Part shown: piece after piece, positions 1 to 64,000 of the stretch
Layout: each line of letters opens with the position of its first letter
Position numbering within the stretch: the first letter of the stretch is position 1
Position numbers and translations under genes: made by a program
The notes under the pieces: model-generated
Told to the model about the DNA's origin: nothing
Database searches by the model: none
Seen by the model: only the letters and a program-made list of their open reading frames with translations
Source of the DNA: Candidatus Binatia bacterium
GTDB taxonomy: Bacteria > Desulfobacterota > Binatia > UBA12015
Reading direction: 5' to 3'
NCBI GenBank assembly: GCA_029248525.1
Contig: JAQWJE010000049.1
Span: 549,836 to 613,835, forward strand
DNA: 64,000 nt

Positions 1-496
1 ATACGAAGATTTTCTCGAAACCAAAGTGAACCAGCCCGGCAGAGACGCCGACGATGTCCACGATCGCATCAAATGCGCCGACTTCATGAAAATGAACATC
101 GTCGAGTTCCTTGCCATGGACGCGACTCTCGGCCACCGCGAGCGCACGAAAGATGCGGGTTGCATACTCGGTGGTCTGCTCTCCCAGATTGGCCGCGACG
201 ATGCGCTCGTGAATCTCCCGATAGGAATGGTGGTTGGTATGCGCATGCTCATGAGAATGTGAATGCGCGCCACGGTCTGTGCCAGGCTCTTCTTTTTGAT
301 CGCCAATCCAGACGTCTGCTTTCGTGGCGCGAATTCCGTTCTTATGAACCTCGCGGCACCGAACTTCCACGCCGGGCATTTCGAGCTTCTGGATCTGTTC
401 GTCAAGGACGCTCGGCGGCAAGCCGAGATCCAGCAGGCTCCCGAGCACCATGTCGCCTGCGATTCCGGAAAAGGCATCGAAGTAAGCAATCCTCAT
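1..496 (-). CDS. larC: Nickel-pincer cofactor biosynthesis protein LarC (DUF111), N-terminal part; gene runs off the window start
   Basis: Reverse-strand translation from ATG (complement of 494-496) reads MRIAYFDAFSGIAGDMVLGSLLDLG...HSHSHEHAHTNHHS...HFHEVGAFDAIVDIVG. This is the typical LarC/DUF111 N-terminus with the His-rich stretch. The frame is open to position 1 (not in the ORF track because there is no stop inside the window). Confidence 0.7.
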   Translation of the reverse strand, partial: MRIAYFDAFSGIAGDMVLGSLLDLGLPPSVLDEQIQKLEMPGVEVRCREVHKNGIRATKADVWIGDQKEEPGTDRGAHSHSHEHAHTNHHSYREIHERIVAANLGEQTTEYATRIFRALAVAESRVHGKELDDVHFHEVGAFDAIVDIVGVSAGLVHFGFEKIFV

Positions 497-529
497 GATG
501 ACGACCTACCAACGATCGGCCCCATGACG

Positions 530-1879
530 CTAGTCCAACTCGCTGAGGCTCTCGGCGCGTTCGACAGCTTCGAGAAAGAGGCGGTGGAAATTGGCTCGCG
601 TACCTAGGATCTGGATGAAGGAGTCCAAGCCCACCAGCGCACGCCCGAGAAAAACGCTATGCGGCGGGGGAGACCGGAACACGCCGCTCTCGATTCTCAG
701 CTGGGCTGACTTCATGGCTCGGGAGATGGAGCCGTATTCCTGAGGATCGTACTCTCGGTCGAGGGTCGCGGGTTCAAAGATCAAATCAACAACCTCGATC
801 GTTGAGGTGGGGTCGTCGGAGGCCTCGAGGTAGCCCAGTGCAACGAGGGCGGCAATCTTTTCATCACGGCGATTATCCAGAATCCCGCGAGCAAGCCGGA
901 CGTAGCTTTGCCGGGTCTCTTCTTCCAGCACCCGGATTGACCCAAAGTCGAGGATGCCCATATGCGGATGATAGGTGATCAGATAATTTCCGGGATGAGG
1001 GTCGGTATGGATGACGCCGAACTCGAGAATTTGCTGCCATAGCGTCTGCTGAAACTTGATGGCCACCCAATCCTTGATGTCCTGATCAATGCCCGGCTTC
1101 ATGATGTCGGCCAATTTGTAGCCGTCGATATAGCTTAGGGTGAGAACGCGGCGCGAGGAGAGTTCGTGGAAGACCTGCGGAATCAGAATCTCGTCATCGT
1201 CAGCAAACATCTCCGCAAACCAGTCGGTGTTTCGGGCCTCGTTTTCGTAGTCGAGTTCTTCGCCAAGGCGCTCTTCCATTTCCTGATGAAGAGCGTCGGC
1301 ATCGATGGGTTGCCGAAAAAGGTCACGGCCGATCATGGTGAAGGTGTGCAACAAAGTCTTGAGGTTGCGCAGATCCTGCTCGACAGTCTTTTCCACTCCC
1401 GGATACTGCACTTTCACGACGATCGGGGTGCCGTCGGTGAGAGTGCCTCGATGAACTTGACCGAGCGAGGCAGCGGCGAAGGCCTCAGCTTCGAAGGATC
1501 CAAAAAGATCGTCGATCTTCCCGCCCAATTCCGCTTCGACGCGTTCGCGAATCATGTCGAATGGCATGGGAGGAACATCGGACTGTACAACTGACAAAAC
1601 CTCAAGGACTTCTGTCGGGAGGATATCGTTTCTCATGCTGAGCATCTGCATCAGCTTGAGGAAGGTGCCGCGGAGTTCCTGAGAGCCTTCGACGATCAGC
1701 ATCGCATTCCGCAGATGGGTGTCGAGGATTCCCTCGGCGCGTTCGTCGCCGCTCTGGAAAGGGCGTTTGAGAGCATTCACGAGGTAGTTGCCACTGACCT
1801 GTGTCGTCATCGTGCCCATTTTGAGCGCACGGCGGGCTCTTCCCGTCGTGAGTCCGGCTTTATCCTTCCGTGTGGCCAT
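530..1879 (-). CDS. ABC1/UbiB-family atypical protein kinase
   Basis: ORF 530..1948 contains the ABC1 kinase-like core (VHTDPHPGNYL, DFG-like ILDFGSI). The start is probably internal (MATRK at 1879 or MGTM at 1819), because the upstream larB ends at 1860. Confidence 0.7.
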   Translation of the reverse strand: MATRKDKAGLTTGRARRALKMGTMTTQVSGNYLVNALKRPFQSGDERAEGILDTHLRNAMLIVEGSQELRGTFLKLMQMLSMRNDILPTEVLEVLSVVQSDVPPMPFDMIRERVEAELGGKIDDLFGSFEAEAFAAASLGQVHRGTLTDGTPIVVKVQYPGVEKTVEQDLRNLKTLLHTFTMIGRDLFRQPIDADALHQEMEERLGEELDYENEARNTDWFAEMFADDDEILIPQVFHELSSRRVLTLSYIDGYKLADIMKPGIDQDIKDWVAIKFQQTLWQQILEFGVIHTDPHPGNYLITYHPHMGILDFGSIRVLEEETRQSYVRLARGILDNRRDEKIAALVALGYLEASDDPTSTIEVVDLIFEPATLDREYDPQEYGSISRAMKSAQLRIESGVFRSPPPHSVFLGRALVGLDSFIQILGTRANFHRLFLEAVERAESLSELD

Positions 1880-2633
1880 CGTTCCTCGGTGTATTAATCT
1901 GGGCGGCTGCCATTGCTGCCCCGAACCCGTTGTCGATATTGACGACACTGATCCCGGCCGCGCAAGAAGTCAGCATGCCGAACAGAGCGGTGAGCCCGTT
2001 CATGGCGGCGCCATAACCCACGCTTGTAGGCACGCCGATTACGGGACGCTCGACCAGTCCCGCAACTACGCTGGGCAGCGCTCCCTCCATGCCGGCGGCG
2101 ACAATCAGGACATTGGCATCGGCAATTGTTTGGTGGGATGCGAGGAGACGGTGCAGGCCGGCGACACCGACATCGAAGAGGCGCTCGACAGGGTGCCCGA
2201 GGACTTCGAGTGTTGCGATGGCTTCCTCGGCAACCGGGAGATCTGTGGTGCCGGCGGCCATGACGAGGATCTTTCCGATGGGGGCTGGGTCCGGCCGGTA
2301 GTTCTGGATGCGCACGATTCTCGGTGTTGGCAAAAACTCCGCCTCGGGAATTTCCTCCTGAACAGCTCGCGCAGCTTCGTCGGAGATCCGGGTGACGAGG
2401 ACGTTCTGCTTCGTCGCGTGCAGGCTCTTCGAGATTGCCACAATTTGTTCAGGGGTCTTGCCCTCGCCGAAGATGACTTCGGGAGCCCCTGTGCGAAGAG
2501 CACGGTGGTGGTCGACGCGAGCAAACTCGAGGTCTTCGAAGGGGAGAGATTTCAAGTTCTGGAGCGCCTCGGCGGGATCGAGTTTGCCGTCGCGCACGTC
2601 CTCGAGAAGCGCTTGTAGTTTTTGCGGGCTCAC
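1860..2633 (-). CDS. larB: Nickel-pincer cofactor biosynthesis protein LarB (PurE-like AIR carboxylase family)
   Basis: 257 aa. It has the N-terminal LarB-specific extension (LEDVRDGKLDPAEAL...VDHHRALRTGAPEVIFGEGKT) followed by a PurE-like fold (VLIVAAGMEGALPSVVAGL...VIGVPTSVGYG). Confidence 0.75.
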   Translation of the reverse strand: MSPQKLQALLEDVRDGKLDPAEALQNLKSLPFEDLEFARVDHHRALRTGAPEVIFGEGKTPEQIVAISKSLHATKQNVLVTRISDEAARAVQEEIPEAEFLPTPRIVRIQNYRPDPAPIGKILVMAAGTTDLPVAEEAIATLEVLGHPVERLFDVGVAGLHRLLASHQTIADANVLIVAAGMEGALPSVVAGLVERPVIGVPTSVGYGAAMNGLTALFGMLTSCAAGISVVNIDNGFGAAMAAAQINTPRNDGHTEG

Positions 2634-3742
2634 GTTTCGACTCCTTTGCTCTCGACCTCAATCTCCTCGATAGATCGATCGCGCGTTTTCAGAATACGAA
2701 GTCTTGCATAAGGGAGTTCGCAGATCTCGTCGACCGATGGCACCCGCTCGAAGTGATTCAGCAAGAGACCGCCCAGAGTTTCATAATCCCCTTCGGGTAG
2801 CCGCCATGGAAAACGTTCGTTCAATTCCTTGACTTCGGCCCTGGCTCGAACGCGGCAGGTGCCATTCGTTTGAACCTGTACGGGGTCGTTTTCGCGATCA
2901 TACTCGTCAGCGATTTCGCCGACGACTTCTTCGAGGAGATCTTCCATCGCCACGATGCCGACGGCGCCGCCATATTCGTCGATCACGACCGCGAGATTCA
3001 CTCCCTCGGCTTGCATGCGTCGTAGAACGTCGTTGGCCAGAATCATGTCCGGAACAAATGTCACGGGCTTCATGATCTCCTTCACCCGCTGCTGGTTCTG
3101 CGCGGTGAGAAGGTCGAATGCGTGAATCATTCCGGTGATATTTGGCATCCGCTCATGGAAGATGGGCAGCCGGGAAAGACCTTGGTGCTTCACTACACGA
3201 ATCGCCTGCGCCACAGAAGAATCTTCGCGTAGCGCCGTGATATCGACCAGGGGCACCATCACATCCTTGACCTGAACATCAGCGAAGTCGAAGACCCGAC
3301 GGATCATTTGTCGTTCTTCGCCAACATCTTCGGAGGCGTCCTTGGCGAGGAGGGTGGACATTTGGGAACGGCTCCATGCAGGGCCATCCGGCTCACGGGC
3401 ACCTCCCGTCCAGGCACCGAGGGCGCGGAAGATTTGATCTCCCTGCAGGCCGTCGCGGGTAAATGCACGGGGGAGGCCATCGCCGATCAAGAGGGTCAGC
3501 GGTGTCATCAGGATCGTGATGATCAAACCAGTAGACCCCAGTGCCGTAAAGGCGAGGAGACCCAGTCCCAAAGCGACGGAGGCGGTCGCAACCTCGGCAA
3601 TCAGGAAAGAACCCTGAAGGATGTCGTTCCACGATTCGGTTCGCGGGCCACGCAGGCAGGCGGTCTCCTTGGAGACCGCAAGAGTTCGAGCGATGAAGCC
3701 GCCGAGCACAAGCGAGGCAGAGATCCACAGCATCATGTTCAT
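2630..3742 (-). CDS. Hemolysin-family / DUF21-CBS-CorC_HlyC membrane transporter-associated protein
   Basis: 370 aa with N-terminal TM segments, tandem CBS region and a C-terminal CorC/HlyC transporter-associated domain. Its ATG overlaps the stop of the upstream paralog (ATGA). Confidence 0.8.
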   Translation of the reverse strand: MNMMLWISASLVLGGFIARTLAVSKETACLRGPRTESWNDILQGSFLIAEVATASVALGLGLLAFTALGSTGLIITILMTPLTLLIGDGLPRAFTRDGLQGDQIFRALGAWTGGAREPDGPAWSRSQMSTLLAKDASEDVGEERQMIRRVFDFADVQVKDVMVPLVDITALREDSSVAQAIRVVKHQGLSRLPIFHERMPNITGMIHAFDLLTAQNQQRVKEIMKPVTFVPDMILANDVLRRMQAEGVNLAVVIDEYGGAVGIVAMEDLLEEVVGEIADEYDRENDPVQVQTNGTCRVRARAEVKELNERFPWRLPEGDYETLGGLLLNHFERVPSVDEICELPYARLRILKTRDRSIEEIEVESKGVET

Positions 3743-4926
3743 TCGACAGGCTCCACACGGACACGCCGCAGGACGGTGCCTTCGCGACGTTCCACCGTGA
3801 ATCGGAGTTGCGCCATTTCGACCGTCTCGGCGACGCGCGGTATTCGACCAAGTTCTGCCATCAGCAGCCCGCCTACCGTGCTGGCCGAGCCATCGGATTC
3901 AATCGGCCTGTCGATCAATTCCGCCAACTCCTGAATCGGGAGCCGGCCAGAGACGAGGAGGTTGTGCCCGGATCGGATGTAGTCGGGGATTTCCTGATCG
4001 TCACCTTCGTCGCGAATCTCGCCGAAGAGTTCTTCGAGAAGATCCTCCATTGTAACCAGCCCGATCAGACTCCCAAGATCATCGAAGACCATTGCGAGAT
4101 GAGTTTTCCGGCGCTTGAATTCGCGAAAGGCCGTATCGACTTGAGTATCCGGTGCCACGATTTCGACTGGGTGCAAAAATGATTCGAGATCGAAATCATT
4201 TTCCAGCTTTCGTCCGAGTAAATCCTTTACATAGAGGATCCCTGCGATCTCTTCGTCATTGTCGCGACGGATCGGGATCCGTGCAAAACGCGCTTCGTCG
4301 ACTTTGGCGATCAAATCATCTGCCGAGATATCGATGGGCAGCGAGAAGATATCGACCCGCGGTGTCATGACTTCATGGACGGAGCGGCTACCGAAGGACC
4401 GGACATTGGCGAGAAGATCGCGCTCGTCGGGCTCAAGCTCGTGTGCCCAGGCAACGGTTTCTTCGTCCTCGGCATAGTTCCCGTCTTCACCGGTGGTTTG
4501 GCTGCGCGCAGCGTCTTGTCCCATGACGCGGAGGGTGCGGCTTAGCGGGAGGAGCAATCCGACCAGTGCCCAAATGCGCCCCTGCATCGGTGGCGGACGT
4601 TTTTGAGATCGCTTTCGGGTGATCATCGATGAGGTCCAGGCGAGAAATACCAGAATAGCGGCACCCCAGGCTGTGCCGGGGGTGAGGAGCAACCCGGCCG
4701 CGACAGCCGCTGCCAGAATCGTGTCGCGGCAAAGCCAGAGAGCCGTCAGGGCCGCGCGAGGAAAGACGCGGGCGTCGCGCACGGCGGCCGGATCTTCGCG
4801 CTCCGGGGTTCGGCGAATATTCAGAAGAAGCGCGCTCTCGGCGCGTGCGACCTGTGCGGCTGAAAATACGACCAGGCCTGCGGTTGCTACCTGCGTCAGC
4901 GGTAGAATCCAGAGGGAGAGGCTCAT
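3739..4926 (-). CDS. Hemolysin-family / DUF21-CBS-CorC_HlyC protein (paralog)
   Basis: Same architecture as the gene above. The start is chosen at [12 protein letters not shown] (ATG complement 4924-4926), which overlaps the thiL stop as ATGA. The longer ORF start at 5055 overlaps thiL. Confidence 0.8.
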   Translation of the reverse strand: MSLSLWILPLTQVATAGLVVFSAAQVARAESALLLNIRRTPEREDPAAVRDARVFPRAALTALWLCRDTILAAAVAAGLLLTPGTAWGAAILVFLAWTSSMITRKRSQKRPPPMQGRIWALVGLLLPLSRTLRVMGQDAARSQTTGEDGNYAEDEETVAWAHELEPDERDLLANVRSFGSRSVHEVMTPRVDIFSLPIDISADDLIAKVDEARFARIPIRRDNDEEIAGILYVKDLLGRKLENDFDLESFLHPVEIVAPDTQVDTAFREFKRRKTHLAMVFDDLGSLIGLVTMEDLLEELFGEIRDEGDDQEIPDYIRSGHNLLVSGRLPIQELAELIDRPIESDGSASTVGGLLMAELGRIPRVAETVEMAQLRFTVERREGTVLRRVRVEPVE

Positions 4927-5921
4927 GAGGTTTCTCTCGCGAAGTGATCGAAGCCATGGCGGGTCGGCCGATGCGGGGCCCCCATGCCATCCATGAGGGA
5001 GATCGAACCGATTTGATCCGTGGTGCTTCCGATGACGCTCAGGCCAATCCCGCATTGGCCAGCCAGTTTGGCGAGATCGCGGTCGAGGCTTCGGGGCAAG
5101 GTGACCAGCAGTTCGTAGTCTTCGCCGCCGTTGGCCGCGAAATCGGCGCCGGACTGATCCTTTTTGTCTACGGCCGAGCTACGCGGCAACGACTCGCGTT
5201 CGACGACCGCGCCGACCCCGCTGGCTCGGCAGAGGTGCCCAAGATCAGCGAGGAGACCATCCGAGATATCGATCGCGGAAGTGGCTCCCGCGCGGGCTAG
5301 GACCTGACCGGCACGAAGCCGGGGTTTGGGGCGGGTAAATTTCTCACGCAGTGCGGGCCCGGGAATTTCACCGGATTCCCATAGGTGGACCGCAAGGGCC
5401 GCATCGCCAAGGTTGCCCGTGACGACGAGAAGTTCGTCGGGAGACGCTCCCGATCGCAGCAGGGCGGGCCCGTCCAACCTGCCCAAAGCAGTGATGGTGA
5501 TCGAGAGCTCTGCGCCTCGACTCAGGTTACCCCCAGCAAGGATTGCTCCCTGATTGCGTGCCTCGTGCGCGACCGCCATGGTCAAGGCCTCGGTGGTCGT
5601 CTCTGAGATGGTCTCCGGGAGAATCAGTGAGAGCAGGATGCGCGTGGGGGTCGCGCCCATCGCGGCGAGGTCGCTGAGATTAGCGGCCACCGCCCGGCAT
5701 CCCAATTCTTCAGGGGAGACCCAACCCGAGCGGAAATGCACGTTCTCCACCAACGCATCGGTGGTGGCGACCATCGAGCCGTCCTGCGGAGCGAAAACCG
5801 CGCCATCATCTCCCGGTCCGATTTCTCCCGCAGAGAGCGGGGTCTCCGCTTGAAGACGATCGCAGAGATTTTTCAGGAAGGCGTGCTCTCGGCCTTCGGC
5901 TATAGAGTCCCCGTCAGGCAA
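4923..5921 (-). CDS. thiL: Thiamine-monophosphate kinase
   Basis: AIR-synthase-related fold with ThiL hallmarks ([39 protein letters not shown]). The ORF-track start at 6044 overlaps dnaJ by 130 nt. A TTG start (complement of 5919-5921) is proposed; the exact start is uncertain. Confidence 0.7.
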
Positions 5922-7017
5922 ATCGTTCGCGAACCTTGTCGAAAAAGCTTTTGTGTTGCGGATGAACTTCCTCGCCGAAAGTATCAGCGAGTTCGGCCAG
6001 CAATTCGCGCTGACGTTCGTCGAGCCGGCGAGGTGTTTCGACAATCACGCGAACCAGTTGGTCGCCGCGGCCGTAACCGTGCAGGTCTGTAACCCCACGG
6101 CCACGCAGTCGGAAGACGCTTCCCGACTGCGTGCCTTCCTTGATTTTCATCGTCACCGATCCTTCGATGGTCGGGACTTCAAGCTCGGTTCCCAGCGAAG
6201 CTTGCGGGAAGGTGATTGTGACCTCGCAAAGAACGTCATTGCCTTCGCGTCGGAAAAGATCGTGTTCCTTGACCTGAACGACGACAAATAGATCACCGGC
6301 CGCGCCACCTGGGCCGGGCTCGCCTTCGCCGCGCAGCTTCAGGCGGGTTCCATGGTCAACGCCGCCCGGGATTTTGACATCCAGTGATTGCTGTTTGCGA
6401 ACCTGACCTGATCCCCGGCACGGGTCGCATGGGTTCTCGACAACGCTTCCCCGGCCGTTGCAGGTCGAGCAGGTCTTGGCGACCGAGAAGAATCCCTGTT
6501 GGAAGCGAACCTGCCCGGCTCCCCGACATGTCCTGCAATTGACCGGCTTCGCGCCGTCTTTCCCGCCGGTTCCATCGCATGTCTGGCAATTGATATGCCG
6601 CGGGATGTCGATCTTTTTCTCGACACCGAAGCAGGCTTCCTCAAAGGAGATCTCGAGGGAATAGCTGAGGTCGTCGCCCCGGCGCCGGCGCCCGCCGCGA
6701 CGTGAACCGCCGCCGAAGAAGTCACCGAAGATATCGCCAAAGATGTCCTCAAATCCTTCGGAATTGAATCCGAATCCGGAGCCGCCACCTTCGAACGCCG
6801 CGTGACCAAATCGATCGTATTGCGCGCGCTGATCGTCGTCCGACAGGATCTGGTAGGCTTCCGAGGCCTCGCGAAATTTGGCTTCTGCCTGCGGATTATC
6901 CGGATTTCGATCCGGGTGGTACTTCAGAGCGAGTTTCCGAAACGATTTTTTGATCGTTTCGCCGTCGGCCGTTCGTTCGATGCCGAGTACTTCGTAGTAA
7001 TCAATCTTGGAGGCCAC
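5914..7017 (-). CDS. dnaJ: Molecular chaperone DnaJ
   Basis: J-domain ([10 protein letters not shown]...[11 protein letters not shown]), G/F-rich region and four CxxCxGxG zinc-finger repeats. GTG start at complement 7015-7017 gives [12 protein letters not shown] with GGAGG 10 nt upstream. Confidence 0.9.
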
Positions 7018-7085
7018 GCTCGCTCCCGATCCTCCAGCAAGAAGGGGCACGACCGAAGTCGCGCCCCTTTCCACAAGAGATTTGG

Positions 7086-9017
7086 TTAGTTTTTGACTTC
7101 TTCGAAGTCGGCGTCGACGACATCTTCGTCTTCAGGCGGTTGCGTCGAATCTCCTGATTCGCCCCCGGCCCCATTCATGTCGGGACCAGCCTCGCCAGCC
7201 TCCGCGGCCGTCTTGGCATATATTGCCTCGGCCAATTTATGAGCCGATTGGGTCAGTGTTGCGGCTGCGGCCTGCAGTGCGTCGGCGTCGGCGTCCGTAT
7301 CTTCCTGAACCTTCTTGGCATCGGCGATGGCCGTTTCGATTGCGGCCTTGTCTTCATCCGCCAGAGACTCGCCATTGTCGGCCAGTGATTTCTCGGTCTG
7401 GTAGATCAGCGAATCGAGCTGGTTCCGTGCCTCGATCGATGCACGCCGCTTTTGATCTTCTTCGGCGTGGGTCTCGGCATCATCAACCATCTTCTGGATT
7501 TCTTCTTCCGAGAGACCCGATGAAGCGGTGATTTGAATGGATTGTTCCTTCCCGGTTCCGAGATCCTTGGCGCTGACCGCGACGATGCCGTTAGCATCAA
7601 TATCGAACGAAACCTCGATCTGGGGCAATCCACGAGGAGCTGCGGGAATGCCGACGAGATCGAATTGGCCGAGCAATTTATTGTGCTCCGCCATCTCGCG
7701 TTCGCCCTGAAAGACTCGAATCGTCACGGCCGTCTGGTTATCCGAGGCGGTCGAGAAAGTTTGGCCTTTCTTGGTCGGGATGGTGGTGTTCTTCTCGATC
7801 AGTCGGGTGCAGACGCCGCCCAGAGTTTCGATCCCCAGCGACAAAGGCGTCACATCAAGAAGGAGTACATCCTTGACGTCTCCTTGCAGGACACCGCCCT
7901 GGATGGCCGCGCCGACCGCGACAACTTCATCCGGGTTCACTCCCTTATGGGGCTCCTTGCCGAAGAGCTTGCGGACGCGCTCCTGAACCGCCGGCATCCG
8001 GATCATGCCGCCCACGAGGACGACTTCGTCGATGTCGGAGGTGGACAAGCCGGCATCCTTGAGCGCGGTAATGCACGGGGCGTCGAGGCGGTCGAGGAGG
8101 TCCGAGCAGAGCGCTTCGAGTTTGGCCCGGGAGAGTTTCAGATTAAGGTGCTTCGGGCCCGAGGCATCCGCCGTAACGAAGGGAAGGTTGATATCCGTCT
8201 CGGAAGAGCTCGAGAGTTCGATCTTGGCTTTTTCGGCCGCTTCCTTCAGACGCTGCAGAGCCATGCGGTCCTGCCGCAGATCGATGCCCTGATCTTTCTG
8301 GAATTCCTCGGCCAGGTAGTCGATGATGCGTTGGTCGAAATCTTCTCCACCGAGAAAGGTGTCACCGTGGGTCGATTTAACCTCGAACACGCCATCGCCG
8401 ACTTCGAGAATCGAGATATCGAAGGTGCCGCCGCCGAGATCGAAAACGGCGATCTTTTCGTCCGCCTTCTTGTCGAGACCATAGGCCAAGGCAGCGGCCG
8501 TGGGCTCGTTGATGATACGTTTGACCTCCAAACCGGCGATCTTGCCGGCATCCTTGGTCGCCTGACGCTGACTGTCATTGAAATACGCCGGCACCGTAAC
8601 GACGGCCTCGGTGACTTCTTCGCCGAGATAGTCTTCAGCGGTCTGCTTCATTTTTTGGAGAATAAATGCCGAAATTTCGGCGGGGTTGTAACTCGTTCCG
8701 CGGCTTTCGACCCACGCGTCGCCGTTATCGCTTCGGACGACCTTGTAGGGGAGCAGGGCGCTGGCGGCCTGAACATCGGAGTCATCAAAGCGTCGCCCGA
8801 TCAATCTCTTGATCGCGAAGACTGTATTCTCCGGGTTGGTGACGGCCTGTCGACGGGCGACCTGGCCAGTCAGTCGCTCGCCATTTTCCGCGAAAGCGAC
8901 GGTGGACGGAGTGGTTCGTGCGCCTTCGGAGTTCGTGATGACCTGAGGGTCGCCGCCTTCGACGACCGCGACACAAGAGTTGGTGGTTCCCAGATCGATA
9001 CCAATGACCTTGCCCAT
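7086..9017 (-). CDS. dnaK: Molecular chaperone DnaK (Hsp70)
   Basis: 643 aa, [18 protein letters not shown]..., full Hsp70 signature set. Confidence 0.95.
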
Positions 9018-9166
9018 TTTGGATAATTCCCCTTATTGCGGAGTCGATAAGGTCCTCTCAAACGGCATCAGGGACGCAAAAGACGACGATCGACTCTAAA
9101 TTTTGGATTTTTGGTGGTTCCCCGGAAAGATAAGCACGATTTCCCGGGCGACAAGGTCCAAGTGAC

Positions 9167-9784
9167 CTATTTTCTCGGTGCTTCGGACTCTGCGGTGGGG
9201 GCTTGGGCGACGGTCACCTGAGAAGCTCTGAGGAGCCGGTCGTGGAGCCGGTAGCCGGGAAGATGCTCATCGATGACGTGCCCCGGCATTTCTTGCGTCG
9301 TGGGGATTTGGGCCAGAGCCTCGTGTTCCGCCGGATCAAACGGCCGTCCGACTGACTCGAGGCGTGTCACTCCGTGGCGTTCGAGCGTGCTTTTGAGCCC
9401 GGTCAGGACCATTGTGACGCCTTCCTGCAGGCCTTGCAGGGCGGACCCCTCTTCTGCTGCGCTGGCAGCCCTTTCGAGGTTGTCCACGCTGCTCAAAAGG
9501 TCCCGGAGCAGCCCTTCGGCTGCGAAGCGCAGGGATTCGGTCTTGTCCCGGAGCATGCGCTTTTTGAAATTTTCGACTTCGGCGCGGTCCCGCAAATGTT
9601 CATCTCGGGCCACGGCAACGGCGTCGGTTTTTTCGGCGAGAGACTGGCGCAGCTCACTGATCAACGCGAGCGCCTCTTCGAGAGTCTCGGGCTGTGCGAT
9701 TTCGGTCGGGGCCTGGCCATCGAGGCCTTCCGGTAAATCTTGATTTTCCTCGTGTTTTTCAGATTCTTTTTCAATATCGCTCAT
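9167..9784 (-). CDS. grpE: Nucleotide exchange factor GrpE
   Basis: The GrpE fold starts at MSDIEKESEKHEEN (ATG complement 9782-9784). The upstream part of ORF 9167..9991 looks non-coding. The C-terminal region is a conserved GrpE dimerisation/beta domain. Confidence 0.85.
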   Translation of the reverse strand: MSDIEKESEKHEENQDLPEGLDGQAPTEIAQPETLEEALALISELRQSLAEKTDAVAVARDEHLRDRAEVENFKKRMLRDKTESLRFAAEGLLRDLLSSVDNLERAASAAEEGSALQGLQEGVTMVLTGLKSTLERHGVTRLESVGRPFDPAEHEALAQIPTTQEMPGHVIDEHLPGYRLHDRLLRASQVTVAQAPTAESEAPRK

Positions 9785-9951
9785 CGAGAGGGTGCCTCGG
9801 AAAGGGGGCCCGTCAGGGGATTCCCATGTCAATTCAGGTCGCGCGCACGGCGAAAACCTAAGCACGGCATCAGCGTCTGTCAACGCGGCGGGGCGGATCA
9901 AGCCAAATGCGAAGCCTCGGTCCGAGCGGGGATGCGTGATAGACTCGGCGA

Positions 9952-10764
9952 GTGCGCGGTTCCACCTCACCTGCGATTGTCCTCCGGACAATTCCCTTCG
10001 GCGAATCGGATAAAATCGTGACGCTTTTGTCGCAAGATGCGGGAAAGATCACTGGTATCGCCAAGGGAGCGAAGCGCTCACGGAAACGCTTTGGTGCCGC
10101 ACTCGAGCTCTTTTGCCACATTCGCCTCGATTACCGGGAGCGCCGGGGTTCCGACCTCGCATTTCTCGAACGCGCCGTGATTCTGCGTCCCTGGAGCGGA
10201 TTGGTCTCTTCTCTCGAGCGCTATGTCGCGGCGACTCATATCGTCGAAGTTGCTGATAAAATGTCCGCGGAACGCGAGGTTGGTAGTGACCTCTATGATG
10301 TCGTGGTGGCGGCGCTGGAGCGTCTGGAACGGGCAGAGCCCTGCGCTGCGACGCTGCGGATTTTCGAATTGGCCGTGCTGGCCGTGTCCGGTTACGGCCC
10401 TGATTTCTCGGTTTGCGTTGGCTGTTCCAGCGAATTTCAGGCGTTTGATCGGGGGGCCCGGTTGCACGTCGCTGGTGGGGGCCTGCTGTGCAGCCAGTGT
10501 GCGGGTCCGGAGGCCTCGGGCCTTCTTCTCGGACCCGATAGCGTAGATTGCCTGCACCGCCTGACGGGCCTGGTCGCCGTGGGGTTACCGAACGAAACAC
10601 GGGATACCTTCTGCGGAACCTCGCTTTTTTCGGTGGACGAACATTTGGAGATCGACTCGGCCCGGCACCGTGTCGCCAGTGAGCTCCGGCTGGCGGTCGC
10701 GGCGCTGATCGAACCCCATTTGCGCTCGCCCCTGCGCTCCCTCGATCTAATGAGCGGTATCTGA
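9952..10764 (+). CDS. recO: DNA repair protein RecO
   Basis: GTG start. IVLRTIPFGESDKIVTLLSQDAGKI is the typical RecO N-terminus, and a Cys-rich motif (CVGCSS...CSQC) follows. 270 aa. Confidence 0.8.
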   Translation: MRGSTSPAIVLRTIPFGESDKIVTLLSQDAGKITGIAKGAKRSRKRFGAALELFCHIRLDYRERRGSDLAFLERAVILRPWSGLVSSLERYVAATHIVEVADKMSAEREVGSDLYDVVVAALERLERAEPCAATLRIFELAVLAVSGYGPDFSVCVGCSSEFQAFDRGARLHVAGGGLLCSQCAGPEASGLLLGPDSVDCLHRLTGLVAVGLPNETRDTFCGTSLFSVDEHLEIDSARHRVASELRLAVAALIEPHLRSPLRSLDLMSGI

Positions 10765-11634
10765 CGGGCCCGAGCCAGGACCCAGTTTGTCGGCGTGGGC
10801 GTCCCGGATCGTGGTCAGGGAAAATTGCTCGCAGAGCCGCTTCAATTTGCTCGACATTTTTTGCCGGCCCAGCCGATTGAAGAATCGAATATAGCCCGGA
10901 GTTCCGGGCAGTTTGGGGGATTTCGGGTCGATTTCCCAAGGATGGGTGTAGACAATCGCCGGCCCGGATTCTCGGTTATATCGTTGCAGAAAGTGCGCGG
11001 TTACTGCGAAGGGAAGTGCCCGGAGGGTGAAACCGCCGCCGGCCAGAGGAAGAGTATGCCCTGTCGGGAGTTGAGACAGGGGCAGTGGAAACTCCCAAAG
11101 GCCCGACGCGAGGCGCCCGGGCAGACCTTCGGGGGTGATATACTCGGCTGCTGCTGGTTGGTAACGCAGCGGAAGCCAGCTGGAGTCCCATTGGAAGCCT
11201 GCCTCGGCGACACAATCCAGCGCCCATAGGTCCGCTGCTTCGCGGAGGAAAAACGGTGCCCGAAAACCGGCTACCGGACTGCCGACAAGGTTCTCGAGGG
11301 TTTCCCGCGACCGGCGAAGGTCTTCGCGGACCTCGTCGGGTTTCCGGTCGCCAAGAGGAAGATGTCGCGTGCCGTGGGAGGCAATTTCATGCCCGCGTGC
11401 GTGCGCTTCGCGCAGTAATTCCGGATGTTTTCCGGCCAGAGAGGCGAGGCAGAAGAGTGTGGCCCGCGTGTCGGTCTCCTCGAGAATCTCCAGCATTCTC
11501 CGGAGGTTTTCCTCGACTCGTGGGCCGTGCAGGGCAATTTCCGCGTCGGTCGCGGGGCCGGAGCCACGAGATTCATCATGGTACCAGTCCTCCACATCGA
11601 TGGTGAGAGCGTTACGAACCGGATTCATGGGCAT
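10747..11634 (-). CDS. Polysaccharide deacetylase family protein (NodB homology, DUF3473-type)
   Basis: TIDVEDWYH...FCLASLAGKHPEL...GHEIASHG are NodB-type metal-binding motifs. It resembles the EPS-locus-associated deacetylase subfamily. Confidence 0.7.
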   Translation of the reverse strand: MPMNPVRNALTIDVEDWYHDESRGSGPATDAEIALHGPRVEENLRRMLEILEETDTRATLFCLASLAGKHPELLREAHARGHEIASHGTRHLPLGDRKPDEVREDLRRSRETLENLVGSPVAGFRAPFFLREAADLWALDCVAEAGFQWDSSWLPLRYQPAAAEYITPEGLPGRLASGLWEFPLPLSQLPTGHTLPLAGGGFTLRALPFAVTAHFLQRYNRESGPAIVYTHPWEIDPKSPKLPGTPGYIRFFNRLGRQKMSSKLKRLCEQFSLTTIRDAHADKLGPGSGPSDTAH

Positions 11635-11679
11635 TTACTAGCAGACTTCGGCCGACCCGGGGGAGCGGGTCGGTCCCGG

Positions 11680-12321
11680 CTAAAAAATCCCCGGGATCAG
11701 GCGCCAGGAATGTGCCTGATAGTCTCGATAAGCGCTGCCGAATTTGGTTTCGAGCACGGCTTCCTCATTGGCCATGCGCAAAAGGGTCAACGGCAACCAG
11801 ACACCGAGGGCAACGCCGAGTGCGAGGGGGCTTCGGACGGCCAAAGCCGTTCCGACGGCGATCAAAAGCAGACTTGCGTAGCTGGGATGGCGAATCCACG
11901 CGAACGGACCTTCCTCGACGAGCCGGTGCTCGTTGGCAACCAGAAGCTTGACCGTGAAATGTTCGCCCATAACGCGCGCGACCCACTGCCGAAGAACGAG
12001 GCCCCCGGTGATCAGAAGAGCGCCGCTGATCTCGATCAGACTCGGCCACCGGAGGTGCATGATCGGCTCACGGTTCTGGAAGGCGCCTGTTGCGAGAATG
12101 GCGAGAAACCCGAGCTGCATGCCCCAACCGGTCCAATCCCCACCATTGGCCGACTCACCGGCTTCGCGGCGACCCAGATCGAAGGAGGTGAAGCCGGCGG
12201 CCAACGCAAGGATGATGGCCTCGGGTGAAGCCATTTGTCCCGCCCAACCCACAAGGAGGGCGGCAAGCCCCCCTCGGACCCAGGGGATCATGGTCGCGAG
12301 GTTTGAAGTAGAAGAAGACAC
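11680..12321 (-). CDS. Isoprenylcysteine carboxyl methyltransferase (ICMT)/phospholipid methyltransferase-family membrane methyltransferase
   Basis: Multi-TM protein with the C-terminal ICMT/PEMT motif: EHRLVEEGPFAWIRHPSYASLLL. Confidence 0.6.
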   Translation of the reverse strand: MSSSTSNLATMIPWVRGGLAALLVGWAGQMASPEAIILALAAGFTSFDLGRREAGESANGGDWTGWGMQLGFLAILATGAFQNREPIMHLRWPSLIEISGALLITGGLVLRQWVARVMGEHFTVKLLVANEHRLVEEGPFAWIRHPSYASLLLIAVGTALAVRSPLALGVALGVWLPLTLLRMANEEAVLETKFGSAYRDYQAHSWRLIPGIF

Positions 12322-12361
12322 ATACCCCTCATAGCCGAAAACGGCACCCGCAATCGAGTCC

Positions 12362-13363
12362 TCAGCCGACTCGGAGGCTGGAGGCGCTCGACCCCGGGCG
12401 TCTGCCGAATCGACCGGGGATCGTGAGATGCTGCGCGGAACCGGGACGCCAGGCGCGGCGTTGGCGCGCCACGCGCTCGCGACTGGACCGGTCGAGCCAG
12501 GGCCATAAAAGTCCCGCTCCGAGCAGATTCAGGTAACGCAGCACAAGGTAGAGGAGGTAGCCTCCACCCCCGAGGCGCTTCCAGACAAATAGGTCTTCGG
12601 AGATGGCGGCCTGTTGTTGTCGGGCCGGAGATTGTCGCCGAACGTCGCCACCATGGGTGACGGTGGCCTCCGCACAGAACAGAACGGAGCCCCCGGCCTG
12701 CTGCATGCGATGACAAAAGTCGAGCTCTTCACAGTAGAGGAAATAGTCGTCATCAAAGCCCCCGATCTCTTGCGCCTTCCGGCGTCGAGTCATGAGAAAA
12801 GAGCCTTGTACGGCATCGGTGATATGGGTCACGCTCTGCTGCTTCCGGGCCGTCTCCGGAAATTTTTCGGCCAGCACCTGCGGTGCCAGTCGCCGCAGAA
12901 AGGGGCGCGCCAGGGGTTGGTTGGCCAGCGCAGCCATCGGACCCGGCCAACTGGGTCGGGGGAAGGCACTTCTTTGGAAAGATCCATCACGATCCCGGTG
13001 CGCACAGCCGACGATATCGATCGGCGTTGGCCAATCTCGGGCAGCAGACAGGCAGGTTTCAATCGCGGCATTCTGCAGCCGGGTATCGGGGTTGAGCAGA
13101 AGCACCCAGTCGTGTCCGGCAATATCCAACCCGAAGTTTACTGCAGCAGCAAACCCCGGATTGTCGGGTGCGGTCCGCCAATGAACGTCGGGGTGCGCTT
13201 CCAGCACTCGATTTCGAGCGTCGGGGTTTCCTTCGTTGTCGATGACGATCAATTCCAATTCGAGATTGGGGCTTCTGCGCCGCACGCAGCTCAAGGCACC
13301 GAGAACTTCGTCGGTGTCTCGGTAGTGGACGAGAATGACGCTGACGGTGTTCACGGCCGACAT
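12362..13363 (-). CDS. Glycosyltransferase family 2
   Basis: VSVILVHYRD...LELIVIDNEGNPD... is a GT2 DxD-type fold. The start is set at MSAVNTVSV, which overlaps the upstream GT2 stop. Confidence 0.75.
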   Translation of the reverse strand: MSAVNTVSVILVHYRDTDEVLGALSCVRRRSPNLELELIVIDNEGNPDARNRVLEAHPDVHWRTAPDNPGFAAAVNFGLDIAGHDWVLLLNPDTRLQNAAIETCLSAARDWPTPIDIVGCAHRDRDGSFQRSAFPRPSWPGPMAALANQPLARPFLRRLAPQVLAEKFPETARKQQSVTHITDAVQGSFLMTRRRKAQEIGGFDDDYFLYCEELDFCHRMQQAGGSVLFCAEATVTHGGDVRRQSPARQQQAAISEDLFVWKRLGGGGYLLYLVLRYLNLLGAGLLWPWLDRSSRERVARQRRAWRPGSAQHLTIPGRFGRRPGSSASSLRVG

Positions 13364-14370
13364 ATCGGACACCTTGCCGGTCGTGGTTGGCCGGTGGCGA
13401 ACCTTAGCGAATTCCACCAGACACCGGCTCCCCAGAAGAGATGAATGGTGGGAAAGATAATCAGCAACCGTCCGAGGTGGGCTGTCGAACTCGGAAATGC
13501 AGTGATCATGGCTGCGACGACTACAAGCGAGCAATAGCTCGCAATCAGCAGATAGCAGGCCGAGGCCGCGAGGGGCAGGAATACCCCGAGGCTCGCCGTG
13601 ACCATCAGTGCCGCCAAAAACAGAGGTGGCACAAGTTGGCGCCATTTCATCGAGGCCGGATGTTTCCAGAGGGTATAAGCTCGCCAGCGCCCGTAGCGAA
13701 GATATTGATGGCGCAAGGCCGCCCAGTTGGACCGGGGTGTGTAGGTGGAATGAATGCGCGGCGAGAGCAGAATCCGCCCCCCCGACTCGCTCAGACGAAT
13801 ATTGAGTTCGGAATCTTCGTTGGCGTGGGCTTGCTCGTCAAACCCGTCCAGGCCGCGCAAGGTCCCCGTGCGCCAGGCTCCGAGATAGACCGTATCGACG
13901 AACTTCTCCTGATCGGAATAATGAAAATGGGAATTGCCCAGACCGAAGGGCGTACTCGTCGCCAGCGAAATCGCTTCGCCCATCGGACTTGTCCCCCGGG
14001 GGTTCATCCGACCGCCGACATTTTCGGCACGCCCCTCGCCCAGGAGTTGAATGCAAGTCTCCACATAGTCGGCGGCAATCGTCGTACGCGCATCGACCCG
14101 GATGAAGAATTCCCCACGCGCTTCCTTGAGGGCGAGGTTCAACGCGGGTGCCTGGTAGCGCGCCGGATTCCGGAGCAGGCGCAGGCGAGGTTCGTTGCTC
14201 GAGATGCTCTCCACGATCAAGCAGGTCTTGTCCCGGGAGCCTCCGTCGACCACGAGAATCTCGATTTCGTGAGCCGGCATGGTTTGCGTGCATATGGCCT
14301 CGAGCGTTTGTCGGATGGAGGGTTCCTCGTCGAGAACCGGAATCGCGATCGTGACTCGAGGGGCGCTCAT
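13351..14370 (-). CDS. Glycosyltransferase family 2 with C-terminal TM segments
   Basis: VTIAIPVLDEEPSI...ILVVDGGSRDKT is GT2. The start at MSAPRV overlaps the GT4 stop as ATGA. Confidence 0.75.
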   Translation of the reverse strand: MSAPRVTIAIPVLDEEPSIRQTLEAICTQTMPAHEIEILVVDGGSRDKTCLIVESISSNEPRLRLLRNPARYQAPALNLALKEARGEFFIRVDARTTIAADYVETCIQLLGEGRAENVGGRMNPRGTSPMGEAISLATSTPFGLGNSHFHYSDQEKFVDTVYLGAWRTGTLRGLDGFDEQAHANEDSELNIRLSESGGRILLSPRIHSTYTPRSNWAALRHQYLRYGRWRAYTLWKHPASMKWRQLVPPLFLAALMVTASLGVFLPLAASACYLLIASYCSLVVVAAMITAFPSSTAHLGRLLIIFPTIHLFWGAGVWWNSLRFATGQPRPARCPICRP

Positions 14371-15569
14371 GCGTTGGCTCTTTTTGTTTCGACGACTTCC
14401 GCATAGGTCTGGGCGAGTTGGTCCCCGAGAGCATCCCATCCGTAGTGGCGTCGGACGAGGTCGAGTCCGGCCGCACCCATTTTTTCGCGGGCGTTGCGAT
14501 CTTGCAGGAGTGCCGCGATTGCTCGCACGAGTTCATCCGGGGTGTCCGCGATCTGCAAATCTCTGCCGTCGACGGCCTCGATGCCCTCCGCTCCGACGGT
14601 CGTGGAGACCACGGGGCGCCCCAAAGCCATCGCCTCGAGAATTTTGATGCGGATTCCGGATCCTACGCGGGTGGGTGCCAGAAAGACAGCACCGCGAAGA
14701 ATCTCGGGTCGCACGTCGTTTACGTAGCCGGCAATATCGATGCCCTTGTTTGCGGCATCTTCTCGAGCTTCGGCCGGAATCTCCTTACCGACGATGGTAA
14801 GCCGCGCCTCGGGCTGCACCCTCCGCATCTCCGGCCAAACCTCCCGGCACAGAAAGAGCAGTCCGTCGCGGGTAGGCCCCCAGGAGTAGTCACCTGTGGT
14901 GACGACACGTTGCTCGTCGGGCAAGCAGTCGGGGTCGGGTTGGAAAAACTCGAGATCGACGCCATCCGGCAATACTTTCACGGAGGCTTGAGGTGCAAGT
15001 TGATGGAGCTGCGCGGCATCGACTGCTGTGACCGCGAGGCATTGGTCGAATCGCGCACACGATATTGCCTCATATCGAGCAACAGCGCGGGACTGAGCGC
15101 GGATCAGGGGTCGAAGAAAGGGTCGAGCCGCTGTTTCGGCGTATCTCTCGAGAATCCTGCTTTCGACATTATGTTGGCGAAGGATCGTAGGGAGCTGAGG
15201 TGGGATAGCCTGGACGTAGGCGGCCGTATGCAGATGGTCGAAGTGGACGATATCTATGTCGCGGCTTTCGCAGAGATCGGCGGCCCGTTTTGCAACGGCG
15301 CGCGAATGAAAGCGCGACATAGCCAGGGGGCGTTCGGAGGTGGCAGCATCCAGCAGCGAGAAGATGGATCCGGTCCGGTCCTCGACAGTGACGATATGAT
15401 CGCAGAGGGGTGCCAAGGCGGGAATGCCTTCGCGCGGATCTTCCTGGCAGAGACTCAGCAAGGTCAATTCATGGTGGCGGCCGATCTGGCGCACCAACTG
15501 GTAGAGCGCCATCCGACCACCGTTGTCGGGCGGCCAGGGGAGCTGAGGCGTGATTTGCAGAACATGCAT
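14367..15569 (-). CDS. Glycosyltransferase family 4 (group 1)
   Basis: 400 aa; MHVLQITPQLPWPPDNGGRMALYQ... and a C-terminal GT4 EX7E-type region. Confidence 0.8.
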   Translation of the reverse strand: MHVLQITPQLPWPPDNGGRMALYQLVRQIGRHHELTLLSLCQEDPREGIPALAPLCDHIVTVEDRTGSIFSLLDAATSERPLAMSRFHSRAVAKRAADLCESRDIDIVHFDHLHTAAYVQAIPPQLPTILRQHNVESRILERYAETAARPFLRPLIRAQSRAVARYEAISCARFDQCLAVTAVDAAQLHQLAPQASVKVLPDGVDLEFFQPDPDCLPDEQRVVTTGDYSWGPTRDGLLFLCREVWPEMRRVQPEARLTIVGKEIPAEAREDAANKGIDIAGYVNDVRPEILRGAVFLAPTRVGSGIRIKILEAMALGRPVVSTTVGAEGIEAVDGRDLQIADTPDELVRAIAALLQDRNAREKMGAAGLDLVRRHYGWDALGDQLAQTYAEVVETKRANA

Positions 15570-15578
15570 GATTTGGTC

Positions 15579-15599
15579 GGAGGGACTCGAAGTCCCTCC
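15579..15599. terminator. Perfect 9-bp stem / 3-nt loop hairpin (GGAGGGACT-cga-AGTCCCTCC) between the chemosensory operon and the GT operon
   Basis: Seen directly in the sequence. A T-rich run (TTACTTCTTG) follows on the plus strand only. It may act as an intercistronic terminator/attenuator or an RNA-stability element. Confidence 0.4.
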
Positions 15600-15646
15600 T
15601 TACTTCTTGCATGTCGTGGTGGAAATTTCTGCCAGTGGCGTCGATT

Positions 15647-18430
15647 TCAGAGTTCGGGAAGGACCGCCTCAAGTGCGGCGATGACGGCCTCCTGTGTGAA
15701 GGGTTTGGTGAGATAACCGCTTGCCCCTGATTGTTGCGCCAATTGGCGGTGTTTTTCACTGCCGCGTGAACTGCAGATAATGACGGGAATTTCCTTGAGC
15801 TGAGGATCGTTTCGGACCGCATGAAGGAGCTCGTATCCATGCATTCGCGGCATCTCCAGATCGGTAATCAGAACACGGTATTGCCCACTGCGCAGCCGGT
15901 CGAGAGCCTCGCGGCCGTCGACAGCGGTGTCCCCGGAAACGCCGGCGCCTTCCAGAAAATGATGCGCGAGTTTACGGACACTGATCGAATCTTCCGCCCA
16001 CAGGACGGCTGCTTCGGAGATTTCGGTTCGTTTCTCGAGTGGACGGTCCGCACCCGAGGGGTGTTCCCGCCAAGCGGCATGAAGTCGGCTGGCGTCGAGG
16101 GCAAAGACGACATTTCCATCCCCTCGCAGCGTCGCACTGCTGATGAACGGATGATTATGGAAAAGAGGGCCGAGCGGCCGAATTACCGCTTCCCGCTGCG
16201 ACTCGATCTTCTCCACGAGCAGAGCGACCCGAGTGTCGCCACAGCGCAGGATCACGGCGGTTTGTGGGTCGGCACCGGGCGGGCATCCCAGGAGACGGTG
16301 CAGCGGCAGTGCCGGAAGCCAATCGTTTTCGAAGGCAACGAGATAGCGTTCTTCCTGCTCCTGCAGATCCTCGGGATTGATATTGATCACGGTTTCGACC
16401 GGGCCCTGTGTCAGGGCGATGGTCTCCGTCCCCGCCCGCAACAGGAGGATTTGCTCAATCATCGAGGTCAGGGGGATATGAATTCGAATTTCGGTGCCCT
16501 GCTCGCGCTCGGCTTGAATCGTGACCGAACCTCTAAGTCGGGCAACCTCGGATGCGACGACATCCATGCCAACGCCGCGACCCGATACCGTGTCGGCTGT
16601 TTCCTGCGTCGAGAATCCCGGCTCGAAGATCAGGCCGGAGAGGTAATCAGGGTCGGACGAGCGGCTCTCGTCGAGGATTTTACGCTCTCGGGCGCGGTTC
16701 CGGATCGAATTGAAATCCAGACCGGCGCCGTCATCCTGAACACGAATCTCGACATGGCCGTGGCTTTGTTTCGCATCCAGTGTGATTCGCCCTGCAGCCG
16801 ATTTGCCCTGCTGGCGACGTTCCTCAGGCCGCTGAATTCCGTGGGCGACGGCGTTGCGGACGAGGTGGAGCAAGGGGCCGTATAGAGACTCGATCAGAGA
16901 TCGATCGAGTTGAACGTCCCCCCCATGGCATTCAAAAAGGACTTCTTTTCCGGACTGACGTGCCGCATCTCTTGCGGCATGGGCGAGTCGGCGGTGCAAG
17001 GAGTCCAGCGAAACCAGACGCATATCGCTCACAGTGCGTTGCAGGCTGGAGGTCACTTTGGAGATCTGACGCGACTCGTCGCCAAGAGAGTCAAGAAGCA
17101 GCCCCACCTGTTCGACGACCTCCGAGGTATCCGATGCGAGTTCGACCAGAGTACGGGTCAGGACGTTGAAGTCGTCATATTTATCAAATTCGAGATCCGT
17201 AAAAGCATCGAGGTGTGTAGGCCCGCGGGCCTCGCCTGTGGGTGTTGGTGTTGCCGCGGGTTTTGGCTGATGGAATTCAAAACTTCGAAACCCCTCAATC
17301 GTTTCCCCCAGTCGCATCCGGTCGACGCTGAGCTTCTCCCGCATTTCCTGAATGGCCGACATTCCATCGTCGAGTTGTGTCCGGCTGACCACCAATTCGC
17401 TGATGCGGCTCATTAGAAGATCCAGTCGGCTGCTGTGCACCCGAATCACGCCACCATCGGTATCTTTGGCCGGGGCGATGGGGGGCGGTCGTTGCGGCTG
17501 GGAAGCCGACTCCCCGGCCGTTCGAAGCGTGTTCTCCGCAGGGGGGGGCTGCGCGGTCATCTTCGCCAGGGCCGTCTCGACAAGATCTTTCGGATTCCGC
17601 AGGATCAGACTTTGGTGCTGTTGTTGTCTGGATTCGGCAATCAACCCGGCGGCCGAGTCGAGGATCTGCAGAAGACAATCGTGCAGATCCGTGGCGGGGA
17701 CGGATTTGCGCTTTTCCAGAACTTCTTCGAGCAGCGTCTCGCCGGCCTCCATCTGGGCGACAATCCCGGCTAGCTCCACGGCCGCCGCCGCACCTTTCAG
17801 CGTATGGAATTGGCGAAAAAGAGTCCGCAAAGGAGCGGGGTCACCGGGCTCCGCTTCCAGAAGAACCATTGCATTTTCCGCAGCCTCGAGCGCGGCATCT
17901 GCGTCGAGGCGGAAGGCGTCGAGCATCTCCCTGTCAAAGGCTTCCCTTTCGGGGTCGGGAGGCGCGGCAGGTGCGGTCTCGGTTGGCCCGTCGGATTCGC
18001 CTTGCCGAGCTGCCGTCGCCGCTATTTCGAGGGCTTCCTCGGGTGAGGGGAGACCGGCTTCAGCGCATAATTTGCACAGGCTGGGACTGATTTCAGAGAA
18101 AAAGGCATGGCTCAGAGGTAGTTCCGGACCCTGTTCCTCCGGGCCTTCGAATGCGGTCTGCAAATTGCGGCCGAGTTCACTCAAGTCCTCCATGCCGACA
18201 GTTGCCGCACTTCCCTTCACCGTATGGAATTGACTCCCAAGGGCAGCACAGGCTTCTTCCTGCTGGCCCGGATCGGCAAGGGCCGCGAGATATTGCTCAA
18301 GGCTCTGAAGGATTTCGGGGAGCTCTTCGCGAAATGTTTCTCGCAGGTCCTCAGCGAGAGAGCTCTCAAAGCTGTCCAGTTCCGGCGATATGGGCAGGGA
18401 TTTACTATGCGTTTCGTTTTCGGAATCCAT
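15647..18430 (-). CDS. CheA-CheY hybrid histidine kinase (two Hpt domains, HATPase, CheW-like domain, C-terminal receiver)
   Basis: Two Hpt motifs (FHTVKGSAATV and FHTLKGAAAAV), HATPase_c (VQDDGAGLD...GRGVGMDV), a CheW-like domain and a REC domain (VLITDLEMPRMHGYEL...YLTKPF). Confidence 0.9.
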   Translation of the reverse strand: MDSENETHSKSLPISPELDSFESSLAEDLRETFREELPEILQSLEQYLAALADPGQQEEACAALGSQFHTVKGSAATVGMEDLSELGRNLQTAFEGPEEQGPELPLSHAFFSEISPSLCKLCAEAGLPSPEEALEIAATAARQGESDGPTETAPAAPPDPEREAFDREMLDAFRLDADAALEAAENAMVLLEAEPGDPAPLRTLFRQFHTLKGAAAAVELAGIVAQMEAGETLLEEVLEKRKSVPATDLHDCLLQILDSAAGLIAESRQQQHQSLILRNPKDLVETALAKMTAQPPPAENTLRTAGESASQPQRPPPIAPAKDTDGGVIRVHSSRLDLLMSRISELVVSRTQLDDGMSAIQEMREKLSVDRMRLGETIEGFRSFEFHQPKPAATPTPTGEARGPTHLDAFTDLEFDKYDDFNVLTRTLVELASDTSEVVEQVGLLLDSLGDESRQISKVTSSLQRTVSDMRLVSLDSLHRRLAHAARDAARQSGKEVLFECHGGDVQLDRSLIESLYGPLLHLVRNAVAHGIQRPEERRQQGKSAAGRITLDAKQSHGHVEIRVQDDGAGLDFNSIRNRARERKILDESRSSDPDYLSGLIFEPGFSTQETADTVSGRGVGMDVVASEVARLRGSVTIQAEREQGTEIRIHIPLTSMIEQILLLRAGTETIALTQGPVETVININPEDLQEQEERYLVAFENDWLPALPLHRLLGCPPGADPQTAVILRCGDTRVALLVEKIESQREAVIRPLGPLFHNHPFISSATLRGDGNVVFALDASRLHAAWREHPSGADRPLEKRTEISEAAVLWAEDSISVRKLAHHFLEGAGVSGDTAVDGREALDRLRSGQYRVLITDLEMPRMHGYELLHAVRNDPQLKEIPVIICSSRGSEKHRQLAQQSGASGYLTKPFTQEAVIAALEAVLPEL

Positions 18431-18452
18431 GCAAAGCCCCTTTCGAGTCCGT

Positions 18453-19877
18453 TCAGACAGAAGGTGCGACCGAGTTTGGTTGCTGGATCGTCAGGCATAA
18501 TTCGAGAAGCGCCTCGCTCCGATGACGAGTCGTTTCCTCGGCGACTTCCAGCTTGCGGGCGACGTTTTCGATTTGTTCGAGGGCAGATTCAATCTGGTCG
18601 GCCGCGGCGCATTGTGACGTCGCCGTATGGGTGACCGCATCGACAGCGGCATGCGCGCTTTCGGCTTCCTGTCGCAGCTTCTGGATCGAGCGCTCGGCCG
18701 CCGCCGCTGCAGCCGAGTGCATTTCAATCCGCTCGCCTTGCCGGTCCATTCCACCGACGGCTTCGCCAATATCATTCTGAATTCCGCGAATCAGCCGATC
18801 GACTTCCTTGGCTGCCTGAGAGGCTTTCTCCGCAAGCTTGCGCACCTCCTCGGCGACGACGGTAAAACCGTGGCCCTGCTCTCCGGCCCTCGAGGCTTCG
18901 ATGGCTGCGTTCAGCGCGAGCATATCGGTCTGTGCCGACATTTTGGAGATGGTGCCGGTGATCGCGGCTATCTGCATGGAACGCTCACCCAGCCGTTTGA
19001 TCTTGACGGTCGCAGCCCGGGTTTCCCGCTGGAGTCCCTCCATGCCCGCATTGAGGTCGGAGATAGCGGACTGGCTCTGCTTGCCGGCCTGCTCGGCGAG
19101 GCTGCTGGAGTCGATGGCCTCCTGGCATAAACTCGTGAGTCGCTGGTTCTGGACCTTGAGTTGATCGGCATCCTCCGAGGTGGCGGCACAGACCTCCCTT
19201 TGGGCCAGAGCATCGCCGTGCGCAGCATGGGCCGCCAGCCGAACCTGCTCAGCCGAATGTCCGATCCCCTGTGATATATTCGCGAGGTCCTCATCGCGAG
19301 CACCGAGCTCCTCGAGGGTCTGGTTGAGCCGTAGCCCCAGCTCTGCAAAATCTCCCTTGAGATCGCATCGAGAGTCCCGTTCACCGGCCTGATGCCGAGA
19401 CAGGGTGTTTGTCATGGATTTGATGGCTCTCTCGACAACGATTCGATGCTCGACGAGGTGCTGGTGCTGGAGATCCCAGCTGTCCAGAATACGATTGACC
19501 GCCCGACAGGATTCAGCTGCAGGCCCGGAGCCCTCGGCGGGTAGTCGGGTTTCATAATGTCCGCGTTGCATCTTGCGCAGAGCGGCCGGTAGATCCCGCA
19601 GGCCTCCCGCGAAGGACTGCCAGAGGTGTCGGCCGAGAACCCAGCCGAAAACGCTAGCCAGGATTGCCGAGATCCCCGTCGCCAAACTCAGGGAGAGGAC
19701 GCCCGGCTCCATCAGAAACCCTTCGAGCACGAGGAAGGCCAATATCCCCTGCATGCCTGCAATGATCATGGCCAGGAGGGCGATTTTCCCCGCGCCTTCT
19801 CGACTCCAATCGTGATCCTTGCGTGAGGCAGACGCGACTCCTGGAGCCAGGGGGGTTAATTTCTCTGCAGTGGCCAT
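18453..19877 (-). CDS. Methyl-accepting chemotaxis protein: two closely spaced TM helices, no periplasmic domain, HAMP, MCP signalling domain
   Basis: MCP highly conserved domain ([38 protein letters not shown]). The N-terminus has two TM segments separated by only a few residues. Confidence 0.9.
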
Positions 19878-20359
19878 GGCTCACCTCTCTCGTCTGTCGT
19901 GATTGCCGCAAAGTCGGCCCGAATAACCTCCGCCACCTCGCGGAGAAAAAGCTGTCCGTCCAAAATAATGGTCTGGCTGTCGCCTCGGCGCACCACACCC
20001 CGAATCAGGTGCTGTGGCATCCCGAGTTCGTGAGGGGGTAGGGAGTGAATCTCCCAGGGCGCGAAATGTTGTACGGCAAGAACTTCGTCGACACCGGCTG
20101 CGACTCGCAGGTCGCCTTCGGCGAGAACGATCAGGCTCCGGGGACATTCGTCGCCCGAAGGTTGGCGGTGGAGGAAAGTCGCCAGTGAGATCAGTGGCAG
20201 GATTTCTCCACGCAGATTGAAGGCACCCAGAAGTCCGGCGGGCGCACGTGGAATTTCCGTATACCGCCGTCGCTCGACGACTTCGCCTGCGACCTCGGTA
20301 GAGAACGCGAATTGGGTCTGGTTGCTGCGAAAGAGGCAATGGTCGCCGTGCGCATTCAT
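19856..20359 (-). CDS. cheW: Chemotaxis coupling protein CheW
   Basis: 167-aa CheW-like domain ([19 protein letters not shown]...[20 protein letters not shown]). Confidence 0.85.
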
Positions 20360-21456
20360 AGCTCGATGACCTCGGGCAGACCCGCTTCCGTCGGAGGAGA
20401 GGCTGTTCCTGTCAGGGCGGGAATGGTGTTCAGCGACTCATGGCAGGGCAGATCGGCATCGGCGGGATCCTCGTTCTCGTTGGATCCCAGACGACAGAGG
20501 CAACTGCGTTCCGGAAGTCTCTGCAGGGCCCGGGTCAGCGTTTCATCCGGAGGTCCGTCGAGAAGAAGGACTTCCGGTTGCAGAATCGCGGCGAGGTGGG
20601 GCAGGAGTTCGAAATGGCGGTAGAGGAAAATCCATCTGGATTTTTCGGCCTCGGAGATCTCGCTCTCGAGGGCCTCTGTCACGGATGCTGCCGAGGTCGA
20701 GACCAGAATGCGAGAGGGAACCACTGGAACTCGAAGATATTGTCCCTGCGTGCGGGCGAGGAGCAGGCTCGCCTGACAAAGCGCGGTATGCGCCGCGACG
20801 AGTTCGGCCCCGGGATCGATAATTTGCCCTTGGGGGTTCAGGTGGATGTTCCGAGGGATCCTCTCACGCCGCCGGCGAAGTGTCAGGACTTCAGAGGTCG
20901 CCTTGTCGAGCAGTTCGAGAATGGACTGGTTATCGGTTGTGACGCTTCGTTGGCTGGCCAGCGAGGCGGTCTCCTCCAGCGATTGGAGGAGGTGGCGAAA
21001 CCCGACTTCGACGGACTGCAATCCGCCGCGTTGTGGCGCCGATCTTCCCGGCGCAGGGCGATCGACCCGAGGAGGTGCTGTGTGGCGATTTTCTGCCAAT
21101 GCATGGGAGACAACACTCAGAACAACCTTGGGCTTGAAAGGCTTCGTGATGTAGCTGACGACATTCTGCGCATCCTCGTACGCCTGTCGAATCGAGGTTC
21201 CCTTGGCGGATACCAGCACAACAGGTGTGGATTGCGTGAGCGGAATTTCTTCCAATGCCGCGCAGACGTCGGGCCCCCTCATATCGGGCAGGACGTAGTC
21301 GAGAAGGATGAGCTGCGGATCGAAATTGGCCGCAGCCTCGAGCGCATCTTTCCCGGTAGCCGCGAGTTGAAGATCGTAGCCCTCGGGTTTGAGGATCATC
21401 TCCAACGCGCGTCGAATTGTCAGTGAATCGTCGACGATCAGAATACGAGCGCTCAT
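20356..21456 (-). CDS. Response regulator: N-terminal CheY-like receiver fused to a ~240-aa C-terminal domain of unknown function
   Basis: The REC domain is complete (ILIVDDS...LILLDYVLPDM...YITKPF). The C-terminal half has no recognisable motif. Its ATG overlaps the upstream stop and its stop overlaps the cheW start. Confidence 0.8.
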   Translation of the reverse strand: MSARILIVDDSLTIRRALEMILKPEGYDLQLAATGKDALEAAANFDPQLILLDYVLPDMRGPDVCAALEEIPLTQSTPVVLVSAKGTSIRQAYEDAQNVVSYITKPFKPKVVLSVVSHALAENRHTAPPRVDRPAPGRSAPQRGGLQSVEVGFRHLLQSLEETASLASQRSVTTDNQSILELLDKATSEVLTLRRRRERIPRNIHLNPQGQIIDPGAELVAAHTALCQASLLLARTQGQYLRVPVVPSRILVSTSAASVTEALESEISEAEKSRWIFLYRHFELLPHLAAILQPEVLLLDGPPDETLTRALQRLPERSCLCRLGSNENEDPADADLPCHESLNTIPALTGTASPPTEAGLPEVIEL

Positions 21457-21968
21457 GAATGGCGCTCTCGTACACGCTGCGCAAGGAGGTCGGGAGAAAA
21501 GATCATCAATGGTGTTTCCTCACGAAATTGCAGATGGATTCCGAACGAACCATCGTCCAATCGGGCGAGCGGGACGATCGGGTACGCGCCCAGGTCCTCA
21601 ATGCCGACAAATGTCTCGGCTCCGACAGCGACGGTGCCGATCGTGGTCTGGACCAGCGCGGTCCAACCGTGGGTGCGTGGCCCGGGAGCCGGACGAGCAC
21701 CGCTGATCTCCGTCAGTTCCAGTCGGGGAAAATCTGCAGGGGGCGGCGGTCCATCGGATCGACTCTCGGTATCCGTATGATGAAAAATCCGCGTAACGGT
21801 CCCCATCGCGAGCCCGACCGGGCAGCCTTCGCTTTCCAGGATTACCAACAGATTGTCGGTGGCCAGTTGTTCATCTGCCTCATGCACGCTCACGATTCCC
21901 CCGTGGAAGTTGCCCTGACTGCTTCTTTCCCACTCGCCCTGCGATGCTGGATCGGAAGTCCCCGGCAA
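21453..21968 (-). CDS. Hypothetical protein, first gene of the chemosensory operon (possible degenerate CheW-like domain)
   Basis: 171-aa ORF with a TTG start at 21968 (start uncertain). There is weak resemblance to CheW segments (LLVILESEGCPVGLAMGTVTRI). Coding is supported mainly by the ATGA coupling to the next gene. Confidence 0.35.
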   Translation of the reverse strand: MPGTSDPASQGEWERSSQGNFHGGIVSVHEADEQLATDNLLVILESEGCPVGLAMGTVTRIFHHTDTESRSDGPPPPADFPRLELTEISGARPAPGPRTHGWTALVQTTIGTVAVGAETFVGIEDLGAYPIVPLARLDDGSFGIHLQFREETPLMIFSPDLLAQRVRERHS

Positions 21969-22071
21969 GGACTTGAGCGCTTTCTCGTCTCCGCCGGGAT
22001 GGTCAAGAAGCAGGTCGGGGCGTCCGATGGGAATTTTGTCGGCGTCGGGCCGATGCGGAACGGTTGGAGAA

Positions 22072-23856
22072 TTTATGTACGGAGACCAGGTTGGAGAGGT
22101 TGTTGAGGGCGGCGGGGGCTCGGAGTCGACCAGATTTTTGGTGATCTCGCTCCTGCAGACTCTGGTGCAACTGCCATCGGGGTTTAACGATTCATCCCGC
22201 GATTCGGCTTTCGATTCGGCTCTGTCGGTCCTGCAGGATCGGTTGGGTCTTTCCGGCGTCTATCTTTTGGGGCCGCGCTGCCGCTCGGGACTGGCCGCAG
22301 GAGGGATTCCCGCAGAAGTCGAGGATATTCTTTTTGAGGGGGAAGCTACGGGGGAGTCGCTGTTGGGGCGGGTCTCCAGAGAGCAGCGTATTTTCCTGCT
22401 CGGTCGACGCAGCACCGAGCCCTGCATGAATCGAATCCGCCAGCTGGATCTGGATTGGCAGGCCGTCGCGCTGGTTCCTCTTCGACCAGCATCCGGCGCG
22501 TCGGTAATTTTGGTGCTTGCCGCATCTGACGGCACGCTCCTCTCTCCTGAAATTCTTGCGACCTTGCACCCGGTCTTTCGCTTTATCGCGGGGTCTCTGA
22601 ATCTTTCCGATTCAGGCGAGCCATCGCCCGAGGGAGCGATGCCAGGGGTCGAGGACCTCGAGGTCGAACTCGAGGCGCTTCGATCACGCAACACCGAGGT
22701 GGAGGATCTCCTCCGCGTGGCGGGCGAGGCAACCGCTGCCGGCGAAGCAGGGATGCGGCTCGAGATCGAGGATGCGCGCGTCCAGATCGCGGAGCTGGAG
22801 ACCTCCCTTGCCAGCGCGACAGCGAAGCCCGCGGAGGTTCCCTGCGAAGATTGTATGGTTCTGCGCCGCAAGGCCGCGGCGAACGAGTTACGCATGCAGA
22901 CTCTGGAGCAGGATCTGGCCGAGCTTCGCCTGCTCGCCGATGTCGCGGAAGTCGCTTCTGTTGCGATCGATGCGCCCGCGAACAAGGTGGCGCTCTCTCC
23001 GGTGATTGCTCTCGAGGACGAGCCGGTAGAAGCGGTGGCCCTTGGCGCCATGGCCGAAGCTGCGGTCGCCGAGTTGGCGAGTGTCGCTGAACCCGAGAGG
23101 ATGGATCCGCCAGACGAACTGCCGGGGCCGGTTCTGGTTCCCGAGGCGGCGAAGGTCGCTGGCGCTCCGGAGCCCTGGGTTCTCTGTTGTGCCGAGGGTT
23201 CGCGTCCGATGTTTGAAGAACTCGCCAGATTTGCCGGTGATCAAGCGATGCCGATCTTTTCATCGGAGGATCTCGAAATATCGCCGGGCCGACGCCTCCT
23301 GCTGGTGAACCTGCTCGTGGATGATCCTGCCGAGATAGTTGCGGCGATGGAGGAATCTCACCTTGATCTGCGGCTTCTCGCCTATGCCGCCCGAGGCAAG
23401 AGTGGCGCTGCATTGGGAGAAATTGGATGGTTGGCCTCATCGCTTCCCGCGGAGGAGGCGCTGGCCGAGATCCGAAACCATCATGGGCTGCCGGAACGAA
23501 CACTGCTGGTCAGCGCGCGACTACGCGAAATGGCGCCCCTGCGAGAAGCTCTGACCAATGAAGGGAGTTCGGTGGCCATGGCTTGTGATGCGCGGCAGGC
23601 TCTCGACCTCCTCGAGATTGTCCAGCAACCCGATGCGGTGATCCTCGATTTGGCAGTGGAGGGAGCGGTGACGCTCGCTCTCGCCGCACGCCTCTATCGG
23701 GAAAACCCTTCGACAGGGTTGCAGATTTTCCTCCTCGCGCCGGAGAAGTCGAGGCTGCCGGAGTTTCGCGCCGATACTGCATGGGCCGAGGTTTTGCGCC
23801 CTTTCGGGATCCCCGACCTGCAGCGTTTGATCGCGCCCTGGGCCCGATTGCCCTGA
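22072..23856 (+). CDS. Hypothetical regulatory protein: GAF-like N-terminal domain, Ala/Glu-rich coiled coil, two receiver-like (pseudo-receiver) domains
   Basis: The ORF track gives 21973 (TTG). An ATG at 22072 with GGAGA 5-6 nt upstream is preferred. A GAF-like block (VYLLGP...IFLLGRRS...VALVPL) is followed by heptad-rich AELETSLASATAK...LRMQTLEQDLAELRLLADV. REC-like segments lacking the N-terminal acidic pair follow (LLLVNLLVDDPAEI; AVILDLAVEGAV...FLLAPEKS). Confidence 0.5.
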   Translation, partial: FMYGDQVGEVVEGGGGSESTRFLVISLLQTLVQLPSGFNDSSRDSAFDSALSVLQDRLGLSGVYLLGPRCRSGLAAGGIPAEVEDILFEGEATGESLLGRVSREQRIFLLGRRSTEPCMNRIRQLDLDWQAVALVPLRPASGASVILVLAASDGTLLSPEILATLHPVFRFIAGSLNLSDSGEPSPEGAMPGVEDLEVELEALRSRNTEVEDLLRVAGEATAAGEAGMRLEIEDARVQIAELETSLASATAKPAEVPCEDCMVLRRKAAANELRMQTLEQDLAELRLLADVAEVASVAIDAPANKVALSPVIALEDEPVEAVALGAMAEAAVAELASVAEPERMDPPDELPGPVLVPEAAKVAGAPEPWVLCCAEGSRPMFEELARFAGDQAMPIFSSEDLEISPGRRLLLVNLLVDDPAEIVAAMEESHLDLRLLAYAARGKSGAALGEIGWLASSLPAEEALAEIRNHHGLPERTLLVSARLREMAPLREALTNEGSSVAMACDARQALDLLEIVQQPDAVILDLAVEGAVTLALAARLYRENPSTGLQIFLLAPEKSRLPEFRADTAWAEVLRPFGIPDLQRLIAPWARLP

Positions 23857-23967
23857 AAGAGTTTACGGCTCCGGACCGGGTATCCCTTTGCGCAAGGGCC
23901 TGCCGTTGGTAACCACACCTGAGAGTCTCTGCCGATCCACGGTGGCGACCGAGCAAGTGGGGATCCA

Positions 23968-25311
23968 ATGGCCCAGTCCAAGAAAACGTCCAAAGGCACA
24001 CCATCTGAAGATCGGATGGAGCGAATCGTCAATCTCTGCAAGCGCCGGGGCCTGGTATTCCCCTCCAGCGATATTTACGGGGGGTTGTCGAGTTGCTGGG
24101 ACTACGGTCCGATCGGCGTCGAGCTGAAGCGCAACGTCAAAGAGGCGTGGTGGCGTGATATGGTGTGGGGCCGTGGCGATATTCTGGGGCTCGATTGTTC
24201 GATTCTGATGCACCCCAAGGTGTGGGAGGCCTCGGGCCATATCGACGGATTTACGGACCCTTTGGTGGATTGTCGCAAATGCAAGAAGCGCTACCGCGAA
24301 GACCATCTGGAGGACACGGCGAAATGTCCTGACCCGAAATGTGGCGGGGAACTGACGCCGGCACGCAATTTCAATCTCATGTTCAAGACGTTCATGGGCC
24401 CCGTCGAAGACACCGCCAGTACGGTATTTATGCGACCGGAGACGGCGCAGGGGATGTTCGTGAACTTCTCCAACGTCCTGGACACCCAGCGCGTAAAACT
24501 ACCATTCGGTGTAGCGCAGGTCGGCAAGTCCTTCCGCAACGAAATCACTCCGGGCAACTTCCTTTTCCGCACCCGTGAATTCGAGCAGATGGAGATGGAG
24601 TTCTTCATTGCCCCCGAGGAAGAGGCGCAGTGGTACGAGTATTGGAAGAATGAGAGGTACGATTGGTACCTGCGGAACGGGATCAAGAAAGACAAGCTTC
24701 GCCTTCGGGAACATGAAGCCGACGAGCTGGCGCACTACGCACGTGGGTGCGCGGACGTCGAGTATGAATTCCCTTTCGGTTGGTCCGAACTCGAAGGGAT
24801 TGCCAGCCGAACCGATTATGATCTGGGCAAGCACGCTGAACATAGCGGCAAGGACCTGAGCTATTTCGACGAAGAAAAAAAGGAACGCTACCGTCCTTTC
24901 GTGATTGAGCCCGCCGCCGGAGCGGATCGCGCGACTCTGGCCTTCCTGGTCGATGCCTATGATGAGGACGAGGTCGACGGCGATATTCGCGTCGTTTTAC
25001 GCCTGCATCCCCGTTTGGCGCCGGTGAAAGTGGCGATTCTCCCTCTGTTGCGCAAGCTCGGCCAGCCGGAGAAAGCACGCGAGATCCATGCCCGCCTGCG
25101 GCCGAATATGGTCACGCAATATGATCAATCCGGATCCATCGGGCGCCGCTACCGCCGTCAGGACGAGATTGGCACACCCTTTTGCGTCACCGTCGACCAC
25201 CAATCGATGGAGGACGGTACGGTCACTCTGCGCGATCGAGACGCCCTGACGCAAGACCGGGTTCACGAAGACGATTTGCAGGGCGAGCTGATGAAGCGGC
25301 TCTTCGGCTAG
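23968..25311 (+). CDS. glyQS: Glycine--tRNA ligase (alpha2-type, GlyQS)
   Basis: 447 aa; class II aaRS motifs and a GlyRS anticodon-binding domain (RGLVFPSSDIYGGL...FRNEITPGNFLFRTREFEQMEMEFF). Confidence 0.9.
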   Translation: MAQSKKTSKGTPSEDRMERIVNLCKRRGLVFPSSDIYGGLSSCWDYGPIGVELKRNVKEAWWRDMVWGRGDILGLDCSILMHPKVWEASGHIDGFTDPLVDCRKCKKRYREDHLEDTAKCPDPKCGGELTPARNFNLMFKTFMGPVEDTASTVFMRPETAQGMFVNFSNVLDTQRVKLPFGVAQVGKSFRNEITPGNFLFRTREFEQMEMEFFIAPEEEAQWYEYWKNERYDWYLRNGIKKDKLRLREHEADELAHYARGCADVEYEFPFGWSELEGIASRTDYDLGKHAEHSGKDLSYFDEEKKERYRPFVIEPAAGADRATLAFLVDAYDEDEVDGDIRVVLRLHPRLAPVKVAILPLLRKLGQPEKAREIHARLRPNMVTQYDQSGSIGRRYRRQDEIGTPFCVTVDHQSMEDGTVTLRDRDALTQDRVHEDDLQGELMKRLFG

Positions 25312-26420
25312 ATTTCCGCATCCGCCGATTCCAGCGGCGGGACCGGGAAGCCGAGCATGACAGGTTCGGCCTCGAGTCGGACGCCGAACTGATTTTCCAC
25401 GCCGTCACGGATCGTGCGGGCAAAGGCTAGCAGCTCGTCGGTGCTGCTTCCGCCGTGGTTGATCAACGCCAGAGTATGACGTGAGGAGAGGCCGACTCTG
25501 CCCTCGGTCTGGCCACGTGAAAACCCGCTATGTTCAATCAACCAGGCGGCCGGGATTTTTCGACACCCCGGTGTGGCGGGGAAGGTCGGGATTGTGGACG
25601 TCGGGGCGAGGACCCCCTGCGTGCGAGCATCGACTTCCAGAGCCGCCACCTGCGCCTCCGGCAGGATCGGATTGAGGAAAAACGATCCCGCGCTTCGGTG
25701 GTTCGGGTCTGTGGGGTCGTAGACCATGGATTTGCTGCGACGCAATTCGAGCACGGCCTCACGGCAGGAGGCCAGCGTGATGGGTCCGCGTGCGCGTACC
25801 GCTTGCTCGAGCCCGGGGTAGCGGAGCGCGGGCGCCTGCCGGGATCGCAGGTGTAGAGTGATTCCCGTCACAATCCAACGCTCCGACTCGCGCTTGAGAC
25901 GGCTGTCGCGGTAGGCGAAGGCGAGTTCGTCGGCAGCGAGAGTGGCGGCATGATGGGTGGTCCGGTCGATCACTTGCACCTGGACCAGAGTCTCGGAAAT
26001 CTCCTGACCGTAGGCACCGATATTTTGCAGGGGTGCGGCGCCACAGCGTCCCGGTATGCCCGAGAGGCATTCGATTCCGGAGAGTTCCGCGGTCACGGCG
26101 GCCGCGACGATATCATCCCAGTTTTCGCCGGCAGCGATGCTCCAGACCTCGCCGTCGGCGACCGGCTCTCGTCGAATCCCCCGAGTGCCGATACGCAAGA
26201 CCAGGCCTGCAAGACCGGCATCGGCGACCACGATATTCGAGCCGCCACCGACCGTTGTCAACCGTTGCTTGTTCTGGTCAGCCCAGGCGAGAGCCGCCGG
26301 AATTTCTTCGTCGCGCATCGCCTCGAAAAAATAAGTGGCGGGTCCGCCCAGTTCCAAAGTGGTGCAGTCGCGCAAGGGGATCCCCCGGCGCACGGAAATC
26401 GGTTGCGGGTGCAAGCTCAT
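25308..26420 (-). CDS. murB: UDP-N-acetylenolpyruvoylglucosamine reductase
   Basis: FAD-binding PCMH domain (TTLELGGPATYFFEA...TTVGGGSNIVV) and MurB C-terminal domain. The start at MSLHPQ (ATG complement 26418-26420) overlaps the acyltransferase stop. The upstream 240 codons of the 608-aa ORF are spurious. Confidence 0.85.
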   Translation of the reverse strand: MSLHPQPISVRRGIPLRDCTTLELGGPATYFFEAMRDEEIPAALAWADQNKQRLTTVGGGSNIVVADAGLAGLVLRIGTRGIRREPVADGEVWSIAAGENWDDIVAAAVTAELSGIECLSGIPGRCGAAPLQNIGAYGQEISETLVQVQVIDRTTHHAATLAADELAFAYRDSRLKRESERWIVTGITLHLRSRQAPALRYPGLEQAVRARGPITLASCREAVLELRRSKSMVYDPTDPNHRSAGSFFLNPILPEAQVAALEVDARTQGVLAPTSTIPTFPATPGCRKIPAAWLIEHSGFSRGQTEGRVGLSSRHTLALINHGGSSTDELLAFARTIRDGVENQFGVRLEAEPVMLGFPVPPLESADAEI

Positions 26421-27628
26421 GACTCCTGCCGACGTCGAGCCCAGGCGATCGCGGGGAGCTCGACGTATCGCCGCGACAGCGCCCCTAGTAAAGCCGATCC
26501 GGGTATCACGAGAAGGACCATCTTCAGAAACGAAGCATCTCCCTGGCCACCCGCCCAGCCAAGCGTCTCTCCAAAGAGCAGGATCAGCGGGAAATGCCAG
26601 AGAAAGATTCCGTAGCTCACGTCGCCGAGCCATCGCGCGAGCGGGTTGGCCATCAACCATTGCCCGCGCGGGCTGGCCACGGCACTGAGGGTCATCAGGG
26701 TCGCAAATGCGGCTGCGGGGATAATATCGTCGAGGTATCTTGCGTAGAAAGTCTCGGGGTTTCCGTTCTCCGAGCTTCCGTAGGCCACGATCGACAAGAT
26801 CAGAGCGGTGACACTGACGATCTGTGCCAAGCCGACAGGCGGCAGGCTCTCCGCGCTGCGGCGGCGCCATAGATAGGCAAAGACCAGTGCGCCGGTCATG
26901 CCGAAGGCGAAGTGTGCGGCATACCCGGGGAACTGAGCAGCGAGGCGAGCGCCGCCGCCCGAGCCGATCTGAAATCCCAGCAGCGCTCCGAGGGACGGGA
27001 GGAGATGGCCGCTCATGCGTGTGGCGAGGGCTATCGCGATGCCGAGGACGAGCCCGAGCCGCGGTCGGCGATAATAGAAGCCCGCGATAAGAGGGAGTGC
27101 GGCGTAGAACAGAACCTCGATGGAAAGCGACCACAGGGCCCCATTGACCCCAAAGCCCATGATGGCGTGGCGAAAGCCCAGCTGGCGGATCAGCCAGCTC
27201 GGGGTTTCGTGCTGGAGAAACAAGAAGTGAGATAGCAGAACGGCGAGGCCACCGGTCGCCGTCCAGGGCGAAGGGAAGCGCGTCAGAACCGGCGTGAGGA
27301 AGGATTGGAAGAGCAGGGCGACGTAGTAGGCGGGCGCGATCCGCGCGAAACGTCGCCGGGCATAGTCACCAAGGCGCCCCATCTGTCCGCTGCGGCGGAC
27401 TGCGGGTAGAAAAAGGACGAATCCACTGAGAACGAAGAAGAAATCGACGCCGAGCCCCGTTCCGATCAGGAAATCCCGGAAAGCACCGGCGTCGAGTTTT
27501 GGGTCGGTCATCAGCCAACAATGGAAAATCGTGACCATCAGGGCTGCCAGCCCGCGAAATCCGTCCAGAACAGGAATATGCCCGGGGATTTCCTCATCCG
27601 AGAGCGTATGGGGGTTTTTCGAGGTCAT
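26417..27628 (-). CDS. Acyltransferase family 3 (OafA/YrhL-like membrane O-acyltransferase)
   Basis: IPVLDGFRGLAALMVTIFHCW... with a multi-TM body. The start is MTSKNPH (ATG complement 27626-27628). Confidence 0.8.
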   Translation of the reverse strand: MTSKNPHTLSDEEIPGHIPVLDGFRGLAALMVTIFHCWLMTDPKLDAGAFRDFLIGTGLGVDFFFVLSGFVLFLPAVRRSGQMGRLGDYARRRFARIAPAYYVALLFQSFLTPVLTRFPSPWTATGGLAVLLSHFLFLQHETPSWLIRQLGFRHAIMGFGVNGALWSLSIEVLFYAALPLIAGFYYRRPRLGLVLGIAIALATRMSGHLLPSLGALLGFQIGSGGGARLAAQFPGYAAHFAFGMTGALVFAYLWRRRSAESLPPVGLAQIVSVTALILSIVAYGSSENGNPETFYARYLDDIIPAAAFATLMTLSAVASPRGQWLMANPLARWLGDVSYGIFLWHFPLILLFGETLGWAGGQGDASFLKMVLLVIPGSALLGALSRRYVELPAIAWARRRQES

Positions 27629-27861
27629 GGACTTTGCCGCCAATTCGCAGGAACCAGAGCTGAAGTCCAGCCAGAAAGATTCCTCTCTGCGCCCGCGACC
27701 CCTGCAGGTGGGGACTTCGGGAGCCCGTCTAAATCCGCTCGAGGCCCGGTTTTCCTGCCAGATACCGTGGCGGGTTCGCGGGCGGCTTGGTAGGGAAATG
27801 CGCTTACGGTCTGCGCGAAGCGCGCGATCAGGACCGCATCCGAGAAGGGAATCCAGCGAAA

Positions 27862-30705
27862 ATGGCACGTGGCAAAAAAAGCGCTCCGACAGCGGGGCGG
27901 GCAAAGCAGAAGAAAGTTACCCGGAAAACGGCACCCAAGCGTGTGGCCAAGAAGGCCTCGGCAAAGAAAGCCTCTGCGAAATCAAGCGCGGCCAAGCCCG
28001 TAAAATACGCATATTCCTTCGGCGGTGGGCGAGCCGACGGGAATGCAAAACAAAAGAATCTGCTCGGCGGCAAAGGTGCCAACCTCGCCGAGATGGCTTC
28101 CCTCGGGCTGCCGGTGCCTCCCGGCTTTTCGATTTCGACAGAACTCTGCACTTACTATTATGACCACGGCCGGCAGTATCCCGATACTCTAGACGGACAG
28201 GTTCGGCGTGCCGTAGCAAAGGTCGAGAAAATCATGGACCAGAAATTCGGGGATGCCTCGAATCCTCTGCTGGTCTCGGTGCGCTCGGGCGCACGCGTCT
28301 CGATGCCGGGCATGATGGATACGGTCCTGAACCTCGGGATGAATGATGCCACGGTAGCTGGTCTGGCCGCCGCTTCGGGCAACGAGCGCTTCGCCTGGGA
28401 CTCCTACCGTCGTTTTGTGCAGATGTATGGCGATGTCGTCCTGGGCATGAAGCCGGAGAATAAATCCGAAACGGATCCGTTCGAGGATCTCATCGAGGCA
28501 AAAAAAGAAGCTCGTGGGGTCGAGGGCGATCTCGATCTGACGACCGACGACCTGCGCCAACTCGTGGACGAGTTCAAGGCCATGGTAAAGAGAAGTACCG
28601 GCAAGACCTTCCCCGAAGATCCCTGGGAGCAGTTGTGGGGTGCCGTCGGCGCTGTTTTTGGCAGCTGGATGAACGATCGCGCGATTACCTATCGTCGCCT
28701 CTATAATATTCCCGCCGATTGGGGAACTGCTGTGAACGTGCAGGCGATGGTTTATGGAAACCTAGGCGACGATTGCGCAACTGGCGTCGCCTTCACCCGC
28801 GATCCAGGCAACGGCGAGAAGGCGTTTTACGGAGAATTCCTCGTGAACGCGCAGGGCGAAGATGTCGTCGCGGGAACGCGGACGCCGCAAAAGGCGACCA
28901 TCGTGGCCTCGCGTATTGTGGCCAAGGCCAGCGGCATGACCGAAGCGAAGCGAAAAAAGACCATGCCTTCGCTCGAAGAAGTGATGCCGAAGGCCTACCG
29001 CGAACTGCGCAAGATCTCGACGACCCTGGAGAAGCATTACCGGGATATGCAGGACATCGAGTTCACGATCGAGCGCAATCGCCTCTTCATGCTGCAGACG
29101 CGTAACGGAAAGCGGACGGCTGCGGCTGCTCTCAAGATCGCCTGCGATATGGTCAAGGAGAAGCTGATCGACACCAACACCGCCGTGATGCGAGTCGATC
29201 CTTCGGCACTGGACTCCCTGCTCCATCCTCAGGTCGACCCCAAGGCGGCCAAGGATGTGCTCGCCAAGGGACTTCCGGCGTCGCCCGGTGCGGCCGCCGG
29301 AGAAATCGTCTTCAATGCGGACGATGCGGCCAATGCTGGCAAGGACGGTCGAAAGACCATTCTGGTTCGGGTCGAGACATCCCCCGAAGATATTCATGGC
29401 ATGCACGCGGCCGAAGGCATTCTCACGGCTCGTGGTGGCGCGACTTCGCACGCTGCTGTCGTGGGCCGGGGCATGGGCAAGCCGTGCGTGGTCGGATGTG
29501 CTGCTCTGCGGATCGACTATAATGCGCAGACGGTCACCGTCGGTGACCGGGTGCTGCGCGCAGGCGATGCGATGAGTCTCGATGGCGCGACCGGGGAAAT
29601 TTTCGTTGGCTTGGTGCCGACGGTGGAGCCGGAACTGTCCGGAGATTTCGGCAAGTTGATGAAGTGGGCGGACAAGGCTCGCACCATGAAGGTGCGCGCG
29701 AACGCAGACTCGCCACATGACGCCACGGTGGCTCGCGAATTCGGAGCCGAAGGAATCGGCCTCTGCCGCACCGAGCATATGTTCTTTGATGGTGACCGTA
29801 TTGATGCGGTCCGCGAGATGATTCTTGCCGAAGATGAGTCCGGTCGCCGCAAGGCTCTGGCGAAAATCCTGCCGATGCAGAAGCAGGACTTTGTCGGCAT
29901 CTTCAAGGCGATGGCTGGGTTGCCGGTTACCGTGCGTCTCCTCGATCCTCCCCTCCACGAGTTCCTGCCCCATACGGACAAGGAGATCACGGATCTGGCG
30001 CATAAAATTGGCGTCAAGCCCAAGCTTCTCAAGGAGAAGCGCGACAGCTTGCACGAGCTCAACCCGATGCTCGGTCATCGTGGCTGTCGACTCGGGGTCA
30101 CGTTCCCCGAAATCTACGAGATTCAGGTTCGGGCCATTATGGAAGCCGCCTGTGAGCTTTCTCGAAAGAAGGTCAAAGTCATTCCGGAGATCATGATTCC
30201 TCTGGTGGGCGTGGACAAGGAGTTGGAGCGCCTGCGCGAACTGGCTGTTCAGGTCGCCGAAGCGGTGAAGAAAGAATACCGCGCACGGGTCTCCTATAGT
30301 ATCGGTACAATGATCGAGGTGCCTCGCGCTGCAATTACCGCAGACGAGGTGGCCGAGCATGCGGACTTCTATTCGTTCGGCACCAACGATTTGACCCAGA
30401 TGACGATGGGGCTGTCTCGCGATGATGCGGGTAAATTCCTTCCCTATTATGTCGAGCATGGTGTTCTGGAAACCGATCCCTTTGTGTCACTCGACCAGAC
30501 GGGCGTTGGATTCCTCGTGGATCATGCCGTCCGCGCAGCGCGAAAGGTCAAGAAGGATCTGAAGTGCGGCATCTGTGGTGAACATGGTGGCGATCCCTCC
30601 TCGGTGATCTTCTGCCACAAGGTTGGCCTGGATTACGTTTCCTGCTCTCCGTTCCGAGTGCCGGTCGCTCGGCTTGCGGCCGCGCACGCGGCTCTGGGCG
30701 CCTGA
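27862..30705 (+). CDS. ppdK: Pyruvate, phosphate dikinase with a ~45-aa Lys/Ala-rich N-terminal extension
   Basis: Full PPDK (ATP-grasp, central His domain GGATSHAAVVGRGMGKPCVVG, PEP-utilising TIM barrel). The conserved start block NLLGGKGANLAEM is preceded by MARGKKSAPTAGRAKQKKVTRKTAPKRVAKKASAKKASAKSSAAKP. Confidence 0.9.
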   Translation: MARGKKSAPTAGRAKQKKVTRKTAPKRVAKKASAKKASAKSSAAKPVKYAYSFGGGRADGNAKQKNLLGGKGANLAEMASLGLPVPPGFSISTELCTYYYDHGRQYPDTLDGQVRRAVAKVEKIMDQKFGDASNPLLVSVRSGARVSMPGMMDTVLNLGMNDATVAGLAAASGNERFAWDSYRRFVQMYGDVVLGMKPENKSETDPFEDLIEAKKEARGVEGDLDLTTDDLRQLVDEFKAMVKRSTGKTFPEDPWEQLWGAVGAVFGSWMNDRAITYRRLYNIPADWGTAVNVQAMVYGNLGDDCATGVAFTRDPGNGEKAFYGEFLVNAQGEDVVAGTRTPQKATIVASRIVAKASGMTEAKRKKTMPSLEEVMPKAYRELRKISTTLEKHYRDMQDIEFTIERNRLFMLQTRNGKRTAAAALKIACDMVKEKLIDTNTAVMRVDPSALDSLLHPQVDPKAAKDVLAKGLPASPGAAAGEIVFNADDAANAGKDGRKTILVRVETSPEDIHGMHAAEGILTARGGATSHAAVVGRGMGKPCVVGCAALRIDYNAQTVTVGDRVLRAGDAMSLDGATGEIFVGLVPTVEPELSGDFGKLMKWADKARTMKVRANADSPHDATVAREFGAEGIGLCRTEHMFFDGDRIDAVREMILAEDESGRRKALAKILPMQKQDFVGIFKAMAGLPVTVRLLDPPLHEFLPHTDKEITDLAHKIGVKPKLLKEKRDSLHELNPMLGHRGCRLGVTFPEIYEIQVRAIMEAACELSRKKVKVIPEIMIPLVGVDKELERLRELAVQVAEAVKKEYRARVSYSIGTMIEVPRAAITADEVAEHADFYSFGTNDLTQMTMGLSRDDAGKFLPYYVEHGVLETDPFVSLDQTGVGFLVDHAVRAARKVKKDLKCGICGEHGGDPSSVIFCHKVGLDYVSCSPFRVPVARLAAAHAALGA

Positions 30706-30734
30706 GCGATTCAGCTCCGCCGGATCAAAGGTAC

Positions 30735-30779
30735 AAGAAATCCCGATCGGCTCCGTGCCGGTCGGGATTTCTTGTTTGG
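30735..30779 (+). terminator. Rho-independent terminator after ppdK
   Basis: 16-bp stem AAGAAATCCCGAtCGG / CCGgTCGGGATTTCTT with a 7-nt loop, followed by TGTTTGG. It lies 30 nt after the ppdK stop. Confidence 0.7.
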
Positions 30780-30864
30780 GCCTCCGAGCGAAAATAACAT
30801 TGAATATCTGGCCCCGGGGAGACGCTTCGGTGGAAACAATTCTCAACCCGGGTAGACTCGGGGG

Positions 30865-31740
30865 ATGGCAGCCATCCAAGTTCCGATCGACGGTGCGACA
30901 CGAATCGTGGGCATCATCGGAGATCCTGTCGAACATTCACGATCGCCCGCCATGCATAACGCGGCGTTTCGCGCGCTGGGAATTCCATGGGCCTATATTC
31001 CCTTCCCGGTGTACGGACGGAATGTCGGTGCGGCGGTGCGTGGTGTGCGGGCTCTCGGGATTACCGGGATCAACGTCACCATTCCTCACAAGGAAGCGGT
31101 TCTCCGTCATCTCGATGAGTTGACCGAGACCGCGCGGGCTTGTCGAGCGGTAAATACGATCATCAATCGGCGCGGCACGCTGGTGGGCGACAATACGGAT
31201 GCACCCGGTCTGACACGTGATTGGTCCGAAATTGGTTTGTCCGAAAAAGTCGACCTTGGGGTGGTCCTGGGTGCAGGAGGCGCTGCTCGTGCGGCTGCTG
31301 TGGCCCTGAGCAAACGGGCAAGGCGGATTGTCATCGCGGCGCGGCGTTCTCCTCGCGCTCGCGCTCTGGCGCGAGACATGAATCGGATTTCTCACGTTCC
31401 CGTCACAGGCGTGCAGCTCAGCGAACTGGCGCCGGAGCACCCCGCGTCAGCCGACCATCTGGGCGGCGCGGCGATTGTGGTCAACGCGACTTCCGTCGGG
31501 ATGAACGGCGAAGATTTCTTCCCGCTGGATATTGCCGCGACGCCGCGAGATTGTCGTTTCTACGATCTGATCTACACCGCGAACCGGACGCCCTTTCTGG
31601 CGATGGCAGCGTCAAGCCGTCGGCCCGTCTTCAACGGTTTGGGGATGCTCCTCCATCAGGGTGCGCTTGCTTTCGAGGAATGGACAGGTCAGCCCGCACC
31701 TCTGGATGTGATGCGCCGGGCTCTTCGCGCTCGTAAATGA
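30865..31740 (+). CDS. aroE: Shikimate dehydrogenase
   Basis: IVGIIGDPVEHSRSPAMHNAAFRALGI...NVTIPHKEAV...VGDNTDAPGL...LGAGGAARA. Confidence 0.85.
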   Translation: MAAIQVPIDGATRIVGIIGDPVEHSRSPAMHNAAFRALGIPWAYIPFPVYGRNVGAAVRGVRALGITGINVTIPHKEAVLRHLDELTETARACRAVNTIINRRGTLVGDNTDAPGLTRDWSEIGLSEKVDLGVVLGAGGAARAAAVALSKRARRIVIAARRSPRARALARDMNRISHVPVTGVQLSELAPEHPASADHLGGAAIVVNATSVGMNGEDFFPLDIAATPRDCRFYDLIYTANRTPFLAMAASSRRPVFNGLGMLLHQGALAFEEWTGQPAPLDVMRRALRARK

Positions 31741-33497
31741 AAAAATTTCAACGCGGCGGAAGACGTCGCGAGCCCCCCCCGCGGCCATCTGACGATCTCG
31801 AGCCTTGTTTGCGGGCGCTCGATGGTCGATCCTACGGCGATTACCGTTGTCTCGAGGGCGATCCTTTCTCGCTGGGCTCGTTCACTCTGACATTCGATCG
31901 TGTGCAAGCAGACCCCTTTGCGCCACCAAGTCGTCTGAGCGTGGAAATCCCGACGCTCTGGCTGGATTTGCCGGCGGAAACCCGCAGCACCCTCGATCAA
32001 TGTCGCGCGTCCGGAGATTTCCTGCACCGAGCCTTGCGGGTAAGCATGTGCGCCGGCGCAGGCGCCGGTGGGTCGCGCGCATCAGGTGTCCTCGGGATGG
32101 TGGCCGTCGGTCAGGAAGTCCTCGACCGCAGCGCGGTATTGGTCCGCGCCGACGGCAGCTGCCGAATACGACTCACAGCCGGACTCCCGGCCACGGGTCG
32201 CCGGATTCGTGGTCGCGCCGCTGTGTCGATGTTTCTCGACAGCTTGCCCCGGATCCTGAACGAAGCCATCAGCACCGAGGCACTGGACCATGCAGCTTTG
32301 AGGCATCAGGTTGCGGTTGTCGAAGATCAGGTTTTCCTGCGGCAGGAGTTGCGGAAGCGCGGGTTGGTCGCCTTCCTCGGAGACGGCGCAATTCTGCCGC
32401 GAGCGAGCGGTATCGACGATCGTCCACTCGTATCCGGGTTGCCGATTCTGGCGCCGCCGTCTCTAGCCATTGAAATCGAGTTGCCCCACGCCGGTCGAAT
32501 CCGTGGGATGGGGATTCCGGAGGGCGTCACGCTGATTGTCGGCGGGAGCTATCACGGCAAGTCGACTCTCCTGCAGGCGATGGCGCGCTCGGTTTGGGAT
32601 CAGATCCCCGGAGACGGCCGCGAAAGGTGCGTGTCACGGAGCGAGACCGTCTGCGTCCGTGCCGAAAATGGTCGATCGATCGCTGGTGTCGATTTACGAC
32701 CGTTTCTGAGAAATCTTCCGCTTGATCGGCCGACCGAAAACTTCTGTACCGCGGACGCTTCGGGAGCGACTTCGCAGGCGGCAGCGGTTCTTGAGTCTAT
32801 CGAAGCCGGTGCCACGGCCTTGCTGGTGGATGAGGATACCGCAGCCACCAATTTCATGATCCGAGACGCGCGAATGCGCCGCCTGGTGCCGTCGAGCGAG
32901 GAGCCGATTACCCCCTACCTCGACCGTGTGCGCCAGTTGGCTGAAGAGAAAAAAGTTTCTTCGGTTCTCGTCGTGGGCGGGGCGGGGGATTATCTGGATG
33001 TGGCCGATACGGTGATTCGCATGGCGAGCTATGCGCCCTGCGAGGTGACGGAGGAGGCCCACCGCATTGCCGGTGAGCTGCCCGCGAGCATATCCGAGGG
33101 ACCGCAAGCGCCGGGCGAGTGGCCCCTTGCGGCGCTTCGCTATCCGCAGCCGCGCTCGTTTGTCGCATCGGGTCGGGGTCGATCGGCGCGCGTCCGGCGA
33201 GGGGATGGCTACCGGCTTGCCTTCGGGGATCAGACGCTTGATCTTTCGGCAGCCGAACAATTGGTCGACCCGGGACAGGTGGCGCTGATCGGCGATCTGC
33301 TTCTGTATCTGGGTCGCGAGCTCTGTGACGGCACGGTCACGCTTACCGATCTTCTCGCTTCGGTCGGAGAGGATCTTCGGTGCCGTGGCGTCGGTGCTCT
33401 GGCCGCGCCCGGGTTTGGCGACCGGGCCGCTGTCCGTCCGCTCGATCTGGCCTTTGCCATCAATCGGCTGCGTTCTCTCGTGTGCAGCAGGGCCTGA
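31737..33497 (+). CDS. Predicted ABC-class ATPase of unknown function (pfam09818-like)
   Basis: 586 aa. N-terminal LDGRSYGDYRCLEG...RVQADPFAPPSRL, Walker A GGSYHGKSTLLQA and Walker B LLVDEDTAATNF. Its ATG overlaps the aroE stop. Confidence 0.55.
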   Translation: MKKFQRGGRRREPPPRPSDDLEPCLRALDGRSYGDYRCLEGDPFSLGSFTLTFDRVQADPFAPPSRLSVEIPTLWLDLPAETRSTLDQCRASGDFLHRALRVSMCAGAGAGGSRASGVLGMVAVGQEVLDRSAVLVRADGSCRIRLTAGLPATGRRIRGRAAVSMFLDSLPRILNEAISTEALDHAALRHQVAVVEDQVFLRQELRKRGLVAFLGDGAILPRASGIDDRPLVSGLPILAPPSLAIEIELPHAGRIRGMGIPEGVTLIVGGSYHGKSTLLQAMARSVWDQIPGDGRERCVSRSETVCVRAENGRSIAGVDLRPFLRNLPLDRPTENFCTADASGATSQAAAVLESIEAGATALLVDEDTAATNFMIRDARMRRLVPSSEEPITPYLDRVRQLAEEKKVSSVLVVGGAGDYLDVADTVIRMASYAPCEVTEEAHRIAGELPASISEGPQAPGEWPLAALRYPQPRSFVASGRGRSARVRRGDGYRLAFGDQTLDLSAAEQLVDPGQVALIGDLLLYLGRELCDGTVTLTDLLASVGEDLRCRGVGALAAPGFGDRAAVRPLDLAFAINRLRSLVCSRA

Positions 33498-33644
33498 AAA
33501 TACTGGTTCCGCAGGACTTTCAGACGAATTGCGTCATCGGCCATGGAAGCATGACTATGCGGGGCAGTAGAGCAAAGCCTATAAATATCGCGTTTGCGCT
33601 AAGGGTCGTGCGCAAAGCGCCGATAGGTCTATCGAGGTCAATTT

Positions 33645-35399
33645 GTGGGCAGCGTAGAATCATTGGTCAAGCGGGGTGGCGGTACCGAGCGTAATGCGCA
33701 GGTTCCGACCAGCCGTGTCGGGGAGCTTCTCCTGCGACAGGGTCTGATTGCCGAGGGCGACCTTCGCCTGGCGCAATCTCGTTTGCGTGAAGCTGGTGGT
33801 GCACTGACGACTCATATTGTGCGCCAATGTGAGATCACGGAGGCGGATCTCCTGACGGCCTTGCAGGAAGAATATCATCTTCCGGTCGTCGATCCCGGAT
33901 CGCTGGAACTTGCGGATGAGTTGGTGGATGTTTTGCCCGCAGTAATCGCGATCAAATTTCAGGTTGTCCCGGTTAATTTGAGCCGAACGACGCTGACGCT
34001 GGCGATGGCCGACCCCTCCAACCTGGCTGCCATCAATGAAGTCAAATTTCTCACCGGATTCGATGTCCGTGCAGCCATTGCGAGTCCGACATCGGTCGAG
34101 AAATGTATCGAGCGCCACTACGAGCAGAACGTCAATTATGGCGACGTTCTCTCCGAACTTGGTGATGAGGATATGGAAGTCGTTCGAGCGGACGAAGACT
34201 TCGACCTCAAACAGTTGGAAAAAGCCACGGAAGAGGCGCCGGTCGTCAAGCTGGTCAACGCGCTTTTAGCCGATGCGATCAAGAAAAGAGCTTCGGATAT
34301 TCACATCGAGCCGTACGAGAAATCTCTGCGCGTTCGCTTTCGTGTGGATGGCGTTCTGCAAGAGATCATGCAGCCGCCGCTGAAATTGAAGAACGCGATT
34401 ACCTCTCGGATCAAGGTGATGGCCTCTCTCGATATTGCGGAGCGCCGGTTGCCGCAGGACGGACGTATCAAGGTGAAATTGGCGCAGGGGCGTGAGATCG
34501 ATCTACGTGTCTCGACCTTGCCGACCCTTTTCGGTGAAAAAGTGGTTCTGCGAATCCTCGACAAGAATGGCGTGCAACTCGACCTGGAAAAGCTCGGATT
34601 CACAGGCCAATCGTTGGCGCATTTTCAGGAGGCGATCGCCCAGCCCTACGGGATGATTCTCGTTACGGGCCCGACAGGGTCGGGCAAGACCACGACTCTG
34701 TACTCGGCGCTTGCGCAATTGAATGATGCGGGCACCAATATCTCGACAGCCGAGGATCCCGTCGAATATAATCTGCCCGGCATCAATCAGATGCAGACCC
34801 ACGAGGATATCGGTCTGAATTTTGCGGCCGCGCTGCGATCGTTTCTTCGTCAGGATCCCGATGTGATCATGGTGGGTGAGATCCGCGATTTTGAAACCGC
34901 CGAAATTTCGGTGAAAGCTGCACTGACCGGGCATCTTGTCTTTTCGACAGTGCATACCAACGATGCGCCTTCGACGGTCAATCGTCTGCTGAATATGGGC
35001 ATCGAACCGTTCCTGATCGCTTCTTCGGTGAATTTGATCATGGCGCAACGTCTGGCTCGAAGTGTTTGTCCAAAATGCCGCGAGCCCTATGAATTACCGA
35101 TGCAGGCGTTGATTGACCTTGGCGTCCCTGCCGAGGAAGCCGCCCCTGTCCAGACATGGAAAGGGAAAGGCTGCTCGCATTGCGGGGATACAGGTTATCG
35201 CGGGCGCACCGCGCTCTACGAAGTGATGCGGGTCACCGATGAGCTCCGGGAGTTGGTGCTTGCCGGAGCGACAGCCACCGAACTCAAGCAACAGGCCGTT
35301 CAGGATGGAATGGTCACCCTGCGGCAGGCGGGGATCACGAAAATCTCCGCCGGGGAGACCACGGTGGAAGAGGTCATGCGCGTCACTATGGCCGACTGA
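33645..35399 (+). CDS. pilB: Type IV pilus assembly ATPase PilB (GspE family)
   Basis: N-terminal T2SE_Nter domain (VGELLLRQGLIAEGDL...VPVNLSRTTLTLAMADPSN...VKFLTGFDV) closely resembles Myxococcus PilB. Walker A GPTGSGKTTTLY and a tetracysteine motif (CPKCR...CSHCGDTG) follow. GTG start; a TTG at 33663 is also possible. Confidence 0.9.
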   Translation: MGSVESLVKRGGGTERNAQVPTSRVGELLLRQGLIAEGDLRLAQSRLREAGGALTTHIVRQCEITEADLLTALQEEYHLPVVDPGSLELADELVDVLPAVIAIKFQVVPVNLSRTTLTLAMADPSNLAAINEVKFLTGFDVRAAIASPTSVEKCIERHYEQNVNYGDVLSELGDEDMEVVRADEDFDLKQLEKATEEAPVVKLVNALLADAIKKRASDIHIEPYEKSLRVRFRVDGVLQEIMQPPLKLKNAITSRIKVMASLDIAERRLPQDGRIKVKLAQGREIDLRVSTLPTLFGEKVVLRILDKNGVQLDLEKLGFTGQSLAHFQEAIAQPYGMILVTGPTGSGKTTTLYSALAQLNDAGTNISTAEDPVEYNLPGINQMQTHEDIGLNFAAALRSFLRQDPDVIMVGEIRDFETAEISVKAALTGHLVFSTVHTNDAPSTVNRLLNMGIEPFLIASSVNLIMAQRLARSVCPKCREPYELPMQALIDLGVPAEEAAPVQTWKGKGCSHCGDTGYRGRTALYEVMRVTDELRELVLAGATATELKQQAVQDGMVTLRQAGITKISAGETTVEEVMRVTMAD

Positions 35400-35537
35400 T
35401 CGAGGTTGCTCCATTCAAGAAACCATCAGCGGCTACCGAAGGATCAGACAGAAATTGGGTCGAGTTGAGGGATGCATGAGTGCTGCTCAATGCAGGGTTG
35501 GCACGAACAAGCGGACGATTCGGGGAGGGATTTCAAA

Positions 35538-36653
35538 ATGCAGATGCAGGATTTTTTCGAAGCGATGGCCGATCAGGGAGCTTCCGATTTGCACCTCACG
35601 GAGGGGGCCGCGCCCACCATCCGCATTCACGGAGAGATGACACCCCTGGAACATCCGCGACTCAATTCCACCGAGACCCGGCAGCTCTGTTACAGCGTCC
35701 TCTCGGAGGAGCAGAAAAAGCAATTCGAGGAAGAATCCGAGTTGGATTTCTCGTTCGGCGTGCAGGGAATCTCGCGTTTTCGCGGCAACCTCTTTGTGCA
35801 GAAGGGCGCGGTCGGTGCTGTCTTCCGCGCCATCCCCCACGAGGTGCCGCCGATCGCAGATCTAGGTCTACCTCGAACTGTCGAAGATTTGATCAAGCTC
35901 CCCCGGGGCCTGGTTCTGGTGACCGGCCCTACAGGGAGCGGCAAGTCCACGACGATGGCCTCGATGGTTGATCAAATCAACGAAACCCGCGCCGAACATA
36001 TCATGACCGTCGAAGATCCAATCGAGTTCATTCATCCTCATAAGCGCTGCGTGGTTAACCAGCGAGAAGTTTTTGCAGATACGCAAAGTTTTGGTCAGGC
36101 CTTGAAGCATATTCTGCGTCAGGATCCGGATGTGGTTCTGGTTGGTGAGTTGCGGGATCTGGAAACAATCGAAGCCGCTTTGACGATTGCGGAGACCGGA
36201 CATCTGGTCTTTGCGACCCTCCATACGAATTCGGCAGTGCAGACAATCAACCGTGTGATCGATGTCTTTCCGGCGCACCAGCAATCGCAGGTCCGAGCCC
36301 AGCTTTCCCTGGTTCTCGAAGCGGTCATTTCACAGACATTATTGCCCCGTGCGGACAAGGATGGCCGCGTCATGGCCTGCGAATTGATGATCCCGAATGC
36401 AGCAATACGGAATTTGATCCGCGAAGAGAAAGTCCACCAACTCTACTCGCAGATGCAGGTGGGCCAGGACAAAAACGGTATGGTGACGTTGTCCCAGTCC
36501 CTCCTGGACCTGCACAGTCGCGGAATGATCTCACGTGAAGCTGCTTTGCTCGCAGCGACCGAATCCGAGGAACTGGAACGCATGATGGGCGCGTCGCCCA
36601 CCGACCGTCAGAAGGGTGGCGGGGTTTCCCCGCGCATCACTTTGGCACGCTGA
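35538..36653 (+). CDS. pilT: Twitching-motility retraction ATPase PilT
   Basis: ATG 35538 with GGGGAGGGA upstream gives MQMQDFFEAMADQGASDLHLTEGAAPTIRIHGEM. Walker A GPTGSGKSTT, ILRQDPDVVLVGELRD and the AIRNLIRE motif typical of PilT/PilU are present. Confidence 0.85.
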   Translation: MQMQDFFEAMADQGASDLHLTEGAAPTIRIHGEMTPLEHPRLNSTETRQLCYSVLSEEQKKQFEEESELDFSFGVQGISRFRGNLFVQKGAVGAVFRAIPHEVPPIADLGLPRTVEDLIKLPRGLVLVTGPTGSGKSTTMASMVDQINETRAEHIMTVEDPIEFIHPHKRCVVNQREVFADTQSFGQALKHILRQDPDVVLVGELRDLETIEAALTIAETGHLVFATLHTNSAVQTINRVIDVFPAHQQSQVRAQLSLVLEAVISQTLLPRADKDGRVMACELMIPNAAIRNLIREEKVHQLYSQMQVGQDKNGMVTLSQSLLDLHSRGMISREAALLAATESEELERMMGASPTDRQKGGGVSPRITLAR

Positions 36654-36661
36654 GGTTTCTG

Positions 36662-37885
36662 ATGCCTGTTTTTGCATACGAAGGCCGGACGGCCAGTGGC
36701 AAGATTCTGCGCGGCGATATGGAAGCCGACTCCCGGGAGGCGGTGATTTCCCGACTGCGCTCCCAACGCATTCAACCGATTACCAAGAAGATCAAGGAAA
36801 AGGGCAAAGGCCTTTCTCGCGAAATTAATCTTCCAACGATTGGAAACCCGGTCTCGCAGCAGGAAGTGGTGGTTTTCACCCGTCAGCTGACCACAATGGT
36901 CGAGTCGGGGATGCCGCTTGTCCAGACGCTCGACATTCTCGGGTTGCAGAGCGAGAACAAGCATTTCAAGAAAGAAATTCTCGCGGTCAAGGAATCTGTC
37001 GAATCCGGAGCGACATTCTCCGAAGCATTGCACCGCTTTCCCGGCACCTGGGACGAGCTCTATACGAATATGGTTCAGGCGGGCGAGATTGGCGGGATCC
37101 TCGATACGATTCTGTCCCGGCTCTCTGTCTATATGGAGAAATCGCTCTCTCTCAAGCGTAAAATCAAAGGAGCGATGATCTATCCGGTCACCATTCTATC
37201 GGTCGCCGTTGCTGTGACCATGGTGCTTCTGGTGTTCGTGATCCCGGTTTTCGGGGAACTCTTCGGTAGTTTCGGGCAGGCGCTTCCCTTGCCGACGCAG
37301 TTGGTCATCAACCTCTCGGATTTTGTGATTCAGTACGTGCATTGGATGCTTCTGAGTTTCGCGTTGGTGGTCTTCGGTATACGGCAGGCGGCCCGGACGG
37401 AACAGGGACGAACGATTCTGGATCGTCTGCTGTTGAAAATGCCGGTGCTCGGTTCGTTGTTGCTCAAGGCCTCGGTAGCCCGATTTTCGAGAACTCTCGG
37501 AACGCTGGTCTCCTCGGGCGTCCCGATTCTGGATGCGCTGACGATCACGGCGAAAACCGCTGGCAACAAGGTGGTTGAAAAAGCCGGCTTTTCCGTTCGG
37601 GAAAGTATTAGCCAGGGGCATACCATGCTCGAGCCCTTGCTGGCCTCGGGCGTTTTTCCCCCGATGGTCTGTCAGATGATCGGTGCCGGTGAGATGACCG
37701 GGTCGATCGATCAGATGCTGCAGAAAGTCGCTGATTTCTACGAAGAGGAAGTCGATAACGCGGTGGCCAACCTGACGGCATTGATGGAGCCTCTGGTGAT
37801 CGTGGTACTGGGTGTGATCATCGGCGGATTGGTGGTCTCGATGTATCTTCCGATCTTTCAGATGGGCTCGGTCCTCGGCGCCTGA
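36662..37885 (+). CDS. pilC: Type IV pilus platform protein PilC (GspF family)
   Basis: 407 aa with two T2SSF repeats (LTTMVESGMPLVQTL...; FSRTLGTLVSSGVPILDAL). Confidence 0.9.
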   Translation: MPVFAYEGRTASGKILRGDMEADSREAVISRLRSQRIQPITKKIKEKGKGLSREINLPTIGNPVSQQEVVVFTRQLTTMVESGMPLVQTLDILGLQSENKHFKKEILAVKESVESGATFSEALHRFPGTWDELYTNMVQAGEIGGILDTILSRLSVYMEKSLSLKRKIKGAMIYPVTILSVAVAVTMVLLVFVIPVFGELFGSFGQALPLPTQLVINLSDFVIQYVHWMLLSFALVVFGIRQAARTEQGRTILDRLLLKMPVLGSLLLKASVARFSRTLGTLVSSGVPILDALTITAKTAGNKVVEKAGFSVRESISQGHTMLEPLLASGVFPPMVCQMIGAGEMTGSIDQMLQKVADFYEEEVDNAVANLTALMEPLVIVVLGVIIGGLVVSMYLPIFQMGSVLGA

Positions 37886-39600
37886 TGGACCGAGAGGGGA
37901 TGACGGCGGCATCGCCCGCTCGCGGGATGCGTATCCTGCTCCTCGCTCGACTCCTGATTGTCGCTACCTTTGTCGTCGCTATTCTGAGCTGGCTCTTTGC
38001 CACTAGTGCGGTGTTCTTCGCCGGTGAGTTCCGCCCGGGAATGATCCGCGCGATCGCGGTGGACGGGTTGGCGCTGGCGGCCCTGGCAGTTGCTTCCGGG
38101 TGGTTGGCCCAAAAGCTCGAAGGTGCCCAGCAGGAACTTTTCCGCACGAATGCGGCCATGGATCGTTTGAGTGCGGTGCATGCCGCCTTGGCGACTGGTC
38201 TCGAGTGCGGCGTAGTTGTTCTGGATGGAGTTGGTCAGATCCGGTCGGCCAATCCGGCCGCACAAAGGATTCTCGGTTGTCCGACACAGGAACTGCTGGG
38301 TCGCCGACTGACTTCGTTGGTCCCGCTCCTGCTGCGAGGGCAGCCGGATGCCGGCGGGTTTCAGGACTGCGAGCAGCGATTGCCTTCGGGGCAATCGCGC
38401 AAGCTGCACATCCGCCGTGTGCCGCTCGACAATTCGGCAATTCGCTCTGGCGGCGAGGTTGTCGTTCTGCAGGAACTTTCAGCCGAGCCGATTGTTGCAG
38501 GGGCAGCCGCGCTGTCGCTACCTTTGTCCGAAAATAACCTGCAGGCCCAAAAGGATTTTCTGGTCGGCGACGGGAGCGGGATGCAGGAGGTGCGACGGTT
38601 GATCGGTAAAGTCGCGGCGGCACCGGCTACCGTGTTGATCACTGGGGAGAGCGGCACGGGCAAGGAGCTGGTGGCTCAGGCGATTCATGCCGCGAGTGAA
38701 CGAGCCTCCGGCCCCTTTGTCGTGGTGAATTGTGGAGCGATTCCCGAAGGCTTGATGGAGAGCGAATTGTTTGGCCATATCCGGGGTGCCTTCACGGGAG
38801 CGGAGAGCCACCGGACGGGCCTGTTTCGGCAGGCGCAGGGCGGGACCCTGTTTCTCGACGAGGTTGGGGAATTGACACAAGCGCTTCAGGTGCGACTGCT
38901 GCGTGTCCTGCAGGAAAAGGTGGTGACACCGGTCGGCGGCAAAAATCCTGTATCGCTGGATGTGCGCGTGTTGGCGGCAACGAATCGATCGCTCGAGGCT
39001 GAAGTTCGCGCAGAGAGATTTCGGCAGGACCTCTTTTACAGACTCGCTGTGATCACGATTGAAATTCCGCCGCTGCGCGAAAGGATGGAGGATCTGCCGG
39101 CGCTTCTCGAACATTTCCTGCAGCAAGCAGTGCTACGTCACCGCCGAGCCATTCGTGGAATCGATCGGGAGGCGATGCAATGCCTGCAGGGGGGCCGCTA
39201 CCCGGGGAACGTGCGGGAACTGAAAAATATCGTCGAATACGCGGTGACTCTCGCCGAGTCGGAGGAGTTGACGCGAGAGGACCTTCCCGAGGCGTTGCGC
39301 AAAATAGCAGGAACCCCGGACCCCGAAGAAATTGCCCCGCACGCAACCCTGGTAGCCGAGGTTCCGGTCGGAGGCGGAGATCAGACGCGACAGGATTTGC
39401 TCGATTTTGCGTCCCGGATCTCCGAGAGTTTGGATGAACGACTGGCACGGACCGAACGAGATCTGATTCTCGAGGCGCTGGATCGCGCGTCTGGAGTCAA
39501 AAAGCACGCGGCCGCGCTGCTTGGCGTGAATTATCGGTCCTTGCGTCACCGCCTCCAGAAGCACGGAATTGCGGGCCGCTCGGGCCGGGCGCGCTTTTGA
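37885..39600 (+). CDS. Membrane-anchored PAS-sensor sigma-54-dependent transcriptional activator (no receiver domain), Fis-type HTH
   Basis: N-terminal TM helices plus a PAS-like block (GVVVLDGVGQIRSANPAAQRILG). The sigma-54 AAA+ core follows (VLITGESGTGKELVAQAIH...GAFTGA...ESELFGH), then a C-terminal HTH (AAALLGVNYRSLRHRL). Its ATG overlaps the pilC stop. Confidence 0.85.
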   Translation: MDREGMTAASPARGMRILLLARLLIVATFVVAILSWLFATSAVFFAGEFRPGMIRAIAVDGLALAALAVASGWLAQKLEGAQQELFRTNAAMDRLSAVHAALATGLECGVVVLDGVGQIRSANPAAQRILGCPTQELLGRRLTSLVPLLLRGQPDAGGFQDCEQRLPSGQSRKLHIRRVPLDNSAIRSGGEVVVLQELSAEPIVAGAAALSLPLSENNLQAQKDFLVGDGSGMQEVRRLIGKVAAAPATVLITGESGTGKELVAQAIHAASERASGPFVVVNCGAIPEGLMESELFGHIRGAFTGAESHRTGLFRQAQGGTLFLDEVGELTQALQVRLLRVLQEKVVTPVGGKNPVSLDVRVLAATNRSLEAEVRAERFRQDLFYRLAVITIEIPPLRERMEDLPALLEHFLQQAVLRHRRAIRGIDREAMQCLQGGRYPGNVRELKNIVEYAVTLAESEELTREDLPEALRKIAGTPDPEEIAPHATLVAEVPVGGGDQTRQDLLDFASRISESLDERLARTERDLILEALDRASGVKKHAAALLGVNYRSLRHRLQKHGIAGRSGRARF

Positions 39601-39815
39601 GAATGGCGCGGCTCTCCCGCCGCGATTGTTGCCGCCCCAGCATGCGCACGTTTTGTCAGCGGTGTTCGGATTTTGCCACCGCGTGTACGAAAACGTCGAA
39701 ATCCTGCCGCTCGGGCAGCGTCAGAAACATGACGTTTCGGACAAATCCCGTCCATGGAAGTAAATAAGTCAATAATAACAAGGACTTACCTGAATTACTC
39801 CACGGGCGCTCCACG

Positions 39816-39831
39816 TGGCACCGACCTTGCA
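39816..39831 (+). promoter_or_regulatory. Sigma-54 (-24/-12) promoter of pilA: TGGCAC-cgacc-TTGCA
   Basis: An exact match to the TGGCAC-N5-TTGCW consensus lies 97 nt upstream of the pilA ATG. The imperfect inverted repeat GTCAGAAAC-N5-GTTTCGGAC (39720-39742) about 85 bp further upstream is a candidate UAS. Confidence 0.7.
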
Positions 39832-39927
39832 ACGGGAGGGATTGGAAGCCGCGCGCCGATTCGCGTCGGCAAAATAGACCGCGGTGGTAGCGCAACGGCG
39901 CTCGGTACCGACACTGGAGGATGGCAA

Positions 39928-40314
39928 ATGGAAATGATCAAGAATCTGAAGGAGCGAGACGAAAAGGGCTTTACCCTGATTGAATTGCTCGTCGTTGTAG
40001 CAATCATCGGAATTTTGGCGGCGATCGCGATTCCGCAGTTCTCGGCCTACCGGGAGCAGGGTTTCGACGCTCAGGCCTCTTCGCATCTGCGTAATATTGC
40101 GCTGGCACAGGAAGCCTATTTCGCGCAGGAAGCCACCTATGCAGCGGATGTCGCGTCACTGGCCCCGGCCGTGCAGACGGATTCGGATATTCCGGTCACC
40201 GTGGCTCTCAAGACCGGTGGTTTCACGTTGCAGGCGGCCCACGCCAGCGGCGGTAAAACTTTCAACTGGGACTCCACGCTGGGTGGTTTGCAAGCCGATA
40301 GCGGCGGCGAATAG
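39928..40314 (+). CDS. pilA: Type IVa major pilin PilA
   Basis: MEMIKNLKERDEKG | FTLIELLVVVAIIGILAAIAIPQF is the class III signal peptide, with the conserved Glu at +5. There is GGAGG 7 nt upstream. 128 aa. Confidence 0.85.
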   Translation: MEMIKNLKERDEKGFTLIELLVVVAIIGILAAIAIPQFSAYREQGFDAQASSHLRNIALAQEAYFAQEATYAADVASLAPAVQTDSDIPVTVALKTGGFTLQAAHASGGKTFNWDSTLGGLQADSGGE

Positions 40315-40339
40315 ATTTCATCTCAGCGAGCTTTCGAGA

Positions 40340-40379
40340 AATGGCGCCACTCCTCCGGGGGTGGCGCCATTCTTGTTTC
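40340..40379 (+). terminator. Rho-independent terminator after pilA
   Basis: Perfect 10-bp inverted repeat AATGGCGCCA...TGGCGCCATT with a 12-nt loop, followed by CTTGTTTC. It lies 25 nt after the pilA stop. Confidence 0.7.
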
Positions 40380-40440
40380 AGGCTCTTTTTCAGAGGCCGC
40401 TCCGAGGGATCGCTGGCCAGTAGGGGCGGGGAATGCGACC

Positions 40441-41241
40441 ATGACATCCGTGGATTTGGAAACTTTCATGCTTCTTCTGGTCTTGGTGACGGGGGCGATG
40501 GTTGGCAGTTTTTTGAATGTCGTCATCCATCGTGTCCCCCGTGGGGAAAGCGTTGTTACCCCGCGATCACGTTGCCCGAGCTGTCAGCACGAAATTTCCT
40601 GGTGGGAAAATATTCCTGTGGTCTCGTGGCTTCTGCTCCGAGGGCGTTGCCGGGGCTGTGGGGAAGCAATTTCTTTCCGCTACGTTCTGGTGGAGATCCT
40701 GGCTGCCCTTCTCGCGGGCCTGTTGTTTTTCAGATTTGGCCCGACGGTAATTTTTCTATTCTTTACGTATTTTGCCCTCAATCTGCTCGCGCTGACCTAT
40801 ATTGACCTCGACCATCAATTATTGCCTGACCGCTTGACCTTGAGTGGCTTGGGGGTCGGGTTGCTGGGAGCGCCGTTCGTTTTACCCGGGGAGCCCGGCC
40901 CGGCATTTCTTTTCGCCCTGCAGGGGGCGCTGGTGGGCGGAGGACTGCTTTACGGGGTTGCCTGGGCCTACGAGAAAATGACCGGGCGACAGGGCATGGG
41001 CGGCGGCGATATCAAATTTCTCGCCATGATCGGGGCTTTTCTCGGCTGGGAGGGCGCGCTGCTTTCGCTCTTTCTCGGGTCGCTGGCGGGGTCGCTGATC
41101 GGCTTGGCGCTCATGCTCGGCCGCGGCGCGAATCGTCGATTGGCATTGCCGTTTGGTCCTTTTCTGGCGATTGGTGCTCTGGTCACCCTCCTGTGGGGGC
41201 CGCAGATCCTGCACTGGTATTTCGGCTCGCTGCGGCTCTGA
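40441..41241 (+). CDS. pilD: Prepilin peptidase / N-methyltransferase PilD (peptidase A24)
   Basis: N-terminal tetracysteine (CPSCQHEISWWENIPVVSWLLLRGRCRGC), multi-TM body and the catalytic-Asp region. Confidence 0.9.
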   Translation: MTSVDLETFMLLLVLVTGAMVGSFLNVVIHRVPRGESVVTPRSRCPSCQHEISWWENIPVVSWLLLRGRCRGCGEAISFRYVLVEILAALLAGLLFFRFGPTVIFLFFTYFALNLLALTYIDLDHQLLPDRLTLSGLGVGLLGAPFVLPGEPGPAFLFALQGALVGGGLLYGVAWAYEKMTGRQGMGGGDIKFLAMIGAFLGWEGALLSLFLGSLAGSLIGLALMLGRGANRRLALPFGPFLAIGALVTLLWGPQILHWYFGSLRL

Positions 41242-41321
41242 TTTTTGTTGGCGAACGTTTTTTTCGCCGGCATACTGGGAAGAGCACCGGCAGCCAGGCG
41301 CGCAAAAGGGAGAACAACGCC

Positions 41322-41969
41322 ATGACTCATGAAAATTGGACCACGCAAGCGAAAAGCAGCATGCGAATTGCGTGCGCGACCCTCGGAGTACTCGGATTGA
41401 TTTCGACGGGATGGTTGACGGCAGCGAACGCGGCCATGTCGGTTGTGGGCTCGAGTTATGGCCGTGATTGCTATCTCAGCGCCTCGATGGGAGGCGATAG
41501 TCAGCAAGAGATTCATAAATGTCGGATGGCCCTGACCTTGGAACGTTTGGGGGATCGCGACCGCGCGGCGACTCTGGTCAACCTGGGAATCATTCTGACC
41601 CATGCGGCGCGCCACGATGAAGCGATCAGTTCATTTGATTCTGCGGAGAAGATCAATCCGGGCCTCACCGAGGCGATGATCAATCGGGGGAACAGCTATA
41701 TCCACCAGCGAGAATTCATGCTTGCGATTGCGGAGTATGATCGCAGCCTGAAGCTGGGCACACGTCGGCGCGCGGAGGCTTTTGCGAACCGCGGTCTCGC
41801 CCACGAATACGTGGCGGACTATCCGCGAGCAGCAAGCGATTATGCGTGTGCGCTCGCTCATCGCGAGGGCTTTCCCAAAGTCGACCGTGGTCTGACTCGC
41901 GTGCGTACCAAAGGGGTCGAGATTCCGGAATGTCCCGTCGAGTTAATCGTGAGCTACGATACAGACTGA
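41322..41969 (+). CDS. Secreted TPR-repeat protein (possible PilF/Tgl-like pilus biogenesis factor)
   Basis: Signal peptide (MRIACATLGVLGLISTGWLTAANA) and TPR-like repeats (NRGNSYIHQREFMLAIAEYDRSL...ANRGLAHEYVADYPRAASDY). It lies between pilD and the minor pilins. Confidence 0.5.
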   Translation: MTHENWTTQAKSSMRIACATLGVLGLISTGWLTAANAAMSVVGSSYGRDCYLSASMGGDSQQEIHKCRMALTLERLGDRDRAATLVNLGIILTHAARHDEAISSFDSAEKINPGLTEAMINRGNSYIHQREFMLAIAEYDRSLKLGTRRRAEAFANRGLAHEYVADYPRAASDYACALAHREGFPKVDRGLTRVRTKGVEIPECPVELIVSYDTD

Positions 41970-42055
41970 GGGCTCCGGACGGGCGTCTTGCGCTCCGGCA
42001 CACGATGATCGCCTCCGGGATTGTTACTCGATTCCGCCAGGTTTAATTCTGCCGA

Positions 42056-42493
42056 ATGCCTCTTTGCAGAAACGTTCGTCGGTGGCCCGGAGATCGTGGT
42101 TTCACGGTTCCCGAATTATGTCTGGTTTTGACTTTGATGGGGATCCTCGGAGGCATCGGGTTGTTTTCCCTCCGATCGCAGTTGGATGGTGCGCGTTTGA
42201 CCGAGGGGGCGGCGCGCATTGCGGCGACGCTTTTTGAGTCGCGGGCGGGCGCCATCCATGAGGGACGCATCTGGCGGGTCGAGGTGTATCGGAATGCTCT
42301 TCGGCTGCATGCGGGCGGGCGAAATTTTGGCGGAGTTCCGATGCCCGAGGGGGTGCGGCTTACGTTGAACTCGAATGGGGATGTTCGTTTCTACCCGGAT
42401 GGGCATGCCGAAAACGGAACCTTTCGTCTGGCCAATCCGTTCGGGGAAAAAACGGTAGTCCTCAACCAGCGCGGTCGTGTGCGGTTGCCATGA
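42056..42493 (+). CDS. Minor pseudopilin, GspH/FimU-like (prepilin-type N-terminus)
   Basis: The leader MPLCRNVRRWPGDRG is followed by FTVPELCLVLTLMGILGGIG. Confidence 0.6.
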   Translation: MPLCRNVRRWPGDRGFTVPELCLVLTLMGILGGIGLFSLRSQLDGARLTEGAARIAATLFESRAGAIHEGRIWRVEVYRNALRLHAGGRNFGGVPMPEGVRLTLNSNGDVRFYPDGHAENGTFRLANPFGEKTVVLNQRGRVRLP

Positions 42494-42882
42494 TGCCGGG
42501 GAAGGAGAATCGACAGTTTCGTCGCGGCATTGCTGATTCCGGGTTCGGCCTGATCGAAGTGCTGGCCGCCCTTTGCCTGATCCTTGCGGCGAGCATGGTC
42601 AGCTTGTCCGCGGGTTCGGCGAGTTGGCGCGCTTTTCGTACCGCTCGTCTCGAGGCGGAGGGGCTGGCGGCCGGTCGCGACAAAATAGAGGAATTGATCG
42701 CTCTGCTCCCTGCGCGCAGGGTGGGCGGACACGATCAATGGGGCCATGGAACGGCCCAGTTTACCCGGACCTGGCAAGTCCGGCCCTGGGTTGGATACCC
42801 GGGTTTGCAGAGACTGGAGGTACGAACGAGCTGGTTGGATGAGGATCTTGTGATCCTCGATCTTGCAGCGGTGGCACGATGA
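42490..42882 (+). CDS. Minor pseudopilin, GspI/PilV-like
   Basis: A prepilin-type cleavage/methylation N-terminus (SG | FGLIEVLAALCLILAAS) is present. 130 aa, ATGA overlap. Confidence 0.55.
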   Translation: MMPGKENRQFRRGIADSGFGLIEVLAALCLILAASMVSLSAGSASWRAFRTARLEAEGLAAGRDKIEELIALLPARRVGGHDQWGHGTAQFTRTWQVRPWVGYPGLQRLEVRTSWLDEDLVILDLAAVAR

Positions 42883-43508
42883 ATCCTGCACCTGTCTCTG
42901 GTCCGGGTTCTGGCGCCGGTTTTTCTTTGGTCGAACTTCTGGTTTCGATGGGATTGGGGACCATGGTTCTGGCGACCGGGGTGGCTCTGGTTTTGGGACA
43001 TGCCCGGTGGACCTTCCAGTTGCGTCAGGAGGCACACGCGCTCGCCGGTTTGCACTGGGCGATCGAGCAGACGGCCGCAGATCTTTACAGTACAGGGGTC
43101 GACCCACAGGGCATCCACCCGCTTGATCCCCTCGAAATCAGTCGGCATGCATTCTCGCGGGCCGCCGACCTTGACGGTGACGGGCGTGTGGACACTCGCT
43201 CGGCCGAGTCTGTGTCCGTCCTTCTTTCTCCGCAGGGTGATCTGATCCGGCAGGTTGGTCGGCAGCGGATGGCTCTTCTGTCGGGCGTGGCGCCCGGGGG
43301 ATTCTCCCTGCAAACTTTCGATCGCTTCGGTGAACGCACGGAGCCAGCGGCATCCGCCGGGCCAAGGGGTTCCCTGATGCCTCCATCGAATGCTGATGCG
43401 GAGGTTGCTCGAGTGCTCTTTCAGATGGATACCTTGCGTGGAGGCCGTTTGACCTCGAGCGTGGCACTGCGTTGGGTGGCCCGACGCGAGAACGCAACCC
43501 TTCCATGA
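42879..43508 (+). CDS. Minor pseudopilin, GspJ/PilW-like
   Basis: N-terminus AG | FSLVELLVSMGLGTMVLATGVALV. 209 aa. Confidence 0.55.
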   Translation: MNPAPVSGPGSGAGFSLVELLVSMGLGTMVLATGVALVLGHARWTFQLRQEAHALAGLHWAIEQTAADLYSTGVDPQGIHPLDPLEISRHAFSRAADLDGDGRVDTRSAESVSVLLSPQGDLIRQVGRQRMALLSGVAPGGFSLQTFDRFGERTEPAASAGPRGSLMPPSNADAEVARVLFQMDTLRGGRLTSSVALRWVARRENATLP

Positions 43509-44518
43509 ACAACGAAAGGGGATCCATTTTGCTCGCGGCCCTGAGCTTGGTGCTGTTGGTCGGCGTGAGCGCCGGGAGCGTTTGGTTCTGGCTCCGCGCA
43601 GACTTGCGCTCGATCGGTCAGGGACGTGCGACTCTTCAGGCCCTCTACACCGCGGAGGCCGGACTTCTCGGTGCAGCGAACAGTCTGTCGCCGCGCCTGG
43701 AACCCTTACCCTCCGACGCGGAGCTGATGCTTTTAGCGGAAGCGAGATTGGTGGAATTCCCCGGCCCACCGCATGGCTTTCGCCTATCCTCGTGGCGATC
43801 CGACCGCTCGGCCGACGGATCGAGAGAAGTATCCGTCGTGGCCGAGTCCGAGGCTGCGGGGGGCGCGGGGCGAGCTCTCGAAGGTGTTCTGGTTCGTGCT
43901 CGCGAGCCCTATGCGCCGGCGAGTCTGCTGATCGTTACGGGTGAGCTCCGTGTGTTCCCGGGCGAGGCCCCTGAATTCTCCGCGACCGGCGATCCGGTGA
44001 TCGAAGTCCTCGGGGACAGCGATGTGGCGCCGCTCGCCGCCGGGGACCATGAAGCGGCGCGTGCACTGGAACTCCTGGAGCGGCGCGGTTCGTTTGCCCT
44101 TCGAGGGGAGGGCGGGGTCATAACGGCTCGACCGATACCGGTAGATCTTTTTCTCGCGGAAGGGCAACGAGAGGCCGTCTCGGCGGGCAGCCGTGGGTTC
44201 CGATCCTCACCGAGCGAGGTGCTCTACCTGCAGGAAGGGATCGTGAAAGATTTTCAGGGTGATGGTCTTCTCGTCGTGGTCGGTGATCTTCGGCTGGAAG
44301 GGGTGGTCGATTTTGCCGGTGTCATTCTTGTTGGGGGTACGCTCGAGCTGTCGACCTCGGAATGCAGCATCAGAGGATTTGTTCAGGTGCATGCGCTGCA
44401 TGCCTCCTCCCCCTGCACGTTTCGTCGAGACTCCGCTGCGGTAGCCGGGGCTGATGCGCTTCAGGCATTGCCGCGAGAGGCACGCTTGCGTGCCGCTATC
44501 GCCGCCGTCCGGCGCTGA
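43505..44518 (+). CDS. GspK/PilX-like minor pseudopilin (non-cleaved hydrophobic N-terminus)
   Basis: MNNERGSILLAALSLVLLVGVSAG is a GspK-type N-terminus. About 337 aa. Its ATG overlaps the upstream stop. Confidence 0.5.
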   Translation: MNNERGSILLAALSLVLLVGVSAGSVWFWLRADLRSIGQGRATLQALYTAEAGLLGAANSLSPRLEPLPSDAELMLLAEARLVEFPGPPHGFRLSSWRSDRSADGSREVSVVAESEAAGGAGRALEGVLVRAREPYAPASLLIVTGELRVFPGEAPEFSATGDPVIEVLGDSDVAPLAAGDHEAARALELLERRGSFALRGEGGVITARPIPVDLFLAEGQREAVSAGSRGFRSSPSEVLYLQEGIVKDFQGDGLLVVVGDLRLEGVVDFAGVILVGGTLELSTSECSIRGFVQVHALHASSPCTFRRDSAAVAGADALQALPREARLRAAIAAVRR

Positions 44519-44520
44519 GT

Positions 44521-45285
44521 TCAGCCTGCGTTATGAGAATTGCGACCCAGGTCGAACGGTTTCTCAACGAGGAGCGTTTCCAGGACTTTCCCGTCCCTGG
44601 CGACCCACGGTCGGTCTTCATAAGTGGTTCCATCTTCGGCATTCGTGGCGTCAGCCTTCGCATACTGGATCACCCATGCGCGCCTTTCACGATCCGTCGA
44701 ATGGTTGCCGACGGTTTTGTGTACAAGCAGGGATGAGAAAATCAGAAGATCACCGGCTTGAGCATTCAAGGCGATTGCACCGGAGGCTTCCACCTCCGGG
44801 ATCACCCAGTGGACATCGCGTAGTTCATGCGATTGCTGACCGTGGCGATGGGAGCCGGGGATGACCAGGAGACCGCCGTTGTTCAAATCGGAGTCGTCCA
44901 GGGCCAGCCAGAACGTGAGATATTCCGGTACTTGGCCGCGTTGGTAGCCGTTGTCCTGGTGCCAATCGATATGGCTCCCGGAGCCCGGCGATTTATTGAT
45001 CCCCTGATCCCACCAAAAGCGGATATCGGGCCCCAGACGATCAATGGCGAGCCCCACCAAATCGGGATGAGTGAGGATTTTTCGAAGCGGATCGCTGCGG
45101 AAATTGAGCATCGCGCGATAGGGAAATTTTCCATCGACCTCATTGCCCAAAGTCTGTTTTTCCGGGCGCACGAGAATATCGTACTCGTGGCGGATGATTT
45201 CGAGATGCTCGTCGTCGAGAACCTGTCCCAGGTTCACGAAGCCGACTTCGTCCAGGGCGTGTTGTTGCTTCGGGGAGAGGCTCAT
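44521..45285 (-). CDS. Phytanoyl-CoA dioxygenase (PhyH) family Fe(II)/2-oxoglutarate oxygenase
   Basis: 254 aa with a HxD...H facial triad (HIDWHQDNGY ... PGSHRHG). It lies antisense between the two minor-pilin operons. Confidence 0.75.
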   Translation of the reverse strand: MSLSPKQQHALDEVGFVNLGQVLDDEHLEIIRHEYDILVRPEKQTLGNEVDGKFPYRAMLNFRSDPLRKILTHPDLVGLAIDRLGPDIRFWWDQGINKSPGSGSHIDWHQDNGYQRGQVPEYLTFWLALDDSDLNNGGLLVIPGSHRHGQQSHELRDVHWVIPEVEASGAIALNAQAGDLLIFSSLLVHKTVGNHSTDRERRAWVIQYAKADATNAEDGTTYEDRPWVARDGKVLETLLVEKPFDLGRNSHNAG

Positions 45286-45539
45286 ATAGCGGCAACATCC
45301 TGCGGCTCCGGCCCGGCGTCAAGGGGGCGGCACGGTACGCCAAGGCGTTTGGGCAGGGATTTGCGCTGACGGAAATGTACGGACCGTTCAAATATCGTCA
45401 AAATATCGACGCTTGGCGTGCTTGGGCAAACTCGAGGATTGACATCAAGCTACTGAAATTACTGAATAATATAAAATTCCGCCCACGACCGCCTCCGAGG
45501 AACGAAGATTGCAATGACAAGGGCTGGAGGATTGTGATT

Positions 45540-46121
45540 GTGGCAGCGAAAAACCAGAAAAAGCAGCAAGCCCGCGGCGGCCTTCTCCGCAATGAGGGGG
45601 GATTGAGCTTGATGGAGGTGATGGTCGCGACCGGAATGATCATGATCCTCGCGGGAATCGCTGCTCCCCAATACTCGCAAATTGCTCGCCAGATGCGAGC
45701 CAGCGCGGCGGCCTCTCAGCTCCTTGGTAATCTTGCTTACGCTCGCGCGCAGAGTATTCGCACCGGCGTCCGTCACTATGTTTCGACAACGGGAGAGGCG
45801 GGAGTTTCCTATCGGGTCCAACGTGTGGGTACGAATAATATGATCGTGCCGGAAGAGGATCCCGTCCTCCGTGCGATCGATCTGCGCGAATCGATGCCCG
45901 GTGTGGAATTCGATCTGAACGGAGCGGAGACCGGTCCTTACGGAAATGCAGTCGAGGTTGCAGCTCCAGCGGCGCCGATCGTATTCACGGCGCGCGGAAT
46001 GCCGTTGGATACCGGAGCTTATTATGTCCGGACATCCGAAGGCTCTGTTGCCTACGCGGTGTCGGTAACAGGAGCGGGTCGAGCACGTCTTTGGCGGCAG
46101 ACCGAGGCTGGCTGGCAATGA
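45540..46121 (+). CDS. Minor pilin FimT/GspH-like
   Basis: Prepilin-type N-terminus GG | LSLMEVMVATGMIMILAGIAAPQY and GspH-like body (ASQLLGNLAYARAQSIRTG). The ORF track starts at 45375. GTG 45540 is preferred (GGAGG 9 nt upstream, 20-aa basic leader); the start is uncertain. Confidence 0.55.
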   Translation: MAAKNQKKQQARGGLLRNEGGLSLMEVMVATGMIMILAGIAAPQYSQIARQMRASAAASQLLGNLAYARAQSIRTGVRHYVSTTGEAGVSYRVQRVGTNNMIVPEEDPVLRAIDLRESMPGVEFDLNGAETGPYGNAVEVAAPAAPIVFTARGMPLDTGAYYVRTSEGSVAYAVSVTGAGRARLWRQTEAGWQ

Positions 46122-46492
46122 AGCGGCTCGGATCGGAAGATGGATTCACTATCATCGAAACGCTCGTTGCGATGGTTCTGATTGCGATTGCCTTTCTCGG
46201 GCTCGCAGGTGTTCATACGGTTTCGGCGAAGGCACAGTCTCTCGGGAACAATTTGGGCTTGGCGACTCATCTGGCTGACCAGCACATCGAGGAATCCTTG
46301 CGCACATCTTTTGATTCCATTGTGACCACCTGGGAACTCGAGGAACGCGAGGGTGTTTCCTTCACGGTGGTGCGGATTGTTTCGGAGATTGGCGTCGCCA
46401 AAAAAGTGGAGGTGCTGGTTCTCTGGAACGAGCGGCTTGGCCTGCGTTCGATTACTCTTTCCTCGCTGGTAAGTCAGGTGACCAACGCATGA
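46118..46492 (+). CDS. pilV: Type IV pilus minor pilin PilV
   Basis: MKRLGSEDG | FTIIETLVAMVLIAIAFLGLAG. ATGA overlap with the upstream gene. Confidence 0.65.
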   Translation: MKRLGSEDGFTIIETLVAMVLIAIAFLGLAGVHTVSAKAQSLGNNLGLATHLADQHIEESLRTSFDSIVTTWELEEREGVSFTVVRIVSEIGVAKKVEVLVLWNERLGLRSITLSSLVSQVTNA

Positions 46493-47286
46493 AGTCTTCA
46501 GCGCAGCTGCGATCGCAAAAAGGCTTTTCATTGATCGAGATGCTTGTCGCGATCACGATCGGAGGTTCGATTCTCGGCAGTATGGTTGGGGCCATGACGG
46601 CGCAGAGCCGCAGTGCCTCCTACCAGCAGGGCCTTGCCGATGCGCAATTGACCAGCCGCGCGATTGGATACCTCTTTCAGCAAGATTTGCGGATGGCGGG
46701 ATATGGAATGCTGGGCGTTGGTGCCGAAACCGGCCTTTCGCCGGTTTCCTACGCCACACAGACCGGGCGACAGGAGCTGACGCTGCGGGGAGCCTTTGGC
46801 GATGTGCGCAGCGTACTTGTGGAAACGGCCGGAGCCGGCAGCGCATCAATTCAGGTTGCTGCGGGTTCCAATTTTGTGGTGGGCGAAGTGGTTCTGATCG
46901 ATAGCGGACTGAGTTCGGAGACCGGAACGATCGCCGGGCTGCAGACCATCGACGGTGCTCTGCAGATTCAGCTCGAAGGTTCTCTGGCACACCAATATCC
47001 GATGGGGACCAAGGTCACTGAAATCGAGGAGATCATCTGGCTTCTCGAAGATGGCATTTTTCGTCGAAACGGCTCCGTGATGGGCGACAATATGCGAGAA
47101 TTGCAGCTCGAGTTCATTGACCAGGACGGGGATATTTCGTCCTCGCCGTCGGATGATCTGCGTGCCGTGAAGATTGTTCTGCGGACAGCACAGGCGACCG
47201 GACTCCCGGATGACCCGGAAGCCTCTTCCACAATGCAGACTGAAGTTAATGTTCGTAATTTGGCGTTTCGTTTCCAAATGGGGTGA
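46489..47286 (+). CDS. pilW: Type IV pilus minor pilin PilW
   Basis: MKSSAQLRSQKG | FSLIEMLVAITIGGSILG. 265 aa. Confidence 0.65.
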   Translation: MKSSAQLRSQKGFSLIEMLVAITIGGSILGSMVGAMTAQSRSASYQQGLADAQLTSRAIGYLFQQDLRMAGYGMLGVGAETGLSPVSYATQTGRQELTLRGAFGDVRSVLVETAGAGSASIQVAAGSNFVVGEVVLIDSGLSSETGTIAGLQTIDGALQIQLEGSLAHQYPMGTKVTEIEEIIWLLEDGIFRRNGSVMGDNMRELQLEFIDQDGDISSSPSDDLRAVKIVLRTAQATGLPDDPEASSTMQTEVNVRNLAFRFQMG

Positions 47287-47780
47287 TGGAAATGGTGAGA
47301 CTTCGCGATGAACAGGGGATAGTGATGCTGGCCGCATTGGGGATGGTTGCCATTCTGGCGGGCATTTCGCTGGCGGTGGCCAGTAGTGGGCAAATGTCGA
47401 CCATCGGGGGATCGCTCAGCGTGGAGTCGGTGCGCGCCTTCTACGCCGCTGACGGCGGGGTCTTTTATGCCTTGGGCGAGGCCGAGAATTTCGATCCAGA
47501 CATTGCTCGAACGACCGATCTCAGTCAGATACCGGTGGCTCTGGATGCCGAAGTTGCGTCGGCTTTTGTTGGCTATGAATCACTGCCGGGGAATTTGATG
47601 ATCCGGACAACGGATGGTCGACTGCGCCCCGCTCAATTCGGTCAGGGTGCAGGGCTGGGGAAAATGTTCATGTTTCAGATCGATTCACGGAAAGTCTCGG
47701 GCCAATCAGGTCTGGCGTCGCGGAGTCATGTGCGAATGACCGCTGCGCGTCCCGGACCATGTATGGAATGTGGAGGCTGA
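47283..47780 (+). CDS. pilX: Type IV pilus minor pilin PilX (PilX_N type)
   Basis: MMEMVRLRDEQGIVMLAALGMVAILAGISLAVASS. 165 aa. Confidence 0.6.
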   Translation: MMEMVRLRDEQGIVMLAALGMVAILAGISLAVASSGQMSTIGGSLSVESVRAFYAADGGVFYALGEAENFDPDIARTTDLSQIPVALDAEVASAFVGYESLPGNLMIRTTDGRLRPAQFGQGAGLGKMFMFQIDSRKVSGQSGLASRSHVRMTAARPGPCMECGG

Positions 47781-50700
47781 TCCGGTGGTGCCCGAGCTTG
47801 AATTTGGGGGACGGCCGCGGCTCTCGGTGAGTTTGCATCAATGGCGACGAATCTTGCTCGCAGGTTTTCTGCTGACATTTCTCTCGACTGGTTCGGCCCT
47901 CGCCTTGGACACGGATATATTCACAGGCGCGAAAGTGGACCCGAATGTCCTGATCGTTTTCGATAATTCGGGAAGCATGGGGAATGTCGCCTACAATGTC
48001 TATCCCGGTGGTGAATATACGGGCGACTATGAACCTGGTCTCGTCTACTCTCGATGCCGCTCCAAAAATGGTGTGGCGGGAGGCAATGTGCGCTCGGACT
48101 GCAGTTGCCGTCGAACACAATCTACCTACGAGGTTGATGAAAGTAGTTGTGCGGGTTCCATGGTCGACTTGATTCCGGGACCCGGGGGCGACGATATTGA
48201 TGATCGCGAGTCGCGACGTCGGCTTGGAAGCCGGTTGAATTTTGAAACCAACCCGCCGCGGAATTGCAGTTTGCCCCCTCTCGAAGCCTGCTCGAGTGAC
48301 ACCGATTGTCCAGGCGAAGACAATACTTGCGTCGAGCAGAATAAAATGGCGATCGCCAAGGGGGTGATGGTCGCTGCTTTGAATAATAGCGCCCATGAAG
48401 ATGTCCGGTTTGGGATGACCGTGTTCAACCCGGCTTCACTGAACTACAGTACGCTCGATTATTTCAATGAGGGATCGGTTACCTCATGGCACAATAATAA
48501 CGACGCGTTTGTATTTCCCGTGCAGGACATGGATGCCGCCGCGCGTGGCGAGCTGACCGCAATTATTCAGGGGCTGCAGGCCGAAGGTGGTACACCGACG
48601 ACGCACCGATTGATCGATGCCTGGGAGTACTTCAACGGCCAGATCGCGGCGAGCGGTTTTTCGACATCGCCGGTCGAAGAGACTTGCCAGCGGAACTATG
48701 TGCTGATGGTCACCGATGGCGTGCCCGAGGTTGAGGGCGACGAACTGGAATGGACACAGTCAGAGTGTCGCTTTGATCGGTTGGAAAATTTTGTCGGAAG
48801 TCCGGGCGATTTGAATGGTGATGGCAAGGAGGATCCGGCGAGCCCGGCATACCTCGCCAATACGGGCGAAATGTTCAACTGCGGCTCGGATTATCTCGAC
48901 GACGCGATGCTGAAGATTCGAGGGGAATATCCGTTGGGGAACACGGAAAACCAGCCCCTCTCCCTTTTCGCAATTTCGTTCGGGTTTGATTATTGCGAGG
49001 AGCCTGCCGAAGGCGATCTGTCACCGGGTGCGGGGTCTTTGCTCTGGCGCGCCTCGGAGAAGTACGGTGGTGGAGAATGCCTCTCGGCAGCGGATCCCGA
49101 GGATCTCGATGATGCTTTGCGGGAAGCCATCAATCTGATCAAGAATGATGCGCAGGCTTTTGTCGCGCCGGTGGTTCCCGTGAGCCAGACCAACCGAACA
49201 GAGTCGGGTGATCGTCTCTATGTGGCGCTCTTCAGCCCGCGCGAGGGCGGGACTGAATGGCCGGGCAACCTGAAGAAGTACGGGTTGAACAAGGATGAGG
49301 GCGCTATCTGTAACGCATCCACGCCTGAGTGTACGCTCGGCGGCAGCGGTGCCGCCACGCTTGAGGATGGCACGCTTCTCGCAACGGCTGAGTCGTTCTG
49401 GGATGCCGCGAGCGGGGGGCCATCGGGTAACTCGGTGACCTCCGGCGGCGTGGGCGGGCTTCTTCTCCAGAGAGATGTTCTCTCGCGAGAGATTTACACC
49501 TATACCGAAACGGCGACAGGCAACCTGGGCGGCGTGGACCTGACCGCGGACGCGCAGGCCTTCTCGCGTGAAAACGAAGCTCTGACGCCCGGGCTTTTGG
49601 GACTCTCCTCGACAGATACGGATACGCGCAATCAGCTGATTGATTATGTTTACGGTCTGGATTCGTTCGATACCAACGATGATGGGGTCGTCACGGAGAA
49701 ACGTGGCTGGATTCTAGGGGATATTATCCACTCCATTCCCCTGATCATTCGCTACGAAGAAACCGACGAGGATGCGCTGATTCTCGTCGGGGCCAACGAC
49801 GGACTTCTGCATGCTTTTGATGATGAGACAGGGGAGGAGCTATGGGCATTCCTCCCCCCCGACGTTCTTTCCAATTTGCCAGAGCTTCAACCAGACGAAG
49901 GGGGTGAGCATCCCTACTTCGCCGATGCTTCGCCCAAGATCTGGGAAGATGACGGAAAAAAAATCGTCGTTTTTGGTCTGGGCCGAGGGGGGCGAGCGTA
50001 CTACGGCCTGGATGTGACCAGCCGAGTTGCTCCGAAGCTGCTGTGGCGGATCAATTCGACAACTTCCGCCTATACGGAATTGGGCTATTCTCACTCGACG
50101 CCGGTGTTGACTCGCTTCGGTCCGGCCGGAGGCGCTCCTGTTGCCGTGGTGGGTGGAGGATATGATTTCTATTTTGATGCTGCCGATGCGGATACGCCGA
50201 ACCCGAGCGGCCACGGGCGCGCTCTCTATGCAATCGATTTGCATACGGGCGATCGTTTAGGTTTTGCGCAGGTGCCCGGGATGGATTTTGCAATTCCCAG
50301 CGATCCTCTCCTCTTTGATATCAATGGCGATGGTCAATTTGATCGGGGCTATATCGGTGATCTGGGCGGTAACCTGTGGCGAATTCGCGACGATTTTCAG
50401 GTGGACCGAATCTTCGCTACCCCGACGGGTCAGCGTATTTTCTATCGTCCCGATGCTGTGGTGAATTCTGGTTCGGTGATGGTTTATTTCGGCACCGGAG
50501 ATCGATCGAACCCCTTGTCGACAGATATTGTCGATCGATTTTATGCGGTCCGGGATACGGGGCTTGATAATCTGGCCGAGAGCTCTCTGGTCGATGTGAC
50601 GCAGAATATACCGGCCCCGGGTAGCCCACAGGAAGAGGCTCTTGCGAATTCGATCGCAGCCAAGGATGGGTGGTTTATTCGGCTCGAGGGTGAAGGCGAA

Positions 50701-51093
50701 AAAATCCTTGCTTCGCCCACCGTATTTTTCAACGTGGGCTTTGCGACCTTCACACCCTCGGCGGCCTCGTGTGCTGCGGGTGGCGATGCACGGATCTACC
50801 TTCTGAATCCGCTGAACGGAGCTCCGACTCTCGATCTCGCCGGAACGAGCGGCGGTAGCTTGGGCGACGGCAGCGGCACAGGTTCGGGGCCTGATGGTGA
50901 TCTGGTAGCGGGGGATCGTTGGGTGATGGTCGGCCAGAGTATCCCGACTTCGCTGAAGGTCACTTTCGGTGACGATGAAACCAAGGCTTTTTTCGGAGTG
51001 ACCAAGGGTGGTGGCATCGCGCTGCAGCCATTGGCTCTGCCACAGATTGCCGGCAATGTGATTCCCGTGGATTGGCGGCAAGTCTATGAATAA
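47770..51093 (+). CDS. pilY1: PilY1-like pilus tip adhesin / biogenesis factor with N-terminal vWA domain and C-terminal PilY1 beta-propeller domain
   Basis: vWA MIDAS (VLIVFDNSGSMG) and a large C-terminal PilY1/PilC-type domain. The ORF track starts at GTG 47770. GTG 47827 gives a better signal peptide (SLHQWRRILLAGFLLTFLSTGSALA); the start is uncertain. Confidence 0.8.
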   Translation: MEADPVVPELEFGGRPRLSVSLHQWRRILLAGFLLTFLSTGSALALDTDIFTGAKVDPNVLIVFDNSGSMGNVAYNVYPGGEYTGDYEPGLVYSRCRSKNGVAGGNVRSDCSCRRTQSTYEVDESSCAGSMVDLIPGPGGDDIDDRESRRRLGSRLNFETNPPRNCSLPPLEACSSDTDCPGEDNTCVEQNKMAIAKGVMVAALNNSAHEDVRFGMTVFNPASLNYSTLDYFNEGSVTSWHNNNDAFVFPVQDMDAAARGELTAIIQGLQAEGGTPTTHRLIDAWEYFNGQIAASGFSTSPVEETCQRNYVLMVTDGVPEVEGDELEWTQSECRFDRLENFVGSPGDLNGDGKEDPASPAYLANTGEMFNCGSDYLDDAMLKIRGEYPLGNTENQPLSLFAISFGFDYCEEPAEGDLSPGAGSLLWRASEKYGGGECLSAADPEDLDDALREAINLIKNDAQAFVAPVVPVSQTNRTESGDRLYVALFSPREGGTEWPGNLKKYGLNKDEGAICNASTPECTLGGSGAATLEDGTLLATAESFWDAASGGPSGNSVTSGGVGGLLLQRDVLSREIYTYTETATGNLGGVDLTADAQAFSRENEALTPGLLGLSSTDTDTRNQLIDYVYGLDSFDTNDDGVVTEKRGWILGDIIHSIPLIIRYEETDEDALILVGANDGLLHAFDDETGEELWAFLPPDVLSNLPELQPDEGGEHPYFADASPKIWEDDGKKIVVFGLGRGGRAYYGLDVTSRVAPKLLWRINSTTSAYTELGYSHSTPVLTRFGPAGGAPVAVVGGGYDFYFDAADADTPNPSGHGRALYAIDLHTGDRLGFAQVPGMDFAIPSDPLLFDINGDGQFDRGYIGDLGGNLWRIRDDFQVDRIFATPTGQRIFYRPDAVVNSGSVMVYFGTGDRSNPLSTDIVDRFYAVRDTGLDNLAESSLVDVTQNIPAPGSPQEEALANSIAAKDGWFIRLEGEGEKILASPTVFFNVGFATFTPSAASCAAGGDARIYLLNPLNGAPTLDLAGTSGGSLGDGSGTGSGPDGDLVAGDRWVMVGQSIPTSLKVTFGDDETKAFFGVTKGGGIALQPLALPQIAGNVIPVDWRQVYE

Positions 51094-51403
51094 TCGGATG
51101 AGAGTTTCGCGTCCCAGCCGCGTCCGTCTTCTCGGATGCGCCCTGGGTTTGTGCTTGTTGGGAGCGGCCTACGATGTCGCGGCCCAGGAAGCCCCCCGAT
51201 TGGTGGAGGGCAAAGTGACCTATATCGAGGCCAGCGCGGTCGAGGTCGACGGTGTTCGCGGGTTGATCGTTCCCCAGTCCTCAGTGATCTCCAGCGGCCG
51301 AGAAGTGGGGATCGGTGGAGTCCGGCGGGGGATGCCGGCTCGGCTCGAGCTTGATGCGTCCGGACGGGTCTTGGAGCTCCGGCTGTCCGGAGTTGTCGAG
51401 TGA
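51086..51403 (+). CDS. Small secreted hypothetical protein immediately downstream of pilY1
   Basis: 105 aa with a signal peptide (MRVSRPSRVRLLGCALGLCLLGAAYDVAAQEAP). Its ATG overlaps the pilY1 stop (ATGAATAA). There is no recognisable domain. Confidence 0.4.
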   Translation: MNNRMRVSRPSRVRLLGCALGLCLLGAAYDVAAQEAPRLVEGKVTYIEASAVEVDGVRGLIVPQSSVISSGREVGIGGVRRGMPARLELDASGRVLELRLSGVVE

Positions 51404-51599
51404 TCGAAAATGCTTGAATGATTTCTGGCGAGTTTCGTCCCAGAGAATGGATGCGTTTTCGGAGACTGAGACGCCCATGGACTCCGACAGGCTGAACGCA
51501 GCTACAGCGGCATAGTGGTATGTCGCTGAACACCTACGGTTCCGGGTGTCGGGGTTTCCTCCTCCACCTCGGTACCCGGACCGCAGGTTGCCTGCCGGA

Positions 51600-52685
51600 T
51601 CAGGAGTTCTGGATGCCCTTGCGGGATTCAAAATAGATCACCTGATCCCTCTCGATCGTGCGTAAATCCTGTCGCGCTTCGAGCAGGTTGAGGTGAGCGA
51701 TCGTTTCCATCACCGCAGCCCCTCGGTTGAACCGCTGTTCTTCGGGGTCTCCCTCGAAGACCCATTTAAAGGCATGCTGGGCCACCTCGTAGGCGCTGGC
51801 CGGTTTCTTCTGCAGATAGTCCAGCATCTCCCGCATCCGATGCTCATGATGGGCGATCAGCTGCCGGGCGCGGCGGCTATGGTCAGGATAGATTCCCCCA
51901 TGGGCCGGAGCGACAAAGCGAATGCCTTCGAGCGCTGCGATCTTCTCCTGCGAGGCAATGAAGTCGCCGAGAGGGTTCTGGGGTCCCCCCGCAAAGACGC
52001 CAATATGCGGGGTGATTTTAGGCAAAAGGTGATCCCCCACGAAAAGAGCACCCGTGTGGTGCTCGAGAAAGCAGCAATGTCCGGCGGTATGGCCAGGCGT
52101 ATGGATCACCTCGAATTCGCGATTGCCCAGCTGGAGTCGCTCGCCATCGACAAGTTCGTGGTCCGTTTGCGGAGCCGGCCGGAAACCATCTGCCCAGACG
52201 TTGGCCGGCTTGGGGGCCTCCTTGACCTCGGGGGGAATCGGGATGCCGTGGCGTCGGACATGATCAACCATGGTGGACCCCGACATTTCGCTCATCCACG
52301 CAATGGTTTCGCGCTCCTTGGGGTGGAGGTAGATCCTCGTGCCGAAGTCCTCGACGAGGGCTGCCGAAGCACCAAAATGATCGGGGTGGTGATGCGTGGC
52401 GAGCAGATATTTCAACGAACCCGGAGCAACGCCGATCCTGTCCAGCGCCGAACGGAAAGCCTCTCGGCTGGGGGGTCGAGCTGTCCCGGTATCGATCAGG
52501 GCCCACTCCCCGTTCCCCAGATCGACCAGGTAGACATTAATGATTGTCGGTTTCGCCGGGAGGGGCAGGAAGACTTCATGAATTCCCTGACCCAGATCGA
52601 CCGTCTTCCCTCCTTCGGGTCCTTGAATACTCACTCGTGAATCCGATTCTCGATCTCGAAGGTGACCTTGCAGCGAACACGCCAT
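51600..52685 (-). CDS. MBL-fold metallo-hydrolase
   Basis: HHHPDHFGA motif (H-x-H-x-D-H) and IDTG... in a beta-lactamase-fold core. The start may be internal, because the upstream dodecin gene ends at 52631. Confidence 0.7.
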   Translation of the reverse strand: MACSLQGHLRDRESDSRVSIQGPEGGKTVDLGQGIHEVFLPLPAKPTIINVYLVDLGNGEWALIDTGTARPPSREAFRSALDRIGVAPGSLKYLLATHHHPDHFGASAALVEDFGTRIYLHPKERETIAWMSEMSGSTMVDHVRRHGIPIPPEVKEAPKPANVWADGFRPAPQTDHELVDGERLQLGNREFEVIHTPGHTAGHCCFLEHHTGALFVGDHLLPKITPHIGVFAGGPQNPLGDFIASQEKIAALEGIRFVAPAHGGIYPDHSRRARQLIAHHEHRMREMLDYLQKKPASAYEVAQHAFKWVFEGDPEEQRFNRGAAVMETIAHLNLLEARQDLRTIERDQVIYFESRKGIQNS

Positions 52686-52843
52686 CCCTGAACTCGTCCT
52701 TCTTCCACAAGGGCTGTCGTTTTCACCAGTTCGACCTCGCTGATGCTCGACAGGGTCACGGAAGCTCGTGAGATCGCGAGTTCGACAGCATCCTCGATCG
52801 AATTCGAGGAGGTACCAATCAGTTCTACGACTTTTTCTACCAC
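52631..52843 (-). CDS. Dodecin-family flavin-binding protein (70 aa)
   Basis: VVEKVVELIGTSSNSIEDAVELAISRASVTLSSISEVELVKTTALVEEGRVQGWRVRCKVTFEIENRIHE matches the dodecin fold pattern. GTG start at complement 52841-52843 with GGAAGGA upstream. The N-terminal 110 codons of ORF 52631..53179 overlap the TPR gene and are rejected. Confidence 0.6.
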   Translation of the reverse strand: MVEKVVELIGTSSNSIEDAVELAISRASVTLSSISEVELVKTTALVEEGRVQGWRVRCKVTFEIENRIHE

Positions 52844-52865
52844 GGCGTGATTTCCTTCCGTTGGG

Positions 52866-53585
52866 CTAGCGAGCAAGAATCTCGACGGCGCATCCCGAGC
52901 AGCTTTTCTGCAAGGCCTCAGCGAATTTTTTGACACTTTCCTGCTCCCGCGTCGAACCGGAGGCGTCTGCGAGCTTTCGTGCTTCGGCAACCATGGATGC
53001 GGCTTGAACGGTATTTTCGTCGATATTGTAGGCTTCCGCCAGTTCGAGTCGTTTTCCGATGGATTGTGGGTCGAGTTCCAGAGCGCGTCTGAGCAAGCGA
53101 ATGCCCTCCGGCACATTGCCGCCGAGCAGGAAGGGGAGCTTGACCAACATGCCTCCGCGTGACCCGAGAGCATCGGCATGGTCGGGGTTCAATTCCAATA
53201 CGAGGTCGAGCTCCCGCTGCAACGAAGGCAATTGCACAGCTCCGAGGGCCAATCCCTGCATTTGGGCGAGCCGCCCGCGTGCGGCGAAGTGCAGGAAATG
53301 AGCGTCTGCGCTCTCGGGGAGAAGCTCGACCGCTCGCTCCGAATGACGCTCCGCAGCAAGATACGCTTCACGTTGCTTGGCAGAGGTCTCGGCATTCTCG
53401 GCCTCGTCCAGCCGCTGGCTTGCCAGGCTCAGTTGACGATCGCCTTCGGTTTGGTGGCCCTCAGGAGTCTGCGGGGTCGTTGGTGGCGTCTTCGGCTCGG
53501 CCACGGCGATTTCTGCCCCGAGCGAGAGCAGAGCTGCGATGGCCACAGTGCCGACCCTCAGGCCAGCATTTTTCAAAGGGTTCAT
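52866..53585 (-). CDS. Secreted TPR-repeat protein
   Basis: Signal peptide MNPLKNAGLRVGTVAIAALLSLGAEIAVA plus TPR-like helical repeats. The start is ATG complement 53583-53585. Confidence 0.5.
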   Translation of the reverse strand: MNPLKNAGLRVGTVAIAALLSLGAEIAVAEPKTPPTTPQTPEGHQTEGDRQLSLASQRLDEAENAETSAKQREAYLAAERHSERAVELLPESADAHFLHFAARGRLAQMQGLALGAVQLPSLQRELDLVLELNPDHADALGSRGGMLVKLPFLLGGNVPEGIRLLRRALELDPQSIGKRLELAEAYNIDENTVQAASMVAEARKLADASGSTREQESVKKFAEALQKSCSGCAVEILAR

Positions 53586-53676
53586 TTTCCTCGTTGACTG
53601 CATTTCGACCACGCGAGTAGCATCGGGAATCGACCAGCGGGAATCTACCTCCGGTCACGACGACGTTCGGATCCAT

Positions 53677-54489
53677 ATGAAACTTCACGCTCCATCAAAT
53701 CGCAATACCTCTCTGGAAAAAGCGAGCAGGATACTCTTCGCTTTCGATGAAGAGACCTCACAACTCGGCGTCATGGATATCGCCCGCCGAGTGGGGTTGA
53801 ACAAAAGCACGGTGAGCCGATTCGTCTCCAGTCTGACCGACCTTGGGCTTTTGGAGCGGGTGGAAGGGGGTCGCAAGGTCCGGCTTTCGCTCCGGCTCTA
53901 CGAGATCGGGATGCTCGCGGTCCGCCACCGACCGATCCTGGGTATCGTCGGATCGACTTTGACGCGCACCGCGGCGCGCGCCGGTGAAACCTGTGCTGTC
54001 AGCGTGTTGATTGGTGATGAGATTGTCTTCCTCGAGCGAGCAGGTGGCGGTCGCGAGTCGGTTCGACTGGAGTTGGGGCGTCGTTTCCCTGCAGCTACTT
54101 CGTCAGCCGGACAAGTGCTTCTGGCCGGGGCGGATCTGGATGATGCAGGGCCCGTGGTTTCGACGTTCGAGTTTGCGCAAGCGGAAAATGAGGACGATCG
54201 TGCCCTGAAAGCAATCCGTAGTATTGGATATGCGACTGAAGTGGGACAGATGATTGATGGCGTCAGTTCGGTCGCGGCTCCAATCCTGGATCGATCGGGT
54301 TCGCCGGTCGCGGCGCTGGCGGTTCTGACCAACCGCGGGCACGCTGGGGAGCCGATTCCCGCAAAGCTGGTCGAGACGGTCACTTCGGCCGCCGCCGAGG
54401 TGTCCGGAAAATTGGGATACTATCGCGCAAGGAAGGGCGAGAGGAGGAACGAGCGTCAGCCTCGATCGCTTCGCGCGGAGGCCGGCTGA
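53677..54489 (+). CDS. IclR-family transcriptional regulator
   Basis: N-terminal wHTH (LEKASRILFAFDEETSQLGVMDIARRVGLNKSTVSRFVSSLTDLGLLER) and an IclR effector domain. Confidence 0.85.
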   Translation: MKLHAPSNRNTSLEKASRILFAFDEETSQLGVMDIARRVGLNKSTVSRFVSSLTDLGLLERVEGGRKVRLSLRLYEIGMLAVRHRPILGIVGSTLTRTAARAGETCAVSVLIGDEIVFLERAGGGRESVRLELGRRFPAATSSAGQVLLAGADLDDAGPVVSTFEFAQAENEDDRALKAIRSIGYATEVGQMIDGVSSVAAPILDRSGSPVAALAVLTNRGHAGEPIPAKLVETVTSAAAEVSGKLGYYRARKGERRNERQPRSLRAEAG

Positions 54490-54536
54490 AGGCTCGCTTC
54501 GCCACGACTTGAGGATCTGATCCCGCTACCATCACC

Positions 54537-54926
54537 TTGTCATCCAATCTCGAAAATATGGTGCGGAAGTTTTACTCGGACTGGTCGGTCGTTTCCCCCG
54601 CCAGAATCGCCGAGTATTTCACCGAGGAGGCTATCTTCAGGACTCCCCTGCAGGTCCACCCCGTCGCGGGCCCCGCGGCGATCGCCGGAAACATCGAGAT
54701 TTTCCGTGCTCGTTTTGAGGACGTGGATGTTGAAGTCCTCACGATCATGTCGTCCGGGCAAACAGTGCTCTGTGAGCACCTCTGGCACTATTACCTTACG
54801 CGCGGCGCGGAATTTCAGGTCGCCGCGCAGGACAGGTTTACTTTTGAAGAAGAGCGAATCTCGTCGTGGCGTAGCTATTTTGACCCTCTGACTCTGACAG
54901 CGAAGGTGGATCTCGGGGAGAGTTGA
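54537..54926 (+). CDS. NTF2-like / SnoaL-like (limonene-epoxide-hydrolase-like) small enzyme
   Basis: 129 aa; VRKFYSDW...EEAIFRTP... and a cone-shaped alpha+beta barrel pattern. Confidence 0.5.
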   Translation: MSSNLENMVRKFYSDWSVVSPARIAEYFTEEAIFRTPLQVHPVAGPAAIAGNIEIFRARFEDVDVEVLTIMSSGQTVLCEHLWHYYLTRGAEFQVAAQDRFTFEEERISSWRSYFDPLTLTAKVDLGES

Positions 54927-54999
54927 GGGCCGCTTGCCTTGACGGATTGTTCTTCTGCTCATACGCCAAGGCAGGACCGATTATTGAGGAGGCGAGAGC

Positions 55000-55929
55000 A
55001 TGGGATTTCCCGAGTGGTTTCAAGAACTGGCAAAGAAGGTTTCCAACAAGGGCCGATGGGGTGATGCGGACGAACTCGGGACATTGAATTTGATTACCCC
55101 CGAAGCAACCTTGCGGGGGGTGGCCACCGTCAAGCGAGGTGAGTCTTTTTCTCTGGCGATTCCGCTGGACCGTGAAGGCCCGCAAACGGGACGAATCCCC
55201 AACCGAATCAACCCCCTGCATACGATGACCGGGATCAATACGCCGTTTACCGGGGACCCCGACAAGACATGTCTTTCGGACGATGTGATTTCGATGGGGA
55301 CGCAGGCTGCCACGCATTGGGATGCTCTTGCCCACGCGAGTTACGCTGGCACGATGTACAACGATCATCCTTCTGCGATGATTCGCGCGGAAACCGGAGC
55401 CATGGTTTGCGGTATCGAAAAGGTGAAGACTCTGGTGACGCGAGGCGTCCTGTTGGACCTTGCGCGCTTCAAGGGACGGGAAAGACTCGAGCCGGGCTTG
55501 GTCATTACCCCGGAGCTTCTCGAAGATTGTCTGCAGTCGACCGGTCTCACTCTGGAACCTGGCGATGTGTTGCTCGTACGAACCGGGCATATCACCAATT
55601 TGGCGATCGGCGATCGCGATGCCTACCGTGTCCCGGCCCCCGGCTTCGGGGTTCAATCGACACTCTGGTTCAAGGAGAAAAATCTCGCTGCGGTGGCGAA
55701 TGATACGATTGCTTTCGAGGTCTGGCCGGGAGAGGACCCCGCGACGCTCTTCCCGGTCCATATGCTGAATCTGGTCGACGCGGGGCTGACGCAGGGCCAA
55801 AACTGGCAACTGGAGCAACTTGCCGAGGATTGCGCGAGCGATGGGGTGTATGAGTTTTTGCTGAGCGCCACGCCCGAGCCGATCGTGGGTGGCACCGGTG
55901 CACCGGTGAATCCGGTCGCGACAAAATAA
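55000..55929 (+). CDS. Cyclase-family protein (kynurenine-formamidase-like)
   Basis: pfam04199-like fold; the HWDALAHASY motif matches the HxGTHxDxPxH-type metal site. Confidence 0.75.
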   Translation: MGFPEWFQELAKKVSNKGRWGDADELGTLNLITPEATLRGVATVKRGESFSLAIPLDREGPQTGRIPNRINPLHTMTGINTPFTGDPDKTCLSDDVISMGTQAATHWDALAHASYAGTMYNDHPSAMIRAETGAMVCGIEKVKTLVTRGVLLDLARFKGRERLEPGLVITPELLEDCLQSTGLTLEPGDVLLVRTGHITNLAIGDRDAYRVPAPGFGVQSTLWFKEKNLAAVANDTIAFEVWPGEDPATLFPVHMLNLVDAGLTQGQNWQLEQLAEDCASDGVYEFLLSATPEPIVGGTGAPVNPVATK

Positions 55930-55944
55930 GCATCGAGCATTCGG

Positions 55945-57108
55945 TTGGATCTGACCTATACGGCAGCGGAGGAGGTCTTTCGCGGCCAGCTTCGTGAATT
56001 CCTCGCCCGGAATGTTCCGGGGGAGGAGCCGCCGGATGATCCGGATGCGGAGTTTGGCTGGCTGCGGTTGTTCCAGAGGCGAATGTTCGCCGGTGGGTGG
56101 TGCGGCATTCATTGGCCCAAGGCTTTTGGTGGGCGCGATGCCACCCCGACAGAGCAGGCAATTTTTGTCGAGGAGATGGCGCGCGCGCGTGCCCCGCAGC
56201 TGGTGAACCGGGTTGGCATCAATAATGTCGGCCCGACGATCATGCACTACGGAACGGAGGCTCAAAGGCAGCGTTGGCTTCCCGGAATTCTGTCCGCAGA
56301 TGAGATTTGGTGCCAGTTGTACTCGGAACCGGATGCGGGATCGGATCTGGCGTCACTGCGCACTGCAGCGATCGCAGATGGGGATGGATGGCGTGTTTCG
56401 GGTCAGAAAGTTTGGACGTCATATGCGCAGCATGCGCAATGGGGGATACTTCTGGCGCGCACCGACGCCGCAGCACCGCCTCATCGGGGAATTTCTTACT
56501 TCGTTGTGGAGATGAATCAGCCCGGGGTTGAGGTCCGTCCCCTCCGCCAACTCGATGGAAGTGTCGATTTCAATGAGGTTTTTCTCGAAGATGTCCGGAT
56601 ACCGTCGGATCATTTGATTGGGAACCGTGATGAGGGTTGGAAAATTTCCACCCTGACTCTGGCACATGAGCGCGGGACGAATTTCGCTTTCAAGGAGCAG
56701 GCTTTGGCGAAGATTGCGCTTCAGGAAATCCTCGAGGAAGCAGGCCGGCGGGGCCGACTGGCTGACCCCGTGTTCCGGCAGGCGGCGGCGCGACTTCATA
56801 CGGAAGTCGAAATCATGCGACTGCTGAATTTGGGGACTCTGACCAGAATCGGACGCGGGGAGGTCCCGGGCGCGGAAACTTCGATCGTCAAGGAGCATTG
56901 GTCACGTCTGGTGCAAGACCTCGGTGATCTCTCCCTGCAAGTGCTCGGTGCTGCGGGCCAATTGCGGCAGACCACCGACCATTCACCTGGGGGTGGGAGA
57001 TTCGTGCAGCGTATGCTTTTCTCCCGCGCGGCATCAATTGCCGGTGGAACAAGCGAGATTCAGAAGAATATCATAGCGCAGCGGCTGCTGGGATTGCCGC
57101 GCACCTGA
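55945..57108 (+). CDS. Acyl-CoA dehydrogenase family protein
   Basis: 387 aa with ACAD N/M/C domains (WCQLYSEPDAGSDLASLRT...; C-terminal GGTSEIQKNIIAQRLLGLPR). Confidence 0.85.
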   Translation: MDLTYTAAEEVFRGQLREFLARNVPGEEPPDDPDAEFGWLRLFQRRMFAGGWCGIHWPKAFGGRDATPTEQAIFVEEMARARAPQLVNRVGINNVGPTIMHYGTEAQRQRWLPGILSADEIWCQLYSEPDAGSDLASLRTAAIADGDGWRVSGQKVWTSYAQHAQWGILLARTDAAAPPHRGISYFVVEMNQPGVEVRPLRQLDGSVDFNEVFLEDVRIPSDHLIGNRDEGWKISTLTLAHERGTNFAFKEQALAKIALQEILEEAGRRGRLADPVFRQAAARLHTEVEIMRLLNLGTLTRIGRGEVPGAETSIVKEHWSRLVQDLGDLSLQVLGAAGQLRQTTDHSPGGGRFVQRMLFSRAASIAGGTSEIQKNIIAQRLLGLPRT

Positions 57109-57121
57109 GGAGAACCACGAG

Positions 57122-58171
57122 ATGGCACACGATCTGGGCAAAGGTTGGCTGGGGAACTTTTTTGAGGACTTCGAGCTGGGAAAAGAGCAGGTCTGTGCGC
57201 CACCGCGCGTCATCGGGGCGCCGGAGACCGCCCTTCATATCGGCACGACCAACGATCGGCAGGCTCGCTTCTGCGGCGGCGAAGGACGGATGCATCCATT
57301 GGTTGTCTTCCATACTGTCATCGGCCAGACGGTCCGAAATATTTCGCTGAACTCTCCGGCCAACCTCGGCTATTCGAAGATGATCTGGCATGCACCGGTT
57401 TTCGCGGGCGATGAAATCACCACAACGATCAAGATCGTCGGGCTCAAGGAGAATTCCAACGGCAAGACGGGAAATTGTTTTGTCGAGACGACGGGCCGGA
57501 ACCAGTCCGGCGAAATAGTTCTGCAATATACGCGATGGGTAATGGTCCGAAAGCGCGACCACGATACCGCAACGCCTTATCTGGAGAACCCGGTAACGCC
57601 GAGTCTCGCAAGTCAGGTCGAAGTAGCCGAATTGCCCGCCTGGTCCGGCGACCTCAGCCGCTCCGAGAAGACCGGCGGGGCTTATTTCTTCGAAGACTAT
57701 GAGCCTGGCGAACGAATCTTTCACCACGACGGCATGACGGTGAATCATACCGACCATATGCAGTATACGCGCCTGTGGCAGAACTCGGCCAAGGTTCATT
57801 TCGACGAAATTTTGACCGATGGAAAGCCATTGGTGTACGGAGGTTTCCCGTTTTCGATCGCATACGCCCAGAGTCTGAACGGCCTGGAGAATCGCTCGGG
57901 GATGGTGGCCATGAACTCCGGAGCCCACGCGAACCCTTGCTATAGCGGTACAACGATCTATTCCTTCACGGAAGTGCTCGAAGCGCATGATCTCGTAGAC
58001 CAACCTTATGGTGCCTTGCGCTTACGTTTGGTCGGGGTGAAGGATTTGAATCCTGCGGATCACAAGGACTTCGATATCGGGGAAGATAACGGCAAGGGTC
58101 GGATCAAATATGACCCTCGAGTTCTTTTGTGCATGGATATCTGGGAGTTGATGCCAAAACGAGCGAGCTGA
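57122..58171 (+). CDS. MaoC-like (R)-hydratase / double hot-dog fold protein
   Basis: 349 aa with an N-terminal hot-dog fold (MIWHAPVFAGDEITTTIKIVGLKENSNGKTGNCFVETTG) and a second hot-dog-like half. Confidence 0.65.
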   Translation: MAHDLGKGWLGNFFEDFELGKEQVCAPPRVIGAPETALHIGTTNDRQARFCGGEGRMHPLVVFHTVIGQTVRNISLNSPANLGYSKMIWHAPVFAGDEITTTIKIVGLKENSNGKTGNCFVETTGRNQSGEIVLQYTRWVMVRKRDHDTATPYLENPVTPSLASQVEVAELPAWSGDLSRSEKTGGAYFFEDYEPGERIFHHDGMTVNHTDHMQYTRLWQNSAKVHFDEILTDGKPLVYGGFPFSIAYAQSLNGLENRSGMVAMNSGAHANPCYSGTTIYSFTEVLEAHDLVDQPYGALRLRLVGVKDLNPADHKDFDIGEDNGKGRIKYDPRVLLCMDIWELMPKRAS

Positions 58172-58208
58172 TCCGAACTCGGTAGGGGTTGCGCTTGCCG
58201 AGGCCGGA

Positions 58209-58709
58209 TCAAGGATTGGATGACTCCAGTCGCAGAAGCCCTGCGAGAGGTTCAATGCCGACGATGCGCCATCGCCCACCAGGGCCCGGTGCCAACGTGA
58301 GGTCAACTGGCAGGCCTTTTGGCGTCAAAGTGAGCCGGGCAAATGGCCCATCGCGTCTCATCCCCCACCAGGCATGAGCAAATTCGCTCGGGGTAATCGA
58401 GGCTGGCTCGACAGGATCGTCGAAGATTGTCCGTATGCGGCCGCCCTCGAGCAGGGTCAGGGCGATGGCGCCAATGCCGAAACCTTCGCTGGTCTGCAGA
58501 TCGCCCCGGGCGATTTCGTTCAGGCCCCGCTGAGCGACGGCTGTAAAATCGATCAATCTCGAGATTTCGGTCGTATTGCGAGTATCGATGGCCTGGGTCA
58601 GCCGAACCAATGTCCAGGTCGGGGTCAGTGGCAGGGCTGCGGCGCCAAGGCCCAGCAGAACTGAAAGAAGGACGCCGCAAGCGGTGCCGAGCCAAAAACC
58701 GCGCTTCAT
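58209..58709 (-). CDS. Hypothetical exported protein (DUF2939-like?)
   Basis: 166 aa; signal peptide MKRGFWLGTACGVLLSVLLGLGAAA; no catalytic motif recognised. Confidence 0.35.
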   Translation of the reverse strand: MKRGFWLGTACGVLLSVLLGLGAAALPLTPTWTLVRLTQAIDTRNTTEISRLIDFTAVAQRGLNEIARGDLQTSEGFGIGAIALTLLEGGRIRTIFDDPVEPASITPSEFAHAWWGMRRDGPFARLTLTPKGLPVDLTLAPGPGGRWRIVGIEPLAGLLRLESSNP

Positions 58710-58766
58710 GGGACGAACTATTCAGGATTCGAGGTCCTTCGTCCAACTCTCCATCCGGTTTTCCGG

Positions 58767-59702
58767 ATGGAGAGAGTTGGAACCATCGAGGCAAAGCGAT
58801 TGCGCAAGGGCGGTGGTCTTCTCTACGGTGGGGGTGTGCGCATCGATCAGATACTCGCCCGACCAGATCCCGTGTTCTCTTTTGAGTTTTTTCCGCCCAA
58901 GACAGATGCGGGCCGAGAAGCGCTTGTGGGCACGATCGATGAGCTGAAACCGCTCGACCCAGCCTACGTTTCCGTGACCTATGGCGCGATGGGATCCAAC
59001 CGCGGTCAGGTCATCGAGATCGTCAGTGAGATCAAGAACCGGATCGGGATCGAGGCGATGGCTCACCTCACCTGTGTCGGCCATACCCGCGAGGAGCTTT
59101 CATCCGTTCTTGACGATTTGGCGTCTGTGGGGATCGAAAATGTTTTGGCGTTGCGCGGGGATCCCCCACCGGGAACGGACTTTCAGGCCACGCGAGGTGG
59201 CTTTGCACATGCCGCGGATCTGGTGGCATTGATTCGAAAGCGGGGAGGGTTCTGCATTGGCGGCGCGGCTTATCCGGAAGTCCATCCCGACGCCCCGGAC
59301 GCGGAGACGGACCTTGGCCATCTCCGAGCCAAAGTGGGGGCGGGCACTGATTTTTTGGTGAGCCAACTTTTTTTCGACAATCAGGATTACTTTTCTTTCC
59401 TGACACAAGTTCGTCAGGCTGGAATCGAAGTCCCTGTTCTCCCCGGGATTATGCCGGTGACGAACCTCGGCCAGGTGAAACGGTTCACCGATATGTGTGG
59501 CGCGGCTTTGCCGGCAGATTTGCTTCGGGCGCTGGAGGAGGCCGGCGATGACGAGGCTGCCGTTCTGGAGATCGGCGTCGAGCACGCGTTGCAGCAATGC
59601 CGCGATCTACTCAAGGGGGGCGCCCCGGGAGTTCATTTTTATACCTTGAATAAAAGTGCCTCGACACGCGAGATCTTGACGCGATTACGTGCCGACGACT
59701 GA
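58767..59702 (+). CDS. metF: Methylenetetrahydrofolate reductase
   Basis: The SFEFFPPKT start block and a TIM-barrel MetF fold (SVTYGAMGSNRG...HLTCVGHT...LALRGDPP). Confidence 0.85.
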   Translation: MERVGTIEAKRLRKGGGLLYGGGVRIDQILARPDPVFSFEFFPPKTDAGREALVGTIDELKPLDPAYVSVTYGAMGSNRGQVIEIVSEIKNRIGIEAMAHLTCVGHTREELSSVLDDLASVGIENVLALRGDPPPGTDFQATRGGFAHAADLVALIRKRGGFCIGGAAYPEVHPDAPDAETDLGHLRAKVGAGTDFLVSQLFFDNQDYFSFLTQVRQAGIEVPVLPGIMPVTNLGQVKRFTDMCGAALPADLLRALEEAGDDEAAVLEIGVEHALQQCRDLLKGGAPGVHFYTLNKSASTREILTRLRADD

Positions 59703-59708
59703 GGGGCG

Positions 59709-61805
59709 CTATTCGATGTGGTAAATCCCGTTAGCGTCGAGTCGAGCGGTCTGGCCCCGGTAGATCACCACGGTTGTGAGGCGTTCCTCGATGATCGCCG
59801 GCCCCGCAATCTTTTGCCGGGCCTTCAGACTTTCTCCGTCGTAGATGGGTGTCGAGACCCAACGCCCCTCGAGGAAGGTCCGGCGCTTTTCCTTTGCGCG
59901 GGCGGGTTTTCCGGAACCGGGCAAGCGGGTCAGGCGAGGCTTTTCGCTCCCGGCCCGGGCCTCCACCCCGATCGCCCGAAGGATCGGTCCCTGATCACGC
60001 GATGCGTAAGTATGCAGCTTTTCGTGCAAGGCGTGAAAGTCCTCGACCAGAGATTTGAGAGCGGCTCGGTTGAAGGTACCGTTGCCGCGAAGAGGAACTT
60101 TCAGGTCGAAAGTCTGCCCGGGGTAGCAGATATGAGCCACGCGATCGAAGTCGGCCTTGGCTGTCGAGAAGCCGGCCGATCGAAGGGCAGCCTTGGATTC
60201 GGCCTGCATTTCCCGGAACAATCGTTGTAGTTCGCGGCAATCGGCACGGGCCATCGGGGTGATGCAGGACCGGAGTTCGATGATCTTGGGGTCGGTGAGG
60301 AGAAGACCCAGAGCCGAAAAGGTTGGTGCACTTTTAGGTATCAGGATTTTTCGAATTCCGAGTTCTCGAGCCTGCATACCAGCGTGCAGTGCGCCGTTGC
60401 CTCCGAAAGCCACCAGCGGCAGCTTGCGTGCGTCGACGCCCTGACTCGCCGAGACGCGCTGAATGGCGTTCGCCATATTCGCATTGACGAGACGGAAGAT
60501 CCCGAGAGCGGCTTCTTCGACCGAAGCCAAGCCAAGCGGTTTTCGGATTTGCTCGTCGATGGCCTTGCGTGCACCTTCCACATCCAGAGAGAGTTCGCCC
60601 CCGTAGAAGAAGTCCGGGTTGAGGTAGCCCAAGACCGCATTGGCGTCCGTCACCGTCGGCCGATCGCCCCCGCGGCGATAGCAAATCGGTCCTGGTTCCG
60701 CGCCAGCGCTTTCCGGTCCGACATGCAGAGCTCCTGCGACCACGCTGGCAATCGATCCACCTCCGGCGCCTACCGACTGGACGTCCACCATGGGCAACCC
60801 GATGAGATAGCGATGATGCCAGTTCCACGAAGATTCAACAGCGGGCTGTCCGTCGCGGACCAGACAGACGTCGTAGCTGGTGCCACCCATATCGACCGAG
60901 ATGAAGTCCCGGATATTCGCGGTTGCAGCCATATGGCAGGCGGCGATCACGCCGCCTGCGGGACCGGAGCCAAGCACGCTGACCGCGCGATCGGCGACCC
61001 AGTCGGCTGTCATCAAGCCGCCATTTGATTGGATCATCAACAGTTGGTGGGGAAAGCCCTGTTCGGCCAGTTCCTGCTGCAGGTTCCCGAGGTACCTTCG
61101 TATTACAGGGGATACAAAGGCATTGACGAGGGTGGTGGAGGTCCTCTCGAATTCGGGCGCTTTGGCCAGCACCTCGTGCGAGAGGGAAATGTCGACGCCC
61201 GGCAATTCCTCGCGCGCAATCTCCCGGACCCGGCTTTCGTGGGTTCCATCGAGAAAGGAGAAGAGGAAGACGACGGCGAGCGATTCGACCTCCTGCTTTT
61301 TCATCCGACGCATGGCCCGCCGAACGGCGGTCTCGTCGAGCGCGTCCACGATGGCTCCTTTGTGGTCGAGGCGCTCGGGAACTCCGTAGCGCTCTCGGCG
61401 TCGCGCGATCGGCGTGGGCGGGGGTAGTCCCGGGTCCCAGATGTTTTCCTTGAATCCGCGCCGAAGCTCGATTTCATCACGGTGGCCTTCGCTGGTAATC
61501 AGACCCGTTCGCGCACCATTCATCTGGATCAAGGTATTGTCGGCGGTGGTGGTGCCGTGCACGATACGGTCCGTCTGGCACAGGAGATCGGGCAAGGAGA
61601 TCCCCTCGTGTTCTGCGAGCCGACGGAGTCCTTCCATGACGCCCCGGCTTTGGTCCTGCGGTGTCGTGGCGGTTTTGTCGATGTGAATAGACTGGTCCGG
61701 TCGTACGAGAACCAGATCGGTAAAGGTGCCCCCCACATCCACGCCGATTCGGTAGCCGGCTGCGCCTGCTCGCTTCTTTTTCTGGTTGCTCCGGGGGGTG
61801 CTCAT
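59709..61805 (-). CDS. hyuA: Hydantoinase A / 5-oxoprolinase subunit A family (HyuA)
   Basis: IGVDVGGTFTDLVLV N-terminal ASKHA motif; 698 aa. Confidence 0.85.
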   Translation of the reverse strand: MSTPRSNQKKKRAGAAGYRIGVDVGGTFTDLVLVRPDQSIHIDKTATTPQDQSRGVMEGLRRLAEHEGISLPDLLCQTDRIVHGTTTADNTLIQMNGARTGLITSEGHRDEIELRRGFKENIWDPGLPPPTPIARRRERYGVPERLDHKGAIVDALDETAVRRAMRRMKKQEVESLAVVFLFSFLDGTHESRVREIAREELPGVDISLSHEVLAKAPEFERTSTTLVNAFVSPVIRRYLGNLQQELAEQGFPHQLLMIQSNGGLMTADWVADRAVSVLGSGPAGGVIAACHMAATANIRDFISVDMGGTSYDVCLVRDGQPAVESSWNWHHRYLIGLPMVDVQSVGAGGGSIASVVAGALHVGPESAGAEPGPICYRRGGDRPTVTDANAVLGYLNPDFFYGGELSLDVEGARKAIDEQIRKPLGLASVEEAALGIFRLVNANMANAIQRVSASQGVDARKLPLVAFGGNGALHAGMQARELGIRKILIPKSAPTFSALGLLLTDPKIIELRSCITPMARADCRELQRLFREMQAESKAALRSAGFSTAKADFDRVAHICYPGQTFDLKVPLRGNGTFNRAALKSLVEDFHALHEKLHTYASRDQGPILRAIGVEARAGSEKPRLTRLPGSGKPARAKEKRRTFLEGRWVSTPIYDGESLKARQKIAGPAIIEERLTTVVIYRGQTARLDANGIYHIE

Positions 61806-63712
61806 GCGACACCCGCCTGTTTGGCATGCATGGCTTTGCGTAACTCTGCGGTTTTCGTTCGATCGATTTTCAGCGTGAGATTTTCGAGAGAGCCGCGCAA
61901 GACGACGCCGTAGTCCTTGCGCGCGGCCCGAACCGAGACGTATTCGTCGAGCACATCCTCCAGTACTTTTTCAGGTGGTCGCGCCAGCGGGTCGCCCCAT
62001 CCTCCTCCGCCGCCATAATAATATTCGTAACACTCGCCAGGCTGGTGGGGCACCTGCTCGGACAGGATCCCGACCTCTTGTCCTTCGCCGCGTCGGACGA
62101 CTTTTGTGAGCAGGTGGTTGGCGGCTCCGTCGTGTCCTCCGGCGATTCCCGGCATGGGGTACTTTCGTCCAACGACGTAGGTGTAGACAGTTGCGGGGAC
62201 GAGAACCTGTTTGCGATAAAGGCTGCCGCAGCCGCCACGGAATTCGCCGGGGCCACCGGAATCCGTGAGATAGTCTCGCCAGAGTTGTCGTGAGGGGAAA
62301 ATGGATTCGTTGATTTCGGCCGTCGCGCGGATGAGGTTTCCAAAGCTGACATTCATCGCGCCCCAACCGTCCTGTCCCTCACAGGCCCCGCAGTAGGCTG
62401 CAAATGTATCGACAGAATGGTCGATAAAAGTCTCGCCTGTATCCGGATGTTCTCCGAAGATCACCGTAGGCATCCCCATTTTATAGACCTGCGGGCAGGC
62501 TTTGGCCGGCACGGCTTGCGCCAAAGCTTTCGCGATCGCTTCACCGACCTCGGTTCCCGGATGATGTGTGCCGGCGGCTACGGAACGACCCTCTTTGGGG
62601 TTGAGGCAGCAATCTTCCGGGACGATCAAATCAATGGAATCAAAAAAACCCTCGTTCTTCGGAATATCTGCCGGCATCATGGACGCCAGTTGGGCGACGA
62701 CGTAGCCTCGCGTATTGCCAAAGGTGGAGTAGGCCTGAATTTCCGGCCGGTCATCCGAACCCGTGAAGTCGATCGTGATCGAAGACCCGCGAATCGTGAT
62801 CTTGCAGTGGACGTGAATGTCGGGGTTGCCTTTGGGGTCGTGGTCCACCCACGTATCGGATTCGTAGACGCCATCGGGCCAGCTGGCGACTTCGGCTCGG
62901 AATCTTTTTTTGGCGTAAGCAACCATGGCATCCACGGATTGCCTGACGGTAAAGTTGCCGTAACGTTCGCAAAGCTCCCCGAGGCGACGGGCCCCAATTT
63001 GTGCCGCACCGATTTGAGCGCGAATATCACCGGAAAAAGTCGGCGTCCGATTGTTGGTCTCGAGCATATAGAGGATGTCCTTGCGCTCGACTCCGCGATC
63101 GATGACTTTGATCGCCGGGAATCGGACACCCTCGGCCCAGATGTCGAGGGCATCCACGTTGTAGCCACCAGGCGCGCCGCCTCCGGTGTCCGCATGGTGG
63201 CATTGGATCGAGGCGATCAGAACTAACTCACCCTTGTGGAAGACGGGGGCATAAATGTTGTAGTCAGGGAGATGGCCGCCACCGTGATAGGGATCATTGC
63301 TCAGCAGCACGTCGCCTTCGTGGAGCCCTTCCTCGGCAAAGAAATCGAGCGCGAATTTTACCGGCAGCGTGCTCGAGAGCATGAATTGAGGAATGCCGAC
63401 CGAGAGTGCGGCAAGGCAGCCCCGCGCATCCAGAATTGTCGCATTTCTTTCGTTGGATTGATTGAGAATCGGCGTTGTGGCTGTGAGCGATACGTGGGTG
63501 GCCATTTCGAAGGCGACGGTTTCCATGAACCCCCGAATGATTTGGGTGGTGACAGGGTCCACATCTGCGGTTTTGCCTCGGCGCGTCATGGTTGTCTCTC
63601 CTCGGTATTCAATCGATTGACCGGTTTGAGACTTCCCCTGACCTGTGCAGGTTGTCAACGATGAAGCGACAATCGCTGTTGCGGCGTGGATCGGTTTGGT
63701 GGAGGAGGGCAT
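61802..63712 (-). CDS. hyuB: Hydantoinase B / oxoprolinase family (HyuB)
   Basis: 636 aa; N-terminal DPVTTQIIRGFMETVAFEMATHV... is the Hydantoinase_B pattern. Its stop overlaps the hyuA start. Confidence 0.85.
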   Translation of the reverse strand: MPSSTKPIHAATAIVASSLTTCTGQGKSQTGQSIEYRGETTMTRRGKTADVDPVTTQIIRGFMETVAFEMATHVSLTATTPILNQSNERNATILDARGCLAALSVGIPQFMLSSTLPVKFALDFFAEEGLHEGDVLLSNDPYHGGGHLPDYNIYAPVFHKGELVLIASIQCHHADTGGGAPGGYNVDALDIWAEGVRFPAIKVIDRGVERKDILYMLETNNRTPTFSGDIRAQIGAAQIGARRLGELCERYGNFTVRQSVDAMVAYAKKRFRAEVASWPDGVYESDTWVDHDPKGNPDIHVHCKITIRGSSITIDFTGSDDRPEIQAYSTFGNTRGYVVAQLASMMPADIPKNEGFFDSIDLIVPEDCCLNPKEGRSVAAGTHHPGTEVGEAIAKALAQAVPAKACPQVYKMGMPTVIFGEHPDTGETFIDHSVDTFAAYCGACEGQDGWGAMNVSFGNLIRATAEINESIFPSRQLWRDYLTDSGGPGEFRGGCGSLYRKQVLVPATVYTYVVGRKYPMPGIAGGHDGAANHLLTKVVRRGEGQEVGILSEQVPHQPGECYEYYYGGGGGWGDPLARPPEKVLEDVLDEYVSVRAARKDYGVVLRGSLENLTLKIDRTKTAELRKAMHAKQAGVA

Positions 63713-63715
63713 AGA

Positions 63716-64000
63716 ATGAAGAGATTGACGGGGAAAAATGCGTTGGTGACCGGGGGGGCGCAGGGCATCGGGAAATCGATCGCACTCGCTTTTGCTCGTG
63801 AGGGCGCGTCGGTCGCGGTGGCGGATCTGGTACCCGAGGGCGCGGCAAGTACCGCGGCGGCGCTCGAAGACCTGGGCGGCCGAGGACTCTCTCTTCCGGG
63901 TGATGTCGGACGAGTCGAGGATTGCGAGGCCATGGTCTCTGATACAGTTGAGGCTTTTGGCGGGCTGGATATTGTGGTCAACGCGGCAGCCTGGGCCGAG
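63716..64000 (+). CDS. SDR-family oxidoreductase (partial, 3' end beyond window)
   Basis: MKRLTGKNALVTGGAQGIGKSIA... contains the TGxxxGxG Rossmann motif. Confidence 0.75.
   Translation, partial: MKRLTGKNALVTGGAQGIGKSIALAFAREGASVAVADLVPEGAASTAAALEDLGGRGLSLPGDVGRVEDCEAMVSDTVEAFGGLDIVVNAAAWAE

Follow-up and report, generated by a model that had tools for sequence, protein, structure and literature searches.

Membrane methyltransferases of the ICMT/PEMT fold act on carboxylates, phosphates, thiols, phenols and amines, so that membership of the family does not fix the substrate. Ma-ICMT from Methanosarcina acetivorans (4A2N) and the eukaryotic ICMT/Ste14 (Tribolium; 5V7P/5VG9) have a common fold and C-terminal cofactor motifs with the methyltransferase studied here. 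However, they are only 17-22% identical to it, its N-terminal half differs from theirs, and it has no prenylation context. LmtA of Leptospira is a bacterial member of the superfamily that methylates the 1-phosphate of lipid A, an acidic group on a membrane-anchored glycolipid, and it is the nearest precedent for the type of reaction proposed below. The methyltransferase is not itself an LmtA, as it scores 20 bits against the equivalog TIGR04571 (cut-off 325), and no lipid A genes lie nearby.

Membrane GT2 glycosyltransferases working with a cytoplasmic CE4 deacetylase are known in the NodC/NodB/NodS and ArnC/ArnD pathways, and the locus described here follows a like logic. In the Nod pathway the amine freed by deacetylation is methylated. 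ArnC and ArnD synthesize and deformylate undecaprenyl-phosphate Ara4FN, and ArnD is a CE4 enzyme that acts on a polyprenyl-linked sugar at the cytoplasmic face. The likeness has limits, however: NodS is a soluble class I methyltransferase rather than an ICMT-fold enzyme, the operon in our window lacks an acyltransferase or GT-C gene, and NodB, NodC and the ArnC-type transferase are matched in NCBIfam only weakly, far below their cut-offs.

A second comparison is with XrtA/PEP-CTERM loci, whose deacetylases have the DUF3473 architecture and the invariant catalytic residues in common with ours. The best NCBIfam models for the deacetylase and the GT4 glycosyltransferase are indeed those of this system, TIGR03006 (201.7 bits) and TIGR03087 (stp1; 227.6 bits), but both scores fall below the cut-offs of 276.2 and 316.65, and we do not regard the locus as an XrtA/PEP-CTERM locus. 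No exosortase, FemAB, chain-length determinant, Wza, Wzc or exporter was identified by Pfam in the operon and most other large open reading frames of the window. Searching plasmids by tblastn with the deacetylase returned only canonical XrtA or archaeal loci; the two canonical XrtA loci that we inspected have the deacetylase and no ICMT gene.

The chemosensory genes resemble Pil-Chp (Pseudomonas), Dif (Myxococcus) and Hmp/Hps (Nostoc), in which response regulator, CheW and MCP likewise precede a multi-Hpt CheA-CheW-REC kinase, CheR and CheB are missing, and glycan genes adjoin. None of these systems is known to have a methyltransferase of the ICMT fold or a CE4 deacetylase in its operon. Control of EPS by DifE is documented (PMC4671073). 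Our literature search gave no report of either enzyme inside operons of the Pil-Chp/Dif/Hmp-Hps type and nothing linking the ICMT family with exopolysaccharide or polysaccharide deacetylases; the same was true for Binatota with chemotaxis and for MddA/LmtA.

In the window, by which we mean the whole stretch of 64,000 nucleotides analysed, a run of overlapping or closely spaced minus-strand genes extends from 21968 to 10747 (Table 1). The order is CheW-like, response regulator, CheW, MCP, ChpA-like CheA, GT4, ExoA-like GT2, a second GT2, ICMT and deacetylase. As the sequence-only reading had stated, the methyltransferase gene lies between the DUF3473 deacetylase and two GT2 reading frames, all on the minus strand. 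The GT4 gene and the complete chemosensory cluster upstream were absent from that description, as was the conservation of the deacetylase and the Che genes. The three glycosyltransferase genes overlap each other, and the second GT2 stops 40 nt before the methyltransferase gene (gap 12322-12361). The transcription unit ends at the convergent recO gene, which also bounds a variable interval on one side.

Table 1. Coordinates of the features discussed (positions in the window)
Feature	Position	Strand	Basis or remark
recO	9952..10764	+	Convergent; overlaps the deacetylase 3' end by 18 nt
CE4 deacetylase, Polysacc_deac_1 + DUF3473	10747..11634	-	Pfam, NCBIfam, catalytic-residue alignment
ICMT/PEMT-fold (COG2020, Ste14-like) SAM-dependent methyltransferase, integral membrane	11680..12321	-	ORF, Pfam, structure model
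Codons of RLVEEGPFAWIRHPSYASLLL, methyltransferase residues 133-153, G-P-x(4)-R-H-P-x-Y cofactor-binding core	11863..11925	-	Invariant columns; alignment to 4a2n, 5v7p
GT2b glycosyltransferase	12362..13363	-	ORF 12362-13645; start taken at Met95, uncertain; overlaps GT2a end
GT2a, ExoA-like GT2, C-terminal membrane helices	13351..14373	-	ORF 13351-14439, start Met23; overlaps GT4 end
GT4 glycosyltransferase	14367..15569	-	Pfam, NCBIfam
Conserved CheA-GT4 intergenic region	15570..15646	-	Hairpin inside
ChpA-like hybrid kinase: two Hpt, dimerisation, HATPase, CheW, REC domains	15647..18430	-	Pfam
Methyl-accepting chemotaxis protein (MCP)	18453..19877	-	Pfam
CheW	19856..20359	-	Pfam
Response regulator: N-terminal REC + about 250 residues without Pfam match	20356..21456	-	Pfam
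Small first gene of the run	21453..21968	-	No Pfam match here; L043/L044 orthologues weakly CheW-like

Co-transcription of the whole run is likely because of the tight packing and because no promoter-like or convincing terminator-like site was identified on the minus strand from CheA to the deacetylase, where scan counts were near the shuffled expectation. The spacer between CheA and GT4 contains a hairpin (15579-15599; GGAGGGACT-TCG-AGTCCCTCC) that pairs the GT4 ribosome-binding site and has no T-run behind it. A candidate sigma-54 promoter in the same spacer, TGGCAGAAATTTCC, fits the consensus poorly at the -12 element. Another hairpin, GC-rich, lies inside the 45-nt gap (11635-11679) between the methyltransferase and deacetylase genes. 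Rfam gave no match at gathering thresholds anywhere in the window, and thus no riboswitch is indicated.

The methyltransferase gene is exactly an open reading frame of 213 codons (213 aa), with a GTG start preceded by GAGGGG. The sequence-only reading had assigned it to a multi-pass membrane protein of the ICMT/PEMT family, and scores, fold and motifs confirm that the protein belongs to this superfamily. Pfam ICMT (PF04140; E=8.8e-15, 55.4 bits) and PEMT (PF04191; E=2.2e-12, 47.8 bits) both exceed their gathering thresholds (24 and 25 bits). Because both models pass and overlap on residues 98-196, the C-terminal ~100 residues, the Pfam comparison suggested earlier upholds the family and cannot separate ICMT from PEMT, with ICMT only slightly better. 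A profile of the clade also matches the solved structures of Ma-ICMT (4a2n, E=7.7e-18) and Tribolium ICMT (5v7p, E=1.5e-13). NCBI already names the protein an isoprenylcysteine carboxylmethyltransferase family protein of Candidatus Binatia.

An AlphaFold model built from a 21-sequence alignment (pLDDT 86.5) shows about six transmembrane helices and a helical membrane architecture that superposes on the solved ICMTs, including the C-terminal helix-turn-helix that binds the cofactor. Its top Foldseek matches are 5v7p, 5vg9, 4a2n and 8xku_G (probability 1.0, TM 0.56-0.66), with sterol reductases next. The cofactor-binding motif reported from the sequence is present (Table 1), and its partners E186, E187, Y198 and Y201 are encoded further 3'. 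The SAM-binding residues R144, H145, P146, Y148, E186, E187 and Y201 do not vary within the clade. They align to 4a2n and 5v7p and are invariant or nearly so when distant homologues are included, although only R144, P146 and E186 are strictly invariant across that wider set. Judging by the fold and the location of SAM in the cell, the cofactor-binding loop and the C-terminal helices presumably face the cytoplasm, as do both termini.

With homologues reaching E=1e-132 and dN/dS of 0.07-0.10 against three orthologues (synonymous sites saturated), the gene is no chance open reading frame and evolves under purifying selection. Full-length homologues are scarce, numbering 12 by a word-indexed search. 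A profile search of 1.84 billion representatives matched 34,858 clusters of the superfamily, of which only ~17 score at least 180 bits over the full length; the N-terminal half (residues 1-95, with the conserved motifs DLGRREA, WGMQLGFL and FQNR) is therefore specific to a clade of ~17 sequence clusters. The protein, encoded by an uncultured Binatia bacterium, is a fairly ordinary member of a known family. It belongs to an enzyme group that is very common in bacteria, as the number of clusters shows, and very few of whose members have a known substrate.

Some indication of the acceptor group comes from two arginines. Arg173 and Arg246 of Tribolium ICMT bind the substrate carboxylate (PMC8358657). 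Counted through the HMMER alignment, they correspond to R111 and R182 of the methyltransferase, and both are invariant in its clade; this correspondence is one of alignment. R111 varies among distant homologues, with Ma-ICMT having Phe at this position. Many distant homologues without known function also carry R111. The conserved pair favours a carboxylate acceptor and hence formation of a methyl ester, without proving or identifying the substrate, and for the same reason the uronic-acid methyl-esterification offered as an example by the sequence-only reading is possible.

The deacetylase that follows lacks a signal peptide and is therefore cytoplasmic. It retains all CE4 catalytic residues (D13, E15, H87, H91, R125, P127 and H231), which it has in common with genuine XrtA deacetylases. 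NCBIfam models of peptidoglycan deacetylases also match it weakly.

To see which neighbours are constant, we located the window proteins in 45 fetched loci and computed an unbootstrapped neighbour-joining tree. The clade comprises genomes titled Candidatus Binatia and metagenome-assembled genomes labelled "Deltaproteobacteria" or "Thermodesulfobacteriota". In arrangement A (Che, GT4-GT2-GT2, ICMT, deacetylase, recO), the window is joined by L001-L003, L004 and L008/L016, at 58-80% identity. About a dozen deeper orthologues, 40-53% identical, have arrangement B (Che, ICMT, deacetylase, recO), which lacks the three glycosyltransferases and places the ICMT gene directly after CheA and before the deacetylase (L005, L006, L010, L012, L014/29/33, L015, L022, L025, L028, L030, L031, L043 and L044). 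Between CheA and ICMT these loci show anything from a 41-nt overlap to a gap of about 160 nt. One locus, L020, reads glyS, ICMT, deacetylase and recO with no Che genes. In a sister clade of ten loci (arrangement C), a lone methyltransferase gene stands between phosphoesterase and alanine-racemase-like genes, and no sugar genes were seen near it. When plasmids were searched by tblastn with the methyltransferase, only distant matches (27-40% identity) with generic annotation were obtained.

The near-constant partner of the methyltransferase is thus the DUF3473 deacetylase and not the glycosyltransferases. It follows the ICMT gene at 0-60 nt in the window and in roughly 20 loci of the Che-linked clade with enough downstream sequence, including L020. 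There are two exceptions: L009, which is rearranged and adjoins an IS200-like transposase gene, and L042, in which the deacetylase and Che genes occur without ICMT. The durable unit is ICMT plus deacetylase, from which both the glycosyltransferases and the Che genes are separable.

The glycosyltransferases have a different history. Arrangement A is nested within B in the tree, which suggests that the cassette was inserted into an older Che-ICMT-deacetylase operon, a direction that depends on the unbootstrapped topology. At the corresponding position upstream of recO, L038/L039 have a GT4-GT2-GT2 cassette (60% identity) accompanied by a DUF1302 gene and a toxin-antitoxin pair, but ICMT, deacetylase and Che genes are missing there. 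In L040, a GT2-GT2 pair lies elsewhere in the genome, beside DUF1302, a LolA-like protein, FeeM and an MMPL transporter. The claim that the methyltransferase is embedded in a glycosyltransferase operon therefore holds for the window and its relatives of at least 58% identity, the only ones with this adjacency, and fails for the dozen or so deeper orthologues. A gene lying outside the operon in relatives had been named as grounds for doubt, and this is partly what we find, in the loci without glycosyltransferases and in the L038 cassette without ICMT. For annotation, the flanking glycosyltransferases should be read as a recent arrangement that gives no evidence of methyltransferase function.

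The label of EPS-type that the operon had been given is also not supported. Pfam and NCBIfam searches of its genes revealed no flippase/Wzx, Wzy polymerase, priming transferase or exporter. Its glycan genes are GT4, GT2, GT2, ICMT and deacetylase only, and we reject a Wzx/Wzy-type exopolysaccharide operon.

The same set of enzyme families does recur in a true Wzx/Wzy polysaccharide locus, L045 (72% GC), which is otherwise unrelated. Its DUF3473 deacetylase, 43% identical to ours, is accompanied by a flippase-like membrane protein, an ICMT/PEMT-like gene (189 aa, with 34% identity across 80 residues), two GT4 genes, of which one is stp1-like (270 bits), a GT2, Wzy and Wzx. As this locus too combines a deacetylase, an ICMT-like gene, GT4s and a GT2, we keep a glycan-modifying role as the best guess for the methyltransferase. 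That part of the sequence-only reading survives on the deacetylase partner and on L045, while its argument from the glycosyltransferase neighbourhood fails in relatives. A further DUF3473 deacetylase, in the P0407 locus, known from its Pfam table alone, adjoins PMT_2 (GT-C), PIG-L and DedA genes, all of which handle polyprenyl-linked sugars.

As the most likely reading, we tentatively propose that ICMT and deacetylase form a two-enzyme tailoring module, in which both would modify one lipid-anchored amino-sugar glycoconjugate at the cytoplasmic leaflet. The substrate would be membrane-anchored through a polyprenyl or other lipid. The deacetylase may strip an N-acetyl group from the sugar, and the methyltransferase may use SAM to methylate an acidic group of that intermediate, most likely a carboxylate, giving a methyl ester. 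Alternatively, the methyltransferase could N-methylate the amine freed by the deacetylase, as NodS does after NodB. Both the substrate and this chemistry are what we infer from family, neighbours and conserved residues. The module, with ICMT as its first half and the CE4/DUF3473 deacetylase as its second, occupies the 3' end of a Pil-Chp-like operon beside recO in Candidatus Binatia. In the sublineage of the window, where GT4, the ExoA-like GT2 and the second GT2 stand between CheA and the module, it would be co-expressed with the glycosyltransferases and the signalling system.

The overlapping or close genes in the window, the ExoA-like character of GT2a and the near-constant deacetylase partner speak for such a module. 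Against it, the cassette and the ICMT-deacetylase pair each occur without the other; flippase, polymerase, priming transferase and exporter are missing from the operon; the two canonical XrtA loci inspected and L042 have no ICMT; and the methyltransferase of the sister clade stands alone.

A less likely alternative is that the methyltransferase acts on a non-glycan hydrophobic small molecule or membrane lipid, such as a thiol (as MddA), a phenolic lipid (SrsB, BpsB) or a phospholipid head group (PEMT), and owes its position to a recombination-prone glyS-recO interval. This interval holds Che+GT+ICMT+deacetylase, Che+ICMT+deacetylase, Che+deacetylase, ICMT+deacetylase or only the glycosyltransferases, and a toxin-antitoxin pair sits beside the L038 cassette. 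The lone gene of the sister clade and the PEMT score above the Pfam threshold point the same way, as does the occurrence of ICMT-family genes in alkylresorcinol clusters (PMC8779670). However, the tight adjacency of ICMT and deacetylase persists over 40-100% identity and through the loss of the Che genes in L020, a distant ICMT-like gene again stands beside a DUF3473 deacetylase in L045, and the operon has no type III PKS or lipid-synthesis gene.

An improbable variant retains the pair as partners but assigns it lipid II, a peptidoglycan precursor, or some other lipid-linked intermediate of the envelope instead of an exopolysaccharide, with the methyltransferase methyl-esterifying a peptide or sugar carboxylate and the deacetylase de-N-acetylating the sugar. 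Since most loci have no dedicated glycosyltransferases, the substrate would come from a pathway encoded elsewhere. The predicted cytoplasmic side of both enzymes, the conserved carboxylate-binding arginines and the inclusion of peptidoglycan deacetylases in the CE4 family (weak NCBIfam matches) agree with this. Yet none of the loci has mur, mra or LPS genes linked to the module, the XrtA-type polysaccharide subfamily is the one nearest to the deacetylase, and the literature search gave no precedent.

Very improbable, in our view, is that both enzymes belong to the chemosensory pathway, as an adaptation pair replacing CheR and CheB or as its enzymatic output. We give a slighter chance still to the specific form in which, in a Che pathway without CheR/CheB, ICMT and CE4 would be a covalent-modification pair that adapts a membrane-anchored component or rewrites a surface glycolipid on signal. 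About a dozen genomes have CheW-like, response regulator, CheW, MCP, CheA, ICMT and deacetylase genes together, ICMT stands at or near the end of CheA, none of the chemosensory clusters in the loci inspected has CheR or CheB, and carboxyl methylation, the chemistry of ICMT, is formally the CheR reaction. If this were true, CheW-RR-CheW-MCP-CheA-ICMT-deacetylase would be a new kind of chemosensory system in Binatia. But L020 has the pair without Che genes and L042 has Che genes and deacetylase without ICMT. Substrates of ICMT are lipid-anchored and enter an active site situated in the membrane leaflet, and methylesterase activity is not known for CE4 enzymes. CheR and CheB are in any case often missing from Pil-Chp and cyanobacterial-type systems, and synteny with recO, grpE and dnaK shows that inheritance rather than selection accounts for much of the gene order.

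A true carboxyl methyltransferase for prenylcysteine, or for a lipid-modified C-terminal cysteine, can be given very little credence: the best NCBIfam match is the protein-S-isoprenylcysteine O-methyltransferase equivalog NF040696 and the two arginines for carboxylate binding are conserved, but the match reaches 76 bits where the cut-off is 160, neither a prenyltransferase nor a CaaX protease appears in the operon, a CaaX box is missing from the C-termini of the MCP and neighbouring proteins, and the N-terminal half is clade-specific.

Returning to the proposed tailoring module, the reliable pairing of this subfamily with a cytoplasmic CE4 deacetylase offers a concrete two-enzyme system for reconstitution, through which a new modification of lipid-linked sugars might come to light, be it a methyl ester or an N-methyl group. 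What most deserves further work is the Che-ICMT-deacetylase operon of Binatia. The constant place of the pair behind a Pil-Chp-like operon in this uncultured, widespread group hints at chemosensory control of surface-glycan chemistry, and the Che system may thus control the methyltransferase module. Type IV pilus genes lie 13 kb away.

The interval between glyS and recO is a variable spot of Binatia genomes. Chemosensory (Che), glycosyltransferase and ICMT-deacetylase modules are combined differently here among genomes; for example, locus L020 has the ICMT-deacetylase pair without Che genes, L038 has only the GT4-GT2-GT2 cassette, and L042 encodes Che proteins and the deacetylase without the ICMT-like methyltransferase. 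In L038 the interval additionally carries a toxin-antitoxin pair of the PhdYeFM/PIN type and a gene for a DUF1302 protein.

Features of the glyS-recO interval and the neighbouring pilus region (window coordinates)
Feature	Position	Strand	Remarks
recO	9952-10764		interval limit
CheA-GT4 spacer	15570-15646		
Perfect hairpin	15579-15599		GGAGGGACT-TCG-AGTCCCTCC, within CheA-GT4 spacer
Chemosensory cluster	15647-21968		CheW-like, response regulator, CheW, MCP, ChpA-like kinase
627-aa ORF	21973-23856	+	divergent from Che operon
glyS	23968-25311		interval limit
Type IV pilus gene set	33645-51093		~13 kb from Che cluster

In the chemosensory cluster, the response regulator has a C-terminal domain of 250 aa and unknown type, and the ChpA-like kinase combines two Hpt domains with CheW and REC domains. 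Neither CheR nor CheB is encoded in this cluster or in any related locus that we examined. The divergent 627-aa ORF has no Pfam match; L001, L042 and L044 each have a similarly long ORF at this position, whose matches to REC or GAF are no more than faint.

The spacer between CheA and the GT4 gene is 84% conserved, well above the synonymous sites of the flanking genes (pS ~0.68). In its hairpin, the GT4 ribosome-binding site, a short distance before the start codon (ATG at 15569), is base-paired, and compensatory changes maintain the pairing in L001 and L008/L016. The spacer may act in translational control or as an internal promoter. The spacer also contains TGGCAGAAATTTCC, which bears only a loose likeness to a sigma-54 -24/-12 site. 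The methyltransferase and deacetylase genes are separated by 45 nt (11635-11679) that contain a GC-rich hairpin, CCGACCCG-CTCCCC-CGGGTCGG, not followed by a T-run.

L040 (4022-11994) has homologues of both GT2 genes (50% and 39% identical), adjoining genes for a DUF1302 protein, a TP_0789/LolA-like protein, a FeeM-like N-acyl amino acid synthase and an MMPL/RND transporter. These neighbours hint that the product of the cassette may be a glycolipid for export and not an exopolysaccharide of the classical kind. The unrelated, high-GC locus L045 (10001-19176) encodes a DUF3473 deacetylase, a flippase-like protein (LPG_synthase_TM), an ICMT/PEMT-like protein and two GT4 enzymes, with convergent GT2, Wzy and Wzx genes. 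Upstream in L045 are genes encoding an adenylate-forming ligase and a halogenase-like flavoprotein.

The methyltransferases of L011, L013, L017-L019, L021, L023, L024, L026 and L027 form a sister subfamily (45-50% identity) whose genes stand alone. The neighbouring genes, read from the longer loci only (L011, L013, L019, L021, L024 and L026), are different yet conserved and encode a phosphoesterase (Metallophos/PhoD-like) and an alanine-racemase-N-like protein. A profile of the methyltransferase's own clade also matches AtTam46 (PDB 8xku chain G; E=8e-13), which is part of the Ycf2-FtsHi motor complex of Arabidopsis chloroplasts and has an ICMT-like C-terminal domain.

The type IV pilus set encodes PilB-like and PilT-like ATPases, PilC, the prepilin peptidase PilD, GspH-like and N-methyl-motif pseudopilins, a PilY1-like protein (1107 aa), a sigma-54 activator with PAS domains and a TPR protein.

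Follow-up and report, generated by a model that had tools for sequence, protein, structure and literature searches.

A conserved chemosensory operon without CheR and CheB in an uncultured marine Binatia bacterium, probably a reduced Pil-Chp-like system

Does a chemosensory operon that is devoid of the adaptation enzymes CheR and CheB represent a new kind of pathway, or a variant of a known one? The question is raised by a real, conserved chemosensory locus of an uncultured marine Binatia bacterium, located in a 64-kb stretch of DNA which was analysed as a whole (the window). An exact match to its CheA was found in the NCBI MAG GCA_029246955.1 and in marine metagenomes, and the organism of the NCBI protein is given as 'Candidatus Binatia bacterium'. 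The operon belongs to an established type of system, of which it is an instructive variant, and does not amount to a novel pathway.

Results

The locus comprises the following genes:

15647..18430, minus strand: ChpA-like hybrid kinase (CheA), 927 aa (Pfam; PDB CheA core matches; ChpA-named homologs)
18453..19877, minus strand: MCP, 474 aa (PF00015, MCPsignal, 1.3e-33)
19856..20359, minus strand: CheW adaptor in the PilI position, 167 aa (PF01584, 2.1e-22)
20356..21456, minus strand: REC-X, response regulator in the PilG position, 366 aa (Pfam REC, 7.7e-20, residues 5-115)
21453..21887, minus strand: diverged CheW-fold adaptor, 144 aa (homolog HMM, hhalign, AlphaFold2, Foldseek)
22075..23856, plus strand: divergent partner, 593 aa, with GAF-like N-terminus, coiled-coil middle and degenerate (pseudo-)receiver C-terminus (gene call)

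An initial annotation had reported five genes (15647-21968, minus strand) for a small protein, REC-X, CheW, MCP and CheA, chained by 4-nt overlaps. All five ORFs are present. ATGA overlaps of 4 nt were read from the sequence at the first adaptor/REC-X (21453/21456) and REC-X/CheW (20356/20359) junctions; the overlap between CheW and MCP, however, amounts to 22 nt (19856-19877) and not to 4 nt. MCP and CheA are separated by a gap of 22 nt. The divergent gene at 22075-23856, which lies outside the coordinates considered in that annotation, is a sixth conserved component.

Pfam analysis of the kinase (Hpt twice, H-kinase_dim, HATPase_c, CheW, Response_reg) agreed with the earlier description of two Hpt domains and a fused receiver, and detected no P2 domain. 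The domains are arranged in the order Hpt1 (H69, in FHTVKG), Hpt2 (H209, in FHTLKG), extended dimerisation region, HATPase_c, CheW-like P5 and C-terminal receiver (D857). CheA cores in the PDB were matched at 1.9e-63. The first ~170-185 residues of the CheAs from related loci L008-L010, which correspond to one Hpt domain, are missing from the window protein. ChpA is overwhelmingly the label given by JGI to the homologs, about 45 of which bear this name. Of multi-Hpt CheAs, 93% belong to the ACF (alternative cellular function) or Tfp classes, and 94% of those in the Tfp class also possess a CheY-like receiver domain (PMC10782961).

The MCP begins with a cytoplasmic N-terminus of 27 residues and continues with a TM hairpin (about 31-54 and 59-82), a pair of HAMP-like segments and ~40 heptads of signalling domain. 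Its hydropathy profile, with two hydrophobic segments (residues 28-56 and 58-82) and an outer loop of ~5 residues, confirmed that a periplasmic ligand-binding domain is lacking. The term 'cytoplasmic-type' does not apply, as the protein is membrane-anchored by the two-helix hairpin that precedes the HAMP-like segments. In MCPs of relatives TM1 and TM2 lie near residues 30 and 420, respectively, and residues 56-461 of the window MCP align to residues 412-806 of the L008 MCP; a periplasmic domain of ~350 aa has been deleted. The cytoplasmic domains align without gaps to MCPs of Binatia, Acidobacteria and Nitrospira, and the MCPs of loci L091 and L092 are identical in architecture to that of the window.

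Orthologs of the 167-aa CheW are present in L008, L009 and L010. The first gene, previously listed as an unknown protein of 171 aa (ORF 21453-21968), most likely starts at GTG 21887, in agreement with all homologs and gene calls, and encodes a strongly diverged second CheW-fold adaptor of 144 aa. A Pfam search with the window protein gave no match; eight of eleven members of its family match PF01584. An HMM built from its homologs recognised syntenic small ORFs in L011 (4.8e-9), L013 (1.9e-7) and L008 (4e-3), and the L008 ortholog matches the N-terminal CheW domain of CheW-PATAN proteins (1e-11). In hhalign the family was collinear with a CheW alignment across 127 columns (75% probability, E 2.4e-5). 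The AlphaFold2 model (pLDDT 80, pTM 0.75) retrieved exclusively CheW or CheA-P5 structures among the top 18 Foldseek hits in the PDB (probability 1.0, TM 0.55-0.66). The adaptor is derived from a CheW-PATAN protein.

REC-X is the sole free-standing canonical receiver of the operon (D53, S83, K105). According to the family alignment and an AlphaFold2 model, the receiver is followed by a disordered Pro/Arg-rich linker, three long helices and a small alpha/beta domain, and the protein ends in a conserved tail, E-V-I/V-x-L. The C-terminal part had no match in Pfam or the PDB, and a single-sequence search retrieved only three matching representatives among 1.84 billion proteins; an enzymatic or DNA-binding output domain was not recognised. 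Orthologs are found in L008 (41% identity over 318 aa) and in L010/L009 (63% for the REC domain alone), and one homolog of REC-X carries the name PilG. The divergent partner gave weak GAF_2 and Response_reg matches, the positions of which agree among all four orthologs. Its receiver-like domain has kept the central Asp and lacks the DD pair, T/S and Lys. At its C-terminus the partner shows homology to the divergent gene of L008 (4e-29) and to the C-termini of giant coiled-coil proteins (1400-1496 aa) encoded just after CheA/CheB in L009 and L010 (8e-13, 2e-11).

The absence of CheR and CheB from the operon and the window was corroborated: tblastn with Binatia CheR and the CheB methylesterase domain against all six frames of the 64-kb window gave nothing even at E<1, and both families were absent from precomputed Pfam calls for the genes spanning ~5.6-64 kb. 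Nor does either gene lie just beyond the operon on the same transcript. A second, single-domain CheY was likewise not found in the window. Pairwise homology was obtained for every operon component, which allowed the loci to be compared by synteny. The gene order in L010 is CheW-PATAN, REC-X, CheY, CheW, MCP, CheR, CheA, CheB, giant coiled-coil protein. In L022, CheR and CheB matches flank CheA in the same relative positions, and matches to CheW-PATAN, the REC-X C-terminus, MCP and the giant protein are ordered as in L010. These two relatives from the same phylum have the complete Pil-Chp order RR, CheY, CheW, MCP, CheR, CheA, CheB. L009 shows the L010 order minus CheR/CheB; L017 gave matches as in the L022/L009 series, with CheR/CheB missing. 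The order in L008 and its relatives is 144-aa adaptor, REC-X, CheW, MCP, CheA, and the locus is shortened further in the window, L091 and L092. Along this series the window lineage has lost CheR and CheB, the single-domain CheY, PATAN, one of the Hpt domains and the ~350-aa periplasmic sensor, and has acquired three downstream glycosyltransferase genes.

In a neighbour-joining tree of CheA cores the window falls inside a clade wholly without CheR/B (bootstrap 100), and its sister clade has both states. Among loci with full flanks, CheR/B were missing from 9 and present in 2 in Binatia, with corresponding numbers of 9 and 1 in Nitrospirota, 4 and 0 in Myxococcota, and 0 and 36 in Acidobacteriota; versions without these enzymes are recurrent in the CheA family in the first three groups. 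The QQ/EEQ pair in the MCP C-arm is conserved in CheR/B-positive loci and degenerate in the clade of the window. Loss within the lineage explains the missing adaptation enzymes, which do not mark a different class.

Genes with predicted roles in polysaccharide synthesis follow the operon in the same orientation:

10747..15569, minus strand: entire block (Pfam, as for its members)
14367-15569, minus strand: GT4
13351-14370, minus strand: GT2
12362-13363, minus strand: GT2
11680-12321, minus strand: ICMT/PEMT-family methyltransferase
10747-11628, minus strand: CE4 deacetylase with DUF3473
15555..15646, minus strand: structured CheA-GT4 intergenic RNA (MFE -31 kcal/mol, z -4.5)

GT4 starts 77 nt after CheA. 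The best NCBIfam matches, both under cut-off, were to the PEP-CTERM/XrtA-system glycosyltransferase TIGR03087 and deacetylase TIGR03006. ICMT and deacetylase genes follow CheA in most clade-I loci, and the ICMT gene of L008 overlaps the stop codon of CheA; L013 has the same che operon without either gene. The three GT genes are confined to the window, L091 and L092 and are absent from L008-L016; they were inserted recently, in the marine subclade only. The intergenic RNA is predicted to form an inner hairpin (15579-15599) enclosed by an outer helix, the pairing of which covers the start codon of GT4; a structure at this position suggests regulated coupling. Both helices are kept in L091, with compensatory changes in the inner stem (two sequences in all). 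A role of the operon in polysaccharide control is possible because glycosyltransferases lie directly downstream.

A type IVa pilus cluster begins 11.7 kb from the chemosensory locus:

33645..51093, plus strand: entire cluster (gene calls, Pfam)
33645-35399, plus strand: PilB (passes TIGR02538 cut-off, 755 > 676)
35472-36653, plus strand: PilT (passes TIGR01420 cut-off, 479 > 319)
36662-37885, plus strand: PilC, closest to Myxococcus-type PilC
37885-39600, plus strand: sigma-54 activator (gene call, Pfam)
39754-40314, plus strand: pilin (gene call, Pfam)
40441-41241, plus strand: PilD (gene call, Pfam)
within the cluster, plus strand: minor pilins (gene calls, Pfam)
47785-51093, plus strand: PilY1 (gene call, Pfam)

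The PilB and PilT cut-offs are those at equivalog/subfamily level. No pilus genes were present within 10 kb of CheA in any related locus, and the linkage between operon and pilus genes is loose.

Discussion

The locus is probably a reduced Tfp-class (Pil-Chp-like) chemosensory system that acts via REC-X on the nearby type IVa pili, possibly controlling pili and exopolysaccharide jointly; the class was assigned from synteny, the arrangement of domains and automated naming as ChpA, and not from a tree with reference Tfp, ACF or F-class CheAs. The order RR-CheW-MCP-CheA is shared with Pil-Chp of P. aeruginosa (pilGHIJK-chpABC; the Tfp class of Wuichet and Zhulin), and so is a kinase with several Hpt domains, no P2 and a C-terminal receiver (PMC10782961). 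P. aeruginosa Chp uses two adaptors, PilI and ChpC (PMC13599512), and the window locus likewise encodes two of the CheW type; both systems are associated with type IVa pili. Unlike Pil-Chp, the window lacks PilK (CheR), ChpB (CheB), a PilH-like single-domain CheY and a periplasmic MCP domain, and its kinase has two Hpt domains as opposed to eight or nine in ChpA. Its PilG-position regulator carries a C-terminal extension of ~240 aa from no recognised family, the second adaptor stands first in the operon and is of CheW-PATAN origin, and the divergent partner is additional.

The pilus-controlling cyanobacterial systems Tax3/Hmp (pilG-pilH-pilI-pilJ-pilL; hmpA-E plus hmpF) also lack CheR/CheB (10.1101/2021.06.11.447907) and have a hybrid multi-Hpt CheA with receiver; their pili are functionally coupled to motility polysaccharide (PMC9239167). 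They share the PATAN domain with Binatia relatives of the window, in which PATAN is fused to CheW rather than to a receiver; the domain is absent from the window. The window system further differs in its single response regulator instead of two, in its phylum and in that a photoreceptor is not involved. The coiled-coil partner HmpF is encoded beside the hmp operon and is, by description, comparable to the divergent partner. The Dif pathway of M. xanthus has an MCP, DifA, that is anchored in the membrane and has practically no periplasmic part; its kinase DifE is an ordinary CheA, with neither several Hpt domains nor a fused receiver. As in the window, CheR and CheB homologs are absent from the proteins listed for the dif locus, a likeness at the level of description; the pathway possesses a CheC phosphatase and a plain CheY. 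In the Frz system, arrays are organised by FrzB, a diverged CheW, and FrzS, which combines a pseudo-receiver with a coiled coil, acts on the polarity of the pili. By analogy only, the 144-aa adaptor and the window's divergent partner are of similar general make-up; however, Frz has CheR (FrzF), CheB (FrzG) and a cytoplasmic receptor, and the receiver-like domain of the window partner is C-terminal, so that domain order differs from FrzS.

That the locus differs from Pil-Chp had been taken to suggest an alternative cellular function. That inference is not supported, and the interpretation itself only weakly so: the ChpA-named homologs, the Pil-Chp order in Binatia relatives, the pilus cluster nearby, the frequency of relatives without CheR/B and the lack of both enzymes in cyanobacterial pilus-type systems point to Pil-Chp/Tfp instead. 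Its concrete form would be an ACF-type pathway controlling exopolysaccharide as in Myxococcus Dif. Here a receptor devoid of a periplasmic sensor and a core free of CheR/CheB would phosphorylate a regulator that switches on the downstream GT, ICMT and deacetylase genes or enzymes, with pili at most an upstream signal. The listed Dif proteins (DifA, DifC, DifD, DifE, DifG) indeed include no CheR or CheB homolog, and Dif controls EPS downstream of type IV pili (PMC4319316). Conservation of the GT4-GT2-GT2-ICMT-deacetylase array in three marine lineages, the ICMT and/or deacetylase genes of clade I, the similarity of GT4 and deacetylase to PEP-CTERM/XrtA EPS-locus families and the RNA over the GT4 start codon are in line with such a role. 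We nevertheless consider it rather unlikely: the GTs were inserted recently, the che operon persists in L013 without ICMT and deacetylase, clade-II relatives have Pil-Chp order with EPS genes not nearby, and REC-X lacks an output domain of enzymatic or DNA-binding type. The multi-Hpt kinase with its receiver is also unlike DifE.

An F-class flagellar chemotaxis operon with CheR, CheB and CheY encoded elsewhere in the genome is highly improbable. The CheR/CheB search covered the 64-kb window only, and most Binatota orders encode flagella (PMC8262859). However, the kinase architecture (two Hpt, no P2, fused receiver) is at odds with this class, and no flagellar genes occur in the 64-kb window. 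Absence of cheR/cheB from the window moreover reflects loss and not dispersal, because the operons of relatives hold them in Pil-Chp order. A homologous CheA (P0074) is carried by 'bacterium HR30', which from its name we assume to belong to order HRBin30. This order was reported to be without flagellar genes (PMC8262859). Stepwise loss of CheR/B, sensor, one Hpt domain and CheY along the lineage could also mean that the operon no longer signals and is heading towards pseudogenisation, which is most unlikely. All reading frames are intact, the architecture stays identical in lineages whose CheAs have diverged to 57% identity, and the phospho-acceptor His and Asp, receiver pocket and MCP hairpin tip are invariant. 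With dN/dS values of 0.07-0.17 for the five operon genes relative to L091 (dS being saturated), these genes are not decaying, and all six including the divergent partner are under purifying selection.

In the preferred reduced Tfp-class system, the MCP, both adaptors and the kinase would assemble into an array at the membrane. Once autophosphorylated on an Hpt histidine, the kinase would pass phosphate to D53 of REC-X as output and to its own D857, a sink that would stand in for a phosphatase in resetting the signal; adaptation by methylation would not occur. Phosphorylated REC-X may act via its lineage-specific C-terminal domain, probably together with the GAF-like/coiled-coil/pseudo-receiver partner. 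Its target, taken to be the nearby pilus machinery (extension/retraction or polarity), is a guess because the output domain belongs to no recognisable family. Input would not be a periplasmic ligand and would have to come by way of the hairpin in the membrane, the HAMP segments or partners in the cytoplasm, e.g. as pilus or membrane state. In the marine subclade, the inserted glycosyltransferase genes 3' of the kinase are likely co-expressed with the operon, which would couple pilus-associated polysaccharide to it. In cyanobacteria and in Myxococcus, the activity of pili is regulated together with motility polysaccharide (PMC9239167, PMC4319316).

Two further points weigh against this reading. 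PATAN is the known pilus-motor-binding output in cyanobacteria, and its loss here counts against control of pili. As for the glycosyltransferases downstream of the operon in the marine subclade, control of EPS accounts for them at least as well as control of pili.

Operon layout and kinase

All five minus-strand ORFs of the chemosensory operon (15647-21968) were present exactly where the initial annotation had placed them, and a sixth component is encoded divergently.

Components of the operon and the divergent gene
start 21887 (GTG), minus strand: 144-aa protein, small adaptor
20356-21456, minus strand: REC-X, 366-aa response regulator; receiver at residues 5-115 (Pfam)
minus strand: 167-aa protein; CheW (Pfam)
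minus strand: 474-aa protein; MCP signalling domain (Pfam)
minus strand: 927-aa protein, CheA; two Hpt, H-kinase_dim, HATPase_c, CheW-like P5 and Response_reg (Pfam)
22075-23856, plus strand: 593-aa partner; GAF-like N-terminus, coiled coil, degenerate receiver

The proposed coupling by 4-nt overlaps was seen between the small gene and REC-X and between REC-X and CheW (ATGA in each case) but not between CheW and MCP, where the overlap is 22 nt. The MCP/CheA junction, read directly from the sequence, is a 22-nt spacer. A promoter and terminator consensus scan gave nothing convincing for the operon, nor did a σ70 consensus scan of the divergent intergenic region (21888-22074). Between the partner and adaptor genes two short motifs are kept, TTCTTGAC and, approximately 25-30 nt downstream, GCTCAAGTC (window 21888-22074; homologous loci L091, 6357-6543, L092, 6319-6465, and L008, 5206-5408). 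They may represent a candidate promoter or operator.

Pfam recovered the two Hpt domains and the fused receiver previously noted in CheA, and gave no match to a P2 domain. The Hpt residues H69 and H209 and the receiver aspartate D857 are conserved in an alignment of 25 homologs, and comparison with the PDB supports a genuine CheA core. The first ~170-185 residues of related kinases are missing, which corresponds to one Hpt domain fewer. An identical CheA was found on 11 marine-metagenome contigs and in the NCBI MAG GCA_029246955.1, where it carries the organism name 'Candidatus Binatia bacterium'.

The small adaptor is a diverged CheW

The first gene had been described as an unknown protein of 171 aa. 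Its product is most likely 144 aa long, with the GTG start shared by all homologs, and it is a strongly diverged CheW. The protein of the window itself had no Pfam match at E≤1; PF01584 was matched by eight of eleven aligned family members (best 1.1e-15), and profile-profile comparison of the family with CheW gave a collinear alignment (probability 75%, E 2.4e-5). The AlphaFold2 model (pLDDT 80, pTM 0.75) adopts the double-SH3-like β-barrel fold of CheW, and its top 18 Foldseek matches in the PDB were all CheW or CheA-P5 (probability 1.0). An HMM of the family detected the syntenic small ORFs in L011, L013 and L008. For the L008 ortholog, a match was obtained to the CheW domain at the N-terminus of 336-aa CheW-PATAN proteins, whose genes occupy the corresponding position in more distant Binatia loci. 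The adaptor looks like the CheW half of such a protein after loss of PATAN. Two adaptors are needed by the Chp system of P. aeruginosa (PMC13599512).

The 336-aa CheW-PATAN (DUF4388) protein opens the operon in L009 (3772-4782) and L010 (3067-4077), and also in L017 and L022. In this Binatia protein CheW is N-terminal and PATAN C-terminal; described PatA-type proteins join PATAN to a receiver.

REC-X and the divergent partner

Searches of REC-X against Pfam and NCBIfam revealed nothing beyond REC, and in a PDB sequence search only REC was matched. An exhaustive phmmer search of 1.84 billion representatives returned only three matches to the C-terminal domain. Nor was PATAN recognised here: comparison with the corresponding part of REC-PATAN proteins by hhalign gave a non-significant probability of 3%. 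The last residues (20356-20380) form a tail, L/I-E-V-V/I-x-L, that is conserved across 29 family members and follows a stretch which is variable and predicted to be disordered. The tail may serve as a docking peptide.

The receiver-like domain of the partner has kept the central Asp, whereas the acidic pair, Thr/Ser and Lys are missing. At its C-terminus the partner shows homology to the C-terminal ends of coiled-coil proteins of 1400-1496 aa, whose genes come immediately after CheA/CheB in L009 and L010.

The receptor has lost its periplasmic sensor

The MCP had been regarded as cytoplasmic-type. Instead, it begins with two hydrophobic helices joined by approximately five residues, followed by two HAMP-like segments and the signalling domain. 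In relatives the second helix lies near residue 420, which implies that about 350 residues of periplasmic sensor were deleted from the MCP of the window; in L009 this sensor is a dCache_1 domain. From the hairpin-tip glutamate E333 to the C-terminal 'FR' column there are ~138 residues, i.e. ~20 heptads per arm by residue count. A dedicated 40-heptad MCP is a trait of the Tfp class, the pilus-type chemosensory systems (Pil-Chp).

In the first transmembrane helix (residues 31-54) the polar-bearing positions G41, Q43, G44 and E52 are invariant in all three marine lineages. Such invariance would be unusual for a mere anchor, and these residues may form a candidate intramembrane-sensing or partner-binding site. 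Short MCPs (~480-515 aa) also occur in acidobacterial cheR-cheA-cheB loci (L023-L089), so a short receptor does not depend on CheR and CheB having been lost.

Absence of adaptation enzymes

The reported lack of CheR and CheB was borne out. CheR and CheB-methylesterase queries from a related Binatia locus, which readily detect cheR/cheB in 50 other loci, gave no match even at E<1 in six frames of the 64 kb, and precomputed Pfam matches on the gene calls of almost the whole window included neither enzyme. A second MCP, CheW or CheA, a plain CheY and a PATAN domain (at E<1) were likewise not found in the 64-kb window.

Occurrence of CheR/CheB in homologous loci with complete flanks
Binatia: 9 loci without, 2 with
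Nitrospirota: 9 loci without, 1 with
Myxococcota: 4 loci without, 0 with
Acidobacteriota: 0 loci without, 36 with

In all 36 acidobacterial loci a cheR-cheA-cheB core is present, the kinase gene being immediately preceded by cheR and immediately followed by cheB. In a neighbour-joining tree of the kinase core, the window falls within a clade whose members all lack CheR/CheB (bootstrap 100). The sister clade contains both states, which implies at least two losses within Binatia. Column-wise comparison of the MCPs revealed a QQ/EEQ pair in their C-terminal arm that loci keeping CheR/CheB have conserved and that is degenerate in the clade of the window; this is suggestive of what would be expected after loss of methylation. 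A canonical methylation-site regular expression was uninformative, as it had no match even in CheR/CheB-positive relatives. Cyanobacterial pilus-type systems without CheR/CheB have been described (10.1101/2021.06.11.447907), and these enzymes (PilK/ChpB in Pil-Chp) are not required for membership in the Tfp class.

In the CheR/CheB-less clade, genes for an ICMT-family carboxyl methyltransferase and a CE4 esterase/deacetylase directly follow CheA, in L008 overlapping its stop codon. This led us to consider that the two enzymes took over reversible modification of the MCP or another array component. We regard such a takeover as highly improbable; if true, it would constitute an adaptation branch independent of CheR/CheB. 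As strict companions of CheR/CheB loss the two genes were rejected, because L013 is devoid of both and neither was detected in L009 and L017. In a milder version, the sensor-less MCP, two adaptors, REC-X with its C-terminal domain and the pseudo-receiver partner might form a non-adapting switch. Such a switch would sense the state of the pilus or membrane and control polysaccharide synthesis at the post-translational level.

Reduction series across related loci

Ordered by gene content, the related Binatia loci form a series that ends with the window and its closest relatives, L091 and L092 (marine subclade).

Gene content of Binatia loci
L010 (full gene calls), L022 (tblastn matches only): CheA identity 43%; CheW-PATAN, REC-X, CheY, CheW, MCP (~860 aa), CheR, CheA (~1100 aa), CheB, giant coiled-coil protein; Pil-Chp order
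L009 (full gene calls), L017 (tblastn matches only): CheA identity 41-42%; set of L010/L022 without CheR/CheB
L008, L011, L013, L016: CheA identity 48-53%; partner, 144-aa adaptor, REC-X, CheW, MCP (~800 aa), CheA; downstream of CheA usually ICMT and deacetylase
Window, L091, L092: CheA identity 57-100%; MCP cut to 474 aa, CheA to ~930-970 aa; GT4-GT2-GT2 inserted downstream of CheA

The series represents stepwise reduction of a Pil-Chp-type system within one uncultured phylum. It starts from a form with CheR, CheB, two regulators, CheW-PATAN, three Hpt domains and a large periplasmic sensor and leads to a six-gene minimal version, thereby showing which parts of a pilus-type array are dispensable. 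Pilus-type systems without CheR/CheB and sensor-less receptors are both already known, and no new category is opened here. To our knowledge, neither such a clean reduction series within one phylum nor the accessory set has been described. The latter comprises the REC-X C-terminal domain, the CheW-PATAN-derived adaptor and the GAF-like/coiled-coil/pseudo-receiver partner, all uncharacterised parts for pilus signalling in non-model organisms.

Class membership and alternative assignments

Judged by synteny, domain architecture and automated ChpA names, the locus probably belongs to the Tfp class in both function and ancestry. CheA has the Tfp-type architecture, i.e. multiple Hpt domains, no P2 and a C-terminal receiver; a multi-Hpt CheA with receiver is characteristic of Tfp systems and of those for alternative cellular functions (ACF) alike (PMC10782961). 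The gene order of the window, RR-CheW-MCP-CheA, is that of Tfp operons; L010 reads RR-CheY-CheW-MCP-CheR-CheA-CheB, and the CheR/CheB matches in L022 lie at the same relative positions. Grouping of the kinase with the reference Tfp kinases ChpA and PilL is indicated only by proxy, through the name 'ChpA' that JGI assigned automatically to ~45 homologs. In the window, a type IVa pilus cluster begins 11.7 kb away from the operon; in related loci, no PilB, PilT or PilC is encoded within 10 kb of CheA. The window also differs from Pil-Chp in that CheR (PilK) and CheB (ChpB) are present in the latter.

A Dif-like ACF pathway dedicated to EPS would account for the EPS-type genes that follow CheA, among them glycosyltransferases (GTs), and for the RNA structure that spans the start codon of GT4. 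However, the three GTs are confined to the marine subclade and represent a late insertion, and the same operon occurs without any EPS genes, as in L013, which lacks GTs, ICMT and deacetylase. REC-X has no recognisable output domain of the enzymatic or DNA-binding kind. We consider this pathway rather unlikely. Decay of the operon, which its losses might bring to mind, is argued against by its conservation and by dN/dS values of 0.07-0.17 relative to L091 (dS saturated), indicative of purifying selection on the reduced operon.

A flagellar (F-class) chemotaxis system is argued against by the kinase architecture, with its two Hpt domains and fused receiver and without P2, and by the Pil-Chp-ordered relatives. 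CheR, CheB and a plain CheY are missing from the window, and there are no flagellar genes among its called genes. A homologous CheA also occurs in 'bacterium HR30', which speaks against a flagellar role if this genome belongs to the order HRBin30, as we assume from its name. This order has been reported to lack flagella (PMC8262859). The Binatota genome paper covers flagella and contains nothing on pili or chemotaxis, and the supplements of the CheA-architecture paper do not mention Binatota.

Proposed working of the system

The following model of a Tfp-class pathway builds on the parts list, the conserved phospho-residues, the hydropathy-predicted topology, the local absence of adaptation enzymes and the relationship with operons in Pil-Chp order. 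The kinase would assemble into an array with the sensor-less MCP and both adaptors, CheW and the CheW-like protein, and input would enter via the membrane hairpin, where Q43 and E52 are conserved polar residues of the first helix, via the HAMP region or via cytoplasmic partners. Phosphate would pass from an Hpt histidine to D53 of REC-X as output and to the kinase's own receiver as sink, and methylation-based memory would be absent. REC-X would act on the pilus machinery via its lineage-specific C-terminal domain, probably together with the coiled-coil pseudo-receiver partner. In cyanobacterial pilus-type systems, PATAN domains bind PilB/PilC (10.1101/2021.06.11.447907). In the marine subclade, a polysaccharide module would be co-expressed downstream. 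Co-regulation of pili and motility polysaccharide is known from cyanobacteria and Myxococcus (PMC9239167, PMC4319316).

Genomic surroundings

The upstream type IVa pilus cluster is complete, encoding PilB (above the TIGR02538 cut-off), PilT (above the TIGR01420 cut-off), PilC, a σ54 activator, pilin, PilD, minor pilins and PilY1. The N-terminal region of PilB (33645-35399) is of the MshEN type and weakly matches a c-di-GMP-binding motif (NF053729), with a score below the cut-off. The σ54 activator (37885-39600), encoded beside the pilin gene, consists of PAS, AAA+ and HTH domains; as it has no receiver, it is not a classical PilR.

Downstream of CheA, on the same strand, follow genes for GT4, two GT2, an ICMT/PEMT-family methyltransferase and a CE4 deacetylase with DUF3473. 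In NCBIfam, GT4 and the deacetylase each came closest to a family of PEP-CTERM/XrtA exopolysaccharide loci, in both cases below the cut-off. The 77-nt spacer between CheA and GT4 contains an inner hairpin (GGAGGGAC/GTCCCTCC) within an outer helix (GACAUGC : GCAUGUU) extending over the start codon of GT4 (15555-15646, minus strand; MFE -31 kcal/mol, z -4.5). Both helices are kept in L091 (12794-12885), where the inner stem (GAGAGACC/GGTCTCTC) shows compensatory changes, and the structure may be a translational control element. No known Rfam family was found in the window, this RNA included. In L092, the 57%-identity relative, the spacer is 230 nt long (12911-13140), and a ~45-nt direct repeat (GGTAGRATCCGAACGACAGAGCGGAA..CAGGTCATTCTCCCG) occurs twice in place of the hairpin.

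The order HisRS / partner gene / che operon / RecO / GrpE-DnaK-DnaJ is maintained throughout the clade. RecO and GrpE-DnaK-DnaJ (window 5900-10764) adjoin the che operon in both Binatia clades (L008, L009, L011-L017, L022, L091, L092), and even in L009, L017 and L022 DnaK is located ~9 kb from CheA. In Nostoc (PMC9239167) and in Myxococcus (StkA; PMC4319316), chaperones of the DnaK type connect the activity of pili with the production of polysaccharide. The chaperone operon found here looks housekeeping (78-95% identity), and its association may be inherited synteny only.

Finally, long ORFs of 608 and 495 aa (25308-27904, minus strand), situated between PPDK and HisRS, resolve into two 4-nt-coupled genes for an Acyl_transf_3 membrane acyltransferase (403 aa) and MurB (370 aa), an arrangement kept in L091 and L092.

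Follow-up and report, generated by a model that had tools for sequence, protein, structure and literature searches.

A stretch of 64,000 nucleotides from a Candidatus Binatia bacterium (hereafter the window) carries a gene for a multidomain protein that stands head-to-head with a cluster of chemotaxis-like genes. A scan of a genome collection returned one locus, in a Candidatus Binatia MAG, from which single match the lineage label is taken; the host is an uncultured lineage of Binatia-like MAGs. The genes and the region between them are as follows.

15647..18430, minus strand: CheA-CheY hybrid kinase (Hpt x2, dimerisation, HATPase, CheW-like and REC domains)
18453..19877, minus strand: methyl-accepting chemotaxis protein, MCP (Pfam MCPsignal, E 1e-33)
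19856..20359, minus strand: CheW (Pfam CheW, E 2e-22)
20356..21456, minus strand: REC-X, a canonical receiver with an uncharacterised C-terminal domain of about 240 aa
21453..21887, minus strand: 144-aa protein, first gene of the divergent cluster, from GTG 21887 (delimited by its length in relatives)
21888..22074, no strand: intergenic (putative promoter/leader) region of 187 bp (alignment of 7 relatives)
21973 (TTG) to stop 23856, plus strand: longest open reading frame (ORF), 627 codons
22075..23856, plus strand: coding sequence of the 593-aa protein, ATG 22075, stop 23854-23856 (homolog starts, GGAG and P0001)

The gene and the divergent che-like cluster

The ORF of the original prediction is genuine: the frame 21973-23856 exists and is conserved in close homologs, and it is a real, uncharacterised signalling-protein gene. 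Its start lies elsewhere. In 10 of 11 close homologs the initiating methionine corresponds to residue 35 of the 627-aa ORF (ATG 22075); P0002 was called from ATG 22027, upstream of this position, and one close homolog is N-terminally truncated. A GGAG stands at 22066-22069, 5 nt 5' of ATG 22075, and P0001, with 99% identity to the window protein, is 593 aa long. Because homolog starts and GGAG spacing agree, the true product is most likely, from sequence, the 593-aa protein. Re-assignment of the start was thus needed in principle, as had been suggested, but the codon at the proposed position, 22072, is TTT and lies 3 nt before the ATG at 22075. The divergent starts had also been placed only 4 bp apart, an artefact of reading both genes as longest ORFs; the 144-aa neighbour starts at GTG 21887, which leaves a gap of 187 bp.

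Across 7 relatives with proteins about 50% identical, this intergenic region has a mean column identity of 80% and contains an invariant inverted repeat, CTTGA-N26-TCAAG. It has no Rfam match, RNAalifold gave no supportive covariation, and inspection by eye, the only search made for a sigma-54 promoter, found no convincing GG-N10-GC. Being more conserved than the coding sequence, the region may serve the co-regulation of both sides, with which its conservation is consistent.

The 144-aa protein is possibly a degenerate CheW-like protein, judging from a faint Pfam CheW match in one ortholog and an hhalign comparison with a CheW alignment (E 7e-4, probability only 26%). In the receiver of REC-X, residues D9, D10, D53, S83 and K105 are invariant. 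Read from its sequence, the MCP carries a pair of hydrophobic stretches close to the N-terminus and lacks a sizeable periplasmic domain. Neither CheB nor CheR adjoins the cluster, and NCBIfam assigned no subtype (Pil-Chp, Dif) to the target protein, CheA, MCP, CheW or the 144-aa protein. Directly after cheA come GT4/GT2/GT2/ICMT/deacetylase genes. A type IVa pilus (T4aP) locus, pilB-pilT-pilC-pilD-minor pilins-pilY1, is found at 33.6-51 kb of the window, 10 kb downstream; the housekeeping genes glyS, murB, PPDK and aroE stand between it and the target gene. A dnaK-grpE-dnaJ set and polysaccharide genes also lie in the vicinity.

Domain architecture of the protein

The following features were delimited in the protein.

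22129..22602, plus strand: GAF-like domain, residues about 19-176 (sub-threshold Pfam match, Foldseek, AF2)
22648..22956, plus strand: coiled-coil segment, helices 192-248 and 258-294 (AF2, heptad test, profile)
22840..22854, plus strand: P-C-x-x-C motif, residues 256-260 (PCEDC), in the turn that joins the helices
22957..23169, plus strand: Ala/Pro/Glu-rich linker, residues 295-365 (composition; AF2 pLDDT < 50)
23041-23076, plus strand: short amphipathic motif L-G-x-[IM]-A-x-A-A-x-A-x-L, residues 323-334 (conservation)
23170..23490, plus strand: domain 1, a reduced receiver-like alpha/beta domain, residues 366-472 (AF2, PDB profile), with Asn412 at nt 23308-23310
23491..23853, plus strand: domain 2, a receiver fold, residues 473-593, with Asp525 at nt 23647-23649

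The protein had been described as an N-terminal GAF-like region, a central coiled coil and two C-terminal receiver-like folds, the first without its acidic pocket and the second with an Asp in the ILDLAV context and without the N-terminal DD pair. This description is borne out in its parts, more tentatively so for the first receiver-like fold. Pfam GAF_2 matches residues 75-198 of the 627-aa ORF with E 1e-3 and 19.7 bits, against a gathering cut-off of 28.6, and the window protein remains under the curated Pfam threshold for GAF (PF01590 / PF13185). GAF and GAF_2 matches recur in distant homologs, and P0013 clears PF01590 (25.1 vs 22.4 bits). The GAF fold is an antiparallel sheet with flanking helices. 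This is the fold of the N-domain in the AF2 model, which is of moderate confidence there (pLDDT about 70-80), and Foldseek searches of the model against the PDB retrieve GAF structures (3p01, 4g3v, 4g3k, 3trc, 5w10, 3ci6 and others) with E-values from 2e-5 to 4e-3 and target-normalised TM scores of 0.6-0.68, the highest being that of 3p01 (0.68).

For the coiled coil AF2 gives a pair of long helices that span residues 192-248 and 258-294, ~100 aa together. The heptad score of the segment is 0.376 vs 0.268 +/- 0.054 in shuffled sequences, above 483 of the 500 shuffles (17 of 500 reach the observed value), and the family profile matches SMC, keratin and designed coiled coils among PDB sequences. 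The full-length profile was informative against PDB sequences only once widened with distant relatives; in its narrow form it gave only insignificant coiled-coil-type matches (YbaB, mt-IF3). At the turn, P256, C257 and C260 are invariant in 12 of 12 close family members, and the equivalent position in distant homologs is not CxxC; the PCxxC-bearing turn of the window form might be zinc-hook-like. The linker that follows is acidic and of low AF2 confidence, and within its short amphipathic motif L323, M326, A327, A329, E333 and L334 are invariant in the close family, the motif being recognisable in distant homologs.

A first, full-length AF2 run with 12 sequences reached a pLDDT of 56 and was poor at residues 453-574. 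A run on residues 360-593 with 79 sequences, used instead for the C-terminal part, shows two alpha/beta domains with a pLDDT of 91.4 and a pTM of 0.89. The topology of domain 1 is b1-a1-b2-b3-a3-b4-b5-a, without the helices alpha2 and alpha4 that a true receiver has. Its profile finds only receiver domains in the PDB, save one de novo designed protein, and the top match, a weak one, is the PleD pseudo-receiver D2 (residues 156-267, E 1e-3). In this alignment Asn412, near-invariant in the 79 sequences, stands at the acceptor-Asp position and pairs with the PleD 'VN'. Pfam returned nothing meaningful on 25 domain-1 sequences. No similarity between domains 1 and 2 was detectable by hhalign, and an internal duplication therefore cannot be claimed from sequence.

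Domain 2 has the (beta/alpha)5 fold of CheY. Asp525 is kept within AVILDLAV and, like Pro519, is invariant across the 79 family sequences; it aligns with D53 of REC-X (hhalign) and with the acceptor region of PhoB and RpaA (profile). In CheY the acidic pair D12/D13 after beta1 binds Mg2+. In an hhalign alignment with the canonical receiver of the neighbouring gene, Ser480-Ala481 of domain 2 stand at D9-D10 of REC-X, a position occupied in orthologs by S-E, S-A, S-R, S-G or S-S, and an Ala takes the Thr/Ser position, aligned with S83. Arg575 replaces the Lys ('RPF' for 'KPF') in close homologs, with Gly/Ala in distant ones. The acidic pair and the Thr/Ser of a canonical REC (PF00072) are thus absent from domain 2, as is, in most relatives, the Lys, and an A-x-D-x-R-Q-A motif is nearly invariant in it.

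Such invariance of Asp525 would be unexpected of a functionless residue and leaves room for real phosphotransfer. The protein might then be a true response regulator, in which an Hpt domain of the CheA-REC kinase would phosphorylate Asp525 and the domain 1/2 pair would rearrange as in PleD REC1/REC2, changing oligomerisation or partner binding. The invariance of Pro519 and a receiver-typical beta3 motif, PD-hhh-D-h-x-h-P-x-G-x-G, aligned with PhoB, RpaA and bacteriophytochrome receivers, point in this direction, as do the tandem-receiver structures 3luf, 3mf4 and PleD among the fold matches of the C-terminal module. Moreover, members of a wider family with the same tandem module keep one acidic residue after beta1 (VS[ED]), and some of them clear the Pfam Response_reg threshold. 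We nevertheless regard this reading as unlikely. The window protein has Ser-Ala at the Mg2+-binding acidic positions, Ala for Thr/Ser and Arg for Lys, the last of these being Gly/Ala in distant orthologs, and the cluster already holds two canonical receivers, REC-X and the C-terminal REC of CheA. Furthermore, the FrzS receiver, which is without the same residue set (Asp12, Asp13, Thr87), cannot autophosphorylate and docks independently of phosphorylation (PMC9811614). The invariant Asp may instead have a non-canonical role, e.g. in docking to Hpt or as a phosphate sink without the Mg2+-site residues.

Conserved neighbourhood and the wider family

The che cluster (144-aa protein, REC-X, CheW, MCP, CheA-REC) is divergent from the gene in all of about 20 related loci, the scope being the GAF-subfamily loci with enough flank (L001-L013, L019, L021, L022, L024-L033, L036, L037, L041). 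This arrangement is kept while identity of the target falls to about 29% and that of GlyRS to 64%, and the physical linkage to che genes is thus conserved across divergent genomes. Since nearly all loci have glyS on the downstream side, and several are also syntenic for murB, PPDK, aroE and pilB, part of the conserved adjacency may be inherited gene order. Carried to its end, this argument would make the neighbourhood historical, and the protein would be a signalling or scaffold protein with a GAF domain that works independently and happens to sit in a conserved block (che cluster, gene, glyS, murB, PPDK), a view also favoured by two members of the wider family (L016, L017) that are not near che genes. 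We find it improbable, more so than the response-regulator reading. The che cluster is still adjacent where glyS no longer is (L030), where an insertion parts glyS from the gene (L037) and where the other flank is rearranged (L005, L008); the shared 187-bp region, with its conservation above that of coding sequence, is consistent with co-regulation; and the C-terminal module recurs within four non-orthologous che clusters of differing gene order.

These four belong to the wider family of long coiled-coil proteins that have the same tandem module at their C-terminus; such proteins lie inside other CheA-REC clusters in 4 of the 6 contexts examined (L014, L040, L042 and L043; in L014 the order is CheR - ChpA-like CheA - CheB - protein). 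The cluster around one member includes a CheR-TPR fusion, which is a hallmark of ACF (alternative cellular function) systems, and one member comes after a ChpA-like kinase with a faint match to FimL_C. The family comprises 175 clusters at 50% identity in a library of 1.8 billion proteins, and neither it nor the window protein has a Pfam or NCBIfam model of its own. As a tentative proposal, with the odds somewhat against it, the tandem module would define an undescribed and widespread family of coiled-coil output or adaptor components dedicated to CheA-REC pathways in several uncultured lineages. The GAF-bearing, PCxxC form of the window would be one lineage-specific version of it.

The head-to-head placement had been taken in the original prediction to suggest a dedicated partner of the che operon. 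Strict divergent synteny in about 20 loci supports this, together with the recurrence of the C-terminal module in other che clusters. Because its placement beside a che-like cluster is constant, the likeliest role of the protein is that of an accessory adaptor in that pathway.

Proposed role and comparison with known systems

The reading that we favour, with slightly better than even confidence, is that of a dimeric adaptor that works independently of phosphorylation in a chemosensory pathway of the alternative-function or pilus type. The protein is probably cytoplasmic and dimeric. By analogy with FrzS, its tandem receivers would act as docking surfaces independent of phosphorylation, for REC-X, for the Hpt or REC of CheA, or for the output machinery, while the coiled coil would dimerise or position the protein and the GAF-like domain could receive a second ligand or protein input. 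The pathway would probably act on the type IVa pilus machinery, encoded 10 kb downstream, on the glycosyltransferase (exopolysaccharide) genes after cheA, or on both; indeed, the cluster could equally control these glycosyltransferase genes as motility polarity. These functional statements draw on architecture and gene neighbourhood.

Alternative-function and pilus-type chemosensory pathways are common and, to our knowledge, the route from them to their outputs is mostly unknown. The few understood cases (FrzS with SgmX, HmpF, FimL) each use lineage-specific scaffold proteins. The window protein and its wider family would add one more solution, and a recurrent one, in which a coiled-coil protein has a conserved pair of degenerate receivers at its end, and the family is a natural test case for the function of an invariant 'acceptor' Asp after loss of the remaining active site.

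Among known proteins, FrzS and AglZ have their pseudo-receiver at the N-terminus and a very long coiled coil on its C-terminal side, and in FrzS the pseudo-receiver serves as a dock for the pilus activator SgmX (PMC9811614). The coiled-coil protein HmpF has its gene next to the che-like Hmp/Tax3 systems, which control its localisation, and it controls type IV pili (PMC12288463). With these precedents, the window protein can be pictured as a landmark of the cell pole or pilus base, targeted to the pole or to pilus motors by its coiled coil and relocated by the che-like pathway, which would switch type IV pili. The combination of coiled coil and pseudo-receivers beside a cluster with a CheA-REC hybrid and without CheB and CheR would suit such a landmark, as would the complete T4aP locus downstream and the wider-family member that follows a ChpA-like kinase. 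Yet it is glycosyltransferases, not pil genes, that are contiguous with cheA, four housekeeping genes precede the pil locus, and HmpF homologs have been reported only in cyanobacteria (PMC12288463). Together with the differences from FrzS and AglZ set out below, this leaves the landmark a possible but rather doubtful reading.

For the adaptor that we prefer, FrzS and AglZ offer the closest parallels in parts: a CheY-fold pseudo-receiver joined to a coiled coil, a chemosensory link with a CheA-CheY fusion kinase and, in FrzS, degeneracy at the Asp12, Asp13 and Thr87 positions that is shared by domain 2. The whole differs. The order is reversed, the receivers of the window protein being C-terminal and in tandem, whereas that of FrzS and AglZ is N-terminal; the coiled coil has about 100 aa instead of several hundred residues; and the window protein has a GAF-like domain at its N-terminus and lacks a degenerate DNA-binding domain. 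Sequence comparison revealed no homology to FrzS other than that of the generic receiver fold. The likening to FrzS and AglZ in its initial form, as pseudo-receiver plus coiled-coil motility-polarity factors, therefore stands as analogy only.

The likeness to HmpF lies in the genomic setting alone, a coiled-coil gene beside a che-like system with two response regulators and a hybrid CheA, and with a T4P locus, dnaK-grpE-dnaJ and polysaccharide genes nearby in the window too. HmpF itself has only an SMC-like coiled coil (PMC12288463), and GAF and receiver domains have not been reported for it. The resemblance to FrzS, AglZ and HmpF is best read as a functional analogy rather than as family membership.

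As regards the C-terminal module, PleD REC1-REC2 and the structures 3luf and 3mf4 also consist of two packed CheY-like domains, one of them without the acceptor Asp, and PleD D2 shares with domain 1 an Asn at the acceptor position. In contrast to PleD, the putative pseudo-receiver comes first in the window protein, no GGDEF output follows, the Asp-bearing domain is itself degenerate, and domain 1 is without alpha2 and alpha4. Finally, the regulators of ACF chemosensory clusters are presumed to be phosphorylatable and usually have an enzymatic or DNA-binding output, whereas no output domain can be recognised in the window protein and its two receivers are both degenerate; in these clusters receivers are typically fused to GAF, to further REC domains and to domains of other kinds (PMC3447774), and in this multidomain make-up, with GAF and an additional REC, the window protein resembles them.

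The gene and its divergent intergenic region

The longest open reading frame of the target comprises 627 codons on the + strand, running from a TTG at 21973 to a stop codon that ends at 23856. Among 5.8 billion proteins searched, only 11 relatives (43-99% identity) came to light, none of them a named homologue. Since 10 of the 11 start at a methionine equivalent to residue 35 of the long frame (ATG 22075), and GGAG lies 5 nt 5' of this codon (22066-22069), the product is most likely, as read from the sequence, a protein of 593 aa (22075-23856), to which residue numbers refer. An in-frame ATG at 22027, where the gene call of one relative (P0002) begins, may be an alternative start; the relative P0010 is truncated at its N-terminus. 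The original prediction rightly re-assigned the start, but the position proposed, 22072, is a TTT codon. It had also given the annotated divergent starts as 4 bp apart, an artefact of maximal reading frames: the maximal frame of the minus-strand neighbour has 171 codons (to 21968), and its product is 144 aa in every relative, from GTG 21887. The real intergenic region, of 187 bp, is about 80% identical per column in 7 relatives, against only about 50% identity between the target proteins that flank it. The blocks GGATCGG, GAGGACTTGAG, TCAAGAA and TCGGC, together with an inverted repeat, CTTGA-N26-TCAAG, are invariant in these 7 relatives. Rfam gave no match to the region and covariation within it was not convincing; the region possibly serves as a shared promoter or operator.

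Conserved linkage to a CheA-REC pathway

On the minus strand, divergent from the target, the che cluster encodes the 144-aa protein, REC-X, CheW, an MCP and a CheA with two Hpt stretches and a C-terminal receiver; neither CheB nor CheR adjoins it.

Features of the window around the target
5914-15569, - strand: dnaJ-dnaK-grpE, polysaccharide deacetylase, ICMT-type methyltransferase, GT2, GT2 and GT4, directly downstream of cheA
20356-21456, - strand: REC-X (receiver, Pro-rich linker, ~240-aa C-terminal domain)
21453-21887, - strand: gene of the 144-aa protein, first of the che cluster
21888-22074: divergent intergenic region, between the target and the 144-aa gene
31737-33497: ABC_ATPase/MRB1590-type P-loop protein, between aroE and pilB
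33645-51093: complete type IVa pilus locus, downstream of the target

The 144-aa protein has an invariant G-C pair and, in one ortholog, a faint Pfam CheW match; its hhalign alignment to CheW is co-linear but weak (E 7e-4, probability only 26%). One possible reading is a degenerate CheW, comparable to FrzB. The receiver of REC-X is fully canonical and very strongly conserved (D9, D10, D53, S83 and K105 invariant); the poorly conserved C-terminal domain has no Pfam match, and the protein ends in an invariant E-V-[VI]-x-L.

Linkage of the target to this pathway is conserved. The head-to-head arrangement with 144-aa/REC-X/CheW/MCP/CheA-REC is found in every related locus with enough flank, some 20 separate loci drawn from genomes and metagenomes, across which target identity falls to about 29% and that of GlyRS from 96% to 64%. 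The one organism label among these loci is that of a Candidatus Binatia MAG. Lineage-wide synteny contributes to this conservation, because glyS usually lies downstream of the target too. The che linkage nevertheless holds in L030, from which glyS is missing, in L037, in which it is displaced, and in L005 and L008, whose far flanks are rearranged.

After cheA follow GT4, GT2, GT2, the ICMT-type methyltransferase, the polysaccharide deacetylase and then grpE-dnaK-dnaJ; in three loci (L001, L002, L008) the GT block keeps its synteny with the che cluster. The target is followed by glyS, murB, an acyltransferase, PPDK, aroE and an ABC-class ATPase. The position of the ABC_ATPase/MRB1590-type protein between aroE and pilB is kept in L002 and L005. 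The pilus locus encodes pilB (with an N-terminal MshEN domain), pilT, pilC, a PAS-sigma54 activator (PilR-like), pilD and pilY1, as well as a TPR protein and GspH/FimU-like and N-methyl minor pilins. A che-like cluster with polysaccharide genes, DnaK and type IV pili recalls the cyanobacterial Hmp/Hps/DnaK1 theme.

Architecture of the target

Domains and motifs of the 593-aa protein
Residues about 19-176: N-terminal GAF-like domain (Pfam, AF2, Foldseek)
Residues 192-294: coiled coil, helices 192-248 and 258-294 (AF2)
Residues 256-260 (window 22840-22854): P-C-x-x-C motif, at the turn between the two helices
Residues 295-365: linker, Ala/Pro/Glu-rich, acidic, otherwise variable (low-confidence AF2)
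Residues 323-334 (window 23041-23076): linker motif L-G-x-[IM]-A-x-A-A-x-A-x-L
Residues 366-593: C-terminal module, domain 1 (366-472) and domain 2 (473-593)

The three-part organisation read from the sequence, with GAF-like region, central coiled coil and two receiver-like folds, found support in both profile searches and structure models. At the N-terminus, the Pfam GAF_2 match is sub-threshold (E 1e-3), but distant full-length homologs also match GAF_2 and one passes the PF01590 threshold. The first AF2 model was mediocre overall (pLDDT 56), with values of 70-80 in this domain, for which Foldseek against the PDB retrieved the GAF domains of 3p01 (TMt 0.68), Nlh1, Nlh2, PtsP and Lcd1 and the related LuxR-type autoinducer-binding fold (all E 2e-5 to 1e-3). 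We accept a GAF-like fold on this evidence.

The coiled coil is short (~100 aa). Its hydrophobic heptad periodicity exceeds that of 483 of 500 shuffles, and a widened family profile matches SMC, keratin and designed antiparallel coiled coils. The P-C-x-x-C at the inter-helix turn, a position presumably akin to that of the Rad50 zinc hook, is invariant in all 12 close members; CxxC is not kept in distant homologs. The linker motif, also invariant in close members and recognisable in distant orthologs at ~30% identity, may be a docking helix.

With a 79-sequence alignment, AF2 folded residues 360-593 confidently (pLDDT 91.4, pTM 0.89) into two alpha/beta domains packed together. Domain 2 is a receiver fold: its profile matches PDB receivers (E 1e-9 to 1e-5) over the beta3 'PDvvLIDLaLPrGeG' region, and hhalign aligns it to the canonical receiver of REC-X (90% probability, E 1.7e-6). 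In that alignment S480/A481 take the place of the acidic pair D9/D10, D525 that of the acceptor D53 and an Ala that of S83, in agreement with the original prediction that the second fold keeps the Asp of ILDLAV and lacks the DD pair; the Lys of 'KPF' is Arg in the target and Gly or Ala in distant orthologs. Every one of the 79 sequences has Asp525 and Pro519, and D505, R507 and Q508 are nearly invariant.

Domain 1 is, with moderate confidence, a reduced receiver-like pseudo-receiver. Its AF2 topology is b1-a1-b2-b3-a3-b4-b5-a, without alpha2 and alpha4. It has no Pfam match and no hhalign similarity to domain 2; a profile built on domain 1 alone retrieved only receivers from the PDB, bar one de novo designed protein. 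The best match, though weak (E 1e-3), is to residues 156-267 of PleD, its second receiver, which cannot be phosphorylated. Asn412, which is invariant, falls at the acceptor position in this alignment, with 'VN' in both proteins, in line with the predicted loss of the acidic pocket.

The tandem module, its possible role and known systems

HMMER, run exhaustively against 1.84 billion representatives, matched 175 clusters. About a dozen are full-length relatives; the others, proteins 200-1500 aa in length, have only the last ~190 residues in common with the target. This wider family includes long coiled-coil proteins ending in the same module, inside non-orthologous che clusters of differing gene order.

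Wider-family members in che clusters
L014: after CheR, a ChpA-like CheA and CheB
L040: after CheA-REC and MCP, beside a paralog
L042: between CheW, a REC protein and a split Hpt kinase
L043: after CheW, CheR-TPR, CheW, CheA-REC, CheB and MCP

These contexts are independent evidence for the che linkage; two further members (L016, L017) lie away from che genes. Together with the head-to-head loci, they support the proposal of a dedicated partner of the che operon. In two che clusters unrelated to each other, L040 (5982-10702) and L043 (9001-14805), the coiled-coil/tandem-receiver protein adjoins a second large paralog with a C-terminal receiver-like domain, and the two may work in pairs. 'Alternative cellular function' (ACF) chemosensory clusters are reported to be marked by CheR-TPR fusions and by multidomain regulators that carry GAF or additional REC domains (PMC3447774). 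Pfam and NCBIfam contain no model for the target or the tandem module, and the literature searched yielded no paper describing the target family. That the module represents a class of chemosensory output adaptors both widespread and so far undescribed is a tentative suggestion, and the theme itself is already known from scaffolds that combine a pseudo-receiver with a coiled coil and from multidomain regulators in ACF/pilus-type systems.

With this architecture and its degenerate active sites, the target would most likely be a dimeric adaptor: the coiled coil would dimerise or position it, the GAF-like domain would supply additional input, and the tandem receivers would dock without phosphorylation onto a pathway component or output machinery. 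The main mechanistic rival is that Asp525, being invariant, is really phosphorylated. We consider this unlikely, because domain 2 lacks the Mg2+ site as well as the Thr/Ser and the Lys, and the che cluster already has two canonical receivers. For the docking adaptor, candidate outputs are pili or exopolysaccharide; the GT genes directly adjoin cheA, and housekeeping genes stand in front of the pil locus, 10 kb away.

In mechanism, FrzS is the closest precedent: its pseudo-receiver, without Asp12, Asp13 and Thr87, is unable to autophosphorylate and serves only to dock the pilus activator SgmX (PMC9811614). The target is degenerate at the same receiver residues. The comparison with FrzS and AglZ is an analogy in mechanism, not kinship: the domain order is reversed, the coiled coil of the target is short, and the similarity to FrzS did not extend beyond the generic receiver fold. 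In cyanobacteria, HmpF offers a second precedent, again by analogy: che-like systems encoded next to this coiled-coil protein control where it localises and, through that, the activity of the pili (PMC12288463).
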